In this document: in pieces, positions 1 to 46,712 of the stretch
How positions within the stretch are numbered: the stretch's first letter is position 1
Layout of the letters: each line of letters starts with the position of its first letter
DNA from: Oscillospiraceae bacterium
GTDB taxonomy: Bacteria > Bacillota > Clostridia > Oscillospirales > Oscillospiraceae
DNA length: 46,712 bases
NCBI GenBank assembly: GCA_017612935.1
Contig: JAGAEW010000113.1
Location: forward strand, 1 to 46,712
Reading direction: 5' to 3'
Made by a program: the position numbers and the translations under genes
Notes under the pieces: generated by a model
The model's database searches: none
What the model was told of the DNA's origin: nothing
What the model saw: only the letters and a program-made list of their open reading frames with translations

Positions 1-361
1 CGGCGGCATGGGCCGCCTGCTGCCGGGAAAGCCTGCCGCTGCGGCAGAGCTCCGAGAGGATCATGGCCCCCAGCGGGTAGCCCCCCAGCAGCCCCAGACA
101 GAGGGCGGCTGTCCCGGCCCCGGAGCAGCGAAACAGTCGGCCGAGCCAGGCGCCCATCCGACCCCGGAAACAGTCTGCCCCGCCCATGCGGATCAGACAG
201 CCCGACAGAACGCTGAGGGGGAACAGAGAGGGAATCAGCACCGTGGCGCATAATTGAAGCCCGCTTTGCAGGCCTGCCGCGGCCGCGGCGGGGAAGAGCA
301 GAAACAAAAGAATTCCCCCAAACAGGGAGAGTATGGAACGAGTGCTGATTTTTTGCGGCAC
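1..361 (-). CDS. ylbJ: Sporulation integral membrane protein YlbJ (nucleoside-recognition/spore-maturation family). This is the N-terminal part; the gene runs off the window.
   Basis: My minus-strand translation from GTG at 361 reads VPQKISTRSILSLFGGILLFLLFPAAAAAGLQSGLQLCATVLIPSLFPLSVLSGCLIRMG...GAGTAALCLGLLGGYPLGA, which is the YlbJ N-terminal pattern. AGGAGG lies 8 nt upstream of the GTG. The ORF is missing from the track because it is open at the window edge. Confidence 0.75.
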   Translation of the reverse strand, partial: MPQKISTRSILSLFGGILLFLLFPAAAAAGLQSGLQLCATVLIPSLFPLSVLSGCLIRMGGADCFRGRMGAWLGRLFRCSGAGTAALCLGLLGGYPLGAMILSELCRSGRLSRQQAAHAA

Positions 362-446
362 AGTGATCGCCTCCTGTGGAAGAAGCTTATGCAAGTGGGG
401 AGGCCGGCTTGCATATACTGCATCAGTTTTTCCGGAGGTGTGTACC

Positions 447-728
447 ATGAAACGAAGCAGAATCGTTGCACAGGCCTTATTGTCCTCCGCTGACTTTCCG
501 GGGGAAATTCTGACCGGGGTTCCCGTGGTGGAGCTGAAGGGAAGCTGCGAGGCGGTGATTCTTTCCCACCGGGGGATTATTGCCTATGACCCGGCAGAGG
601 TCCGTGTGGCCAGCGCCATCGGCCCGATTACGGTCCGGGGAAGGGAGCTGACGATCTTTCGGATGAACCGGGAGCGTCTGACCCTGCATGGGACAATTTG
701 TAAGATTGAATATGGAGAGACAGTATGA
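447..728 (+). CDS. yqfC: Sporulation protein YqfC
   Basis: The 94-aa product MKRSRIVAQALL...GEILTGVPVVELKGSCEAVILSHRGIIAYDPAEV has a GGAGGTG RBS at 434-440. It shares an ATGA overlap with yqfD and has the same position as in B. subtilis. The track ORF starting at 333 is over-extended. Confidence 0.85.
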   Translation: MKRSRIVAQALLSSADFPGEILTGVPVVELKGSCEAVILSHRGIIAYDPAEVRVASAIGPITVRGRELTIFRMNRERLTLHGTICKIEYGETV

Positions 729-1924
729 TGCGATATTTACGGGGAAGTCTGCTGGTGGAACTTTCCGGTGCCTCGCCGGAACGCTGCCTGAACCGCTGGA
801 CCCAGGCGGAAATTGCCTTCTGGGACTACCGCCGACAGGAGGCGCTGTGTTCCCGCTGCAAAATTTTTCGTTCCGATCTGGCCGACGCCAGGCGGGAGGC
901 CGCCAGAGCCCAGACGACGCTCCGCGTTTTGGCGGAAAGGGGCTTTCCGACCCTGCTGCGCCGTCTGCGGCGGCGTCCGGTTCTGGTGGGGGGAACCCTG
1001 CTCAGCGTGGCGCTGGCGATTTTTTTGCAGTCCTTTGTGTGGTTTTTCCGGGTTCGGGGCAACGAGACGGTGCCCGACGCCGTGATTCTCCATGCGCTGC
1101 AGGAGGAGGGCGTGCGCTTCGGCACGGTGGGAATGTCCATCAATTCCGAGGATCTCAAAAATCGTCTGCTCAACCGTATTCCGGAGCTGCGCTGGCTGGC
1201 TGTAAACCGGGAGGGGGGCATTGTGACAGTTCTTACGGCGGAGCGCAAGCCGGAAGTCAAGCCCGAGGAAACTGCCGGAATCTACAACGTCATTGCAGCG
1301 CGGCCGGGAATCATCCGAAGGCTTGAAGTTGCCGACGGCGTGGCAATGGTGGCCCCGGGGGACAGCGTGGAGACCGGGAGCCTGCTGATCTCCGGAATCG
1401 CGGAGTGGACCACCCATATCCAGTTCATGCGGGCGGCCGGGGAGGTCTATGCCGACACGGCTCGGCAGATCGAGACAATTTGTCCTGCGGAATTGCTCCA
1501 AAAACGCTATACCGGACGGGTGGAGCGCTGCCAAACTGTTATTTTTCAAAGAAAACGGGAAAAAATATCAGGAAACAGTAGCATTTTTGGTGCAATGTGT
1601 GATAGAATGGTACAGACGAGAGTGTGGACGCTTCCCGGCGGATATGAGCTGCCGCTCTGCCTGGAGACACAATGGCTTCGGGAATATGAGCTTGTGCCGG
1701 TGAAGCTTGAGGCGGACGAGGCGCTGCGCCGCCTGACGGCAGAGACAAACAGATTGATTGAGATGCAGCTCGTGGCGGGAACCATTCAGCGAGCATCCAC
1801 ACAGTTTGTCACAAAAGAAAACAGTTTTCGGATGCAGGGAACCTTTAACTGCTGTGAATTGATTTCCAGAGCGGTTCCCGCCGAGAAATACGAGGAGGAA
1901 TCCATAGATGGAGAAAAGCATTAA
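725..1924 (+). CDS. yqfD: Sporulation protein YqfD (stage IV sporulation-like)
   Basis: 399 aa with a central TM segment. It is translationally coupled to yqfC and followed by phoH-ybeY-era, as in Bacillus and Clostridium. Confidence 0.85.
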   Translation: MMRYLRGSLLVELSGASPERCLNRWTQAEIAFWDYRRQEALCSRCKIFRSDLADARREAARAQTTLRVLAERGFPTLLRRLRRRPVLVGGTLLSVALAIFLQSFVWFFRVRGNETVPDAVILHALQEEGVRFGTVGMSINSEDLKNRLLNRIPELRWLAVNREGGIVTVLTAERKPEVKPEETAGIYNVIAARPGIIRRLEVADGVAMVAPGDSVETGSLLISGIAEWTTHIQFMRAAGEVYADTARQIETICPAELLQKRYTGRVERCQTVIFQRKREKISGNSSIFGAMCDRMVQTRVWTLPGGYELPLCLETQWLREYELVPVKLEADEALRRLTAETNRLIEMQLVAGTIQRASTQFVTKENSFRMQGTFNCCELISRAVPAEKYEEESIDGEKH

Positions 1925-2906
1925 CGCAGAGAGAATCGAACAGATTATCAGTGTGTTCGGAAATTTTGACGAAAATATCAAGCGCATTGAGCAGACCTTC
2001 GATGTGCATGTGACCAACCGGGGCACTGAGCTCAAGGTCATGGGAGAGGAAGAGGCGGTGCAAAAGGCCGGAAAAGCGATTGAAGGCCTGCTGTCTCTGG
2101 CCGCGAAGGGGGAAATCATTGACGAGCAGAAGGTGCGCTATCTGATTGATCTGGTCCGCAGCGGCAATGAAAGTCAGATCGGGGAGATGGCAAAGGATGT
2201 GGTCTGCATCACGGCGAAGGGCAAGCCCATTAAGGCTAAGACTTTGGGCCAACAGCGCTATATGAAGGCCATTATGCAAAATACCATTACCATCGGCGTC
2301 GGCCCTGCCGGTACGGGCAAGACCTATCTGGCTGTGTCCGCCGCCGTGGCCGCCTTCCGGGAGAAGTCCGTCAACCGCATCATCCTGACCCGGCCTGCGG
2401 TAGAGGCCGGAGAGCGGCTGGGCTTCCTGCCCGGGGATCTGCAAAACAAGGTGGACCCCTATCTGCGCCCTCTTTACGACGCCTTATTCGATATGCTGGG
2501 GCCGGAAACCTATCAGAAATATCTGGAAAAGGGCAATATCGAGGTGGCTCCGCTGGCTTATATGCGCGGCAGAACCCTGGACGACAGCTTCATCATTCTT
2601 GACGAGGCCCAGAACACCACCCGCGAGCAGATGAAGATGTTCCTGACCCGACTGGGCTTCGGCTCCAAAATTGTCATCACCGGCGACGTGACCCAGATTG
2701 ACCTGCCCAGCGACAAGACCAGCGGCCTGAAAGAGGCGTTGAAGGTACTGGAAAATATTCAGGACATTGCCATTTGCAAGCTCAACCCCTCCGACGTGGT
2801 ACGCCACGCCCTGGTGCAGAGCATTGTTGCCGCCTACGACAAATTCGAGAACGCGAAGCAGACCCAGGAGAAAAAGCAGCCTGCGAAAAACTACCGAAAG
2901 AGATAA
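1908..2906 (+). CDS. phoH: PhoH-like ATPase (PhoH/YbeZ)
   Basis: Walker A GPAGTGKTYLAV, ILDEAQN, and a GDVTQIDLP motif. GAGGAGG RBS upstream. Confidence 0.93.
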   Translation: MEKSINAERIEQIISVFGNFDENIKRIEQTFDVHVTNRGTELKVMGEEEAVQKAGKAIEGLLSLAAKGEIIDEQKVRYLIDLVRSGNESQIGEMAKDVVCITAKGKPIKAKTLGQQRYMKAIMQNTITIGVGPAGTGKTYLAVSAAVAAFREKSVNRIILTRPAVEAGERLGFLPGDLQNKVDPYLRPLYDALFDMLGPETYQKYLEKGNIEVAPLAYMRGRTLDDSFIILDEAQNTTREQMKMFLTRLGFGSKIVITGDVTQIDLPSDKTSGLKEALKVLENIQDIAICKLNPSDVVRHALVQSIVAAYDKFENAKQTQEKKQPAKNYRKR

Positions 2907-2911
2907 AGACC

Positions 2912-3409
2912 ATGAAGCATAACATCGTCATCAGCTTTCAGACCCAAAAGGGCGTGCGCCGTCTGCCCCTTTGGCTGCACCTGAAAAAATGTATTGAGGC
3001 CGCTCTGGAGGCAGAGCAGCTTCCCGCCCCCTGCGAAATCAACGTACTGGTGGCGGACAATCAGACCATCCGGGCCATCAACAAGGCCTATCGGGGCATC
3101 GACCGGGAAACGGATGTGCTTTCCTTCCCCGCGTTTCAGTTTGAGCCGGGGAAGCTGCCCCGGGATCTGAGCGAGTATCTGGATCCGGAAACCGGGCTGC
3201 TGCCTCTGGGGGACATGGCCATTTCCTATGAAAAGGCCGAGGCCCAGGCGAAGGAATTCGGCCACAGCACAAAGCGAGAGCTGGGCTATCTGACCATTCA
3301 CTCGATTCTGCATCTGCTGGGCTACGACCATGTGGACGAGGGCCCCATGAAACAGCAGATGCGGGCCCGGGAGGAGGCCATCTGCGCCGCCATAGAGCTC
3401 GAACGCTAA
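2912..3409 (+). CDS. ybeY: rRNA maturation endoribonuclease YbeY
   Basis: Zinc motif HSILHLLGYDH. I chose the start at MKHNIV, trimming the track ORF that begins at 2774 inside phoH. Confidence 0.92.
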   Translation: MKHNIVISFQTQKGVRRLPLWLHLKKCIEAALEAEQLPAPCEINVLVADNQTIRAINKAYRGIDRETDVLSFPAFQFEPGKLPRDLSEYLDPETGLLPLGDMAISYEKAEAQAKEFGHSTKRELGYLTIHSILHLLGYDHVDEGPMKQQMRAREEAICAAIELER

Positions 3410-3456
3410 GCGCAGGGCGGGCATCCCCGCCGGAGCGACACAAAAGGAGAACATAC

Positions 3457-4350
3457 ATGAGTACAAAAACTGCCATGATCGCCATCTGCGGCCGCCCCAA
3501 TGTGGGCAAGTCCACCCTGACCAATACCATTGTCGGAGAAAAGGTGGCCATTGTTTCCAATAAGCCCCAGACCACCCGCAATCGTATTTGCGGCATTCTC
3601 AACCGAGGCAGCACCCAATTCGTCTTTATGGACACCCCGGGCTTCCACCGCCCCCGGACCAAGCTCGGAGACTATATGATTTCCGTGGTGGAGGAATCCG
3701 TCTCCGACGTGGATCTGGCGCTGCTGCTGGTGGAGCCGATCCCCAGCCTCGGTCCCCAGGAGCAGGCCCTGATTGAACAGTTCCGGCAGCGGCGGGTTCC
3801 GGCCGTTCTGGTCATCAACAAGATCGACGCGCTGGAGGAGAAGGACAAGCTGCTGGAGGTCATCGCCGCCTATCGCAAGGTCTTTGACTTCGACGCCTAC
3901 ATCCCCATTTCCGCCAAAACGAAGGAGGGGGTAGAGGAGCTGCTCAAGAGCTGCGAAGCCTACGCCGTGGAATCCCACTGGTTCTTCCCGGAGGGGATGA
4001 GCTCCGATCAGCCGGAGCGTCAGGTGATTGCGGAGATCATCCGGGAGAAAATGCTCTGGAATTTAGAGAAGGAAATTCCCCACGGCACTGCCGTGGAAAT
4101 CACCCGCTTTTCGGAGCGGGATACGGGTGTAATCGACATCGAGGCCACGATCTACTGTGAAAAAGCCAGCCACAAGGGGATTATTATCGGCAAGGGCGGC
4201 CAGATGCTCAAAAAAATCAGCACCCAGGCGCGGGCGGACTGCGAACGCTTCATGGGCGCGAAGGTCTATCTTCAAACCTGGATCAAGGTCAAGGAGAACT
4301 GGCGCGACAGCGATTTTATGATCCGCAATTTTGGATATACCGAGCAATGA
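3457..4350 (+). CDS. era: GTPase Era
   Basis: G1 GRPNVGKST, DTPG, NKID, and a C-terminal KH domain (IIIGKGGQMLK). AAGGAG RBS. Confidence 0.95.
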   Translation: MSTKTAMIAICGRPNVGKSTLTNTIVGEKVAIVSNKPQTTRNRICGILNRGSTQFVFMDTPGFHRPRTKLGDYMISVVEESVSDVDLALLLVEPIPSLGPQEQALIEQFRQRRVPAVLVINKIDALEEKDKLLEVIAAYRKVFDFDAYIPISAKTKEGVEELLKSCEAYAVESHWFFPEGMSSDQPERQVIAEIIREKMLWNLEKEIPHGTAVEITRFSERDTGVIDIEATIYCEKASHKGIIIGKGGQMLKKISTQARADCERFMGAKVYLQTWIKVKENWRDSDFMIRNFGYTEQ

Positions 4351-4411
4351 GGTATAATTCGGCCTCTGCCTGCAAACCCTAATCTCATCCGAAGAATGGG
4401 AGGCAGAAGCC

Positions 4412-4639
4412 ATGCATGACCCGATTATGCTGTGGAAGGCATTTGAACGATCCGGGGATCCGGAACTCTATCTGCAATACCGGCAGGCCCTTGAGGTCCT
4501 GCCCGGGAACAACGAATTTTTACAACGGAGAGACTATGTTTATCAAGACAGAGGGCGTCGTGCTGCGGGAAGTGGAGATCAACGAGGCGGACAAGCTGCT
4601 GGAGATTCTTTCCAGGGACAGGGGGCTGCTCACCGTTAA
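4412..4639 (+). CDS. yqzL: YqzL-like small protein. The ORF as read is longer than the family norm and overlaps recO.
   Basis: The N-terminus MLWKAFERSGDPELYLQYRQALE fits the YqzL pattern (W-K-x-F-x-x-[TS]-G-x-x-x-x-Y-L-x-Y). It sits between era and recO as in B. subtilis and has a GGGAGG RBS. Confidence 0.55.
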   Translation: MHDPIMLWKAFERSGDPELYLQYRQALEVLPGNNEFLQRRDYVYQDRGRRAAGSGDQRGGQAAGDSFQGQGAAHR

Positions 4640-5291
4640 GGCCAGGGGCGTGCGGCGGGGCAGATCCCCCATCAAGAGTGCCTGCCAGCTGCTGACCCTT
4701 TCAGAATTTACCCTTGCAGAGTACGGCGGGAAGCTCACGGTGCAGGAGGCCCAGTCCGTTGAGCAGTTCCGTCTGCTCCGATGCAGCATTGAGTTGCTGT
4801 CCCTCGGTTCTTACTTTGCCCAGGCGGCGGGAGTTGTCGCCCAGGAGGATGCGCCGAATCCGGAGCTGCTGTCCCTGCTGTGCAACGCTCTGTATGCCCT
4901 GAGCCATTTGCAGCGGCAGCCAGCCCTGGTCAAGGCAGCCTTTGAGCTGCGACTGGCCTGCCTGGCGGGCTTTGCCCCGGAGCTCACGGCCTGCCGCCGC
5001 TGCGGGAGCCCGGAGCCGGATCGCTTCGATCTGTCCTGCGGGGCGGCTTCCTGTGCAGGCTGTAAAACGGAGGAGAGCGGAATCCGAATGCCGCTGTCTG
5101 CCGGAATGCTGCAGGCCATGCGCTTCATCGTCTGGTGCGAGCCGAAAAAGCTGTTTTCCTTCCGGCTGGAGGAAGAGGCCCTGCAGGCCCTCGGCTCCGT
5201 CACGGAGGCCTATTTGATGACCCAACTGGAGCACCGCTTTTCCACCCTGGACTTTTACAAGTCTCTCTTGCAATATGGAGAAACACTATGA
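4536..5291 (+). CDS. recO: DNA repair protein RecO
   Basis: MFIKTEGVVLREVEINEADKLLEILSRDRGLLTVKARGVRR, plus the C-terminal zinc motif CRRCG...CAGC. ATGA overlap with mutS2. Confidence 0.92.
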   Translation: MFIKTEGVVLREVEINEADKLLEILSRDRGLLTVKARGVRRGRSPIKSACQLLTLSEFTLAEYGGKLTVQEAQSVEQFRLLRCSIELLSLGSYFAQAAGVVAQEDAPNPELLSLLCNALYALSHLQRQPALVKAAFELRLACLAGFAPELTACRRCGSPEPDRFDLSCGAASCAGCKTEESGIRMPLSAGMLQAMRFIVWCEPKKLFSFRLEEEALQALGSVTEAYLMTQLEHRFSTLDFYKSLLQYGETL

Positions 5292-7660
5292 CAGAATTAT
5301 ATGAAAAATCCCTGCAAAAGTTAGAGCTGGGCCGGGTGCTGGAACAGCTGTCCCAGTGCGCGATCAGCACAGAGGCCAAGGAACGCTGCGCCGGCCTTGT
5401 TCCCAACACGGACCGGGAGGAAGTGCTGGCCCTTCAGCAACAGACGACAGATGCCTGCCGGCTGATTGATCTGCGCTCGACGCCGGCCTTTCAGGACGTG
5501 CAGGACGTCCGGCCCAGTCTGGACCGGGCGGACCGGGGCGGCTGTCTGAACCCCAAGGAGCTGCTGCAAATCGCCGGGGTGCTGCGCTGCGCCAGAAGCG
5601 CAAAGGAGTATTACGACGGCGCCTGCGCCAACACCGCAATGGACTGGATGTTTGCGGCCCTGACCCCGAACCGGTACTTAGAGGAGCGGATCTCGGGGGC
5701 GATCATCTCAGAGGAAGAGATTGCAGACGCCGCCAGCTCGGAGCTGGCGGATATTCGCCGTCATATGCGAGTTCAGAGCGCGAAGATCAAGGAAAGCCTG
5801 CAAAAAATGATCAGCTCCCCGACCTACGCCAAGTTTCTGCGGGACCCGATTATCACCCTGCGGCAGGACCGCTATGTGGTTCCCGTCAAGGCGGAGTTCA
5901 AACATGAGGTTCCCGGCCTGATTCACGACGTGAGTTCCAGCGGCTCCACCTTCTTCATTGAGCCCATGTCCTCCGTCAACGCCAACAACGCCCTGCGAGA
6001 GCTGCTGATGCGGGAGAAAAAAGAAATTGAACGGATTTTGGCGGAGCTTTCCGCCGAGGCTGCCAAGCACCGGGAGACGATTGCACAGGACTACAGCCTG
6101 CTGGTGGAGCTGGACGTCATTTTTGCCCGGGCAAAGCTCTCCTTCCGCATGAAGGCCTGCGCCCCGGAGATTCGGGAGGACGGACGGCTTGAGCTGATTC
6201 GGGCGCGGCATCCTCTGATCGACGCCAAGACGGTGGTACCGATTTCGGTGCGCCTGGGCAAGGACTTCGACACGCTCATTATCACCGGCCCAAATACCGG
6301 CGGCAAGACCGTCACCATCAAAACCATTGGCCTTCTGACCCTGATGGCGGAGTGCGGTCTGCACATCCCTGCCGACGACGGCAGCAAGATTTCCGTCTTT
6401 CAGCAGGTGCTGGCGGACATCGGCGACGAGCAGAGCATTGAGCAGAGCCTATCCACCTTCTCTGCCCATATGCGGAACATTGTCCAGGTGGTGGAGCAGT
6501 GCAACGAGGAATCTCTGGTGCTCTTCGACGAGCTGGGGGCCGGAACCGACCCCGCCGAGGGCGCGGCGCTGGCCATTGCCCTGATCGAGTTCTGCCGCAG
6601 CCGCGGCAGCCGCGTGGCCGCCACAACCCACTACGCCGAACTCAAGGTCTACGCCATGCGAAACGAGGGCGTCATCAACGCAGCCTGCGAATTTGATGTG
6701 GAGACCCTCAAGCCCACCTACCGTCTGCTGATCGGAATTCCCGGCAAGTCCAACGCCATTGCAATTTCCAGACGGCTCGGTCTGCCGGAGGAGATTATTA
6801 CCGCTGCCCGCAACACCGTCAGCCAGAATGATCTGGACTTCGAGGAGGTTCTGGATCAACTGGAGCAGCAGCGCCAGCAGATGGAGACGGCCCGGATGGA
6901 GGCCGAAGCCATGCAGCGGGAAACCCTGAAAATCCAACAGAAATCTGAGGAATACTACGCCCAGATAAAGAAGGAAAAGGAAAAGGCGGAGCAGCGGGCC
7001 AGGCAGGAAGCCCAGCAGATTCTGGAAGAAGCCAGACGCACGGCCAATGGGGTCTACGAGGAATTGAAGGCCCTTCGCAAGCAGATGAAGGACAGCGGTG
7101 ATGTCCAGGGCGTCAACGCCAGACAGGCGGAGCTGCGCCGTCAGCTCAATGAGGCGCAGAGCAAGCTGGCGCCCCAAAAGGCGGCTGTGACCCGTCCCGC
7201 GCCGAGCCGGGAGGTCTGCGTGGGCGATACGGTAGAACTGCTGAAGCTGGGCACGAAAGCCACCGTTCTCGCCATCAACAAGGACGGCAGCTATCAGCTG
7301 CAGGCGGGCATTATGAAGGTCAATGTCAAGCCCGACGAGGTCTATCTGCTGGAGCAGGAGCAGAACCAGGTTCAGCGCTTTATCGACAAGACCCGGAAGG
7401 AATTCAAAAATGTCGCCCAGTCACCGGAGCTGGATCTGCGGGGCATGGATGCGCTGGAGGCGGCCGCGGTGCTGACACAGTTCCTCGACAATGCCTTCAT
7501 GGCCAATCTCAGTCAGGTTCGAATCATTCACGGTAAGGGTACCGGCGTACTGCGGAAAACTGTCCACGAGGAGCTTCGACACAACAAGCACGTCAAAAAA
7601 TTCCGCCTGGGGGTCTACGGGGAGGGCGAAGACGGCGTCACGATTGCAGAGCTCGCCTGA
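5288..7660 (+). CDS. mutS2: Endonuclease MutS2 (MutS ATPase plus C-terminal Smr domain)
   Basis: Walker A GPNTGGKTV, FDELGAGTDP, a long KEKE coiled coil, and Smr LDLRGM...IIHGKGTGVLR. Confidence 0.95.
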   Translation: MTELYEKSLQKLELGRVLEQLSQCAISTEAKERCAGLVPNTDREEVLALQQQTTDACRLIDLRSTPAFQDVQDVRPSLDRADRGGCLNPKELLQIAGVLRCARSAKEYYDGACANTAMDWMFAALTPNRYLEERISGAIISEEEIADAASSELADIRRHMRVQSAKIKESLQKMISSPTYAKFLRDPIITLRQDRYVVPVKAEFKHEVPGLIHDVSSSGSTFFIEPMSSVNANNALRELLMREKKEIERILAELSAEAAKHRETIAQDYSLLVELDVIFARAKLSFRMKACAPEIREDGRLELIRARHPLIDAKTVVPISVRLGKDFDTLIITGPNTGGKTVTIKTIGLLTLMAECGLHIPADDGSKISVFQQVLADIGDEQSIEQSLSTFSAHMRNIVQVVEQCNEESLVLFDELGAGTDPAEGAALAIALIEFCRSRGSRVAATTHYAELKVYAMRNEGVINAACEFDVETLKPTYRLLIGIPGKSNAIAISRRLGLPEEIITAARNTVSQNDLDFEEVLDQLEQQRQQMETARMEAEAMQRETLKIQQKSEEYYAQIKKEKEKAEQRARQEAQQILEEARRTANGVYEELKALRKQMKDSGDVQGVNARQAELRRQLNEAQSKLAPQKAAVTRPAPSREVCVGDTVELLKLGTKATVLAINKDGSYQLQAGIMKVNVKPDEVYLLEQEQNQVQRFIDKTRKEFKNVAQSPELDLRGMDALEAAAVLTQFLDNAFMANLSQVRIIHGKGTGVLRKTVHEELRHNKHVKKFRLGVYGEGEDGVTIAELA

Positions 7661-7739
7661 GGCTGCTCATGAGGAAGGAAAGGGCCTCTGGGAAGCTTCA
7701 AGAGAGCGACAGGATTTTACATATTTTTTAGTTTTTCTC

Positions 7740-7768
7740 TTGACTTTTTCTCTGCTTGAGTGTATATT
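7740..7768 (+). promoter_or_regulatory. SigA-type promoter for HPr (TTGACT-N17-TATATT)
   Basis: TTGACT at 7740-7745, a 17-nt spacer, and TATATT at 7763-7768, about 50 nt upstream of the HPr start. Confidence 0.6.
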
Positions 7769-7816
7769 GTCAGTATGATTGATAAAAATTTATTCAGGAT
7801 TAATGAGGTGAGAAGA

Positions 7817-8077
7817 ATGCAACAACTTACAACAACTGTTACATGTCCTTCCGGCTTGCACAAGCGGCAGGCTGCCCTGTTCATCCAGAAGGCGAACGAC
7901 TTCAAATCCAGTATCTGGATTGAGTCCGAGGAGCGAAAGATCAACGCCAAAAGCTTCCTGGGAGTTTTATCCATGGCTGTCGTCACCGGAACTGAGTTGA
8001 CAATCACCGCTGAGGGTCCGGATGAAAATGAAGCTGTGAAAGAGCTTGCAGATATGCTTAAGGTAGACCTTTCCTGA
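7817..8077 (+). CDS. ptsH: Phosphocarrier protein HPr
   Basis: His15 context SGLHKRQAA and Ser46 context NAKSFLGVLSM. 86 aa. GAGGTG RBS. Confidence 0.85.
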   Translation: MQQLTTTVTCPSGLHKRQAALFIQKANDFKSSIWIESEERKINAKSFLGVLSMAVVTGTELTITAEGPDENEAVKELADMLKVDLS

Positions 8078-8085
8078 TGCAAAAT

Positions 8086-8114
8086 GCCCCAAAGGCCGCT
8101 GAGGTCTTTGGGGC
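8086..8114 (+). terminator. Weak hairpin after HPr (GCCCCAAAG / CTTTGGGGC)
   Basis: A 9-bp stem at 8086-8094 / 8106-8114 with no clear U-tract. Confidence 0.35.
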
Positions 8115-8138
8115 AAGTTCTACCTGGGAGGTGATGGT

Positions 8139-9962
8139 GTGACGAAGGCGGAGCTGAAAGAAAAAGCCCTGTCCCTGCCCCTGGCGCCGGGGGTTTATCT
8201 GATGCAGAGCAGGGATAACGAAGTGATCTACGTCGGCAAGGCGAAAAAGCTTAAGAACCGCGTCAGCCAGTATTTCATTGAATCTGCCGGCCACACGCCG
8301 AAAACCCGGCTTATGGTGTCGAAGATCGACCATTTTGATGTGATTATCGCCGCATCGGAGTTTGAAGCGCTGGTGCTGGAATGCAGCCTGATTAAGCGCT
8401 ATCTGCCCAAGTACAACATCCTGCTGAAGGATGACAAGGGCTATCCCTACCTGCGGATGAATTTGACGCAGCCCTATCCGGTGATGAGCATTGCCGCAAG
8501 GGTGGTGGAGGACGGTGCAAGCTACTTCGGGCCCTACGGGGGCCGTTATTTGACCCAGAAGGTGATCGACACGCTGCGGCAGACCTTCAAACTGCCCGGA
8601 TGCGGCAAGCAGTTTCCCCGGGACATCGGCCGGGATCGGGTCTGCCTGAACTATCAGATGGGAAACTGTGAGGGCTGGTGCCGGGGCACACCGGATCAGG
8701 CCGACTATCAGGAGCGAATCCGGCAGGTATGCAGCCTGCTGGGCGGCAATTACAAGCCTGTAGCGGCCCAGCTTCGGGAGCAGATGCTTCGGGCATCGGA
8801 GGAGCTTGCCTTTGAACGGGCGGCCCAGCTTCGGGACAGGATGAACGCCATTGAAGCCCTCGGGCTGAAGCAACTGGTTACGGCGGGCAGAATGGCGGAT
8901 ACCGACGCCATTGGCTTCGCCCAGACGGAGGCGAAGGCCTGCTTTGCGGTGCTGCACTATGTAGACGGCAATCTGTTGGACAAGGACTATGAGATCCTGC
9001 CGAGGACAGAGGATGTGCCGGAGGCCGTTTCCGCCCTGATGAAGCAGTACTATCTCTCCCGGGGGGCGGCGCCGAAGCAGATTCTTCTGCCCTGTGAGAT
9101 CGAGGACGCGGAACTGTTTGAAGCCCTTCTGACCCAGAGATTTCAAAAAAGAATCCGGATCCGGCTTCCCCAACGGGGGGACAACGCAAGGCTTGCGGAG
9201 CTGGCGAAAAAAAATGCACGGGAGGAAGCGGAACGGATTACCACCCGGGAGGAGAAGCAGCGGGGGACAACGAGACTGCTGCAGCAGATGCTGGGCACGG
9301 AGCAGCCTCCGCGCCGCATCGAAGCCTACGATATTTCCAATTTGTCCGGGACGGACATTGTGGCCTCCATGGTGGTTTTCAGCGATGGCAGGCCCCTGAA
9401 AACGGCCTACCGCCACTTCAAGCTGGAGGAACTGGACAACCAGGACGATTACGCCTCCATGCGGCAGGTGCTGCGCCGGCGCTTCGCCCACTTTTTGGCA
9501 GGGGATAAGGGCTTTGAAATTGCACCGGATCTGCTCCTGATTGACGGGGGCCTCAACCACGCCAGAACCGTGCTGCAGGAGCTCGAGCCCATGGGCATTC
9601 ACATCCCGATTTACGGTATGGTCAAGGATGATCGCCACCGGACCCGGGCGTTGGTGAGCCCGGAGGGAGAGGAAATTGGTATTTCGGCCCAGCAGAGCGT
9701 CTTCGCTCTGATCGGAAGCATTCAGGAGGAAACCCACAGATTTGCCATTACCTACAACCGCAAGCTTCGCAGCCGCCGGGTGAAGGGCAGTCTGCTGGAC
9801 CAAATTCCCGGAATCGGGGAAAAGCGCAGAGCAGAGCTGCTCAAACGCTTTAAGACTGTAACGGCCGTGAAGGCGGCCTCTTTGCAGGAGCTGCAGTCTG
9901 TCTTAACGAAGGATGCGGCAATGGCGGTGTATTCTTTTTTTCATCAGGAGGACGTGCGATGA
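8139..9962 (+). CDS. uvrC: Excinuclease ABC subunit C
   Basis: GIY-YIG N-terminus (GVYLMQSRDNEVIYVGKAKKLKNR), a UVR domain, an endonuclease V-like domain, and C-terminal HhH IPGIGEKRRAELL. GTG start. Confidence 0.95.
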   Translation: MTKAELKEKALSLPLAPGVYLMQSRDNEVIYVGKAKKLKNRVSQYFIESAGHTPKTRLMVSKIDHFDVIIAASEFEALVLECSLIKRYLPKYNILLKDDKGYPYLRMNLTQPYPVMSIAARVVEDGASYFGPYGGRYLTQKVIDTLRQTFKLPGCGKQFPRDIGRDRVCLNYQMGNCEGWCRGTPDQADYQERIRQVCSLLGGNYKPVAAQLREQMLRASEELAFERAAQLRDRMNAIEALGLKQLVTAGRMADTDAIGFAQTEAKACFAVLHYVDGNLLDKDYEILPRTEDVPEAVSALMKQYYLSRGAAPKQILLPCEIEDAELFEALLTQRFQKRIRIRLPQRGDNARLAELAKKNAREEAERITTREEKQRGTTRLLQQMLGTEQPPRRIEAYDISNLSGTDIVASMVVFSDGRPLKTAYRHFKLEELDNQDDYASMRQVLRRRFAHFLAGDKGFEIAPDLLLIDGGLNHARTVLQELEPMGIHIPIYGMVKDDRHRTRALVSPEGEEIGISAQQSVFALIGSIQEETHRFAITYNRKLRSRRVKGSLLDQIPGIGEKRRAELLKRFKTVTAVKAASLQELQSVLTKDAAMAVYSFFHQEDVR

Positions 9963-10510
9963 GAGTGATTGCCGGAAGCGCCCGCTCCGTCCCGCTGCTG
10001 AGCCGGGAGGGACAGGATACCAGACCCACCTCGGATCGGGTGAAGGAAGCGATGTTCAATATTTTACAGTTCGAACTTGAGGGCCGCCGCGTGCTGGATC
10101 TCTTCGGCGGCAGCGGACAGCTTGCCATTGAAGCCCTCAGCCGGGGCGCAGCCCACGCGGTCATCGTGGATCAGAGTAAGGAATCCATCGCCGTCATTCG
10201 GCAGAATCTGGAAAAAACCAGGCTGCAGGCGCAGGCGGAGCTCGTCTGTTCGGATTATATGGATTATTTGAACTGCTGCCGGACCCGCTTTGATTTGATC
10301 TTTTTAGACCCGCCGTATCGGGAAAAATTTCTGGAAAATGCTTTGAAACGGATTTCTGAAATTGACATCTTGACAACAAATGGTATAATACTCTGTGAAC
10401 GACCGGTGGAGAAGTCTCTCCCGGATTCCTATACCGGCTTTCGCAGCTCAAGAGCGTATCGCTATGGCAAGACAGGCATTACCCTCTACCGGGCCGGAAA
10501 TTCGGTATAA
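9959..10510 (+). CDS. rsmD: 16S rRNA (guanine966-N2)-methyltransferase RsmD
   Basis: MRVIAGSARS..., SAM motif LDLFGGSGQLAIEALSRGA, and the catalytic DPPY. ATGA coupling to uvrC. Confidence 0.9.
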   Translation: MRVIAGSARSVPLLSREGQDTRPTSDRVKEAMFNILQFELEGRRVLDLFGGSGQLAIEALSRGAAHAVIVDQSKESIAVIRQNLEKTRLQAQAELVCSDYMDYLNCCRTRFDLIFLDPPYREKFLENALKRISEIDILTTNGIILCERPVEKSLPDSYTGFRSSRAYRYGKTGITLYRAGNSV

Positions 10511-10533
10511 GACAAAAACAGGAGGAATCACCT

Positions 10534-11052
10534 ATGAATGAACACGGAATCGAAGATGTCATCAATAAGCTATATGAGATGGTACAGGAGGCCCGCAATC
10601 TTCCCCTGAGCGCGGATAAGTGCATTCTGGATCGGGACAGTGTGCTGGATCTTTTGGATGAGATGAGCAACCAGCTTCCGGGTGAAATCAAGCAGGCGAA
10701 AACCATCGTCGAATCCAGAGGCGAAGTCATCAACAACGCAAAGCGGGAAGCTGAATCAATCCTGAAGCAGGCCCAGGCGAAGGCCCGGAAGCTGATTGAC
10801 GAAAGCGAGATTACCCGCCAGGCCCAGCAGGAGGCAAACGTCATGGTTCAGACCGCCCAGGAGAAGATCCGTGAGCTGAAGAATCTGACCAATAATTTTG
10901 TTGACGATTCCCTGCGTCAGACGGAGCAGGCCATTACGGAAGCCCTGGATCAGGTAAAGGCCTCCCGAGAGAAGTTCAATTCACTCGTCAACACCCAGAG
11001 CAAATCCGCAAGCCCCGCTTCGGATTCCACGCAAAAGAAGAACGCCGAATAA
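10534..11052 (+). CDS. Coiled-coil protein of unknown function (ATP-synthase b/V-ATPase G-like heptad region)
   Basis: 172 aa, rich in K/E/Q/A heptads (AKREAESILKQAQAKARKLIDESE). AGGAGG RBS. No catalytic motif recognised. Confidence 0.6.
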   Translation: MNEHGIEDVINKLYEMVQEARNLPLSADKCILDRDSVLDLLDEMSNQLPGEIKQAKTIVESRGEVINNAKREAESILKQAQAKARKLIDESEITRQAQQEANVMVQTAQEKIRELKNLTNNFVDDSLRQTEQAITEALDQVKASREKFNSLVNTQSKSASPASDSTQKKNAE

Positions 11053-11086
11053 GAAAACGGCGCCGAGCCTGACAAGGGAGGATACT

Positions 11087-12790
11087 ATGGATTATCTGTC
11101 TGCGTACAAATATTGGCTGGAGCACGCGCCGGTCTCTTATCGGGATATGCTTCAAAGCATGGAGGGCAACAGTCTGGCCCTGCGGGAATGCTTCGGTTCC
11201 GAGCTTGCCTTCGGCACGGCCGGGATTCGCGGTATTATGGGACTGGGTTGTAACCGCCTCAATGAGTTTACGGTTCGCCGCACCGCCCAGGGGATTGCAA
11301 AGTGGCTCAATGGAACCCGGCTTCCCAAGCGCTGCGCCATTGGCTATGACAGCCGCCACAATTCCAGACAGTATGCCGAAATCTGCGGGGCTGCGCTGGC
11401 GGAAAGCGGAATACAGGTTCTGATTTATCACGAGCTGGCGCCCACCCCCATGCTCTCTTATGCTGTGCGCAAGCTAAAGTGCGGCTGCGGCATCATGGTC
11501 ACCGCATCCCACAATGCGGGAATGTACAACGGCATTAAATGCTACGGCGAGGACGGGTGCCAGATGACAGATGAGCCGGCTGCCATCGTCTACCGTGAGA
11601 TTCAAAATACGCCCTATTTTCTGCTGCCGGAAAAGAGCTTCGATCAGCTCAAAACCGAGGGCAGAATCGAGGATATACCTGCCTCTGTCTGGGAGGACTA
11701 CTGTGATCGGGTGATGCAGGAAGGGCTGAATCTGGAGCGGGTGAAGGCCTCCGGGCTGCGGATTCTCTACACGCCTCTGTGCGGCACCGGCAACAAGCCC
11801 GTGCGGGAGCTCTTCCGCCGGATCGGCCTGCAGGCTGAGATTGTAACAAGCCAGGAGAAGCCCGACGGCGACTTCAAAACCTGCACCTATCCCAATCCCG
11901 AGACAGACGCTGCGCTAAACGAGAGCTACAAGCTGGCGCAGAAGCTGCATCCCGACCTGATTATCGGCACCGACCCGGATGCAGACCGGGTTGCGGTGGC
12001 AGTCCCGGTTGCCGGGGGCTTCTGCAAGCTCAGCGGGAACGAGCTGGGCTGCGTGCTGCTGGACTATATTCTGCGGGTTCGCTCCGAGCGAGGAGATCTG
12101 CCCGCCGGTGCGGAGGTCATCAAGTCGATTGTCTCCACTCCGCTGGCCGATCGGATCGCGGAACACTACGGGGTCTGCATGTATAACGTCCTGACGGGCT
12201 TCACGTATATCGGAGGAGAGATTCTCCGTCTGGAGGGCCTCGGTCAGGAGGACCGCTTTGTCTTCGGCTTCGAGGAGAGCTGCGGCTACCTCAAAGGCAG
12301 CTATGCCAGAGACAAGGATGCCGTCGTGGCCACCATGCTGGTCTGCGAGGCTGCCGCCTACGCCAAGGAAAACGGTATGAATCTCGCGGACTATATGGAC
12401 GCTCTATACCGTCAGTTTGGCTGCTATTGCGCCTACGTCCAGAGCGTGGAGCTCCAGGGTGTCTCGGCCGGCGAAATCTCCAAAGCGTTTATGAGCAAGA
12501 TCCGCGAGAACTGCCCCACCGAGCTGGCCGGCTGCAAGCTCACGGCCACGGTGGACTATCTGAGGGGCGTTCGCAAATGCCTGAAATGCGGCAAGGAAGA
12601 GCCGACCGGCCTGCCGAAGTCTAACGTCTTCACGTTGGAGCTGGGGGAGCAGGGCAAGATTATCCTGCGTCCCTCCGGTACGGAGCCGAAGATCAAGCTG
12701 TATTATACCGCAATCGGAAAAAGCTGGGATGAGGCAAATCAGCTTATGGAGCAGCTTAAAAATGCCATGCGGGACTATCTGCCTGAATAA
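11087..12790 (+). CDS. Phosphoglucomutase/phosphomannomutase family (alpha-D-phosphohexomutase)
   Basis: Phosphoserine loop TASHNAGMYNGIK, metal loop GTDPDADR, and sugar loop GFEESCGY. 567 aa. Confidence 0.9.
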   Translation: MDYLSAYKYWLEHAPVSYRDMLQSMEGNSLALRECFGSELAFGTAGIRGIMGLGCNRLNEFTVRRTAQGIAKWLNGTRLPKRCAIGYDSRHNSRQYAEICGAALAESGIQVLIYHELAPTPMLSYAVRKLKCGCGIMVTASHNAGMYNGIKCYGEDGCQMTDEPAAIVYREIQNTPYFLLPEKSFDQLKTEGRIEDIPASVWEDYCDRVMQEGLNLERVKASGLRILYTPLCGTGNKPVRELFRRIGLQAEIVTSQEKPDGDFKTCTYPNPETDAALNESYKLAQKLHPDLIIGTDPDADRVAVAVPVAGGFCKLSGNELGCVLLDYILRVRSERGDLPAGAEVIKSIVSTPLADRIAEHYGVCMYNVLTGFTYIGGEILRLEGLGQEDRFVFGFEESCGYLKGSYARDKDAVVATMLVCEAAAYAKENGMNLADYMDALYRQFGCYCAYVQSVELQGVSAGEISKAFMSKIRENCPTELAGCKLTATVDYLRGVRKCLKCGKEEPTGLPKSNVFTLELGEQGKIILRPSGTEPKIKLYYTAIGKSWDEANQLMEQLKNAMRDYLPE

Positions 12791-12827
12791 AAACGAAGGC
12801 TCGCTGCACTGCGGCGGGCCTTCGTTT
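12791..12827. terminator. Bidirectional hairpin terminator between the phosphohexomutase gene and ohrR
   Basis: AAACGAAGGC (12791-12800) pairs with GCCTTCGTTT (12818-12827). The genes are convergent. Confidence 0.6.
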
Positions 12828-12829
12828 CG

Positions 12830-13279
12830 TCAAAGGGGCTCAGAAAGGAGCTTGTATAAAAGCTGATAGAGCAGGGCTGCTTCCTCCTTGCTGAGTTTGA
12901 CACAGCTTTGCATCCGGGTCGGAACGCTCAGGGCTTTTTCCTGAAGCTGTTTTCCTGTTGCCGTCAGTTGGACCAGAACCACCCGTTCGTCTGCCTCGCT
13001 GCGGGTTCTTATTACATAACCCTTGGCCTCCAGACTTTTGAGAAGGGGGGTGAGGGTGCCGCTGTCGAGATAAAGACGCTGTCCAAGATGCTTGACGTTG
13101 ATTTCCCCGACCTCCCACAGCACCAGCATGGTGATATACTGGGTGTAGGTGAGGTCGAGGGCCTCCAGACTGGGACGGTATTGCCGGATGATCTCCCGGG
13201 AGGCGGCGTAGAGGGGAAAGCAGAGCTGATTTTCCAGCCGCAGTGCTGCGTACCGGTCCTGCTGTTGGGCGTCACACAT
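12830..13279 (-). CDS. ohrR: MarR-family organic hydroperoxide resistance regulator OhrR
   Basis: LENQLCFPLYAASREIIRQYRPSLEALDLTYTQYITMLVLWE...LYLDSGTLTPLLKSLEAKGYV closely parallels B. subtilis OhrR, including the sensing Cys in the QLCF motif. Confidence 0.88.
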   Translation of the reverse strand: MCDAQQQDRYAALRLENQLCFPLYAASREIIRQYRPSLEALDLTYTQYITMLVLWEVGEINVKHLGQRLYLDSGTLTPLLKSLEAKGYVIRTRSEADERVVLVQLTATGKQLQEKALSVPTRMQSCVKLSKEEAALLYQLLYKLLSEPL

Positions 13280-13529
13280 TCGCGCTCTGATAGGCCTGCC
13301 GGACGGCAATCGCCAACTGGTCGGCGCAGGAGGTGCTCTTGTTGCCGCAGGTGTTGCCCTTGAGGTAGCCTTCGATCTGACTGACGGTCATGCCCTCAAC
13401 GAGCTTTCCAATGGCCTTCAGATTGCCGTTGCAGCCGCCGATGAACACGACGTTACGCACTACGTCGCCGTTCAGATCGAAATTGATTTGCATGGAACAG
13501 ACATCCTTGGTTTGATAAGAGTGTTGCAT
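13272..13529 (-). CDS. TSCPD-domain small protein (TIGR03905-like)
   Basis: MQHSYQTKDVCSMQINFDLNGDVVRNVVFIGGCNGNLKAIGKLVEGM...GNTCGNKSTSCADQLA. Its end overlaps the ohrR start by 8 nt (ATGTGTGA). Confidence 0.8.
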   Translation of the reverse strand: MQHSYQTKDVCSMQINFDLNGDVVRNVVFIGGCNGNLKAIGKLVEGMTVSQIEGYLKGNTCGNKSTSCADQLAIAVRQAYQSANV

Positions 13530-13547
13530 ATTTGATAGTCCTTTCTT

Positions 13548-13558
13548 CAATTTAATTG
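13548..13558 (-). promoter_or_regulatory. OhrR-type operator palindrome CAATT-N-AATTG
   Basis: The minus strand reads CAATTAAATTG, immediately downstream of the -10 of the TSCPD-ohrR promoter. As I recall it, this equals the core of the B. subtilis ohrA operator (TACAATTAAATTGTA). Confidence 0.55.
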
Positions 13559-13568
13559 GGTACAATTA

Positions 13569-13597
13569 TTTATACCCCAGAATTTTGAAATTGTCAA
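13569..13597 (-). promoter_or_regulatory. SigA-type promoter of the TSCPD-ohrR operon (TTGACA-N17-TATAAA)
   Basis: On the minus strand, TTGACA at 13597-13592, a 17-nt spacer, and TATAAA at 13574-13569. Confidence 0.6.
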
Positions 13598-13630
13598 GAG
13601 CAAAAAACAGTTATATGGAGTTGAGATGAA

Positions 13631-14176
13631 ATGTGGGGAGAACAAAACGGCGAGATTTATCTGAATTTGACGGATACCCAGTGGCCCTACAGCTATACGG
13701 ACCACGACAGAAGAATTGTCCGGGCCATTGTGACGGACGACGAGGGCTGGTTCTATTTTGTCCGGGTCCAGCGGGACGACGATTTTGGCCGGGTTACGCT
13801 GATTGAAAGCTCTGGCGGCGGGGTCGAGGCAGGGGAGGAGCTCTCTGAGGCGCTGCGCCGGGAACTGCGGGAAGAACTGGGGGCGGAGGTTGAAATTCTC
13901 TGCAAGCTCGGTCTGGTCAGTGACTATTACAATCTGATTCACCGGCACAATCTCAACCATTATTATCTTTGCCGCGCGCTTTCCTTCGGAGAAACCCGCC
14001 TGACTCGGGACGAGCGGGAGGCTTTTCACCTTTCCACCCTGAAGCTGCGCTATCAGGACGCCCTTTGCGCGTATGCCCGGGGGGCTGCTTCGCCGCTGGG
14101 TAAATTGATTGCCCAGCGAGAGCTGCCTATATTGCGCCGCGCCGGAGCAATTCTGAATTTGGAATCCTGCAAATGA
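13631..14176 (+). CDS. NUDIX hydrolase
   Basis: Nudix box GGGVEAGEELSEALRRELREELG. Confidence 0.85.
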   Translation: MWGEQNGEIYLNLTDTQWPYSYTDHDRRIVRAIVTDDEGWFYFVRVQRDDDFGRVTLIESSGGGVEAGEELSEALRRELREELGAEVEILCKLGLVSDYYNLIHRHNLNHYYLCRALSFGETRLTRDEREAFHLSTLKLRYQDALCAYARGAASPLGKLIAQRELPILRRAGAILNLESCK

Positions 14177-14274
14177 GCGCAGGACCGGGGCCCTCCGCCC
14201 CGGCAGAAGGAGGGACCGCCGGAGGACCCCCGCCGTAGCTTTCGCGCTTTTTCGGGACTTTCCTGCTTTTGGAC

Positions 14275-14303
14275 TTGACTTGCCCTGTCCTTTTTGTTAT
14301 ATT
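14275..14303 (+). promoter_or_regulatory. Extended -10 SigA promoter (TTGACT-N17-TGtTATATT)
   Basis: TTGACT at 14275-14280, TATATT at 14298-14303, and TG at 14295-14296. It lies upstream of the SLH-M14 gene. Confidence 0.6.
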
Positions 14304-14364
14304 GTGGATAGGTGAAGGAATGCCGTTTTTGAGCTGCCTTAAAAAGAAATAGAGGAGGTATTCA

Positions 14365-16104
14365 ATGATGCAGTTGAATGTACGTCCGGCAGGTTCTGCC
14401 GGAAAAGATCGTTCTGTGCCGGGGCTTGCCCGCCGGGCTGTCACAGCTTTGCTTGTGCTTTGCAGCCTGTGGGTTGTGGCGGTTCCCGCATCTGCGACTG
14501 GGCCGAATTTCTTTCCGGACGTGCGGCCGACGGAATGGTTTTGCGCGGATGTCAGCTATGCCTCCCGAAGGGGAATTGTTCGCGGTGACGACAACGGAAT
14601 GTTCCGGCCCAATGATCCCGTGACCCGCGGAGAGTTTGTCACCATGCTGGCGCGGCTACTGCTGTCGGAGCAGTACCCCGAGGCGCTGCCGGAAAATCCC
14701 TTCGTGGACGTTTCGGAAAACCGCTTTTATGCAAAGGCGGTGCTTTGGGCCTACTCCAGTCAGATTACCAACGGAACCTCAGATACGACCTTTTCTCCCA
14801 ATGACCACATCCTACGGCAGGATATGGCCACCATGATTTACCGGGCGGAGGCTCTGCCGGAGCTGGGAGAGCTGCCGGAGTTGACCGAAGCCTTCCAATT
14901 TGCCGATGAGGCGGACATCTCTCTCTATGCAAAGGATGCGATCTTGAAACTGCAGCTGCAGGGCGTGCTGAAGGGCAATCCCGACGGCTGCGTCAAGCCC
15001 AAAAACAATCTGACCCGGGCGGAGGCCGTGACCGTGCTGACCCGGATCCACCTGTATTTGAGCAATCACAGCCATGTCTATGGGGAAGGTGAGATCACGA
15101 AGCCGAGCTGCACCGCTGCGGGGCTGCAATACTACTACTGCGAATGTGGCAGCTATTATGCCAAGGTGATTACGTCCGCCCTGGGCCACAGTTATCAAAG
15201 CAGCGTGGACTACAACAGCTGGACCAAAACCTATACCTGCTCCCGCTGCGGGCACCAATACTCGGAAACGCTCCCGCCCCAGAGATTCTACGACGGAAGC
15301 AAAATGCTGACCAATGCAGAGATTCTTTCCACCATCAATAAGCTTCAAGCCATGTACCCCGGCCTGATTTCCTCCTATTCCGGGGGGAAATCCGTCAACG
15401 GCGCAGAGATTCGGGTCGTCAAGCTGGGCAAGGGCAGCCGTTATATTTTTATGAACGGCAACCTCCACGGCAATGAGGCCATTACTACGAATTATCTGCT
15501 GAAGGTTCTGGATGAATACGCCTATGCCTATGCCACAAACGGCTCCATCGGCATCTACAAGATCAAGACCCTGCTGGACAAGTTTAGCATTGTAATGATT
15601 CCCTGCTCCAATCCGGACGGCCGAAGCAAGCTGCTCAATAACCCGTCCAATCTTCAGGCGGCCAGAACGAATGCCCGCGGGGTCAATCTGAACAGAAATT
15701 TCCCGACCAACTGGGTAAAGAGCTCGGAGAGCGGCTCCAGCGCGGCCTCCGAGCCGGAAACCAGGGCGATTATCAATGTGCTGTCCAGTTATAAATTCGA
15801 GGTGGTGCTCGACTGCCATAATTCCGGTAATTACATTTATTATGCGGATTACGACTGCAGCCAGTACCTGCTTAACCGCTCAAAATCCCTGGCAAGCGCG
15901 ATAAAGGCGGCATGTGGCTACGGCATGGGCTGTTACGATGCCAGCGCCGGTATGGCCAATTATGCCCGGCATCCCTATGGGGTTCCCGGCCTGACGGTGG
16001 AGATGTGTCCCGGTGCTGACACAGGCCACAACTGTTCCCAGTTCCCGTCGCTGTGGTCTCTGTTGAGCACCATGCCGGCCATCGTGATGAACTTTCTTCA
16101 GTAG
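14365..16104 (+). CDS. Secreted SLH-domain protein with a C-terminal M14 zinc carboxypeptidase domain
   Basis: Signal peptide, then three SLH repeats (FPDVRPTEWF..., FVDVSENRFYAKAV..., FADEADISLYAKDA...), a Cys-rich module, and an M14 HxxE motif (NGNLHGNEAIT). AGGAGG RBS. Confidence 0.88.
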   Translation: MMQLNVRPAGSAGKDRSVPGLARRAVTALLVLCSLWVVAVPASATGPNFFPDVRPTEWFCADVSYASRRGIVRGDDNGMFRPNDPVTRGEFVTMLARLLLSEQYPEALPENPFVDVSENRFYAKAVLWAYSSQITNGTSDTTFSPNDHILRQDMATMIYRAEALPELGELPELTEAFQFADEADISLYAKDAILKLQLQGVLKGNPDGCVKPKNNLTRAEAVTVLTRIHLYLSNHSHVYGEGEITKPSCTAAGLQYYYCECGSYYAKVITSALGHSYQSSVDYNSWTKTYTCSRCGHQYSETLPPQRFYDGSKMLTNAEILSTINKLQAMYPGLISSYSGGKSVNGAEIRVVKLGKGSRYIFMNGNLHGNEAITTNYLLKVLDEYAYAYATNGSIGIYKIKTLLDKFSIVMIPCSNPDGRSKLLNNPSNLQAARTNARGVNLNRNFPTNWVKSSESGSSAASEPETRAIINVLSSYKFEVVLDCHNSGNYIYYADYDCSQYLLNRSKSLASAIKAACGYGMGCYDASAGMANYARHPYGVPGLTVEMCPGADTGHNCSQFPSLWSLLSTMPAIVMNFLQ

Positions 16105-16143
16105 ACAAAGCCCGCAAACGATCCTGTTACAAGCAGCAGAGGA

Positions 16144-17388
16144 ATGAACATGAATACAACCAAAAAAGAGGGAAGCAGCACGCCCGGCAGCGGCCCTCTG
16201 CGAATCGCACTGTTTATCGACATCTATTTTCCGAATGTGGACGGCGTGGTCCGTACCGTAGACGCCTATGCCCGCAACCTGCAGGCGATGGGGCATGACG
16301 TATTTGTCGTCGCCCCCCGGGAGCAGGGAACTGAGGCAGACGAAAATCTTCCCTACCGGGTCTATCGTCAGAGCTCTGTGAAGCTTCCCGGCTTTCCCGC
16401 CAACGTCCCCCTTGCCCACTGCTCCAGAGAGCTGCGGGAGGCCTTCGAGACTGCGCCGCCAGACATCATTCACGCCCATTCGCCCTTCCTGACCAGCCGC
16501 CTTGCCCTGCAGTTGGGGAAAAAATATCACGTCCCGGTCTTTGCCACCTTCCACAGCAAGTACTATGATGACGCATTAAACGTGACCCACAGCAAGCTTC
16601 TGGCCAGGCTGATGGTCAAGTATGTGGTGCGCTTCTTCTCCCGGGCGGATCACGTCTGGGCCTGCAGCGCCATGACAGCCCAGACCCTGCGCAGCTACGG
16701 TTATGGCGGCACGATCCATGTGATGGAGAACGGGGTGGATCTCACAGAGGCGCCCCAGAATCTGGAGGAGCTGCGTCAGACGGCGGTGGAACGCTTTTCC
16801 ATCCCCACAGATCGGCCGCTGCTGCTCTTCGTGGGGCAGTTGATCTGGCAAAAGAATCTGCGCCTGATTCTGGACAGCCTCAAACGGCTGGCGGATCGGG
16901 GCGAAGTGCATGAACTACTGGTCGTAGGGGAGGGCTATCACGGCCATGCCATTGCGGCCTACAGCAGAGAACTGGGCCTGGAAAACCGGGTGCATTTTCT
17001 TGGAAAGATTGCGGACAGAAAGCTGCTGTTCGGGATTTATGGGGCCAGCGATCTCATGTTCTTCCCCTCCCTCTACGACAATGCCCCCCTTGTGCTGCGG
17101 GAGGCGGCCCTGGCCGCCGTACCGTCCTTGCTGGCGGCTGGCTCCAATGCGGCGGAGGTGGTGGAAGACGGCGTCAACGGTTATCTTGCTGTGCCGGAGG
17201 CTGAGGCCATGGAGCGGCGCATTTTGGAAATCTTTTCGGACCCTGCCGGTCGTTTGGCGGTGGGGCAGAAGGCAAAGCAGACCATTCCTGTCAGTTGGAG
17301 CCAAATCGTGGAGCGCGTGGTGCAGGCCTACCGCAGCGGCTCCAAAGAGGGACATACGCACGCTCTTGAGGCCGACGCTGGGCTTTAA
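16144..17388 (+). CDS. GT4-family glycosyltransferase (group 1; diacylglycerol glucosyltransferase-like)
   Basis: N-terminus IALFIDIYFPNVDGVVRTV and a C-terminal EX7E-type region FPSLYDNAPLVLREAALAAVP. The start may be the ATG at 16150. Confidence 0.85.
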   Translation: MNMNTTKKEGSSTPGSGPLRIALFIDIYFPNVDGVVRTVDAYARNLQAMGHDVFVVAPREQGTEADENLPYRVYRQSSVKLPGFPANVPLAHCSRELREAFETAPPDIIHAHSPFLTSRLALQLGKKYHVPVFATFHSKYYDDALNVTHSKLLARLMVKYVVRFFSRADHVWACSAMTAQTLRSYGYGGTIHVMENGVDLTEAPQNLEELRQTAVERFSIPTDRPLLLFVGQLIWQKNLRLILDSLKRLADRGEVHELLVVGEGYHGHAIAAYSRELGLENRVHFLGKIADRKLLFGIYGASDLMFFPSLYDNAPLVLREAALAAVPSLLAAGSNAAEVVEDGVNGYLAVPEAEAMERRILEIFSDPAGRLAVGQKAKQTIPVSWSQIVERVVQAYRSGSKEGHTHALEADAGL

Positions 17389-17508
17389 GCTGCGGGAAAG
17401 ACAGCGTAGGCCCATGATTGCAGGGCGGCCTTCCTGGGGCTGGCCGGAGGGTTGCCGGAAAATTTCACGCTTAAAACCGCAATTTTTCCCTGCTGCCAAA
17501 TTTCCCCC

Positions 17509-17537
17509 TTTACAAACAAAAAAGAATGTGCTATATT
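17509..17537 (+). promoter_or_regulatory. Extended -10 SigA promoter (TTTACA-N17-TGcTATATT)
   Basis: TTTACA at 17509-17514 and TATATT at 17532-17537, preceded by TGC. It lies about 55 nt upstream of the ECF S-component ATG. Confidence 0.55.
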
Positions 17538-17590
17538 TCTTGTGCGCTGTATTCGACATAAGGGCGAAACAGCAGCAGAAAGGAATAAAA

Positions 17591-18424
17591 ATGAGTTGTT
17601 TATCTGCTTCCGTTTCCGACTGCCAGGGCCGGGAGAACAGGGTCCGCTTTTTGACCCTCGGCGCCATGCTGACTGCGCTGGTGATTGTGCTGCAGCTTCT
17701 TGGCTCGGCCATTCACTTCGGCCCCTTCTCCATTAATCTTGCGCTGGTTCCCATTGTCATTGGGGCAGCCCTGATCGGGCCCCTGACCGGTGCCTGGCTT
17801 GGGCTTATCAATGCGCTTGTCATTTTGCTTTCCGGCGATGCCGCCGCTTTTATGAGCATCAGCGTGTTCGGCACCCTGGCTACCGTGATCGTCAAGGGTG
17901 TGATGGCGGGCCTGTGCGCCGGTGTGGTCTACAAGCTGATTTCCCATGTGAATCAGTACGCCGCCGTCATTTTGGCCGCGCTGATTTGCCCTGCCGTCAA
18001 TACCGGCATCTTCCTGCTGGGCACCCGGCTTTTTTTCTGGGATACCATTATCGGCTGGGGAACGGCGCAGGGCTATCACAACGCCTGGACCTACGTCATC
18101 GTCGGGATGGTGGGCGTGAATTTCCTGGTTGAGTTAGCGGTCAATATTGTCCTGGCGCCCGCCATTGCGCGGATCCTCGGCCAGCCTTCGAATCGGAACA
18201 CGGCCTTTGTTGTCTACGGAATTGTCTTTGCAATTTTCGGCTTGGCCGTCACCGTCTTCTCAATCGGCCTGATGAAACAGGTCGCCGTTGGTGAGAACGT
18301 TGGCGGGGTGCTGAATCCCAAGACCCGGTATATGGTTTTGACCGTTGTTTCCAGCGTGGTCCTGGCGGTCGGCTGTCTGCTGACCGGCATCGGCCTGATT
18401 TCCGGTAAGAAAAAAAGCAGCTAA
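17591..18424 (+). CDS. ECF-transporter substrate-specific (S) component; substrate unknown
   Basis: 278 aa and multi-TM (LTLGAMLTALVIVLQLLG..., LALVPIVIGAALIGPLTGAWLG...). No ecfA/ecfT genes are adjacent. The track ORF from 16946 is over-extended across the GT4 gene in another frame. Confidence 0.65.
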   Translation: MSCLSASVSDCQGRENRVRFLTLGAMLTALVIVLQLLGSAIHFGPFSINLALVPIVIGAALIGPLTGAWLGLINALVILLSGDAAAFMSISVFGTLATVIVKGVMAGLCAGVVYKLISHVNQYAAVILAALICPAVNTGIFLLGTRLFFWDTIIGWGTAQGYHNAWTYVIVGMVGVNFLVELAVNIVLAPAIARILGQPSNRNTAFVVYGIVFAIFGLAVTVFSIGLMKQVAVGENVGGVLNPKTRYMVLTVVSSVVLAVGCLLTGIGLISGKKKSS

Positions 18425-18441
18425 AAGCGTGCTGCGTTAAG

Positions 18442-18476
18442 AAGCCTCGGAGCTCCGCAAGGGAGCTCCGAGGCTT
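18442..18476. terminator. Strong hairpin between convergent genes (15-bp perfect stem)
   Basis: AAGCCTCGGAGCTCC (18442-18456) pairs with GGAGCTCCGAGGCTT (18462-18476). The loop is GCAAG and TTTT follows on the + strand. Confidence 0.8.
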
Positions 18477-18559
18477 TTACTTGTCTCTCGGTTAACGCGA
18501 ATGGATTACATCGTTATGAGTTCGAGCCCCGCAAGCGCGGAGTACTCATGCGCCCGGAA

Positions 18560-20227
18560 TCAGGGATTCACCGGATCGCTGGGCTCTTCAGGAGCAGGCT
18601 CTTCGGGAGCAGGCTCTTCAGGAGCGGGATCTTCCGGCGTGGGCTCTTCGGGCGCGGGTTCCTCGGGCGTGGGCTCTTCGACGGGAATCAGAGAAGCTCT
18701 GTACAGGAAGGTGACAACCTGTGCACGGGTGCAGGTCTCGTTGGTGCTGAAAATCGTAGCGCTGGTGCCGTTGGTCACGTTGTTCTCACTTGCCCACAGC
18801 ACAGCAGAGGTATAGAACCTGCCCTGCTGCACATCGGTAAAGGGGCATTCCTCGGTTTTGGGCTGGGGCTTGCCTGCGGCGTTCCAAAGGAAGGTGACAA
18901 CCTGCGCCCGGGTGCAGGATTCATTCGGAGAGAAAGTCGTCGTGCTGGTACCGTTGGTGATGCCCCGTTCCGCGGCCCACAAGACGGCCTTGTAGTAGAA
19001 GCTGTTTTTGTTCAGGTCCGTGAAGGCAGTCTCGGTTGAGGTGGGCTCAGGCTTGCCTGCGGCCTTCCACAGGAAGGTGACAACCTGCGCCCGGGTGCAG
19101 GATTCATTCGGAGAGAATTTTGTATCGCTGGTGCCGTTGGTGACGCCATTGAGCCAGGCCCAGTCGATGGGGGCGTGGGCCCAGTTGCCATCAGCGGGCA
19201 TATCCGTGAAGACCTCGCCGGCGCAGAGATTGGCTTGCTTGGTTTCGCTGCAATTCTTGCAGCTATAAAGGGCGGTACCATGGGGATTTTCTTCTGTGGG
19301 CTCCGTCAAACGCTCGGTCAGGGTCCAGACGTGTCCCTGAGCGGGGATCTGCTCAGTCCGGGTGTCCTTGCAGCGGGTGCAGGTGAAAAGCTTGGTTCCG
19401 GTGGTGGTGCAGCCTGGAGCGGTGCTTGTAACGCCCTTATCCCAACTGTGGCCCAGAGCGGGAACCGCTTCCTTCTTTGTGGCGTTGCAGACGGTGCAGC
19501 GATATTCCATGTTGCCGCCTGTGGTGCAGGTGGGCTTCGGCGCGTAAGTTCCCTCCTTGCTCCAGGTGTGCTTCCCGGTGGCGGCAATCGTTTCTGTCTG
19601 GGTCTTATTGCAGACCGTGCAGGTGTAGGTCTTCACGCCGGTGGCGCCGCAGGTGGGAGCCTTGGTGACTTTGCCGCTGTTGAAGCAATGGACGGCGCTG
19701 CACTTTTTGTAAGCAGTCAGCCCCATATCAGACAGTGTGTAGCCGCCCTGATAGATGACAGCCCGGGTGAACTCCAGAACTGCGGGGAAAACGTTGTTGA
19801 TCAGTCCCAGTACGTCAGACTTGTAGCTCTGGTTGCCCTGATAGCTGGCAAAATTGGTGTAGGCCGCACCGTTGTAACCGCCGTAGAGCTTCACCGAGCC
19901 GGTGGCATCAGCTACGTCCGCATAGACGTCATAGGGAAGCTTCGTGTTGGAGGACAGTTCCAGATAGACGTCATAAGATTCGAAATCGTCTGTGATGATA
20001 CACTGAACCTTCTTGTTGGTTTCGTCGTAGGCAACGATGTAGAACACTGTGTTATCATCGTTCAGAGAGAAGCCGTTGGCCCAGACGGATTGAGAATGTG
20101 TGCCCTTCTTTGCAAAGGACACCAGATAATTAAACACATCCTTGGGGCTTGCTGCGCTGGCAGGAACTGCCAGCAGGCCGATCAAAAGAATTGCGATCAG
20201 CGCCAAACTTAAAAGTCGCTTTTTCAT
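18560..20227 (-). CDS. Secreted cell-surface protein: unknown N-terminal domain, four Cys-rich modules, three SLH repeats, and a C-terminal (PEEPA)n tail
   Basis: Signal peptide MKKRLLSLALIAILLIGLLAVPASA. SLH repeats (FTDMPADGNWAHAPIDWAWLNGVTNG..., FTDLNKNSFYYKAVLWAAERGITNG..., FTDVQQGRFYTSAVLWASENNVTNG...). AAGGAA RBS. Confidence 0.88.
   Translation of the reverse strand: MKKRLLSLALIAILLIGLLAVPASAASPKDVFNYLVSFAKKGTHSQSVWANGFSLNDDNTVFYIVAYDETNKKVQCIITDDFESYDVYLELSSNTKLPYDVYADVADATGSVKLYGGYNGAAYTNFASYQGNQSYKSDVLGLINNVFPAVLEFTRAVIYQGGYTLSDMGLTAYKKCSAVHCFNSGKVTKAPTCGATGVKTYTCTVCNKTQTETIAATGKHTWSKEGTYAPKPTCTTGGNMEYRCTVCNATKKEAVPALGHSWDKGVTSTAPGCTTTGTKLFTCTRCKDTRTEQIPAQGHVWTLTERLTEPTEENPHGTALYSCKNCSETKQANLCAGEVFTDMPADGNWAHAPIDWAWLNGVTNGTSDTKFSPNESCTRAQVVTFLWKAAGKPEPTSTETAFTDLNKNSFYYKAVLWAAERGITNGTSTTTFSPNESCTRAQVVTFLWNAAGKPQPKTEECPFTDVQQGRFYTSAVLWASENNVTNGTSATIFSTNETCTRAQVVTFLYRASLIPVEEPTPEEPAPEEPTPEDPAPEEPAPEEPAPEEPSDPVNP
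18582..18686 (-). repeat. 15-nt tandem repeat, about 7 units, encoding (P-E-E-P-[AT])n
   Basis: Units GGCTCTTCAGGAGCA / GGCTCTTCGGGAGCA / GGCTCTTCAGGAGCG / GGATCTTCCGGCGTG / GGCTCTTCGGGCGCG / GGTTCCTCGGGCGTG / GGCTCTTCGACGGGA, read on the + strand. Confidence 0.9.
18889..19117 (-). repeat. Intragenic 183-nt-period SLH repeats containing an identical 46-nt block
   Basis: GGAAGGTGACAACCTGCGCCCGGGTGCAGGATTCATTCGGAGAGAA occurs at 18889-18934 and again at 19072-19117. Confidence 0.85.
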
Positions 20228-20396
20228 TTTGGATTCCTTTCTTTTTTGAGTTTTAATTTTCCTGGGGTGGGATTACGATGGGTATCTTAAACACAAGCGC
20301 ATTCCGGAAGCTGCAGAAGATGGTACATACGCCTACCTGCAGAGGTGTAATCAGATATCGGACTCCGTAACATTCCGTTCCACGCTGTGTAAAGAT

Positions 20397-20594
20397 TCAA
20401 TTCATCAGCTTCAAACCAAGCTCAAAGGCCAGAGCCATGATTTTTGTTTTGTCGTCCAGGCGGACCTCACCGAACAGACTTCTGGGATCCCAGTTGCTGT
20501 GATCCAGATTATCTCCGGCATAGAAGAATCTGCCGAAAAACAGGAGACCGTGACCTCCGGAAAATTTTCGAGCCGCAGGGCTCTCGTTTCGGGA
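20397..20594 (-). pseudogene. Possible 3' gene remnant: a 65-codon open frame with no start codon
   Basis: My minus-strand translation is SRNESPAARKFSGGHGLLFFGRFFYAGDNLDHSNWDPRSLFGEVRLDDKTKIMALAFELGLKLMN*. It is bounded upstream by TAA, has no ATG/GTG/TTG near its 5' end, and has no RBS. It lies in an AT-richer 600-bp gap. Confidence 0.3.
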
Positions 20595-20780
20595 TTAATG
20601 ACGGCTTTTTTTGATTGTCAAATTCTTCCAAAAGCATAGCTTCTTTTATAAGCTTTCAGTGTGGTTATTGACTAATTCTACCTGAATTGAAGACAAAAGT
20701 CAACCAAATATTGCTTGCTTTGTTGGCAAGAATTGTCACAAAAAAAGCCGCAAAAAGACGAGCCTTTTTAGTAAAAAATG

Positions 20781-20809
20781 TTGTATTCCGTGCAGAACTG
20801 TGATAGAAT
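20781..20809 (+). promoter_or_regulatory. Extended -10 SigA promoter (TTGTAT-N17-TGaTAGAAT) for the O-acyltransferase cluster
   Basis: TTGTAT at 20781-20786 and TAGAAT at 20804-20809, preceded by TGA. Confidence 0.5.
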
Positions 20810-20842
20810 ACTCAGTATAAAATTGATAAAGACGGTGATAGC

Positions 20843-21685
20843 GTGCAACAAAAGCAAAAAATGCTTCTGCCGATGCTTCTGGGCCTTGCGGTGCTGCTCC
20901 TGACGGCGGCGTACCTTTCTTCCGCCCCCGACGCTCCGAAGTCGGAGCCGGTCTCCGCGGAGGAACTCCAGGCTGGTCGGACCTACCTCAGCGTGATGGC
21001 GGAAAAGGACCCCGCTCTGGTGGATCAGGTGTTGAAGCAGCGACGCGCCGAAAAGCTGGACCGGGAGCGGGAAGAACTGGTGCAAAAGCTCTGCAGCGGC
21101 GAGGCGGATGTGTGGTCTATGTTTCAGGACTTTGTTCTGCTGGGAGATTCCCGGGCAGTGGGCCTTTATTACTACAAATTTCTGGACAAGTCCCGGGTTC
21201 TGGCGGATGGCGGCAATACCATTCGCAATGTGGCCGAGCACATGCAGCAGATCAAGGACCTGAATCCTTCCAGCATTTTCCTCTGCTACGGTCTGAACGA
21301 CGTGAGCATCGGATACTGGGATACGCCTGAATCCTATGCCGAGGAAATGCTGGAGGTGGTGCAGGGTCTGCAGCAGCAGCTTCCCCAGGCCAGGATTGTG
21401 ATTTCCTCGATCCTGCCTGCCCGGGACCCCGCCTTTGAGCGGGCCTCCAAGTGGCGGGAGATTCCGGCTTACAGCGCGGCTGTGGAGAAGCTGTGCCGGG
21501 AGAAGGGCATAGCCTTTGCCAACAACGACAAAATCGCTGAGGAACACGCAGCCCTTTGGGATCCCGACGGCATTCATCTTCAGCGTCCCTTCTATCAATA
21601 CTGGGGTAGCAATCTGATTGTTGCAGCGCTCCAGGAGCAGCAGCCCGGAACGGAGGCTGACGGGGAGGTGAGGGACCATGAATAA
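20843..21685 (+). CDS. Membrane-anchored SGNH/GDSL hydrolase-family protein
   Basis: N-terminal TM, block I FVLLGDSRAVG, block III YGLNDV, and block V DPDGIHLQ. GTG start. Confidence 0.8.
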   Translation: MQQKQKMLLPMLLGLAVLLLTAAYLSSAPDAPKSEPVSAEELQAGRTYLSVMAEKDPALVDQVLKQRRAEKLDREREELVQKLCSGEADVWSMFQDFVLLGDSRAVGLYYYKFLDKSRVLADGGNTIRNVAEHMQQIKDLNPSSIFLCYGLNDVSIGYWDTPESYAEEMLEVVQGLQQQLPQARIVISSILPARDPAFERASKWREIPAYSAAVEKLCREKGIAFANNDKIAEEHAALWDPDGIHLQRPFYQYWGSNLIVAALQEQQPGTEADGEVRDHE

Positions 21686-22160
21686 GCTGCGGATTTGCGC
21701 GTTTCTGCGCTGGAGCGCCGCGATTCTGGCCCTGATCCTGATTGTAAATCTCTGCGGCGGGAGCGGAACCAGTCACGCGGACCCTGCCCAGGTCTTTAAG
21801 GCAGTGAGCTCCGAGCTGGACATGGACACCATGCAGGAGGCAGACAATCAGATGGTCAAGCGCCTCTACGGTCTGATACCGACCGATTATGAAGGGCTGT
21901 TTCTCTGGTATCCCACCACCAATATGGGGGCGGAGGAGCTGCTGGTGGTTAAGCTGAAGGACCCTGCTCAGGCCGAGACGGTTCGCACTGCCGTTGAAAA
22001 GCGGCTGGAGAGCCAAAAGAAAAGCTTCGACGGCTATGGCGTTGAACAGTATGAGCTCCTGAGCAATCACAGTATTCTCGATGTCCGGGGCAATTTCCTG
22101 CTTTTTGTGGTCAATCCCAAGGCGGAGCTGGCCCGGGAAGCCTTCCGGAAGGCATTGTAA
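21678..22160 (+). CDS. DUF4358-family secreted/lipoprotein-like protein
   Basis: Signal and lipobox-like LIVNLCGG, and EELLVVKLKDPAQAETVRTAVEKRLESQKKSFDGYGVEQYELL, which is typical of DUF4358. It overlaps the SGNH gene by 8 nt. Confidence 0.7.
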   Translation: MNKLRICAFLRWSAAILALILIVNLCGGSGTSHADPAQVFKAVSSELDMDTMQEADNQMVKRLYGLIPTDYEGLFLWYPTTNMGAEELLVVKLKDPAQAETVRTAVEKRLESQKKSFDGYGVEQYELLSNHSILDVRGNFLLFVVNPKAELAREAFRKAL

Positions 22161-22173
22161 GGAGGGGAGTGCC

Positions 22174-23568
22174 ATGTCATTCAGCAATCTCTTTTTCCCC
22201 TTTGTGTTTTTGCCTTGCGCTTTGCTGCTCTACGGCCTGATGCCTCAGAAGCTGAAAAATCCCATGCTGGTGCTGATCAGCCTTTGCTTTTACGCCTGGA
22301 GCCGGCCGGTCTATGTGCTGCTGCTGATTCTGAGCATTTTCTTCAACTATTTTACCGCCCGTGAAATCGAGCAGCTTAGGCCGGGCCGCCGCAGAAAGCA
22401 GGTGTTGATCTCCGGCGTTGTGCTGGATCTGGCCCTGCTGGCCTTTTTCAAATACTGGGGCTTCCTGATTTCCAGCCTCGGAAGCCTCTTTGGGGCAGAC
22501 TGGTCCGTCAGTCTGCCGCCCTCCCCGGTGGGAATTTCTTTCTTTAGCTTCTCGGTGCTGTCCTATCTCTTCGACGTCTATCGGGGCCGCGTCCGATCGG
22601 CCGGGAGCTTGCTGGACTGCGCGGTGTATGTCAGTTTTTTCCCAAAATTGATTTCCGGTCCCATTGTCAGTTGGAAGGAATTTGAGCCCCAGATCCGGAA
22701 CCATCCCATGTGTTCGGAGCTGGCCTTCGCCGGCGGACGGCGCTTCCTGACAGGTCTGGCCAAAAAGGTCCTGCTGGCAAATACCCTGGGCATGAGCTTT
22801 TATGCCATCTCAGCCAGAAACCCCGGAGAGCTGTCGATGCTGGCTGCCTGGATTGCTGCACTGAGCTACTCGCTGATGCTCTACTTCGACTTCAGCGGCT
22901 ACTCCGACATGGCAATCGGCCTGGGTCAGATCTTCGGCTTCAAAATGCCGGAAAATTTTCTCTATCCCTATGCCAGCGGCAGTATGACTGATTTCTGGCG
23001 GACCTGGCACGTTTCCCTGGGCGCCTGGTTCCGGGATTACGTCTACATCCCCTTGGGAGGCAGTCGGGCAGGGAAGTCCAAAACTGTGCGAAATCTGGCA
23101 GTGGTCTGGATGCTGACGGGCCTCTGGCACGGTGCGAATTGGACCTTTATTTTCTGGGGTATCTACCACGGAAGCCTGCTGCTGCTGGAGAAATTCACAC
23201 TGAAATCCTTTGCAGAGAAGCTCCCCAACTGGCTGCGGCACCTGCTGACGGTGCTGCTGGCGGTGATCGGCTGGGTGTTTTTCTTCTCCCCGAGCCTGGG
23301 CAGCGCCCTGGCCTTCCTGGGCTCCATGTTCTCCGGCCCAATTTCAGACAACTTCGGCCGCTACTGCCTTAAAGAGAGCTGGTCGGTGCTGCTGGTTTGC
23401 GGGGTCGGCTGCCTGCCCTATCCCCGCACCATCGCCCGCAATCTGTTCCGCAGTCGGAATTCCCTGGTAAAAGCAGTCAGTCTGGCCTTTTTCGGCGTGC
23501 TGCTCTATTTCTGTACCGCGGGGATGCTCCGGGACACCTACACATCCTTCCTCTATTTCCAGTTCTGA
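22174..23568 (+). CDS. MBOAT-family membrane O-acyltransferase (AlgI/DltB/PatA-like)
   Basis: FWRTWHVSLGAWFRDYVYIPLGGSR and the catalytic-His region TGLWHGANW. Multi-TM. AGGAGGGG RBS. I chose the start at MSFSNLFFPF. Confidence 0.92.
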   Translation: MSFSNLFFPFVFLPCALLLYGLMPQKLKNPMLVLISLCFYAWSRPVYVLLLILSIFFNYFTAREIEQLRPGRRRKQVLISGVVLDLALLAFFKYWGFLISSLGSLFGADWSVSLPPSPVGISFFSFSVLSYLFDVYRGRVRSAGSLLDCAVYVSFFPKLISGPIVSWKEFEPQIRNHPMCSELAFAGGRRFLTGLAKKVLLANTLGMSFYAISARNPGELSMLAAWIAALSYSLMLYFDFSGYSDMAIGLGQIFGFKMPENFLYPYASGSMTDFWRTWHVSLGAWFRDYVYIPLGGSRAGKSKTVRNLAVVWMLTGLWHGANWTFIFWGIYHGSLLLLEKFTLKSFAEKLPNWLRHLLTVLLAVIGWVFFFSPSLGSALAFLGSMFSGPISDNFGRYCLKESWSVLLVCGVGCLPYPRTIARNLFRSRNSLVKAVSLAFFGVLLYFCTAGMLRDTYTSFLYFQF

Positions 23569-23583
23569 CAAGGAGGCGCACCC

Positions 23584-24762
23584 ATGGAACAACAGGAAGC
23601 AAGACGTCGTTCCCGCTCGCTCTTCCGGCGAAATGACCACAGCAACGCAATTTGGGTCTGTATTCCCGCCCTCGCCTTTGTTCTGATCTGTACGGTTGTG
23701 ACGGTTGCCGGACCGGCCCGGAGCTATTCCGAATCGGAAAACCGCATGCTGGCCCAGATGCCCGCTGTGAGCCGGGACGCACTGTTCGACGGCAGTTGGT
23801 TTGCTGGTTTGGAGTCTGCCTTTGCCGATCAGTTCCCGGGCCGGGACAGCTGGATCGCAGCGAAGCTGCGCTTCGACTGCTTTTTTGGGGCCCAGCAGAG
23901 CAGTGGGGTCTATCTGGGAAAGGAGGGCTATCTGATTCAGCAGCCCTCCGATCCAAACGAAGCTGCTCTAACTGCCAATTTGGAAGCCATGAAGGCCTTC
24001 TGCAAGGACCATTTGGAGACAGCCATGTATGTGACCCTGGTTCCAAATGCGGTGACGGTGCTGGCGGACAAGCTGCCTGCCAATGCTCCGGTGCCGGATC
24101 AACGGATGCAGTTGGATGAAATCCGGAAAAAACTGCAGGGCGGCCCGGCCTTTGTGGACGTATGTGATGCCCTTCTGGCCCACCGGGAGGAGGCGCTGTA
24201 CTACCGAACGGATCACCACTGGACCAGCCTTGGCGCCCGCTATGGCTTCGAGGCAATGGCCCCCGCCCTGAAGATTCAGCCCGGGAAGGAGTATCGGATC
24301 TACACGGTGTCCGACAGCTTTGAGGGCACCCTTGCCGCCCGCAGCGGCTGCCACATTGCCCAGGATCGGGTTCAGCTCTATGTTCCTCAGCCGGAGCCGG
24401 ACTATAAGGTGGTCTACAGTGACAGCGGCGCGATTTGCGCGTCCCTTTATGACCGGACGGCGCTGGAGGCCAGGGATCACTACACAGTTTTTTTCGGCGG
24501 CAACCACCCGCGCATCGACATTACTACCACGGTGGAAAACCAGCGCCGCCTGTTGATTTTCAAGGATTCTTATGCCAACTGCTTTGTGCAGTTCCTGACC
24601 CCCTATTTTGAACAGATTATTCTGGTGGATCCCCGCTACTACTACGATGATGTCTCCATCTTGATGAAGCAGAATCAGATTACCGACGTGCTCTTCCTCT
24701 ATAACCTGGATACCTTCCTCGGTGACAGCTCCCTGTCCGATGTGCTGGGAGCAGGGGAGTAG
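23584..24762 (+). CDS. DHHW-family protein (AlgJ/AlgX/PatB-like periplasmic O-acyltransferase partner)
   Basis: N-terminal TM and the signature YYRTDHHWTSLGA. It lies directly downstream of the MBOAT gene. Confidence 0.88.
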   Translation: MEQQEARRRSRSLFRRNDHSNAIWVCIPALAFVLICTVVTVAGPARSYSESENRMLAQMPAVSRDALFDGSWFAGLESAFADQFPGRDSWIAAKLRFDCFFGAQQSSGVYLGKEGYLIQQPSDPNEAALTANLEAMKAFCKDHLETAMYVTLVPNAVTVLADKLPANAPVPDQRMQLDEIRKKLQGGPAFVDVCDALLAHREEALYYRTDHHWTSLGARYGFEAMAPALKIQPGKEYRIYTVSDSFEGTLAARSGCHIAQDRVQLYVPQPEPDYKVVYSDSGAICASLYDRTALEARDHYTVFFGGNHPRIDITTTVENQRRLLIFKDSYANCFVQFLTPYFEQIILVDPRYYYDDVSILMKQNQITDVLFLYNLDTFLGDSSLSDVLGAGE

Positions 24763-24799
24763 GAAGCTGCATAATTTTTACAGAACAGGACGGAACACT

Positions 24800-26965
24800 A
24801 TGGACATTATTCAGACCCTTGCAGCCGAGCTCGGCCGCGACCCCAGACACATTGAAAGCGTCATTACCCTGCTCGACGAGGGTAATACCATTCCCTTCAT
24901 TGCCCGGTACCGCAAGGAACTCCACGGCTCTATGGATGACACAGTCCTGCGTACGCTGGAAACCCGCCTGCAGTATCTGCGGGGAATGGAGGAGCGGCGG
25001 CAGACCATTGCGAAGGCCATCGAAGCCCAGGGCAAGCTCAGCGAGGAGCTGAGAGCCGCGCTGGAGCAGGCTGTAAGCCTGGCAGAGCTGGAGGATCTCT
25101 ACCGCCCCTATAAGCAAAAACGCCGCACCCGGGCCACCGTGGCAAGGGAGAAGGGACTGGAGCCTCTGGCGCAGCTTCTGTTCAGCCAGAGCCGGGACTG
25201 CCCCCGACCGGAGGAGGCGGCAAAGGATTATGTCAACCCGGAAACGGGGGTTGAAACGGTGGAGGATGCCCTTGCCGGGGCCTCTGACATCATCGCGGAG
25301 TGGATCTCCGACGATGCGCAGCTGCGCAAGTCCCTGCGGCGGCTGTTCATGGAGCGGGCGGCTTTGCATACTGAGGCAGCCACCGGGGAGGATTCGGTTT
25401 ATGCGCTGTATTACGATTTTACCCAGGCGCTGTCCCGGCTGCAGGGCTACCAGATTCTGGCAATCAACCGGGGCGAAAAGGAGAAGTTTTTGAAGGTCTC
25501 GGTGGAAATGGACGATCCCCTTGCCATGCAAACGCTTCGCCGCAGGGTCGTCCAACCCGGCAGCAGCGCCATGAGCCTGATTGTCAACGCCGCGCAGGAT
25601 GCCTATGATCGGCTGATTTTCCCCTCCCTTGAGCGGGAGCTCCGCAGCGAGCTCACCGATCAGGCCTGTGAGGGAGCGGTCGGCCAGTTTGCCCTGAACC
25701 TGCGGCCCCTGCTGATGCAGCCCCCGGTGAAGGGAAAGGTCACGATGGGGCTGGATCCGGGCTATCGAATGGGCTGCAAGGTTGCGGTAGTGGATGCCAC
25801 CGGCAAGGTGCTGGACACGGCGGTGGTCTATCCCACCTATGGCGAGCGGCAGAAGCAGGAGGCCATTGGCGCCCTTTCCAAATTGATTCGCCGTCACAAG
25901 GTGGAGCACATCGCCATTGGCAACGGGACTGCCAGCCGGGAGACAGAGCAGATGACGGTAGAGCTGATCCACCGGGAGCGGGAGGCAGGATATCTGCTCA
26001 GCTACATGATTGTCTCCGAGGCCGGGGCCTCGGTCTATTCCGCCTCAGAGCTGGCGGCGAAGGAGTTTCCCCAGTACGATGTGAACCTGCGTTCGGCGGT
26101 GTCGATTGCCCGACGCCTGCAGGATCCGCTGGCGGAGCTGGTAAAAATTGAGCCCAAGGCCATTGGTGTGGGCCAGTATCAGCACGACATGCCCCAAAAG
26201 CAGCTTGATTCCGCGCTGGAGGCCGTGGTGGAGGACTGCGTCAACGCGGTGGGGGTGGATTTGAACACCGCCTCGCCCGCTCTGCTGCAGCAGGTCTCCG
26301 GCCTGAATGCGACCACGGCGAAGAATATCGTGCGCTATCGGGAGGAAAACGGCGCCTTCACGTCCCGGGCACAGATTAAAAAGGTTCCCAAGCTTGGGCC
26401 GAAGGCTTTTGAGCAGTGTGCAGGCTTCCTGCGGGTGCCGGAAAGCAAGAATATTCTGGATAATACCGCGGTGCATCCGGAATCCTATGAGGCAGCCAAG
26501 GGGCTGTTGGAGCTGCTGGGCTACAGTCTGGCGGATGTGAAGGACCGGAAGCTGAACAGTCTGGCGGCGGAGCTCAAGAGCTACGGCGAAGACCGGGCTG
26601 CCGAGCTTCTGCAGATCGGTCTGCCCACCCTCCGGGATGTGGTTTCTGAGCTCCAGAAGCCCGGCCGCGACCTGCGGGATAGCCTGCCTCAGCCCATTCT
26701 CCGCACGGACGTGCTGGAGCTGAAGGATTTGAAGGCCGGTATGCTGCTCTCCGGCACGGTGCGAAACGTGATTGACTTCGGTGCCTTTGTGGATATCGGC
26801 GTCCATCAGGACGGTCTGGTTCACATCTCGGAAATCTCCGATCGCTTTGTCAAGCATCCCGCTGAGGCCCTGTCTGTGGGGGACGTTGTAAAGGTTCGCG
26901 TCTTGTCGGTGGATGAAAAGAAAAACCGCATCAGCCTGTCTATTAAACAGGCCAAGGAAGCATAA
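24800..26965 (+). CDS. tex: Transcription accessory protein Tex (YqgF-like, HhH and S1 domains)
   Basis: N-terminus IESVITLLDEGNTIPFIARYRKE, YqgF region GLDPGYRMGCKVAVVD, and C-terminal S1 GTVRNVIDFGAFVDIGVHQDGLVHISE. Confidence 0.95.
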   Translation: MDIIQTLAAELGRDPRHIESVITLLDEGNTIPFIARYRKELHGSMDDTVLRTLETRLQYLRGMEERRQTIAKAIEAQGKLSEELRAALEQAVSLAELEDLYRPYKQKRRTRATVAREKGLEPLAQLLFSQSRDCPRPEEAAKDYVNPETGVETVEDALAGASDIIAEWISDDAQLRKSLRRLFMERAALHTEAATGEDSVYALYYDFTQALSRLQGYQILAINRGEKEKFLKVSVEMDDPLAMQTLRRRVVQPGSSAMSLIVNAAQDAYDRLIFPSLERELRSELTDQACEGAVGQFALNLRPLLMQPPVKGKVTMGLDPGYRMGCKVAVVDATGKVLDTAVVYPTYGERQKQEAIGALSKLIRRHKVEHIAIGNGTASRETEQMTVELIHREREAGYLLSYMIVSEAGASVYSASELAAKEFPQYDVNLRSAVSIARRLQDPLAELVKIEPKAIGVGQYQHDMPQKQLDSALEAVVEDCVNAVGVDLNTASPALLQQVSGLNATTAKNIVRYREENGAFTSRAQIKKVPKLGPKAFEQCAGFLRVPESKNILDNTAVHPESYEAAKGLLELLGYSLADVKDRKLNSLAAELKSYGEDRAAELLQIGLPTLRDVVSELQKPGRDLRDSLPQPILRTDVLELKDLKAGMLLSGTVRNVIDFGAFVDIGVHQDGLVHISEISDRFVKHPAEALSVGDVVKVRVLSVDEKKNRISLSIKQAKEA

Positions 26966-26970
26966 AAAGA

Positions 26971-27015
26971 CTTGCCTCAAACCGCCTGAACGGCCGGCTT
27001 GAGGCAAGCTTTTTT
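26971..27015. terminator. Rho-independent terminator after tex, shared with the convergent ORF
   Basis: CTTGCCTCAA (26971-26980) pairs with TTGAGGCAAG (26999-27008). Six T residues follow, and an A-run precedes the stem. Confidence 0.8.
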
Positions 27016-27036
27016 AACGATACGCCAGGAAAAAGC

Positions 27037-27528
27037 TTATCGCTTTTCTGTGACACAGTGCTTTGCCGCGATTTGAAGGGCTTCATCAATGCCGGGGGCG
27101 AAATATTCCGTGCCGACCTTCGCGTAGAAGCCGTCCTTTTTCATAATGCCGAGGGTGTACTCTGGAACTCTGGAGGGAATGTTGCGTCTTTTCAGCAGTT
27201 CATTAAACTGATTTATACCGATTCCCGGAAGCCTCTCAAGAAGCGTAATGTAGGTTTTGTCCGGCTCCTGAAACTCGTCCAGCGTAATATGCTGCTTTCC
27301 CAAAACGCGCTGGGTCATTCGCAGGTCAAATCTACAGCCAACACAGATGGCCATAAGAACCTCTTTGCCCATGTCATTCTTCTTGTCGTTTTTGATGTCG
27401 CCGTGATAGTTCGGATGGAGTAGTGTGGCCTGATTAAAGCTGTAAGGCTGCGTAAGCCCATGATTCTCAAACCAATACCCGGATACGTCATCCTCTGCTG
27501 TTTTGCCCTGCTTGAACCCAGAGGACAA
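27037..27528 (-). CDS. Hypothetical protein (AT-rich orphan; start uncertain, possibly 5'-truncated)
   Basis: The only in-frame start is TTG at 27528 and it has no RBS. The frame stays open upstream to a TAA near 27610 with no further start codon. The central region KEVLMAICVGCRFDLRMTQRVLGKQHITL...GINQFNELLKRRNIP weakly resembles the helical region of some XRE-like Firmicute proteins. Confidence 0.4.
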   Translation of the reverse strand: MSSGFKQGKTAEDDVSGYWFENHGLTQPYSFNQATLLHPNYHGDIKNDKKNDMGKEVLMAICVGCRFDLRMTQRVLGKQHITLDEFQEPDKTYITLLERLPGIGINQFNELLKRRNIPSRVPEYTLGIMKKDGFYAKVGTEYFAPGIDEALQIAAKHCVTEKR

Positions 27529-27577
27529 GCCGTATCTGCAGATTTTGAGCTTGATAAAGCGATTCGATTGCCGTAGA

Positions 27578-27604
27578 ATTCATATTTTTTTAGAAAATAT
27601 GAAT
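27578..27604. promoter_or_regulatory. Perfect 11-bp inverted repeat (ATTCATATTTT-N5-AAAATATGAAT), operator-like
   Basis: Arms at 27578-27588 and 27594-27604. The direct repeat TGAATATCC at 27600-27608 and 27612-27620 follows, just upstream of the secD -35. Confidence 0.5.
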
Positions 27605-27630
27605 ATCCTGCTGAATATCCGAAATTTTAT

Positions 27631-27659
27631 TTGACGAATTCAAAAAAATGATGTATAAT
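27631..27659 (+). promoter_or_regulatory. SigA promoter for secDF (TTGACG-N17-TATAAT)
   Basis: TTGACG at 27631-27636 and TATAAT at 27654-27659. Confidence 0.7.
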
Positions 27660-27693
27660 ACCGTGGAATCAAACCAGGAGGTAGTTTTTTACT

Positions 27694-28959
27694 ATGAAGA
27701 AATCCATTCTCACACTGGTGATTGTGGTCATTGTGGTGGTGGCCCTGTTTTTTGCTGCCCTGCATGGCGTCAGTAACGTAATCCAGCCTGTATCCAAGGG
27801 CATTGTGCTTGGCTTGGATCTGGTCGGTGGTTCTGAAATCACCTATGAAGCAGAACTTTCCAACGACTATGATACTGCGAATTTGGCCGGCGATATGGAA
27901 ACTGCAAAAACCATGTTGCAAAAGCGTTTGGACTTGCTCGGCTACACCGAAGCGTCCTGCTATATTTCCGGTGAGCGCAGACTGGTTGTGGAAATTCCCT
28001 CTGTCGAAGATCCCGAGAAAGCCATTAAGGATCTGGGCACCACCGCCGTGGTGACTTTTGTGGATGCCGACGGGAAAGAGTGGCTCTCCGGCTCTGATAT
28101 TGAGGATGCCATGTATGAGTTTTCTGCGACAGACAGCACCGGCATCAGCACCCCCCATGTCAAGCTGGAGTTGACGGATGAGGGCAGACAAAAGCTGTAC
28201 AGTGCTTCGTCGGCAGTGATTGCCCGCAGCGACGGCCAGAACATCCTTTCCATTCAAATGGACGGTGAAACGATTTCCAGCCCTGCTGTCCGTGAGCCCC
28301 TGGACAGCAAAAGCGTTGTTATTAACATCGGTGGCACAAAGGACGCAGAAAAAGAGGCCCATTATCTTGCAAACATCATCTCTGCCGGTCGTCTGCCCTT
28401 TGCTCTGATGACTGCCAAGCAGCAAACCATCGGTGCCAGCCTGGGTGAAAAGAGCCTTTCCACCAGCCTGATGGCCGGCTTGATCGGCCTGATTCTGGTA
28501 ATGCTTTTCATGGTCGTGGTCTATCGCCTCATGGGCGTGATTTCCTGCATTGCCCTGATGGCCTATGGCGCCCTCTTTGCGGTGGTGCTGTCTGTTATGC
28601 ACGTCAATCTGAGTTTGCCCGGCATTGCCGGTATCATCCTCACCATCGGTATGGCGGTGGATGCGAACGTCATCATCTTTGAACGCATCAAGGAAGAGCT
28701 GAAGTCCGGGAAAACCCTTCACTATGCGATTGAGTCCGGCTATAAGCGGGCCATGATCGCTATCATTGATGCCAATGTGACCACTTTGATTGCCGGCTTT
28801 GTCCTGCTGTGGCAGGGAACCGGTACGATTCTGGGCTTTGCTGTGACCCTGCTGCTCGGCGTTGTGCTCTCCATGCTGGTCATGCTGGTTCTCACAAAGT
28901 TACTGCTCAAAGCTGCCGTGGGCTTGAAGATTACGAATCTCAAGCTTTACTGCGCATAA
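27694..28959 (+). CDS. secD: Protein translocase subunit SecD
   Basis: N-terminal TM, a periplasmic domain with GLDLVGG, and a C-terminal 5-TM bundle (AGIILTIGMAVDANVIIFERIKEE). Confidence 0.93.
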   Translation: MKKSILTLVIVVIVVVALFFAALHGVSNVIQPVSKGIVLGLDLVGGSEITYEAELSNDYDTANLAGDMETAKTMLQKRLDLLGYTEASCYISGERRLVVEIPSVEDPEKAIKDLGTTAVVTFVDADGKEWLSGSDIEDAMYEFSATDSTGISTPHVKLELTDEGRQKLYSASSAVIARSDGQNILSIQMDGETISSPAVREPLDSKSVVINIGGTKDAEKEAHYLANIISAGRLPFALMTAKQQTIGASLGEKSLSTSLMAGLIGLILVMLFMVVVYRLMGVISCIALMAYGALFAVVLSVMHVNLSLPGIAGIILTIGMAVDANVIIFERIKEELKSGKTLHYAIESGYKRAMIAIIDANVTTLIAGFVLLWQGTGTILGFAVTLLLGVVLSMLVMLVLTKLLLKAAVGLKITNLKLYCA

Positions 28960-28977
28960 GAAAGGAGAAGCTGATAT

Positions 28978-29889
28978 ATGGATAAGTACAGAAGCTTCAG
29001 CTTTACCAAACATTTTAAGCTTTTTGGCATAATTTCCCTCATTATGATTTCTGTGGGTCTGGTGAGTTTGGTTATGACCCTCTGCGGGGCGATGGGCGCT
29101 TTCAATTTTGATATTGATTTTGCCGGCGGCACAACCTTTGAATTCCAGATTCCCGAATCTGTGAAGGTGGACAAGGCTGTCACCGACCGTGTTGCCGAGA
29201 TTTATCAGCAGACAATTGGCGATCCGGCCTCTTCCGTCACGGCTTCCGGCACCAACGGCATTCGCCTGAAGGCTCTGATGCTGGACGATCAACAGGTGGA
29301 AAAGGTTCGCGATGCCATTGCCGGAGAGTATAATGTGGATATTGAGAAGGACTATCAGGTGGAGCGTGTTTCCGCCTCTGTCGGTCACGATCTGACCAAG
29401 GCAGCCTTTATGGCCTCCCTTGTGGCGGTGATTCTGATTCTGATTTACATTGGCTTCCGCTTCGAGTTCCGCTCCGGTCTGGCAGCTATCTGCGCGCTGG
29501 TGCATGACCTGCTGGTGATGCTCAGCATGTATGTGATTTTCCGCATTCCTTTCAACATTAACTTCATTGCCGCTGCGCTGACCATCCTCGGTTACTCCAT
29601 CAACGCAACCATTGTTGTCTTCGACCGGATTCGTGAAAACCGGAGAACCATGCGTACCGGCAACTTCGCGGTGATTGTCGATACCTCCATCTGGGACACC
29701 ATGACCCGTTCCATCAATACTACCATCACAACTCTGATTGTTATGGTTATGCTCCTGATCTTCGGTGTCAGCTCGATCCGCAACTTTGCTCTGCCGCTCT
29801 GCATCGGCATCATCTGCGGCTGCTATTCCTCCGTTTGCATCTCCGGTCCTCTGTGGAACAATTTCAACAGAGGCAGAGTGCAAAGATAA
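28978..29889 (+). CDS. secF: Protein translocase subunit SecF
   Basis: DFAGGT motif and HDLLVMLSMYVIF...SINATIVVFDRIREN. Confidence 0.93.
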   Translation: MDKYRSFSFTKHFKLFGIISLIMISVGLVSLVMTLCGAMGAFNFDIDFAGGTTFEFQIPESVKVDKAVTDRVAEIYQQTIGDPASSVTASGTNGIRLKALMLDDQQVEKVRDAIAGEYNVDIEKDYQVERVSASVGHDLTKAAFMASLVAVILILIYIGFRFEFRSGLAAICALVHDLLVMLSMYVIFRIPFNINFIAAALTILGYSINATIVVFDRIRENRRTMRTGNFAVIVDTSIWDTMTRSINTTITTLIVMVMLLIFGVSSIRNFALPLCIGIICGCYSSVCISGPLWNNFNRGRVQR

Positions 29890-29903
29890 TAACAGCTTTT
29901 TTT

Positions 29904-29940
29904 CTCCGCAGTCCTCTCAAAGGGGACTGCGGAGTTTTTT
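29904..29940 (+). terminator. Rho-independent terminator after secF
   Basis: CTCCGCAGTCC (29904-29914) pairs with GGACTGCGGAG (29924-29934), followed by TTTTTT. Confidence 0.85.
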
Positions 29941-29950
29941 GTTGCTCCAC

Positions 29951-29977
29951 ATATTTGTGGCCCGGGACACATAGGCT
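29951..29977 (+). promoter_or_regulatory. Candidate SigE-type sporulation promoter for spoIIIA (ATA-N16-CATAggcT)
   Basis: ATATT at 29951-29955 and CATAGGCT at 29970-29977. As I recall it, the B. subtilis SigE consensus is ATa-N16-18-cATAcanT, and spoIIIA is SigE-dependent in Bacillus. Confidence 0.3.
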
Positions 29978-29987
29978 GTCTCAGGTG

Positions 29988-30962
29988 ATGAAAATGGACG
30001 AGCGATACAAGGAAATTCCGACGCTCTTCCCGGAGGCATTACGCCGGGATGTGGAAACGCTGCTGGAAAATCAGGGGACTCGGGTGGAGGAGCTTCGGCT
30101 CCGGGCTGGGACTGTAGCGAGCTGGGTAACGGCGGGCAGGGAAGCGCTTGTGCCCTGCCGGGGCAGCCCACACTGCGTGACGCCCCATGACCTGGAGGAA
30201 ATTATAAGCAGGGCTTCAGATTTTTCTGCCTATGCGGTGCAGGACCAGCTTCGTGCCGGATTTCTGACGTTACGGGGAGGACATCGCCTTGGAGTCTGTG
30301 GAACGGCGGTCAGCAGGGGCACAGAGATTCAGACGATCCGGGAGTATCAGGCCTTGAATCTGCGATTGGCAGGAGAGCGGCCCGGCTGTGCTGCGGAGCT
30401 CTTCAAGAGCCTGCGTTGCTCGCCGGGATCGATTTTAATTCTCGGTCCGCCCAGGGCGGGTAAGACAACGGTTCTGAGGGACCTGGTGCGTCTTCTCTCA
30501 GATCGGGGCGGACAGAGAATTGGGCTGCTGGACGAGCGCGGAGAAATTGCAGCCTGTCGGGATGGGGTTCCTCAACTCTGCGTGGGAAACCGAACGGATG
30601 TGCTCTCCGGTTGCCCAAAGCAGCTCGGAATCGAGTTGATGCTGCGCTCCATGTCTCCGGACTGGATTGCAGTGGATGAAATCACGGCGCTGGAGGACGC
30701 GGAGAGCCTCAGCCGTACTGTCTGCTGTGGGGTCCGATTTATTGCAACCGCCCATGGGGACGGTCCGGCTGACTTGCAGCGTCGTCCGGTTTATCGAAGG
30801 CTGCTGGAGCTGGGGGCGTTTGAACGGCTGGCTGTGATGCACCCGGATCGCAGCATACATTTTGAAAGGATGAAATATGGAACAGTTAAAATGGATGGCC
30901 GCCGGGCTGATTCTTGTCTCCTCGGCATGGGTGGGGTTTCATGCGGCGCTGCGTCTTCGTAG
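29988..30962 (+). CDS. spoIIIAA: Stage III sporulation protein AA (ATPase)
   Basis: Walker A GPPRAGKTT, VDEI Walker B, and EELRLRAG at the N-terminus. It is the first gene of an 8-gene spoIIIA array. Confidence 0.92.
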   Translation: MKMDERYKEIPTLFPEALRRDVETLLENQGTRVEELRLRAGTVASWVTAGREALVPCRGSPHCVTPHDLEEIISRASDFSAYAVQDQLRAGFLTLRGGHRLGVCGTAVSRGTEIQTIREYQALNLRLAGERPGCAAELFKSLRCSPGSILILGPPRAGKTTVLRDLVRLLSDRGGQRIGLLDERGEIAACRDGVPQLCVGNRTDVLSGCPKQLGIELMLRSMSPDWIAVDEITALEDAESLSRTVCCGVRFIATAHGDGPADLQRRPVYRRLLELGAFERLAVMHPDRSIHFERMKYGTVKMDGRRADSCLLGMGGVSCGAASS

Positions 30963-31386
30963 AACCGGGGAGGAGTTGCAGGAGCTCCGCGGCGCTTTGG
31001 ACCGTATGACCGGAGAAATTCGGTATGCCGGAACCCCCTTTGCCCCCCTTTGTAAGAGGCTTGCAGAGAGCAGTAGCGGCAGTGTGCGTCATTTTTTTCA
31101 GGGACTTGCGGCCGGAACGGAACATGGCGCCGGCTGTGGCCTGACTCGCCGGATCGCGCAGGAGGTGGGGCTGACACTGCCAAATTCGGCGCTCTCTGTT
31201 TTGGAGCGGCTGTTTGACGATTTCGGAAACAGGGACCTGGAAGCACAGCTCAGTCAGCTTTGCCTGGCGCAGGAGGAACTGTCCCGGCTGGAGACCGAGC
31301 TGCGCGTTCTGATGCCGGGGAAGTGCCGCAGCTATGAGGTTTTGGGAATTGTTACAGGTCTTTCTCTGTTGATTTTAGTGCTGTGA
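30877..31386 (+). CDS. spoIIIAB: Stage III sporulation protein AB
   Basis: 169 aa with N- and C-terminal TM segments and the right position in the operon. It overlaps the spoIIIAA 3' end by 86 nt. Confidence 0.85.
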   Translation: MEQLKWMAAGLILVSSAWVGFHAALRLRRTGEELQELRGALDRMTGEIRYAGTPFAPLCKRLAESSSGSVRHFFQGLAAGTEHGAGCGLTRRIAQEVGLTLPNSALSVLERLFDDFGNRDLEAQLSQLCLAQEELSRLETELRVLMPGKCRSYEVLGIVTGLSLLILVL

Positions 31387-31580
31387 TGGATATTGATTTA
31401 ATTTTTAAAATTGCGGCAATGGGAATCATTGTGTCGATTCTCAATCAGGTGTTGATTCGCTCCGGACGGGAGGAGCAGGCAACCATGACAACCCTTGCCG
31501 GGCTTGTAGTGGTGCTGATGCTGGTGGTGGAGAAAATCGCGGATCTGTTTGCACTGGTCAAGGAGTTGTTTCACTTTTGA
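31386..31580 (+). CDS. spoIIIAC: Stage III sporulation protein AC
   Basis: A 64-aa two-TM protein, MDIDLIFKIAAMGIIVSILNQVLIRSGREEQA. Confidence 0.9.
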   Translation: MDIDLIFKIAAMGIIVSILNQVLIRSGREEQATMTTLAGLVVVLMLVVEKIADLFALVKELFHF

Positions 31581-31966
31581 TTGACGATCTACTCAAGCTT
31601 TCGGCAATGGCGGTGATATCCTGCCTGCTGATTTTGACGGTCAAAAAGCAGGCTCCCGAGCTGGGGCTGATTCTGAGCCTCTGCGCCTGTGCCCTCGGAG
31701 CAGGCTTTTTGCTGGAGACCCTCAGACCGGTGCTGTTGCTGGCCGGGAGCCTGGCGGAAAAAGCGGGGCTGGAGCCGGAACTGCGTGCACCGCTGTGGAA
31801 GTGTCTCGGTTTGGGTTTGCTGACAGAGCTCTCCGCCGGTCTCTGCGCCGATGCGGGGGAAAGCGCTCTGGCAAAGCTGGTGGAGCTGGGCGGCGGGATT
31901 CTCTGTCTGGCTGTGAGTTTGCCCCTGCTGCAGGCGGTGCTGGCCCTGATTGAGGGACTGCTGTGA
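31577..31966 (+). CDS. spoIIIAD: Stage III sporulation protein AD
   Basis: 129 aa, multi-TM, TTG start coupled to the spoIIIAC stop. ...KKQAPELGLILSLCACAL. Confidence 0.88.
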   Translation: MIDDLLKLSAMAVISCLLILTVKKQAPELGLILSLCACALGAGFLLETLRPVLLLAGSLAEKAGLEPELRAPLWKCLGLGLLTELSAGLCADAGESALAKLVELGGGILCLAVSLPLLQAVLALIEGLL

Positions 31967-33051
31967 GAGGACTGATGCGGATATGCGCCCTGATTTTTCT
32001 GCTTCTGCCGATTTTGCATGGTACCGTCCGGGCAGTGGACCCTGCCGCAGAACTCAGAGCGGAGCTTGATCCGGAGGCGGGGCTGTCTGCAGAGCTCCTG
32101 GACAGGATCGGAAGCTATGACGGTGCAATCGAAGGCTTTGGGGACAAGCTGCTGCGTCTGGTTGGCAGTACGCTGGGACGGGTCAAAGAGCTTCATTTGC
32201 AGGAGGCGCTGGCTTGCGTCAGTATGATTCTTGCAGCCGCCCTTCTGTGTTCCCTGTTTGAGAACAGCACACACAGCGCCGGTCTGGCCCCGCTGGTGGG
32301 GGCGCTGACCATTACCGCTGCCTGTACCAGATCGGTGGATTCCATGATTTCCCTGGGAGCCGGAGTGATCCGGGAGCTGTGTCACTATTTCGGCCTGCTG
32401 CTGCCCACCATGTCCACGCTTCTGGCAGCCTCCGGTAATTTCTCAGCCGTGGCGGTTTCAAGCTTTGGAATAACGCTGCTGGAGGGACTGCTGGCCCTGG
32501 TCTCGGGCGTGATGGTGCCGTTGCTCTATGTGCTGCCGGCCCTGGCTGTGGCGGAGTATGGGCTGGGAATGAAGAATCTGGGACAACTCAGCGCCTTTGT
32601 AAAGTGGCTCTTGGTGACGATGGTGAAGGGGATTCTCTATGGATATTCTGGAATTCTCGCCTTTACAGGGCTTGTCTCCGGCAGTGTGGATGCCCAACGG
32701 CTGCGCTCTGTGCGTTCCGTGATTGCCGGAATGGTTCCGGTGGTGGGAAACATTGTTTCCGACGCCTCCGGCTCCTTGTTAAGCGCGGCGGCAAGCCTGA
32801 AAACAGCCGTAGGACTTTACGGAATGCTGGCAGTGTTCGGCCTGTGCCTGGGGCCTTTTTTCCAAATTGGGATTCAATACCTGGCTCTGAAACTGGCGGC
32901 AGTCCTTTGCGGCCTGTTCGGCCAGGGCAGCCAGAGCCCCTTGATCGAAAGACTGTCTCAGGTCATGGGGTTGATGCTGGCACTGACGGGAATTGCCTGC
33001 CTGCTGACCCTGATGATTCTTGTACTCTGTATTCGGACGGTGAACCTATGA
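31963..33051 (+). CDS. spoIIIAE: Stage III sporulation protein AE
   Basis: 362 aa with a signal peptide and a polytopic C-terminal part (VIAGMVPVVGNIVSDASGSLL). Confidence 0.9.
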   Translation: MRGLMRICALIFLLLPILHGTVRAVDPAAELRAELDPEAGLSAELLDRIGSYDGAIEGFGDKLLRLVGSTLGRVKELHLQEALACVSMILAAALLCSLFENSTHSAGLAPLVGALTITAACTRSVDSMISLGAGVIRELCHYFGLLLPTMSTLLAASGNFSAVAVSSFGITLLEGLLALVSGVMVPLLYVLPALAVAEYGLGMKNLGQLSAFVKWLLVTMVKGILYGYSGILAFTGLVSGSVDAQRLRSVRSVIAGMVPVVGNIVSDASGSLLSAAASLKTAVGLYGMLAVFGLCLGPFFQIGIQYLALKLAAVLCGLFGQGSQSPLIERLSQVMGLMLALTGIACLLTLMILVLCIRTVNL

Positions 33052-33524
33052 CGGCGATAAAGGCCTATCTTTTGCGGCTGGTCTGCTGCGGCTTTTTTGT
33101 CAGCCTGGCCACGTCCTTGCTGCGGGGCAAACGAAGCGGCAGGATTGTTGCGCTTTGCGGCGGCTGTCTGATGATACTGACGGCCATCCGGCCCCTGATG
33201 CGGGTGAATCTGTCAGCCCTGCCGGATTTGGCGACGGGGCTGACACAGGCGGAGCGCCGGACACTGGCAAGAGAGAAGAACGACGCCCTCTTGCAGAGGC
33301 TTGTGGAGGACCAAACCGTGTCGTGGTTGGAGGCACAGGCGGGTAAATTGGGGATGGTGGCGTCCTTCGCAGTGCAGGCCGTCGAGACGGCGGAGGGACT
33401 TTGGATCCCGCAACGGGTACAAATTACCGGGAACTGGACGGAGCAGCAGAGACAGCTGTTGTCGAAGCAAATGGAACGGGAACTGTCGCTGCCGCCGGAG
33501 CAGCAGGAATGGGAGGACGGATGA
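33048..33524 (+). CDS. spoIIIAF: Stage III sporulation protein AF
   Basis: MTAIKAYLLRLVCCGFFVSLATSLL, with two N-terminal TM segments. ATGA coupling on both sides. Confidence 0.85.
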   Translation: MTAIKAYLLRLVCCGFFVSLATSLLRGKRSGRIVALCGGCLMILTAIRPLMRVNLSALPDLATGLTQAERRTLAREKNDALLQRLVEDQTVSWLEAQAGKLGMVASFAVQAVETAEGLWIPQRVQITGNWTEQQRQLLSKQMERELSLPPEQQEWEDG

Positions 33525-34072
33525 AGCTGAGATGGGATCTGCCGGGAAAGATTCCGGTGTTTCTGGATCGCTATAAGCTTCCGATTCTGACGATTCTGAT
33601 CGGCTTGACCTTACTGCTTTGGTCTCCGGGGGAAAAGGCAGAGGGGAGTGAGTTCCCGGTGCAGACCCAGCCGGAGCAAAGCCAGCCCCAGGATGAGGGA
33701 GAACGCTATTGTGCCAGGACGGAGCAGGAGCTGGAGACGCTGCTGGCCCAGATCGATGGGGCGGGGCGGGTTCGGGTTATGCTGACCCTGCGGACCGGAC
33801 CCGCCGCGAATTATCAGAAGGACAGCAAGCGCACAAATTCGGGGGAGGGAGAGCGGCACAGTGAATCGCTGGAGGAAAAAACAGTGATTCTGAGCCGTGC
33901 AAGCGCATACAATGAACCAGCCATCGTAAGCACGGCGTATCCGGAGTTTCAGGGAGCCCTGATCGTCGCAGAGGGCGGTGCGGATGCAAAGATCCGTTAT
34001 CAACTCGCTGCTGCCGTATCGGCTCTGCTGGGACTTGGCGCTGACCAAATTACGGTCGTAAAAATGAAGTAA
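33521..34072 (+). CDS. spoIIIAG: Stage III sporulation protein AG
   Basis: N-terminal TM and a C-terminal ring-building motif region (VRVMLTL...PEFQGALIVAEGGADAKIRYQLAAAVSALLGLGADQITV). Confidence 0.9.
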   Translation: MKLRWDLPGKIPVFLDRYKLPILTILIGLTLLLWSPGEKAEGSEFPVQTQPEQSQPQDEGERYCARTEQELETLLAQIDGAGRVRVMLTLRTGPAANYQKDSKRTNSGEGERHSESLEEKTVILSRASAYNEPAIVSTAYPEFQGALIVAEGGADAKIRYQLAAAVSALLGLGADQITVVKMK

Positions 34073-34085
34073 CGGGGGATTGAAC

Positions 34086-34658
34086 ATGAAAACATGGAAA
34101 CGGAATGCCATTGTGGCAGCAGTCTTGGTTTTTGTCTGCGGCGGGATCTATCTAAACTGGCGTTATGAGGACAGCAGACCCTTCGACCTGGTTTCGACCT
34201 TGGACCAGACGAAGCTGATGGACGACGCGGCCCTGGTGATTCGAAACGATGAAACAGAACTGGAGCAGGTGGCGGCACAGCAGGGAGAGCAAAAGGATGG
34301 AGAAGATGCCGAGGCGGTCTTTGCCCGGATGCGGATGAGCCGCCAGCAGAGCCGGGACAGCGCCGTGCACACCCTGCAGGAGACAATTTCCTATGCCGGT
34401 GAAGATGAGGACGTCAGCGCCAGCACCCTAAAGCTGGAATCCATTGTCAACATGGCTCTGTCCGAAGCGTCCATAGAGAGTTTGGTGGTTTCCAAGGGCT
34501 ATGCGGAGTGTGTGGCCTACATGACAGAGGAGGGGATTGACCTGGCAGTGGCCGCCCAGGGCCTCTCTGAAAGCGATGTGGCCGTTCTGAGCGACATTGT
34601 GCTGTCCCAAACCGAATATGATCTTTCGCAAATTCGAATTATTGAGGTAAATTCCTGA
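34086..34658 (+). CDS. spoIIIAH: Stage III sporulation protein AH
   Basis: MKTWKRNAIVAAVLVFVCGGIYLNW TM anchor and a C-terminal YscJ/FliF-like region. It is the last gene of the operon. Confidence 0.85.
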   Translation: MKTWKRNAIVAAVLVFVCGGIYLNWRYEDSRPFDLVSTLDQTKLMDDAALVIRNDETELEQVAAQQGEQKDGEDAEAVFARMRMSRQQSRDSAVHTLQETISYAGEDEDVSASTLKLESIVNMALSEASIESLVVSKGYAECVAYMTEEGIDLAVAAQGLSESDVAVLSDIVLSQTEYDLSQIRIIEVNS

Positions 34659-34727
34659 AAATTACGGTTGTTTTTTTTGGGATTTGTGGTACAATGAATG
34701 AAAGCGTTTACAAAGGAGGATCATACC

Positions 34728-35060
34728 ATGGCAGAGAATAAAGATTACATGACCAGAGAATTGGAAGACGGAAGTCTGAATATCAGCGAGGATGTGCTCG
34801 TTACCATTGCCCTTGCTGCCGCCAATGATGTGGAGGGCGTGGTCAGCCTGAAAAACGACCGCAAGGGCGTCCGGGTAACGCTGAACGAGGATGACGTGGA
34901 GTTGGACTGCGCTCTGGTGGTTCTCTATGGCCATTCTGTAGTGGAGATTGCGAGGAATGTTCAGAACGCCGTGACCAACGCCGTTGAATCCATGACCGGC
35001 CTGAAGGTTGCCCGCGTGGATGTGAATGTGTGTGGCATTTCTATGGGGAAAGCCGGATGA
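34728..35060 (+). CDS. Asp23/Gls24-family alkaline shock protein
   Basis: ISEDVLVTIALAAANDVEGVV... and RVDVNVCGI. AAGGAGG RBS. Same position as B. subtilis yqhY, upstream of nusB. Confidence 0.88.
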   Translation: MAENKDYMTRELEDGSLNISEDVLVTIALAAANDVEGVVSLKNDRKGVRVTLNEDDVELDCALVVLYGHSVVEIARNVQNAVTNAVESMTGLKVARVDVNVCGISMGKAG

Positions 35061-35527
35061 ACAAAGGGCCGCGTATGACGAGATCGGCCGCCAGAGAGAT
35101 CGCCGTCCACCTGATTTATGCCGTACAGTGTACGGGGGAATCGGTGGAGACTGTGCTGTGCGACCGGTTTGAAGAGACGTATTATGCCCTCCTTTCCGCC
35201 GAAAATGAGGTCTACGCCGAAAAGCCCAACGGGAAGCAGCGCGAATATATCAGCTCTGTGGTGCAGGGCGTCTGTGACCGGCAACAGGAGCTGGATGGGT
35301 ATCTTGCAAAGTATTCCGTCGCTTGGAACGTCAGTCGGATTTCCCGGCTGGCCCGGGCAGTTATGGAGCTTGCCATGTATGAGGCCCTCTATGTGGAGGA
35401 TGTACCCATGAACGTCGCCATCAATGAGGCGGTCAAGCTGACACAAAAATATGAGGAGCAGGAGACGGTTGCCTTTGTCAACGGCATTCTTGGCAGCTTC
35501 TCCCGTGAACGGAAGACAGAAGCATGA
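35057..35527 (+). CDS. nusB: Transcription antitermination factor NusB
   Basis: SAAREIAVHLIY...RISRLARAVMELAMYE...PMNVAINEAVKLTQKY...FVNGILG. Confidence 0.92.
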   Translation: MNKGPRMTRSAAREIAVHLIYAVQCTGESVETVLCDRFEETYYALLSAENEVYAEKPNGKQREYISSVVQGVCDRQQELDGYLAKYSVAWNVSRISRLARAVMELAMYEALYVEDVPMNVAINEAVKLTQKYEEQETVAFVNGILGSFSRERKTEA

Positions 35528-36462
35528 TCACCATCGGATTTGATACCAGCAATTATACGACCTCTGTTGCCGCCTTCGACGGCGAAAGGGGAGAAAATGT
35601 CTCCCGGCTGTTGCCGGTAAAGACCGGAGAATTGGGCCTTCGCCAATCGGAGGCCCTGTTTTCTCATGTGAAGCGCCTGCCGGAGCTGTCCGACAGGCTC
35701 TTTGTGCATTTGCCGACCGAGGCGCTGGCGGCTGTAGGCGTTAGTACCAGACCCAGATCCGTGGAGGGCTCCTATATGCCCTGCTTTTTGGCGGGGGAAT
35801 CTCAGGCACGGGTGCTGGCTGCGGCGCTGCACCTGCCCATCTACTCCTTTTCTCACCAGCAGGGGCACATTGCCGCTGTTCTGTGGTCGGCGGGACGATT
35901 GGATTTACTGGGCTCCGAGTTTTTTGCCTGGCACCTGTCCGGCGGCACGACGGAGCTGCTGCGGGTTCGTTCCAGCGCCGACGGAGAGATTGACTGTGAA
36001 AAGATCGGTGGTACGACGGATATTTCTGCCGGGCAGCTGATTGATCGCACCGGACAGCTTCTGGGCTTCGATTTTCCTGCGGGCAAGGCTCTGGACATCG
36101 CTGCCGCCGGGAGCGACGGGGGAGATTTTTTTCGTGTCCGGGTCCAGGACTGTGAATTTTCGCTCTCCGGCGTTCAAAATCAGGTGGAGGCTTTCCGGCG
36201 GAAGGGAGCCGATGCTGCCCAAACCGCTCGGTTTACTTTGCTCACTGTGGCGGAAGCAGTTGGAAAGGCAACGGCTAATGCCCGAAAGCGCGCTCCGCTT
36301 CCGGTGGTTTTTTCCGGTGGCGTTGCCTCCAACTCCATGCTGCGCGCCAGGATAGGGGAAGCCATTTTCGGCGCCCCGCAGTATTCTACCGACAACGCGA
36401 TGGGCATTGCCGTCCTGACCCGTCTCAGGCATCTGGCAAGCGCCGGAGATCAATGCCCATGA
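35524..36462 (+). CDS. Divergent Kae1/TsaD (peptidase M22/glycoprotease, ASKHA-fold) family protein
   Basis: MITIGFDTSNYTTSVAAF N-terminus, an HxxGH-type motif SHQQGHIAAV, and C-terminal FSGGVASNSMLR. Confidence 0.7.
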   Translation: MITIGFDTSNYTTSVAAFDGERGENVSRLLPVKTGELGLRQSEALFSHVKRLPELSDRLFVHLPTEALAAVGVSTRPRSVEGSYMPCFLAGESQARVLAAALHLPIYSFSHQQGHIAAVLWSAGRLDLLGSEFFAWHLSGGTTELLRVRSSADGEIDCEKIGGTTDISAGQLIDRTGQLLGFDFPAGKALDIAAAGSDGGDFFRVRVQDCEFSLSGVQNQVEAFRRKGADAAQTARFTLLTVAEAVGKATANARKRAPLPVVFSGGVASNSMLRARIGEAIFGAPQYSTDNAMGIAVLTRLRHLASAGDQCP

Positions 36463-37664
36463 GCCGACAGGAAGTATCCATTCTCTCCGTCACCCAGCTT
36501 AACACCCTCATCAAGGCGGCCTTTGACCATGTGCCGGCCTTGCAAAATGTCTGCGTTCGGGGAGAAATCAGCAATTATAAGCTCTATCCCTCGGGGCACC
36601 ACTATTTTACACTGAAGGACGCTGAGGGAAGCTTGAAGTGCGTCCTGTTTAAGTCCAATGCAGCTGGGCTGCGCTTTCGTCCCCAGAACGGAACTTCTGT
36701 GCTGGCGGTGGGCCGGGTTTCGGTCTATCCCAGGGACGGCGCCTATCAGCTCTACTGCACCCGGCTGATTCCGGATGGAACCGGGGAGCTCCAGCTTGCC
36801 TTCGAGCAGCTCAAGCAGCGCCTGTATGAGGAAGGTATCTTTGAGCTTTCCCACAAAAAGCAGCTTCCGGCCCTGCCACAGCGAATTGGAATTGTCACAT
36901 CTCCTGCGGGGGCTGCAATCCACGATATGCTTCGTATTCTCGGCAGCCGTTATCCTCTGGCAAAGGTGATTTTGCTGCCGGTGCGGGTGCAGGGAGAAAG
37001 CGCTGCCGGAGAAATCGCCGGGGCGATTGCCTATGCCAACCGGAAATCGCTCTGTGATCTTCTGATTGTCGGTCGGGGCGGCGGATCAATCGAGGACCTT
37101 TGGGCCTTTAACGAAGAGATTGTCGCCCGGGCAATTTATACATCCGAAATCCCGGTAATCTCCGCTGTCGGCCACGAGCCGGATGTGAGTATCTCGGATT
37201 TCGCGGCGGATCTGCGGGCCGCCACCCCATCCAACGCCGCAGAACTGGCAGTCCCCGATCGGGCGGAGCTCTATGCCCGTCTTGAGACGCTGCAAAAGAG
37301 CATGAGCGCCGCGCTTCGAAGGTTGAGCCAGCTCTCCAGGAGCCGACTGGAAGCCATTGCTTCCGCCCCGGCTCTGCGGGACCCCGCCATGCTGATTCGG
37401 AACCGTAGACTTGCGCTGGACCAGTTGACGGAGGACTTGATCCGGGCAGAACGGGAAAAATTGACAGAGGCACGGACCGAGCTGGCCCGACTTGCCGCGG
37501 CATTGGATGCCATGAGTCCGCTGAAGGTTCTGGAGCGAGGCTATGCCTGCGTGAGGGACGAAGAAGGCCGTGTGATCCAGACTGCTGCTGCTGCCCGGCA
37601 GGAGGCTGCGTTGGAGCTTCGCTTCCGGGATGGAAGCCTGCGGGTCCGACCGGAAGAGACATGA
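36453..37664 (+). CDS. xseA: Exodeoxyribonuclease VII large subunit
   Basis: LSVTQLNTLIKAAF..., an OB-fold region, IGIVTSPAGAAIHD, RGGGSIEDLWAFNEE, and ISAVGHEPD. Confidence 0.95.
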   Translation: MPMSRQEVSILSVTQLNTLIKAAFDHVPALQNVCVRGEISNYKLYPSGHHYFTLKDAEGSLKCVLFKSNAAGLRFRPQNGTSVLAVGRVSVYPRDGAYQLYCTRLIPDGTGELQLAFEQLKQRLYEEGIFELSHKKQLPALPQRIGIVTSPAGAAIHDMLRILGSRYPLAKVILLPVRVQGESAAGEIAGAIAYANRKSLCDLLIVGRGGGSIEDLWAFNEEIVARAIYTSEIPVISAVGHEPDVSISDFAADLRAATPSNAAELAVPDRAELYARLETLQKSMSAALRRLSQLSRSRLEAIASAPALRDPAMLIRNRRLALDQLTEDLIRAEREKLTEARTELARLAAALDAMSPLKVLERGYACVRDEEGRVIQTAAAARQEAALELRFRDGSLRVRPEET

Positions 37665-37675
37665 GAGGAAACACT

Positions 37676-37918
37676 ATGGCAAGAACAAAATCGCAGTCTT
37701 TTGAGGCAAATATAAGTCGTCTGGAAGAGATTGTCCGGCGTCTGGACGACGGCTCTGTTCCGCTGGAGGATGCAATCAAGCTTTTTCAGGAGGGAACTGA
37801 ACTGACAGCCCGCTGCAACAAGCTGTTGGATCAGGCGGAGCTTGAAGTTGTCAAGCTGACAAAAGGTCCGGATGGAACAATCGAGGAGGTACCCTTTGCA
37901 AATGCGGAGTTTGAATGA
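37676..37918 (+). CDS. xseB: Exodeoxyribonuclease VII small subunit
   Basis: SFEANISRLEEIVRRLDDGSVPLEDAIKLFQEG. Confidence 0.92.
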   Translation: MARTKSQSFEANISRLEEIVRRLDDGSVPLEDAIKLFQEGTELTARCNKLLDQAELEVVKLTKGPDGTIEEVPFANAEFE

Positions 37919-38777
37919 AGAATGGAGCGCAGTAAACCGGCGTTTTGAAACCCGGCTGGCGCAGCTCTATCAGGAGGCTGCATCCGAGCCCCAGCAACGT
38001 CTGTTTGAGGCGATGAATTACAGCCTGCTGGCGGGAGGAAAGCGGTTGCGGCCTCTGCTGGTCTACGCCTTTTGCGAGGCCTGCGGCGGCTGTGCCGAGG
38101 AGGCGGACCCGGCGGCGCTGGCCGTTGAGATGCTTCACACCTACAGCCTGATCCACGACGACCTTCCCGCCATGGACAACGACGATTATCGCCGGGGCCG
38201 GCTGACCAGCCATAAGGTTTACGGTGAGGCCCTGGCAATTTTAGCGGGAGACGCACTGTTGACGGATGCCTTTCGGCTTCTGACGACAGGCATCCTGCCT
38301 GCTGGGAAGGCTGTCGCCTGCGTGGCAGTTCTGGCACAGAATGCCGGCCCCTACGGAATGGTTGGGGGGCAGGTGCTGGATATGGCCTCAGAGGAACGGA
38401 CCCTGAGTGAGGAGGAGGTGCGGAATATTCAGACCCGTAAAACCGGCTGCTTGATTCGCGCTGCCTGTGAAATGGGAGCAATTTGCGCCGGGGCGGATGC
38501 CGGGCAGCGAGAAGCCGCCCGGCGCTATGCCGATGGGATCGGCCTTGCGTTTCAGATTCGGGACGATGTGCTGGATGTGACAGGAGATGCCGCCAAGCTT
38601 GGCAAGGCCGTGGGGGTTGATGCCGAGAAGAATACCTTTGTCCGGCTTTACGGATTGGAGCGCTGCGCCGGAATGATCCACAGTGAAACTGCTGCAGCAG
38701 TGAATGCGCTTTCCTGTTTTCAAAAGCCAGATCTGCTGACGGATCTGGCCTGGTTTTTGGCGGAACGGGATCATTAA
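37902..38777 (+). CDS. ispA: Farnesyl diphosphate synthase (polyprenyl synthetase)
   Basis: GGKRLRP, FARM LIHDDLPAMDNDDYRRG, and SARM FQIRDDVLD. The start is uncertain (ATG at 37902 or 37872). Confidence 0.92.
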   Translation: MRSLNEEWSAVNRRFETRLAQLYQEAASEPQQRLFEAMNYSLLAGGKRLRPLLVYAFCEACGGCAEEADPAALAVEMLHTYSLIHDDLPAMDNDDYRRGRLTSHKVYGEALAILAGDALLTDAFRLLTTGILPAGKAVACVAVLAQNAGPYGMVGGQVLDMASEERTLSEEEVRNIQTRKTGCLIRAACEMGAICAGADAGQREAARRYADGIGLAFQIRDDVLDVTGDAAKLGKAVGVDAEKNTFVRLYGLERCAGMIHSETAAAVNALSCFQKPDLLTDLAWFLAERDH

Positions 38778-38864
38778 TCCGCTTTTTGTCGAAAGTATAC
38801 ATGAAGCAGATTAAACTATTCAGCTTTTTCGTCAAAAAAAATTGAATATTTTGTCAATTTTATC

Positions 38865-38893
38865 TTGTATATTTATTTAGAATATGTTATAAT
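38865..38893 (+). promoter_or_regulatory. Extended -10 SigA promoter (TTGTAT-N17-TGtTATAAT) in an AT-rich block upstream of the large ncRNA
   Basis: TTGTAT at 38865-38870, TG at 38885-38886, and TATAAT at 38888-38893. About 100 nt of A/T-rich sequence lies upstream. Confidence 0.65.
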
Positions 38894-38898
38894 CAAAA

Positions 38899-39510
38899 TG
38901 GTGGTGCTGTATCCTAGTCGGAACCGTCGATTACCAGGAAGGGCCTAAAAATCCTTTGAAGGGCATATCGATGAAGTCCCTGGTGCTTGCTTGTTTCGCC
39001 CAGATTCGGGTGGGTGCTGGGGGTTAAGGTTTCCGGGCGGCTGTCAATGGCATGACTGTTACGACCCGGTTACCGTGGAGACCTGCTTCTGTGCGGCCGC
39101 CGCACGTTTTTGTGGACAAGGACGGCGTACGGCGCAGGAGATGAACCTGCATTGCGGTGCGGTTAGCGTGCTGTGTGCAGTGTAGCCTGCCTTGCGTGGG
39201 TATGATGGGGAAAGAGGAGCCATGCGTACTTACCTGTGGCCACAGGCAAAGGCGATATTCTCTGGAAACCTTACCTGCAAAAGAGGCTAAGAGTCGACGG
39301 CCTTCGGGGTGGAAAACACCTAGGCAGTCTGAAAGGGATATGCTGCGGATTGCAGTGCGGACTCAGTGGCAATCGGGTAATGTGTACTGGCGACGGCACA
39401 AAGCAGACATGAAAAGGGAACTGCCCGTTCGGCGACGACGGGTTGTTTGCGGGGAAATCCAACCCGACCTAAGCCGCAAGATTTACGCAGCGTATTTCCA
39501 CCACAGTTGA
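38899..39510 (+). ncRNA. ole: Large structured noncoding RNA, most likely OLE (ornate, large, extremophilic) RNA. Boundaries are approximate.
   Basis: There is a 755-nt gap between ispA and the next CDS. About 610 nt lie downstream of a strong promoter. Only Cys/Arg-rich ORFs without an RBS are present. I can see many short helices and a terminal GTGGTG/CACCAC pairing. The xseAB-ispA-[RNA]-4TM protein-dxs-tlyA-nadK-argR-recN synteny is characteristic of OLE loci. Confidence 0.75.
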
Positions 39511-39532
39511 TAAATATTCAGAGGAACAAACG

Positions 39533-40153
39533 TTGAAATCCACACAAGACACATCAGACAAACAAGGCAGAAGACATAGGAAAAACGGAGCAAGGAACAA
39601 GTCTGCCTCCAAGGCCCGCTGGCTGATTACGATCTTTTTTTTGGCACTGACGATTTCCGCTGTTTTTTCTTTTTTTTCCCAACAACTGCTGGGCCGGGCC
39701 AGCTTATCCGGCGCATTTCTGATCCTTCTGGCAATTATAGCCATTGGCATCCTCTTTGATTTGCTGGGAGTTGCGGTTACGGCCGCTGAAGAAAAGCCCT
39801 TTCACTCCATGGCTTCCCGGAAGGTTCCGGGCGGCGTGGAAGGAATCTGGCTGCTTCGCAATGCCGGAAAGGTTTCTTCAGTCTGCAATGATGTTGTGGG
39901 CGACATCTGCGGCATTATCTCCGGTACGGCAGCGGCCGTGGTTGCGATTGAGACCTGGAACAGTACCCATGCCTTTTCTCAGCAGATGGTTCAGCTCTTG
40001 TTGTCCGCCCTTGTGGCAGCCCTGACAATCTTGGGCAAGGCATTTTGCAAGCAGATCGCGCTGGATAATTCCACAGCGATTGTTCAAAGCGCAGCACGGC
40101 TGATCTGGCGGTGCAAGCGACTATTTTCAAGGAAGTCAAAGAGAAAAAAATGA
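39533..40153 (+). CDS. oapA: OLE-associated membrane protein OapA-like (small 4-TM protein)
   Basis: 206 aa with a basic N-terminal tail (KQGRRHRKNGARNKSASKAR) and four hydrophobic segments. There is a conserved-looking acidic motif CNDVVGDICGIISG. It lies immediately 3' of the ncRNA and is ATGA-coupled to dxs. TTG start. Confidence 0.7.
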   Translation: MKSTQDTSDKQGRRHRKNGARNKSASKARWLITIFFLALTISAVFSFFSQQLLGRASLSGAFLILLAIIAIGILFDLLGVAVTAAEEKPFHSMASRKVPGGVEGIWLLRNAGKVSSVCNDVVGDICGIISGTAAAVVAIETWNSTHAFSQQMVQLLLSALVAALTILGKAFCKQIALDNSTAIVQSAARLIWRCKRLFSRKSKRKK

Positions 40154-41988
40154 ACGATCCATTTCAGTTTCCGAACTCCAGAGAACTGCGAAGTATGGAT
40201 GAAGCAGAGCTGTCGGCTCTTTGCAAACGGATTCGAAAATTTTTGATTGAAAACGTATCTAAAACCGGTGGACATTTGGCGTCCAACCTTGGTGTGGTGG
40301 AACTGATTGTCGCCATTCACCGCGTCTTTGATACTGAAACGGACCGGCTGGTGTTCGACGTGGGACATCAATCCTATGTGCATAAAATACTGACCGGTCG
40401 GGCAGACCGTTTTCCGACCCTGCGAAAGCTTGACGGTTTGGCAGGCTTTCCAAAGCCCGGCGAGAGCGTTCACGACGCATTTGTTGCCGGGCATGCATCC
40501 AACTCCGTTTCCGTTGCCCTCGGGATGGCCCGGGCGCGGACTTTGACGGGAAAGCAATACAATGTAATCGCTTTGATGGGCGACGGGGCCCTGACGGGAG
40601 GCCTTGCCTATGAGGGCCTCAACGATGCCGGCTCCAGCGGAGAGCCGCTGATTGTCATTCTCAATGACAACGGAATGTCCATTACTCCGAACGTAGGGGG
40701 AATGGCGAAGCATTTATCCAATATTCGCACCAAACCCAGCTACTTTGCGTGTAAAAAGGTCTGGAATGAGCTCACAAAAACCACGTCTGTGGGCCGCAGC
40801 GTTTACCGCGGTGTTCACCGCATAAAAGAGAATTTGAAAAAGCGGCTGATCAGCGCCAATACATTCAATGACATGGGCTTTGAGTATTACGGTCCGGTGG
40901 ACGGGCACGACATCAAAAAGCTCGTCTGGTTGCTGCAAATGGCGAGGGACCTGAAAAAACCCGTGATTCTCCATGTGACCACGCAAAAGGGCCGGGGATA
41001 TCCTCCTGCGGAACGGAATCCTGACTTATACCACGGCGTCGGAGCCTTTGATCCCACGGTAGGGCTGAAACCCAGTCAAGCTGTTACCTTCTCCGATACC
41101 TTCGGAAAGACCCTTTCGACCCTTGCTGCCCGCAATCCCCGCGTCTGCGCCATTACTGCCGCCATGCAGAGTGGCACGGGGCTGGATAACTTTGCAAAGT
41201 CCTATCCGGATCGGTTTTTTGACGTGGGCATTGCGGAAGGACACGCTGTGGCTATGGCCGGCGGTCTGGCAAAGCAGGGAATGTTGCCGGTTCTTGCGAT
41301 TTATTCCACCTTTTTCCAACGCTCCTTTGATATGTTGATTCACGATATTGCACTTCTGAATTTACATGTGGTGTTTGCAGTGGATCGGGCCGGGCTCGTG
41401 GGAGCGGACGGCGAAACCCATCACGGTGTCTTCGACGTTGGCTTTCTGCGGCAGGTTCCCGGAATGCAGATTCTCTGCCCTGCCAATCAGGCCGAGCTGG
41501 CGAAAATGCTGGAGCAAGCGCTGTTTTCCATGACCGGCCCCGTGGCGGTGCGTTATCCCAGGGGCGGCGATGAGGCCTATCGTGAGCTTTCCGCTCAGTC
41601 AATCCTCCGGGCGGGAACTGCAATTACCCTTTGCGCTTACGGCACGACGGTAAATTCTATTTTGGAGGCCGCCGAGCTGCTGCATCAGCGGGGGATTGAG
41701 GCTGAGGTGGTCAAGCTCAATCAAATTCGGCCGATTGACCCGGATTGGAAGGCCTCCGCCCTTAGAACGGGAGCCTTCCTGATGGTAGAGGAATGCCTGC
41801 AGCACGGCGGCATTTATGATGAAATTGCTTCCGATCCCGCGCTGCAGACCCTTCGACACCGGGGGATGGATCTCGGCATAGGCTTCGTGTCCCACGGAAG
41901 CTGTTCCGAGCTGCAAAAGCGGGCAGGGATTGACGCGCAAAGTGTCTGTGAAGCAGCCGTCGCGCTTTTGAAGGGAGAAACTACATGA
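40150..41988 (+). CDS. dxs: 1-deoxy-D-xylulose-5-phosphate synthase
   Basis: GGHLASNLGVVEL, VFDVGHQSYVHKILTGR, and TPP motif GDGALTGGLAYEGLN. Confidence 0.96.
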   Translation: MNDPFQFPNSRELRSMDEAELSALCKRIRKFLIENVSKTGGHLASNLGVVELIVAIHRVFDTETDRLVFDVGHQSYVHKILTGRADRFPTLRKLDGLAGFPKPGESVHDAFVAGHASNSVSVALGMARARTLTGKQYNVIALMGDGALTGGLAYEGLNDAGSSGEPLIVILNDNGMSITPNVGGMAKHLSNIRTKPSYFACKKVWNELTKTTSVGRSVYRGVHRIKENLKKRLISANTFNDMGFEYYGPVDGHDIKKLVWLLQMARDLKKPVILHVTTQKGRGYPPAERNPDLYHGVGAFDPTVGLKPSQAVTFSDTFGKTLSTLAARNPRVCAITAAMQSGTGLDNFAKSYPDRFFDVGIAEGHAVAMAGGLAKQGMLPVLAIYSTFFQRSFDMLIHDIALLNLHVVFAVDRAGLVGADGETHHGVFDVGFLRQVPGMQILCPANQAELAKMLEQALFSMTGPVAVRYPRGGDEAYRELSAQSILRAGTAITLCAYGTTVNSILEAAELLHQRGIEAEVVKLNQIRPIDPDWKASALRTGAFLMVEECLQHGGIYDEIASDPALQTLRHRGMDLGIGFVSHGSCSELQKRAGIDAQSVCEAAVALLKGETT

Positions 41989-42806
41989 AGCAAAAGGAAC
42001 GGCTGGATGTTTTTCTGACCGATCAGGGGTATACGGAATCCAGATCCAAGGCACAGGCATTGATTATGGCCGGCTTGGTCTATGTAGACGGACGAAAAGT
42101 CGATAAGCCCGGGTTTACGGTGGAGCTTAGTCAGAACGTGGAGCTGCGCGGAACCGCCTGCCCCTATGTGAGCCGCGGTGGGCTGAAGCTGGAAAAGGCC
42201 CTCCGGGATTTCAGCGTGGATGTGACAGATTTTGTCTGTTCTGATTCCGGCGCTTCCACGGGCGGCTTCACTGACTGCCTGCTGCAGCAGGGAGCGAGGA
42301 AGGTTTTTGCCATCGACGTTGGCTACGGGCAGCTTGCCTGGAAAATCCGCAGTGACCCCAGGGTAGTCTGCATGGAGCGTACCAATGTCCGCAGTCTAAG
42401 CCCGGAAATGCTCGGGGAGCTACTGGATCTGTCTGTGATTGATGTGTCCTTTATCTCTTTGAGGCTGGTCCTTCCCGTCATCTATTCGCTGCTCAAGCCC
42501 GAAGGGCAGGTCCTCTGCTTGATCAAACCGCAATTTGAGGCCGGCAAAGAAAAAGTCGGCAAGAAAGGGGTCGTTCGGGATCCTGCCGTACATACGGAGG
42601 TTCTGGAAGCATTTATGAACAATGCCAGCCAAATTGGTTTTACCTTAAAGAATCTGACATTTTCTCCGGTGAAAGGTCCGGAGGGCAATATTGAATTTCT
42701 TGGCCATCTGGCCAAAGCACCGGGAGAATCCCTGAAGCCGGATGCGGCGGAGCTGGTTCGTCTGGCCCACCAAACTCTGAACGGCGGAAAGGAGAAAGCG
42801 GAATGA
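41985..42806 (+). CDS. tlyA: TlyA-family rRNA (cytidine-2'-O)-methyltransferase
   Basis: N-terminal S4 domain (RLDVFLTDQGYTESRSKAQALI), YVSRGGLKLEKAL, and SAM motif DSGASTGGFTDCLLQQGA. Confidence 0.92.
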   Translation: MKQKERLDVFLTDQGYTESRSKAQALIMAGLVYVDGRKVDKPGFTVELSQNVELRGTACPYVSRGGLKLEKALRDFSVDVTDFVCSDSGASTGGFTDCLLQQGARKVFAIDVGYGQLAWKIRSDPRVVCMERTNVRSLSPEMLGELLDLSVIDVSFISLRLVLPVIYSLLKPEGQVLCLIKPQFEAGKEKVGKKGVVRDPAVHTEVLEAFMNNASQIGFTLKNLTFSPVKGPEGNIEFLGHLAKAPGESLKPDAAELVRLAHQTLNGGKEKAE

Positions 42807-43666
42807 AAAAAATCGTCATGACGCCGAATCCCTACCGCGACCACGATTTTTCCTGTGTACAGGAGGCAAAGCGTATCCTGGAGGATGCCGGCGTTGAGGT
42901 CAGGGTTTGCCTCGCCTTTGAGGTGGACAGCAGCTTCAGCCTGCCCGATGTGCTCCCCCTGTGTAATTTACAGGAGGAAATCAAAACCGCCGAGGCGCTG
43001 ATCTGCTTTGGCGGCGACGGAACGATTTTGCACAGCTCCAAAATTGCCATGCGACGTAATATTCCAATTCTTGGGGTGAACATCGGAACTGTGGGCTTTA
43101 TGGCGGAGCTGGAAGCCGGTGAAATGGAGCTTTTGACCCGCCTTGCCACGGATTCCTACAGCATAGACGAGCGCTTGAATCTCTTTGTCCGCCTGATTCA
43201 CGAGGACAGGACCGTCTATCGGGACCTGGCTTTGAATGACGCAGTCGTAACCAAGGGGGCTGTTGCCCGGGTAATTCAGACTGCCGTCTTTCTGGATGGC
43301 GTGGAGGCAATGAATTTTTCCGGCGACGGTCTCATTGCCGCCACTCCCACCGGTTCCACCGCTTATTCTATGTCAGCCGGCGGCCCCATTGTGGAGCCCC
43401 AGGCAGACAATATCATCCTTACGCCGATCTGCGCCCACGACTTACAGACCCGCAGTCTGATTGCGTCCCACCGACGTCGGGTTGAGATTCAGATCGGACG
43501 TGTCAATCGGCGCAACGCCTTCCTGTCTGTGGACGGCGGAAAGGCCCTCCGGGTTTACGGAGGCGACCGCATCCTGCTGGAGGCAGGCAATCAAAAGACC
43601 AAATTACTCAAATTGAAGGATACGACCTTTTTTGATATTATCCATTCAAAACTAAATCACTCATAG
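42803..43666 (+). CDS. nadK: NAD kinase
   Basis: GGDGTILH, NIGTVGFM, GDGLIAATPTGSTAYSMSAGGPI. Confidence 0.94.
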   Translation: MKKIVMTPNPYRDHDFSCVQEAKRILEDAGVEVRVCLAFEVDSSFSLPDVLPLCNLQEEIKTAEALICFGGDGTILHSSKIAMRRNIPILGVNIGTVGFMAELEAGEMELLTRLATDSYSIDERLNLFVRLIHEDRTVYRDLALNDAVVTKGAVARVIQTAVFLDGVEAMNFSGDGLIAATPTGSTAYSMSAGGPIVEPQADNIILTPICAHDLQTRSLIASHRRRVEIQIGRVNRRNAFLSVDGGKALRVYGGDRILLEAGNQKTKLLKLKDTTFFDIIHSKLNHS

Positions 43667-43679
43667 AAAGGAGAAGCCT

Positions 43680-44132
43680 ATGAAATCTCAAAGACAGACA
43701 AAAATTCTTGAAATCATCGCTTCTAAGGACATTGAGACGCAGGAACAGCTTCTGGAAGAGCTGCGTCAGGCGGGATTCCGCAGCACACAGGCCACCATCT
43801 CCCGCGACATCAAAGAACTTCGCATTCTCAAAGACCTCACAGCCATGGGAACCTATCGCTATTCCATCGGCAATAAGGAGACCTCCGGTGCCTTTTCTAA
43901 TCGACTGAATTCGATCTTCAAGGAAAGTGTTATCAGCTATGATTATGCCCAGAATATTGTGGTTGTCAAGACGCTTCCCAGCCTTGCGCCGGCAGCCGGT
44001 CGTGCCATTGACGCGATGAATATGTCCGTTGTGGTTGGTACACTGGCCGGTGATGATACGCTTTTGATTATCATGCGGGACGTTCAAGCTGCAATCGGAT
44101 TCTGCATTGAAATTAAAAAGCTTCTCGACTAA
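43680..44132 (+). CDS. argR: Arginine repressor
   Basis: RQTKILEIIASKDIETQEQLLEELRQAGFRSTQATISRDIKEL and C-terminal GTLAGDDTLLII. Confidence 0.94.
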   Translation: MKSQRQTKILEIIASKDIETQEQLLEELRQAGFRSTQATISRDIKELRILKDLTAMGTYRYSIGNKETSGAFSNRLNSIFKESVISYDYAQNIVVVKTLPSLAPAAGRAIDAMNMSVVVGTLAGDDTLLIIMRDVQAAIGFCIEIKKLLD

Positions 44133-44180
44133 TCATACGAGTAACCCGATGCAGAACAGCCCGGGTAGGAGGTGTCTTGT

Positions 44181-45842
44181 TTGCTCTTACTTCTGCACAT
44201 TGAGAATATTGCGGTTATTGAGCAGGCGGATATCTGCTTTGAACCGGGCTTTAATGTGCTTTCCGGTGAAACCGGTGCGGGCAAATCCATCGTGATCGAC
44301 GCGATTTCTGCAATTTTAGGAGAACGCGCCTATCGGGAAATGATTCGCACCGGGGCGGAAAAGGCTTTTGTCTCCGCCGTATTTGAAGGAATTCCTGCCC
44401 TTGACTGGTTTGAAACTTATCACGTCCCCTGGGACACTGAGCTGCTGATTCAGAGGGAAATCTTTCTGGACGGCAGAAACTTCTGCAAGGTAAACGGCCG
44501 GGGCGTGACGGTCAACCAGCTTCGCGGGCTGGGGCGGCATCTCATTACGATCCATGGTCAGCATGATTCCCAGCAACTTTTTGACGAGCAGACCCATCTT
44601 GGAATCTTGGATTCCTTTGCAGACGCTGGAGCGCAATTATCAGAGTATGCCTCAGCCTGGGAGGCGGTTTGTACCGCCAGGTCGGAATTGGAACGGCTGA
44701 GCATGGACGAGAACGAGAAGGCCCGGCGGCAGGAAATGCTGCAGCATCAGATCCGGGAACTGGAAAAAGCGGATTTGCATCCCGGTGAGGACGAGACACT
44801 GGAACAGCGGCAAAAGCTCCTGGTGAACGCGGAGAAACTCTCCGGCGGTGTCAGCGATGCGGTTGCCGCTCTGTTCGGAGATGAGGACGCGCGAGGTGCT
44901 GCTGATTTGCTGGATGAAGCAGTCGGACGGCTCGGTGCTGTGACCCGGTATGATGATGCCTTAAATTCGATTTTCCAGAGCCTGCGGGAACTGTCCTTTT
45001 CGTTGGCTGATGCGGGGGAATCTCTGCGGGACTATCGGGATGCCCTCGGTGATTCTGAGGAGGAATTGGATCGGATCGGAGCAAGGTTGGATCTGATTCA
45101 TAAGCTGCGCCGCAAATACGGTGCAAACTGCGAGGAAATGCTGGCCTTTCTCTCCCGGGCGAGGGAGGAACTGGACGACATCCTCTTTGCAGATGAAAAA
45201 CTAAAGCAGGCAGAGCAGCGCTATCTTGCAGCGGTTTCCGCTGCAGAGGAAATTGCTCGTCGCCTGCGAAAGCTCCGAACAGCTGCAGCAGCAGAGCTGG
45301 AAGCTCGGGTTTGCGGCGAGCTGGCGGAGCTGAATATGCCGAAGGTTCGCTTTGTTTGTGAATTTTCCGAGCTTCCGTTGAGCCCCAACGGGCTGGACGG
45401 ACTGCGTTTTCTCATGTCCGCCAACGTCGGCGAGGCTCTCAAGCCCCTGTCCAAGGTTGCCTCCGGCGGCGAGCTGGCAAGAATCATGCTTGCGATGAAA
45501 AACGTTATGGCGGAGCACGAGACAATTTCAACTATGATTTTTGATGAGGTGGATGCCGGTGTTTCCGGCCGCGCTGCTCAGAAGGTAGCAGAAAAGCTGC
45601 ACAAGGCTGCCGGAGGACGGCAGGTTCTCTGCGTGACCCATCTTCCCCAGATTGCCGCTCTGGCAGATCACCATCTGCTGATTTCCAAATCCGAGCGGCA
45701 GGGGAGAACCTATACTGAGGTAATTCCGCTTGATCATGCGGGCCGGATTGACGAGCTGGCCCGCATGATTGGCGGTGCAGAAATTACCGAAATCACCAGA
45801 AAAAGTGCTGCTGAAATGCTTGGAAAACACTCCGCGTTATAA
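44181..45842 (+). CDS. recN: DNA repair protein RecN
   Basis: LLLLHIENIAVIEQADICFEPGFNVLSGETGAGKS, a coiled coil, C-terminal ASGGELARIMLA, and FDEVDAGVSG. I chose the TTG start at 44181, 8 nt after AGGAGG. The track's GTG at 44172 directly abuts the RBS. Confidence 0.93.
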   Translation: MLLLLHIENIAVIEQADICFEPGFNVLSGETGAGKSIVIDAISAILGERAYREMIRTGAEKAFVSAVFEGIPALDWFETYHVPWDTELLIQREIFLDGRNFCKVNGRGVTVNQLRGLGRHLITIHGQHDSQQLFDEQTHLGILDSFADAGAQLSEYASAWEAVCTARSELERLSMDENEKARRQEMLQHQIRELEKADLHPGEDETLEQRQKLLVNAEKLSGGVSDAVAALFGDEDARGAADLLDEAVGRLGAVTRYDDALNSIFQSLRELSFSLADAGESLRDYRDALGDSEEELDRIGARLDLIHKLRRKYGANCEEMLAFLSRAREELDDILFADEKLKQAEQRYLAAVSAAEEIARRLRKLRTAAAAELEARVCGELAELNMPKVRFVCEFSELPLSPNGLDGLRFLMSANVGEALKPLSKVASGGELARIMLAMKNVMAEHETISTMIFDEVDAGVSGRAAQKVAEKLHKAAGGRQVLCVTHLPQIAALADHHLLISKSERQGRTYTEVIPLDHAGRIDELARMIGGAEITEITRKSAAEMLGKHSAL

Positions 45843-45963
45843 CCCGGCTTTTGGAATGAAATAAGGATATTTTTAAGAGACGTATTCCTCCGCTGAGAAA
45901 CAAACGGGGGAATGCCGGGCCTGTGCTGACCGATGTCTCTGGAACTATAAAGGAGCAATCTCT

Positions 45964-46712
45964 ATGCAACTGTACGAAGAACTGAAGGCAAGAGGCCTGA
46001 TTGCCCAGGTCACGAATGAAGAACACATCCGCGATATGATTAACGGCGGCAAGGCAATCTTCTATATCGGCTTTGACTGTACGGCGGACAGCCTCACGGC
46101 GGGGCATTTTATGGCGCTGACTCTGATGAAGCGACTGCAAATGGGCGGCAATCGGCCCATTGCTCTGATCGGCGGCGGTACCACCATGATTGGGGATCCC
46201 AGCGGCCGCACCGATATGCGGAAGATGCTGACAAAGGAAGATATTGACTACAACGCAGCCTGCTTCAAGAAACAGATGGAACGTTTCATCGAGTTCGGCG
46301 AGGGCAAGGCGCAGATGGTCAACAATGCCGACTGGCTGCTGAATCTGAACTATGTGGAGCTGCTGCGGGAAGTGGGCGCCTGCTTCTCTGTCAATAATAT
46401 GCTTCGGGCCGAGTGCTACAAGCAGCGGATGGAGAAGGGTCTCTCCTTCCTGGAATTTAACTACATGATTATGCAGTCCTACGACTTCTACCACCTGTTC
46501 CAGCACTACGGATGTAATATGCAGTTTGGCGGCGACGACCAGTGGTCCAATATGTTGGGCGGCACAGAGTTGATTCGTCGTAAGCTGGGCAAGGATGCCC
46601 ACTGCTTGACCATCACCCTGCTGACGGATTCTCAGGGCAAGAAAATGGGTAAGACTGCCGGCAATGCAGTTTGGCTGGATCCAAACAAGACCAGTCCCTT
46701 TGAGTTCTATCA
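45964..46712 (+). CDS. tyrS: Tyrosine--tRNA ligase (N-terminal part; runs off the window)
   Basis: My translation is [20 protein letters not shown]...[19 protein letters not shown] (HIGH-type motif)...[16 protein letters not shown]...KMGKTAG (KMSKS-type motif). AAGGAG RBS. It is not in the track because it is open-ended. Confidence 0.92.

Follow-up and report, generated by a model that had tools for sequence, protein, structure and literature searches.

Sequence and covariation evidence for a full-length OLE RNA gene upstream of oapA in an Oscillospiraceae genome

Introduction

In a 46,712-nt stretch of Oscillospiraceae DNA (contig JAGAEW010000113.1; the whole stretch is called the window hereafter), ispA (Pfam polyprenyl_synt) ends at position 38777 and the next credible coding sequence starts at 39533. 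This raises the question of what occupies the 755-nt gap in between. A preliminary description, made from the letters alone, had proposed a probable OLE (ornate, large, extremophilic) RNA with its own promoter, while noting that OLE is a described RNA class and hence not a new one, which is correct. To our knowledge, OLE is among the largest bacterial noncoding RNAs with a biochemical function still unresolved, and published GTDB-wide surveys reportedly count about 2,800 species carrying it. We consider it almost certain that the gap holds a canonical, full-length OLE RNA gene, which has a promoter of its own and oapA directly 3' of it. The RNA class is already known and well described, and the locus is one of its ordinary members, adding no new biology. 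Its value lies in explaining the gap, in giving a hypothetical 206-aa membrane protein the name OapA, in backing by covariation the helices P1, P2, and P3 that the Rfam consensus structure lacks, and in providing one more case of OLE in non-extremophile gut or rumen spore formers.

Results

Coding potential of the gap

Three open reading frames of 63-117 codons exist in the gap (38991-39185, 39157-39510 and, on the minus strand, 39271-39462), and they are what could be quoted for a reading in which small Cys/Arg-rich proteins, one or several, are encoded here and the RNA family match is incidental. None of them has a Pfam match, and in six metagenome assemblies of this locus, independent of one another, gene callers left the gap empty. 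The frames are not conserved: when aligned, they carry premature stops in 42-44 of the 45 homologous loci, and their length modulo 3 is random. At strain level, a 1-nt indel falls within ORF 38991-39185. Substitutions, in the family as well as between strains, keep base pairs, not codons. Together, these observations effectively refute a coding function, to which we assign next to no probability, and the earlier view of a 755-nt gap with no credible coding sequence is confirmed.

Identity and extent of the RNA

A covariance-model search of the whole window matched the Rfam OLE model RF01071 at 38885-39517 on the plus strand with 433.7 bits (E 3.7e-124; gathering score 50). The match is untruncated, spanning model positions 1-616 of 616, and takes in a few flanking bases beyond the RNA itself, which is delimited as follows.

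38899-39503, plus strand: OLE RNA, P1 to P1, 605 nt

At gathering thresholds, the Rfam search of the whole window returned nothing besides OLE, and the ispA-oapA gap matched no curated cis-regulatory RNA model. For comparison, candidate OLE loci were drawn from a genome-collection scan with the 16-mer GGGCANATCGATGAAG, which matched at least 120 loci. As this 16-mer is too unspecific, the loci with OLE, about 50 among the matches listed, were sorted out by nhmmer. The score of the window lies inside the range of 408-530 bits covered by 17 other OLE loci. When aligned, without regard to structure, with 45 OLE RNAs of other Bacillota, the window matches the family at 206 of the 209 columns that are at least 90% conserved, and two of the three deviating columns represent one compensatory flip. 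Both this conservation and the length of 605 nt agree with a family of approximately 600 nt in which about a quarter of the positions is near-invariant.

Genomic neighborhood and host

The gene order nusB-xseAB-ispA-[OLE]-oapA-dxs-tlyA-nadK-argR-recN, which had been stated for the flanks of the gap, holds and recurs across 50 independent OLE loci among the matches listed. Within these, oapA is a neighbor in 43, ispA in 31, and dxs and tlyA in 29 each, all on the same strand as OLE; two loci (L025 and L112) carry OLE with no adjacent oapA. Genes for OapB and OapC were looked for, and neither was found within the window. Sporulation genes are present in the window, and the nearest OapA proteins as well as, among the matches listed, the nearest OLE loci come from metagenome-assembled genomes of Oscillospiraceae/Clostridia, several of them from the ruminant gut. 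The ole gene described here is therefore assigned to spore-forming Clostridia, its host probably being an Oscillospiraceae-like, spore-forming anaerobe of gut or rumen, in line with the anaerobic or extremophilic Bacillota known to carry OLE.

Fold and covariation

The published OLE fold is strongly supported by covariation among the homologous sequences. In a MAFFT alignment of the window and 45 OLE RNAs, 86% of the cells are paired, compared with 42-44% when the partners are slid, and compensatory double changes occur at 134 of 161 pairs; none of 500 shuffles attains the observed values. Within the window, 141 of the 154 RF01071 model pairs are canonical, and all seven strain-level substitutions at paired sites preserve pairing. 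The long-range helices P1, P2, and P3, which are missing from the Rfam consensus structure yet clearly supported by covariation, were independently recovered by RNAalifold. The following elements were assigned.

38899-38905, plus strand: P1 5' strand, pairing with 39497-39503 (6 pairs and a U-U mismatch 38905/39497; RNAalifold)
38906-38917 (38906-09 and 38913-17), plus strand: P2 5' strand, pairing with 39320-39328 (RNAalifold, mapped to the window)
38919-38930, plus strand: P3.1/P3 5' strand, pairing with 39294-39306 (4 + 7 bp; covarying P3 columns 54-58/508-512; window pairing read from the sequence)
38938-38957, plus strand: P4 hairpin with A-rich loop CCUAAAAA at 38944-38951 (6/6 pairs; 98% paired in the family)
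38967-38976, plus strand: J4a/5, AUCGAUGAAG, an invariant alignment block and putative bulged strand of the OapC-bound k-turn
38977-39023, plus strand: P5/P5.1 with loop GCCCA at 38998-39002 (18/20 pairs canonical; 95% paired; 13 pairs with double changes)
39028-39074, plus strand: P6/P6.1 with loop AUGGCA at 39047-39052 (model pairs in the window and covariation, helices 4 and 5)
39082-39138, plus strand: P7, variable stem with 14 nt inserted compared with the Rfam model
39147-39180, plus strand: P8 hairpin (13/13 pairs; 87% paired in the family)
39189-39287, plus strand: P9-P9.3, long stem with palindromic loop UGGCCA at 39237-39242 (basal helices 90-97% paired)
39309-39336, plus strand: two small hairpins after P3, GUG-GAAAA-CAC at 39309-19 and a second one at 39329-36 (99% and 93% paired; helices 13 and 14)
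39337-39496, plus strand: 3' domain P12-P15 (all helices 86-99.6% paired, many double changes)
39380-39401, plus strand: P13 with GNRA loop GCGA at 39390-93 and a 2-nt bulge, U39385 A39386
39402-39451, plus strand: P14/P14.1 with GCGA loop at 39432-35

With P7, P8, and P9 present, the RNA is of the full-length type as defined in PMC11332333, and its sequence and covariation-supported fold fit the OLE family from P1 through P15. The alignment was poor at the variable apical part of P9 (42-52% paired) and at the top of P7 (76% paired), stems in which the window itself pairs 11/14 and 15/16 positions; the low values are therefore treated as an alignment artefact rather than as evidence against these stems. 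Single-sequence folding gave an MFE z-score of -1.37, with 3 of 20 shuffles folding equally well. Since this is not significant, the thermodynamics of the single sequence are insufficient to show structure. The term "highly structured" used in the preliminary description is consequently borne by the covariance-model match and by covariation, not by the window sequence on its own.

Out of seven short helices that had been paired by eye, three (39033/39065, 39308/39317, and 39424/39438) agree with the accepted structure in 4/5, 3/4, and 4/5 pairs, respectively. Another three (38933/38979, 39091/39100, and 39447/39474) were rejected, as they compete with covariation-supported helices; the hairpin GTGCGG/CCGCAC at 39091/39100 is unused in the P7 fold. 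The remaining one, proposed to close the ends at 38901-06/39499-504, exists in the family, with its register being 3 nt off. The conserved P1 register (38899-38905/39497-39503) is 91% paired and shows double changes in 6 of 7 pairs. The by-eye register was rejected for the family, being 64.9% paired, no better than shuffles, and reaching 88% when slid by -3. In the window sequence itself, the by-eye register also yields 6 pairs.

Judged by sequence and predicted fold, every RNA element with a role assigned in the literature appears to be present, the bulge of the OapB site apart. These comprise the three dimer-bridge loops, i.e., the A-rich L4 (bridge B1 in cryo-EM structures; PMC12286853, PMC12265935), L5/L6, and the palindromic L9.3, a kissing-loop bridge (PMC12286853), together with GNRA-capped P13/P14.1, assigned to OapB, and P3/P3.1, the P3 helix having been proposed to adjoin OapA and to span the membrane (PMC12265935). 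At the base of P5, where the OapC k-turn has been described (PMC9723947, PMC12286853), J4a/5 is accompanied by the conserved strands UUAAGG (39024-29) and CCGUGGAGAC (39073-82) as candidate partners, so that all strands of the putative k-turn appear to be retained. The OapB site consists of the P13 GNRA tetraloop together with a bulge of one nucleotide (PMC7936274); the window has the GCGA loop and a bulge of 2 nt, where 44 of 46 family members have 1 nt. Unique to the window is an A-U to U-A flip of the otherwise invariant P2 pair 38908/39326. Variation between strains includes A38898/C39504 to G/U (L124) and 1-nt T-run indels at 39107 in P7, a stem that also contains a terminator-like local hairpin at 39090-39106.

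Promoter and transcription unit

Upstream of P1, promoter elements could be read from the sequence as TTGTAT-N17-TATAAT with a TG at -15/-14 (38865-38893).

38865-38870, plus strand: putative -35 element TTGTAT (weak, 3/6 to TTGACA)
38885-38893, plus strand: extended -10 element TGtTATAAT (perfect; ends 5 nt before P1)

The suggestion of a near-consensus extended -10 promoter therefore stands for the -10 element and not for the -35 element. A simple sigma-70 scan reported no promoter at 38865-38893, because the -35 element matches in only 3/6 positions, and the promoter is called from the extended -10 element and its conserved position. Of 46 OLE loci, 34 have a -10 box (at least 5/6) whose end lies 3-20 nt upstream of P1, and the closest relative among the matches listed (L018) has CTTGTATATT at the same place as the -35 element of the window. 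The GC profile bears out the AT-rich block that had been noticed here, rising from 0.20 at 38800-38899 to 0.51-0.62 throughout the element. Transcription is predicted to start at about 38899-38901. This placement matches the characterized promoter of H. halodurans, whose OLE has its own proximal promoter with 5' RACE ends at the start of P1 (PMC3413148).

From OLE to recN, no terminator-like site above chance was detected, and the 3' end of the RNA comes without a defining sequence signal. Downstream, dxs overlaps tlyA, and tlyA overlaps nadK, by 4 nt each. The start of the downstream unit is composed of the following features.

39520-39525, plus strand: AGAGGA, ribosome-binding site of oapA, 7 nt ahead of its TTG start
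39533-40153, plus strand: oapA, encoding a 206-aa OLE-associated membrane protein, starting 29 nt after P1
40150-41988, plus strand: dxs, its ATG overlapping the oapA stop (ATGA), which places it in the same transcription unit as oapA

The OapA protein

Based on its sequence features, the 206-aa product is assigned as an OapA orthologue, giving a name to what had been described as a small 4-TM protein. It has 5882 homologues, and of 45 OLE loci, 41 have an OapA homologue as the next gene downstream. Four hydrophobic segments (residues 31-49, 62-80, 121-139, and 153-171) are covered by long helices in an AF2 monomer model of mediocre quality (pLDDT 67.6). The DxxxD motif, a feature of OapA (PMC11332333), occurs as DVVGD at 120-124; 43 homologues all keep D120 and D124, and D[VI][VIL]GD is found in 40 of the 41 OLE-adjacent ones. 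Further defining features have been reported (PMC11332333, PMC12265935). Both tails are basic, with 10 K/R in residues 1-29 and 11 K/R in 173-206, and by the positive-inside rule we infer that these clusters are on the cytoplasmic face. CNNM is the best Pfam match, below threshold (E 0.029; 14.5 vs 28.4 bits), and the top four Foldseek matches to the model are MtCorB 7M1T/7M1U, statistically weak at E 0.03-0.18. A PDB sequence search with the OapA profile gave chance-level matches only.

In combination, the full-length RF01071 match, covariation in the independent MAFFT alignment, OapA, and synteny bear out the proposed OLE identity, against which no observation speaks; a search with the OLE model and an analysis of covariation among relatives were the checks that the preliminary description had itself suggested.

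Discussion

From the sequence and the H. halodurans precedent, a sigma-A extended -10 promoter would start transcription at the first bases of P1. Considering the lack of a terminator before oapA and the overlapping genes, this promoter would also read into oapA-dxs-tlyA-nadK-argR-recN, and 3' processing would set the stable RNA free. By analogy with other species (PMC12265935, PMC12286853, PMC9723947, PMC7936274, PMC11332333, PMC3413148), two OLE RNAs may dimerise, OapA dimers may anchor them at the membrane via their basic cytoplasmic tails, beside P3, and OapB, OapC, and bS21 may complete the particle. Such a particle could let the cell adapt to membrane and ion stress, e.g., short-chain alcohols, cold, excess Mg2+, or poor carbon sources. 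Recent structures suggest that OLE may even span the membrane, which underlines the importance of the class itself. As to the activity of the RNA, we favor a regulation of the CNNM/CorB-like OapA in divalent-cation homeostasis over catalysis of a reaction; this is the least certain step and is put forward tentatively, as a hypothesis.

The Breaker laboratory is said to have long speculated that OLE is a ribozyme, with a catalytic core activity in place of a regulation of OapA. Its size, the approximately 25% near-invariant nucleotides, and an ornate fold resemble large ribozymes (PMC11332333, PMC12265935), and the conserved columns kept by the window include conserved loops with no assigned partner (PMC7936274). 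However, about 20 years have brought no reaction, and splicing or cleavage products were not seen (PMC3413148), whereas many conserved nucleotides are now accounted for by dimer bridges and protein sites (PMC12286853). OLE and MpfA, an Mg2+ transporter related to OapA, are anticorrelated, which speaks for a role in transport or regulation instead (PMC11332333), and we regard catalysis as unlikely. Still far less probable is a predominantly cis-acting element, in which the RNA would be an extended structured 5' leader, similar to a riboswitch or attenuator, controlling the expression of oapA-dxs and the genes behind, and not an RNA in its own right. The uninterrupted run into oapA, whose start codon is only 29 nt on, the ATGA overlap with dxs, the terminator null as far as recN, and the position of oapA after OLE in 41 of 45 loci would all suit such a leader, as would the terminator-like hairpin within P7. 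This hairpin, however, is part of a variable region, is as frequent as expected by chance, and is absent from the MFE fold, and L025 and L112 do without an adjacent oapA. Moreover, in H. halodurans OLE occurs as one RNA species, abundant and highly stable, ole-oap at a distant locus rescues the phenotypes of this organism (PMC3413148), and OLE RNA forms a protein-bound, membrane-localised particle (PMC12265935). A leader would also not need 600 conserved nt including dimer interfaces and protein sites.

While keeping the trans-acting ribonucleoprotein, one may ask whether OLE is in addition the obligatory 5' leader of oapA-dxs-tlyA-nadK-argR-recN, with its folding, processing, or membrane capture setting the expression of DXP synthase. 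The missing terminator and the overlapping genes make this added role compatible with the evidence, which offers it no positive support, and we consider it quite improbable. If true, it would couple membrane-stress sensing to isoprenoid synthesis, and the P7 hairpin together with the length-polymorphic U-run (39090-39112) could contribute to the switching.

Comparison with known systems

Like OLE, the ROOL, GOLLD, raiA, and HEARO RNAs are large, highly structured noncoding RNAs of unknown or partly known function, and ROOL and GOLLD also form homo-oligomers (PMC12286853). Their models have no match in the window, and they are not membrane-anchored via a dedicated neighboring protein. On the protein side, the CNNM/CorB/MpfA Mg2+ transporters (PF01595; 7M1T, 7M1U) are the best, albeit weak, sequence and fold matches to the OapA of the window, and the same resemblance has been reported for H. 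halodurans OapA (PMC11332333). OapA differs from them in having four instead of three TM helices and the DxxxD motif, and in lacking CBS and CorC domains.

Within the OLE family, the variant 1/2 RNAs of the TANB77 and RF39 gut lineages also stem from uncultured gut Bacillota (PMC11332333). Either their P7-P9 are shortened and the OapB site is lost, or P7 and P8 are missing entirely, whereas P7 and P8 are both found in the window RNA, along with a long P9 and the GNRA loop of P13. With the OLE RNAs of C. acetobutylicum and C. botulinum, known as cryo-EM dimers, the window shares the 5' domain P3-P9.3 and, by sequence, the bridge loops L4 CUAAAAAU, L5 GCCCA, L6 AUGGCA, and L9.3 UGGCCA (PMC12286853, PMC12265935); at 605 vs 577 nt it is longer, mainly in P7 and P9.

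Compared with the OLE of H. halodurans (Halalkalibacterium/Bacillus; RF01071), the window RNA, known from sequence, shows a P13 bulge of 2 nt instead of 1, the 14-nt insertion in P7, and the flipped A-U pair in P2, and its host is of the anaerobic spore-forming gut or rumen Clostridia type and not an alkaliphilic Bacillus. Both share P1-P15, a proximal promoter at P1, and oapA immediately 3', with nusB, xseA/B, and ispA upstream and dxs, tlyA, nadK, argR, and recN downstream, as well as the GNRA-capped P13, the k-turn strands, and the P3 helix (PMC3413148, PMC7936274, PMC9723947).

Identity of the element between ispA and dxs

The gap downstream of ispA (3' end at 38777; Pfam polyprenyl_synt, 201.7 bits) is AT-rich at first (GC 0.20 at 38800-38899), returns to a GC of 0.51-0.62 and ends at the next credible coding sequence, which has a TTG start at 39533 and an AGAGGA ribosome-binding site ahead of it. 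These boundaries, the AT-rich block and three ORFs within the gap agree with the preliminary description, which had proposed a probable OLE (ornate, large, extremophilic) RNA at this site. The covariance-model check suggested there was performed as a scan of the entire window with Rfam 15 at gathering thresholds. The sole match was RF01071 (OLE) at 38885-39517 (+), with a score of 433.7 bits (gathering threshold 50; E 3.7e-124), spanning model positions 1-616 of 616 without truncation. Of the 154 pairs in the Rfam consensus structure, 141 are canonical when transferred to the window sequence. Neither tRNA genes nor other RNA families were detected in the window by the Rfam scan and a tRNA search. 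The gap feature is OLE, as had been interpreted, and so belongs to a described RNA class found here in its usual genomic surroundings; what the RNA is, how it folds, which partner gene it has and where its promoter lies are established in the window.

A coding reading of the gap was rejected. The three ORFs named earlier are present, show no Pfam match, and were left uncalled by gene callers, for which the gap is empty in six independent assemblies. Their aligned frames carry premature stops in 42-44 of 45 homologues, and only about one third of these share the length modulo 3.

Comparative support for the fold

A 16-mer conserved in OLE matched at least 120 loci in a collection of species-representative genomes. 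Using the window element, nhmmer retrieved homologues in ~50 loci among the matches listed, with hosts as diverse as Oscillospiraceae and other Clostridia (MAGs) and Bacillaceae, Alicyclobacillus, Syntrophomonadaceae, Thermincola, and Acetobacterium. Each of the 17 re-scanned loci was a full-length Rfam OLE RNA with 408-530 bits, placing the window at the lower end of the normal range.

The window and 45 full-length homologues were aligned with MAFFT, i.e., blind to structure. For the Rfam structure plus P1, 86.0% of the pairs were standard, compared with 41.6-44.5% after sliding the 3' partners by 1-3 columns; both sides changed in 134 of 161 pairs, and the covariation score was 0.507 versus 0.12-0.13 in the slid versions. 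None of 500 shuffles came up to the observed value of any measure. Weakly paired exceptions were the variable-length P9 apex (42-52%) and, less marked, the P7 top (76%), where the gap-rich alignment is unreliable. RNAalifold independently recovered three long-range helices from this alignment, all of them missing from the Rfam consensus structure and part of published OLE models (PMC12265935).

Long-range helices of the window RNA (+ strand) recovered by RNAalifold
P1: 38899-38905 with 39497-39503
P2: 38906-09 with 39325-28; 38913-17 with 39320-24
P3.1/P3 (P3 from RNAalifold, pairing as read in the window sequence): 38919-22 with 39303-06; 38924-30 with 39294-39300 (4 + 7 bp)

Covariation in P3 was strong. 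The window agrees with the family in 206 of the 209 columns conserved at ≥90%, and two of the three deviating columns are the two sides of one P2 pair (38908 / 39326), which is U-A in the window alone among 46 sequences and A-U in all 45 others. This flip is a clean compensatory change supporting P2, a helix outside the Rfam consensus structure.

At strain level, an identical OapA protein was found on 13 metagenome contigs. The most diverged copy examined (L124, 98.6% identical) carries 12 substitutions within the RNA; seven of these fall at paired positions, and all seven leave the pairing intact. Its changes A38898G and C39504T convert an A/C juxtaposition at the outer P1 end into G-U. A 1-nt indel in the P7 loop distinguishes the window from a strain variant.

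Among the helices formerly paired by eye, 39033/39065 (P6), 39308/39317, and 39424/39438 (P14.1) match the accepted fold. Three others are to be dropped because they compete with covarying helices: ACCAGG/CCTGGT (38933/38979), whose CCUGGU is part of P5; TTGCGG/CCGCAA (39447/39474), whose CCGCA has its partner at 39356-60; and GTGCGG/CCGCAC (39091/39100), a local hairpin at the P7 apex. The end-closing helix exists as P1, but had been drawn 3 nt off the family register: the drawn register reaches 64.9% pairs, not above shuffles, and 88% if slid by -3, while the family register is 91% paired with double changes in six of seven pairs.

Promoter and transcription unit

TTGTAT-N17-TATAAT with an upstream TG is located at 38865-38893. 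Its earlier designation as a near-consensus extended -10 promoter holds for the -10 box, whereas the -35 matches in only 3/6 positions; a simple sigma-70 scan reported no promoter at this site. The -10 box ends 5 nt before P1. Boxes with at least 5/6 matches ending 3-20 nt upstream of P1 were found in 34 of 46 OLE loci, commonly with the TG extension, and slightly farther upstream in several further loci. The -35 region CTTGTATATT is common to the window and its closest relative among the matches listed (locus L018).

A terminator scan found no terminator-like site between OLE and oapA, and such sites were not above chance from OLE to recN. Consecutive reading frames share 4 nt at the oapA/dxs (ATGA, 40150-40153), dxs/tlyA (41985-41988), and tlyA/nadK (42803-42806) junctions, where the stop codon of one gene overlaps the start codon of the next. 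Given the missing terminator and the overlapping genes, the OLE RNA probably originates at the 5' end of a long transcript, as well as from ispA read-through, and is then trimmed, in line with H. halodurans, for which transcription was reported to be polycistronic (PMC12265935). The overlaps and the lack of terminator-like sites above chance suggest a single long operon partly driven by the OLE promoter. No signal defining the RNA 3' end was found in the sequence.

At the P7 apex, 39090-39112 comprises a terminator-like hairpin, GTGCGGCCGCCGCAC, followed by a T-run. Hairpin and covarying P7 base exclude each other, and the strain variants L124/L126 depart from the window by 1 nt in the T-run. 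The hairpin is at chance-level frequency and absent from the MFE fold. The last ispA codons, ~18 nt before the stop, contain a 10-bp hairpin with CTGGTTTTTG behind it (38726-38759); it might reduce the read-through that reaches the OLE promoter, but such sites are no more numerous than expected by chance.

OapA and genomic neighbourhood

Homologues of the 206-aa product of oapA (39533-40153, +) number in the thousands; most are unnamed, and a small number are annotated as CNNM. An OapA homologue follows OLE directly in 41 of 45 loci; of the four exceptions, two are contig ends. The motif D[VI][VIL]GD occurs in 40 OLE-adjacent homologues; the window protein carries DVVGD at 120-124, both Asp being invariant in 43 homologues. 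Together with its four hydrophobic segments and strongly basic N- and C-terminal tails, it displays the published OapA hallmarks, i.e., four hydrophobic segments, a DxxxD-type motif, and basic tails (PMC11332333, PMC12265935). In L018, oapA lies ~900 nt after OLE instead of ~30 nt; two other loci (L025, L112) have no oapA homologue in the 1.5 kb downstream of OLE, and dxs comes next.

Genes neighbouring OLE were tallied over 50 loci: oapA (43), ispA (31), dxs (29), tlyA (29), xseA (26), xseB (20), nusB (17), argR (17), nadK (16), and recN (16), counts limited mainly by the flank available. All counted neighbours share the window's gene order and the OLE strand, bearing out the neighbourhood initially described. 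Besides era, recO, mutS2, uvrC, tex, and secDF, the window contains:

333-1924, 29835-35060: sporulation genes yabP, yqfD, spoIIIAA to spoIIIAH, and an Asp23-family gene
14365-16104 (+), 18560-20227 (-): proteins with S-layer-homology (SLH) domains, in one case fused to an M14 carboxypeptidase; the gene at 18560-20227 is the only clear minus-strand gene
20843-24762: GDSL hydrolase, DUF4358, MBOAT, and DHHW cluster, which looks like a cell-envelope O-acylation module
35524-36462: divergent TsaD/Kae1-family protein between nusB and xseA (Pfam TsaD, 71.7 bits)

The last reaches only 94 bits with the NCBIfam model for the TsaD equivalog (cutoff 296) and is probably not the housekeeping TsaD. The sporulation genes identify the host as a spore-forming member of Bacillota, which fits the published correlation of OLE with sporulation proteins. 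The nearest OapA and OLE relatives among the matches listed are Oscillospiraceae or Clostridia MAGs, several from ruminant gut samples, a probable affiliation for the host as well.

Functional elements and comparison with known systems

The window RNA carries L4 CCUAAAAA, L5 GCCCA, L6 AUGGCA, and the palindromic L9.3 UGGCCA, the loops forming dimer bridges in OLE cryo-EM structures (PMC12286853). Also present are the k-turn strands for OapC (motif from PMC9723947) and the GNRA loops on P13 and P14.1, elements for OapB (PMC7936274). P3/P3.1 has 11 bp and an internal loop; a helix of typically 12 bp, to which this comes close, has been discussed as spanning the membrane (PMC12265935). Among these elements, only the P13 bulge at the predicted OapB-binding site (39385-39386) deviates from the OLE family, having 2 nt (UA) instead of the 1 nt found in 44 of 46 aligned RNAs. 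Since near-identical metagenome copies contain the same 2 nt, it is not a sequencing error.

By analogy with other species, the RNA would dimerise, be anchored by OapA dimers, bind OapB, OapC, and bS21, and be highly abundant and stable; it may help the cell to withstand alcohols, cold, excess Mg2+, and poor carbon sources. The OLE class itself is still enigmatic. We tentatively favour the hypothesis that OLE RNA regulates a CNNM-like OapA in cation homeostasis, because OapA is probably a distant relative of Mg2+ transporters and OLE is anticorrelated with MpfA (PMC11332333). The best Pfam match of the window OapA is CNNM, below threshold, and the top four structural matches of its AlphaFold2 model (pLDDT 67.6) are, with weak scores, MtCorB (7M1T/7M1U). 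This weak fold match to an archaeal CNNM protein echoes the published comparison.

Follow-up and report, generated by a model that had tools for sequence, protein, structure and literature searches.

The 206-residue protein encoded between the OLE RNA gene and dxs in the window (the whole 46,712-nucleotide stretch of Oscillospiraceae DNA analysed here) is very probably OapA, partnering OLE RNA; this identification is a sequence-based one, in which the protein was set against reference OapA by published hallmarks only. Few large bacterial RNAs of unknown function are as intriguing as the OLE ribonucleoprotein (RNP), of which OapA is the only protein partner that is indispensable. There is no new biology in the locus: ole-oapA-dxs is the textbook arrangement, here in a gut anaerobe, and the protein adds a member to a known family. 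The initial annotation had already called it OapA-like, and its adjacency to OLE, four transmembrane (TM) helices, basic face, DxxxD motif and likeness to CNNM/CorB all support that proposal.

OapA, an integral-membrane protein, binds OLE RNA and keeps the OLE RNP at the cytoplasmic membrane. As summarised in PMC12265935, the Halalkalibacterium halodurans protein binds OLE RNA at a ratio of 2:1 or more and brings the RNA to the membrane (Block 2011). The likeness of the window protein to OapA of H. halodurans (BH2780 / WP_010898928.1) and Clostridium botulinum (CLB_RS09010) extends from the gene order ispA-ole-oapA-dxs to a length of about 200 amino acids (21 kDa in H. halodurans), four predicted TM helices and a basic cytoplasmic face, as well as a strictly conserved DxxxD motif, weak CNNM/DUF21 similarity and a predicted fold that matches CorB. 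Unlike in the reference proteins, the host is an uncultured ruminant-gut Oscillospiraceae bacterium and not an extremophile, the gene starts with TTG, and the stop codon of oapA and the start codon of dxs overlap (ATGA).

The reading frame, its start and the OLE RNA locus

The elements of the locus, from the RNA to the downstream gene, are the following:

38885–39517, plus strand: OLE RNA gene, full-length form (Rfam RF01071 match)
39520–39525, plus strand: Shine-Dalgarno sequence AGAGGA, with a 7-nt spacer to the oapA TTG start
39533–40153, plus strand: oapA orthologue, 206 aa, TTG start, end including the TGA stop (from the ORF, homologues, synteny, Pfam and model)
40150–40153, plus strand: ATGA overlap of the oapA stop and dxs start (sequence)
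40150–41988, plus strand: dxs, 1-deoxy-D-xylulose-5-phosphate synthase (Pfam)

The match to RF01071 covers model positions 1–616 of 616 at 433.7 bits (E = 3.7e-124), against a gathering score of 50. It ends at 39517, 15 nt before the TTG, while the last modelled base pair, at 39496, lies 36 nt before it; the initial annotation had put the start of the ORF about 20 nt after the structured element, which is a fair description. Its 206-aa ORF with a TTG start is likewise borne out, with a conserved frame and the AGAGGA sequence 7 nt upstream. The TTG is the earliest start codon 3' of the in-frame stop at 39470. In-frame ATG codons occur in the ORF at residues 93 and 152 only, and starting at either would remove two helices or more. 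Around the start the RNA is unstructured (unpaired in the centroid structure, z = 0.89).

Could the ORF have been mis-called, being either a fortuitous frame in the sequence that flanks OLE on its 3' side or a gene whose true start is elsewhere, so that the basic amino-terminal tail is not translated? The start is TTG rather than ATG, spurious ORFs are numerous in high-GC DNA, and the annotated starts of the relatives disagree, giving lengths from 165 to 303 aa. Against this, 80 genomes share the frame at 41–77% identity, more than expected by chance, and the invariant motifs are kept with it. A GTG or TTG is used at the equivalent position in 76 of the 80 relatives, and an SD-like motif precedes the chosen start in 64 of them. 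Trp30 and a basic tail are found upstream of TM1 in every member, and the first ATG after the well-placed TTG (aa 93) falls within the conserved core. A mis-called ORF is hardly conceivable on this evidence, and both a spurious ORF and a downstream start were rejected on the grounds of the conserved frame, the SD sequence and the position of the ATG codons inside the core.

The order of genes in the neighbourhood is nusB-xseA-xseB-ispA-ole-oapA-dxs-tlyA-nadK-argR-recN. In the literature, oapA is the commonest direct downstream neighbour of ole, and argR is often close by (PMC12265935, PMC10898510). The protein is reported to be exclusive to organisms that contain ole and to be the one most strongly correlated with OLE (PMC9723947, PMC11332333). 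Co-occurrence of RNA and protein, which the initial annotation had raised as a point to check, was found throughout the synteny sample, the best 80 of more than 566 matches: in 79 of the 79 loci that could be tested, OLE is encoded upstream in the same orientation (the sequence ahead of the gene in the 80th runs to just 26 nt), and dxs lies downstream in 80 of 80. Because the sample consists of the best 80 matches, this co-occurrence covers one order-level clade.

These data also bear on whether the protein might be a stand-alone, minimal CNNM/CorB-type cation transporter, next to OLE by virtue of a conserved housekeeping cluster and without physical partnership. The genes xseAB, ispA, dxs, nadK, argR and recN do form a widely conserved cluster, the weak similarity to PF01595 is recurrent and the predicted fold is CorB-like. 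In two loci (L043 and L065) a lipoprotein gene lies between OLE and the oapA ORF, so strict adjacency of the two is dispensable. However, both of these loci still have OLE upstream, as do all the other testable ones, and the reported exclusive occurrence of oapA in ole organisms points the same way. True CNNM proteins stand apart from this small family, CBS and CorC regulatory domains are absent from it, and direct binding is known for the H. halodurans orthologue from Block 2011, as relayed in PMC12265935. A transporter with no tie to OLE is thus very improbable, and we retain OapA as the preferred identification.

The homologue search returned 5,882 homologues. In a library of 1.84 billion proteins clustered at 50% identity, 1,292 clusters reach E<=1e-3; the family is compact, the best 150 clusters being nearly all standalone proteins of 160–270 aa. 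Neither the window protein nor any of 84 relatives falls into an NCBIfam family, and ten distant cluster representatives, from Butyricicoccus and Bacillota MAGs, are all called 'hypothetical protein'. OapA carries this label throughout public data because Pfam and NCBIfam are without a model for it, and for want of one, orthologues in the thousands remain unannotated. For natural sequence variation in OLE and OapA, ruminant Oscillospiraceae appear to be a rich source. Among the small ORFs of the window that were scanned, none encodes a KOW-like or L7Ae-like protein; the initial annotation saw neither oapB nor oapC, which stands for these ORFs, yet it is uninformative for a window of 46.7 kb. 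The OLE RNA has a GNRA loop at the putative OapB site, and for a full-length RNA of this kind the published pattern would predict oapB (ybzG) elsewhere in the genome, together with no more than one MpfA; oapC corresponds to ybxF.

Architecture and topology of the protein

From the amino- to the carboxy-terminus, the protein consists of the following parts:

39533–39619, plus strand: basic amino-terminal tail, aa 1–29, 10 Lys/Arg, net charge +8, predicted cytoplasmic
39620–39676, plus strand: TM1, about aa 30–48, an extra amino-terminal helix without CNNM counterpart (hydropathy)
39704–39787, plus strand: TM2, about aa 58–85, carrying the invariant Asp76 (39758–39760) (hydropathy)
39788–39880, plus strand: predicted cytoplasmic loop, aa 86–116 (EEKPFHSMA...), net positive, two short helices in the model
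39881–39949, plus strand: TM3, about aa 117–139, holding the CNDVVGDICG block (hydropathy, alignments)
39890–39904, plus strand: DxxxD motif, Asp120-Val-Val-Gly-Asp124, the OapA signature, invariant in the alignment
39983–40048, plus strand: TM4, about aa 151–172, ending in the start of a GKAxGK-type motif (Gly168, Lys169, Ala170) (hydropathy, alignments)
40049–40150, plus strand: basic amphipathic carboxy-terminal tail, aa 173–206, net charge +9 (aa 173–205), predicted cytoplasmic

The TM segments were assigned by Kyte-Doolittle hydropathy together with an AF2 model. The model is of moderate confidence (pLDDT 67, pTM 0.53). Its helices at residues 23–55, 58–84, 111–143 and 148–178 match the four hydropathy segments, placed at about 30–48, 58–85, 121–139 and 152–172; two further short helices (88–95 and 101–109) are located in the loop between TM2 and TM3, and another (180–204) in the carboxy-terminal tail. 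The amino-terminal tail is likely disordered, because residues 1–23 have pLDDT values below 50. The initial annotation had described four hydrophobic helices, a strongly basic amino-terminal tail and paired aspartates inside a membrane helix; the helices and the tail are as described, and the aspartates, Asp120 and Asp124 of the CNDVVGDICG block, are positioned at the cytoplasmic end of TM3.

The carboxy-terminal tail, not stressed in that annotation, is as basic as the amino-terminal one. In a diverse alignment of 84 family members (31–49% identity), the net charge is positive for the amino-terminal tail in 84 of 84, for the TM2-TM3 loop in 80 of 84 and for the carboxy-terminal tail in 84 of 84, while loops 1 and 3 are neutral. 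By the positive-inside rule, the face that carries the two tails and the TM2-TM3 loop is taken as cytoplasmic. The protein is therefore predicted to have four TM helices with both termini inside, the amino-terminal tail, TM2-TM3 loop and carboxy-terminal tail lying on one, presumably cytoplasmic, face. Contact of the amino-terminal tail with RNA is plausible.

Seven residues are invariant in the diverse alignment: Asp76, Asp120, Gly123, Asp124, Gly131, Lys169 and Lys173, the last being the first residue of the carboxy-terminal tail. Asp76 is present in 84 of 84 members, as are Asp120, Gly123 and Asp124; in the alignment of 81 sequences (the window protein and the 80 loci), Asp120 and Asp124 are at least 95% conserved. 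In the TM2-TM3 loop, Pro89, Phe90, His91 and Met93 are conserved, and in the region of TM1, Trp30, Ser42 and Ser49. The amino-terminal tail, with a median of 25 aa and 8 Lys/Arg, is conserved in charge but not in sequence. The invariant core amounts to a short list of testable residues for the proposed cation site and RNA-binding face.

The number of helices in the mature protein deserves attention, since CorB has three TM helices (PMC11332333) and the match to CNNM in Pfam does not start until residue 64. The amino-terminus of C. botulinum OapA has been handled as a signal sequence (PMC12265935). Residues 30–48 could be a cleaved or non-structural signal, leaving a mature CorB-like unit of three TM helices with the amino-terminus out and the carboxy-terminus in; the basic tail would then be a mere n-region, never in contact with OLE RNA, which would be met by the TM2-TM3 loop and the carboxy-terminal tail. 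The conservation of the tail in charge rather than sequence, its disorder in the model and the lower pLDDT of TM1 (52–68) than of the core would fit such an arrangement. However, the hydrophobic stretch, at some 19–23 residues, matches a TM helix in length and not an h-region, and the tail is far longer and more basic than the usual n-region. Trp30, Ser42 and Ser49 are conserved, whereas no conserved AXA-type cleavage motif was found near TM1 in the diverse members, and the primary literature gives OapA four TM helices (PMC12265935, PMC11332333). We consider a signal sequence unlikely and describe the protein as having four TM helices.

Relationship to CNNM/CorB proteins and the conserved aspartates

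Helices TM2 to TM4 are, as judged from sequence and predicted fold, a divergent CNNM/CorB-like core, with Asp76 in TM2 and Asp120 and Asp124 at the inner end of TM3. The CNNM/DUF21 family PF01595 aligns to residues 64–199 of the window protein over profile positions 2–132, with a score of 14.5 bits that is below the cutoff of 28.4. It is the sole recurrent Pfam family, with matches in 68 of the 77 close members and in 54 of the 84 diverse ones (best E 3.1e-10). When the moderate-confidence model was compared with the PDB using Foldseek, the top four matches were to MtCorB (7M1T and 7M1U), which are weak in absolute terms (E = 0.016–0.25, TMq 0.35–0.40). MtCorB, in entry 7M1U, is also the published top structural match of H. 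halodurans OapA (PMC11332333). Searches of PDB sequences with phmmer and with profiles from the close and the diverse alignment (hmmsearch) retrieved no CNNM, CorB or OapA chain. Matches in the PDB to a coronavirus E2 fragment and to NDUFV1 of complex I were dismissed as chance.

OapA has been placed as the next-closest cluster beneath true CNNM proteins, with weak CNNM similarity, and DxxxD is distinctive of OapA and missing from CNNM domains (PMC11332333). What the window protein shares with the CNNM/DUF21 domain of MtCorB is a helical membrane core, the top fold match in the PDB, and a probable tie to divalent cations. Differences are the additional amino-terminal TM helix and the DxxxD motif, the score below the Pfam gathering threshold, and a family profile that retrieves no CNNM protein from the PDB. 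Unlike in MpfA, CorB and CorC, there is no CBS-pair or CorC/HlyC domain: neither CBS nor CorC gave a match in the window protein, which ends 34 residues after TM4. A canonical CNNM/MpfA/CorB Mg2+ transporter was rejected, given the sub-threshold PF01595 score and the absence of these two domains.

A further difference may lie after the last TM helix, where CNNM domains presumably have their characteristic, highly conserved proline, which OapA is described as lacking. In the diverse members, residues 160–182 include no conserved proline, and the GKAxGK motif is present there instead.

The dominant-negative PM1 allele of H. halodurans OapA changes both aspartates of the DxxxD motif, which are strictly conserved (PMC9723947, PMC7936274). 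The initial annotation had named one functionally critical aspartate in OapA, which was essentially right, the literature giving two. The DxxxD motif is at 120/124 in the window protein and at 100/104 in reference OapA, an offset that fits an amino-terminal tail about 20 residues longer. Tentatively, the triad of Asp76, Asp120 and Asp124 may be a working cation site.

By extension from H. halodurans OapA, in so far as that work (Block 2011, Harris 2018, Harris 2019) is summarised in PMC12265935 and PMC11332333, the window protein would dimerise and bind OLE cooperatively via its basic cytoplasmic surface. On the same basis, the acidic intramembrane site would bind or transport a divalent cation, Mg2+, and OLE would take the regulatory role that the CBS and CorC domains have in MpfA/CorB transporters.

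Expression with OLE RNA and dxs

The gene downstream, proposed as dxs in the initial annotation, is confirmed as such by Pfam (DXP_synthase_N, E = 3.7e-112, plus transketolase domains), and the ATGA overlap noted there is real, at 40150–40153. A literal ATGA overlap occurs in only six of the 80 relatives (L001–L005 and L008), all among the closest ones. In the others, 9 to 100 nt separate oapA from dxs; taking all 80 loci together, the gap has a median of 14 nt and nowhere exceeds 100 nt.

Contigs from rumen metatranscriptomes cross both junctions: OLE to oapA is spanned by X25 (39387–39850) and X26 (39463–39876), and oapA to dxs by X25 (40023–40173) and X34 (40049–40217). These junction-crossing contigs are metatranscriptomic and of low depth (2–8), and carry-over of DNA is possible in them. 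No terminator-like site was found between OLE, oapA and dxs. With the short gaps, these observations support the suggestion of the initial annotation that the RNA, the protein and dxs form one expression unit. Translation of OapA would begin at a weak TTG, in an open leader rich in A, and in the sub-clade of the window, ribosomes that finish oapA could re-initiate on dxs via the ATGA.

A more elaborate scheme can be drawn for this sub-clade of ruminant-gut Oscillospiraceae, in which the TTG after OLE, the ATGA coupling and the amino-terminal tail together constitute a regulatory relay. Only those OLE transcripts that escape 3'-end formation would be translated, translation of OapA would be obligatorily coupled to that of DXP synthase, and the unusually long basic tail would be an extra, clade-specific arm gripping the RNA. 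If true, this would tie assembly of the membrane OLE RNP directly to flux into isoprenoid synthesis (undecaprenyl and membrane-lipid carrier), but we regard the relay as a long shot.

At the upstream end, one further element was located:

38885–38893, plus strand: possible extended -10 element for OLE, TGtTATAAT (read by eye)

A consensus promoter scan upstream of OLE called no promoter; the putative element went uncalled because a good -35 element is absent. RNA contig coverage in the rumen metatranscriptomes starts at about 38898–38918 and is zero across the 3' end of ispA. OLE appears to run from its own promoter, with a minority of transcripts reading on into oapA and dxs. In the contigs, OLE is covered to depths from the hundreds to over 1,000, versus 0–8 for the downstream genes, which places the steady-state level of OLE in the rumen far above that of its co-transcribed partner mRNA.

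The open reading frame between OLE and dxs

The 206-residue open reading frame (ORF) between the OLE RNA and dxs is a real, conserved gene, and its product can be identified with high confidence as OapA, the partner of OLE. It is a new, unannotated member of a known family in its canonical genomic setting, and is ordinary for OLE biology. The region contains the following features:

38885–39517, + strand: full-length OLE RNA, matching Rfam RF01071 over positions 1–616 of 616 at 433.7 bits (gathering score 50; E = 3.7e-124)
39390–39393: GNRA tetraloop (GCGA), in a hairpin aligned to OLE model positions ~480–499
39520–39525, + strand: Shine-Dalgarno sequence AGAGGA, 7 nt spacer to the TTG
39533–40153, + strand: ORF of 206 residues, TTG start, 15 nt past the end of the OLE match
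40150–40153, + strand: ATGA overlap of the ORF stop with the dxs ATG (40150 onward is dxs)

The TTG codon is located 36 nt beyond the last modelled OLE base pair; the initial annotation had placed it about 20 nt past the structured element, in agreement with these distances. It is the earliest possible start following an in-frame stop at 39470 and has a Shine-Dalgarno sequence, while the only in-frame ATG codons (93 and 152) would each cost at least two helices, which upholds this start over one located elsewhere. The leader is A-rich and unstructured, with a wholly unpaired centroid (z = 0.89 versus shuffled sequences). Among 80 related loci, where the start was chosen heuristically as the first one after OLE preceded by a Shine-Dalgarno sequence, the codon is GTG in 45, TTG in 31 and ATG in 4, with a Shine-Dalgarno sequence before it in 64. 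The GTG and TTG starts (76 of 80) may limit how much OapA is made in comparison with the abundant RNA.

At the downstream end, the proposed ATGA overlap is present, and the next gene is identified as dxs by Pfam (DXP_synthase_N, E = 3.7e-112). The gene order, also from Pfam, is nusB, a TsaD-like gene, xseA, xseB, ispA, OLE, the ORF and dxs, followed by an S4/FtsJ (TlyA-type) methyltransferase gene, nadK, argR and recN. This agrees with the published ole neighbourhood, in which oapA is the commonest immediate downstream neighbour (PMC12265935) and argR is often near (PMC10898510). Further upstream (333–728 and 30877–35527), the context is of the spore-former type, with YabP (333–728), spoIIIA operon genes (SpoIIIAC/AD family, 31383–31966), Asp23 (34698–35060) and nusB. 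In published work OLE correlates with sporulation genes, which this context fits.

The 80 loci are the best of more than 566 relatives recovered with one genome per species, and belong to Oscillospiraceae, Faecousia, Avilachnospira and comparable metagenome-assembled genomes from gut or rumen; the window sequence itself occurs in goat and bovine gut metagenome DNA runs. When these loci were screened for the co-occurrence of protein and RNA, OLE was located upstream on the same strand in 79 of 80 (nhmmer with the window OLE), the exception, L061, having only 26 nt of upstream sequence, and dxs downstream in all 80 (tblastn). Between the ORF and dxs the median gap is 14 nt and the largest 100 nt, and the ATGA overlap occurs in just six loci, all among the closest relatives. 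In two loci (L043:3536–5926 and L065:3607–5916), a putative lipoprotein gene of about 770–800 residues, whose signal peptide contains an LTACG lipobox, separates OLE from oapA, and OLE is about 2.4–2.6 kb upstream. Adjacency of OLE and ORF is therefore usual, not obligatory.

In several relatives (proteins P0008 and P0105, loci L021, L047, L054, L056, L060 and L075), the longest ORF or the public oapA call reaches 90–240 nt back into OLE, giving 250–300 residues; such calls look like a systematic annotation artefact from the unannotated non-coding RNA. Spurious ORFs of 64 residues (38991–39185) and 117 residues (39157–39510) are also contained within the window OLE.

In H. halodurans, the GNRA loop at the tip of P13 is needed for OapB binding. 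The window OLE keeps a GNRA loop and is therefore of the full-length type; this would be compatible with an OapB partner whose gene probably lies at another site in the genome. As initially noted, oapB and oapC are not visible in the window, where no scanned small ORF is KOW-like or L7Ae-like; the two genes are not normally linked to ole. For this reason, and because they are carried by about 60% and 45% of OLE-containing organisms, respectively (PMC11332333), the non-finding is uninformative.

Transcription of OLE, oapA and dxs

No terminator-like site is present between OLE, the ORF and dxs, and rumen metatranscriptome contigs cross both junctions. Contigs from sets X25 (39387–39850) and X26 (39463–39876) extend from OLE into the ORF, each with two mismatches, and contigs from X25 (40023–40173) and X34 (40049–40217) cross the ORF/dxs overlap with none. 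Contig depths of 2–8 are low enough that DNA carry-over is possible. Together these observations are consistent with one transcription unit whose promoter lies shortly before OLE, and they support the single expression unit proposed in the initial annotation. Contig depth, a poor measure of expression, ranges from hundreds to more than 1,000 for OLE (X27 and X29), to conserved parts of which OLE RNAs of related species can align, 0–8 for the ORF and dxs region, and 0 for the 3' end of ispA. The first RNA coverage is seen near 38898–38918. Together with the -10 sequence and the hairpin described below, the coverage suggests that OLE is transcribed from its own promoter rather than only processed from a long operon transcript; OLE would accumulate far above the read-through mRNA.

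By eye, an extended -10 sequence, TGtTATAAT, can be read at 38885–38893, the 5' edge of the OLE match. Within ispA, whose stop is at 38777, the final 50 nt contain a 10-bp terminator-like hairpin with a T-run (38726–38758). Contigs of X27, X28 and X29 contain internal joints that skip 72–283 nt of OLE within 38981–39451 (38981 to 39265, 38983 to 39170, 38992 to 39140, 39200 to 39347, 39377 to 39451 and 39379 to 39452). The joints may stem from shorter OLE variants in other species aligned on conserved flanks, from reverse transcriptase jumping across stable helices, or from errors of assembly.

Membrane topology and conserved residues

The protein starts with a basic tail (residues 1–29, ten Lys/Arg, net charge +8), followed by four hydrophobic segments at approximately residues 30–48, 58–85, 121–139 and 152–172, and ends in an equally basic C-tail (residues 173–205, net +9). 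The basic N-tail, the four helices and the paired-aspartate segment within a helix (DVVGD, residues 120–124) are as first described. When the window protein is aligned with the 80 locus-derived proteins, the block CNDVVGDICG is essentially invariant, and every member has K/R-rich N- and C-tails. In a diverse alignment of 84 sequences, 31–49% identical to the window protein, invariance is limited to seven columns: D76, D120, G123, D124, G131, K169 and K173. Net charge is positive for the N-tail and the C-tail in all 84 and for the TM2–TM3 loop in 80; the other two loops are neutral. According to the positive-inside rule, this gives a four-helix topology with both termini inside and the three basic segments on the cytoplasmic face; TM3 then carries D120 and D124 at its inner end, and TM2 carries D76.

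The N-terminus of C. botulinum OapA has been treated as a signal sequence (PMC12265935). Against this, the hydrophobic stretch is of transmembrane-like length, TM1 contains conserved polar positions (W30, S42 and S49 are conserved) and no conserved AXA-type cleavage motif is present in this region of the diverse alignment. The suggestion in the initial annotation that the N-tail may contact RNA is plausible; the tail is conserved in charge only and modelled as disordered. The C-tail and the TM2–TM3 loop are at least equally good candidates, and K169 and K173 are invariant.

Relation to OapA and the CNNM family

Published OapA is a 21 kDa protein with four predicted transmembrane helices and a conserved positive cluster on the cytoplasmic face (PMC12265935, PMC9723947). 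Its gene nearly always stands in tandem with ole and is confined to organisms that contain ole (PMC9723947). The protein has weak homology to the MpfA CNNM/DUF21 domain, with PF01595 scores clustering just below true CNNM proteins, and compared with CNNM domains it has a DxxxD motif and lacks the conserved proline (PMC11332333). The dominant-negative PM1 allele of H. halodurans changes two aspartates described as strictly conserved (PMC7936274). PMC9723947 lists the substitutions as D100A/D104A in its main text and as D101A/D104A in its supplementary strain table; the DxxxD description fits D100/D104. Compared with this published description, the window protein shares the tandem position with ole, the four predicted helices, the basic segments on the predicted cytoplasmic face, the DxxxD motif and the weak CNNM/DUF21 similarity, in line with the OapA identity first proposed.

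Profile searches assign the protein to no family with confidence, and no Pfam or NCBIfam model claims it. The sole recurrent Pfam family is PF01595, with 14.5 bits (cutoff 28.4) for the window protein over residues 64–199 (profile positions 2–132); hits to this family occur in 68 of 77 close relatives and in 54 of 84 diverse ones (best E = 3.1e-10). An AlphaFold2 model from a 77-sequence alignment is of moderate quality (pLDDT 67, pTM 0.53; about 75–80 for core residues 60–140). When the model is compared with the PDB by Foldseek, the four best matches are to the archaeal CNNM protein MtCorB (7M1T and 7M1U, probability 0.95–1.00), with scores that are weak in absolute terms (E = 0.016–0.25, TMq 0.35–0.40); lower matches look like noise. 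Sequence-profile searches of the PDB gave nothing relevant.

A word-indexed search found 5,882 homologues at E ≤ 1e-3 among 8,000 candidates scored, the top 120 being 59–100% identical and almost all 190–215 residues long. An exhaustive profile search over 1.84 billion cluster representatives gave 1,292 clusters at E ≤ 1e-3, of which 978 reach E ≤ 1e-10 and 477 reach E ≤ 1e-30; nearly all of the top 150 are standalone proteins of 160–270 residues. The family is therefore compact and stays separate from the CNNM/CorB transporters, which form a very large family.

By analogy with H. halodurans, OapA would dimerise and bind OLE cooperatively on its basic cytoplasmic surface, tethering the OLE ribonucleoprotein to the membrane, and OLE may do the regulatory work of the CBS and CorC domains found in MpfA/CorB. 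The acidic residues D76, D120 and D124 of the CorB-like core would form a divalent-cation site, a function that we propose tentatively. This case adds a little to OLE biology: an invariant core of seven residues with D76 as a third membrane aspartate, mostly non-ATG starts, ATGA coupling to dxs that is restricted to one clade, evidence from metatranscriptomes, and the finding that OapA lacks a curated HMM. Pfam-A and NCBIfam release 20 contain no OapA model; a curated one would annotate thousands of genes. The named homologues are labelled "hypothetical protein", and P0059, from JGI, bears the name "CBS domain containing-hemolysin-like protein".
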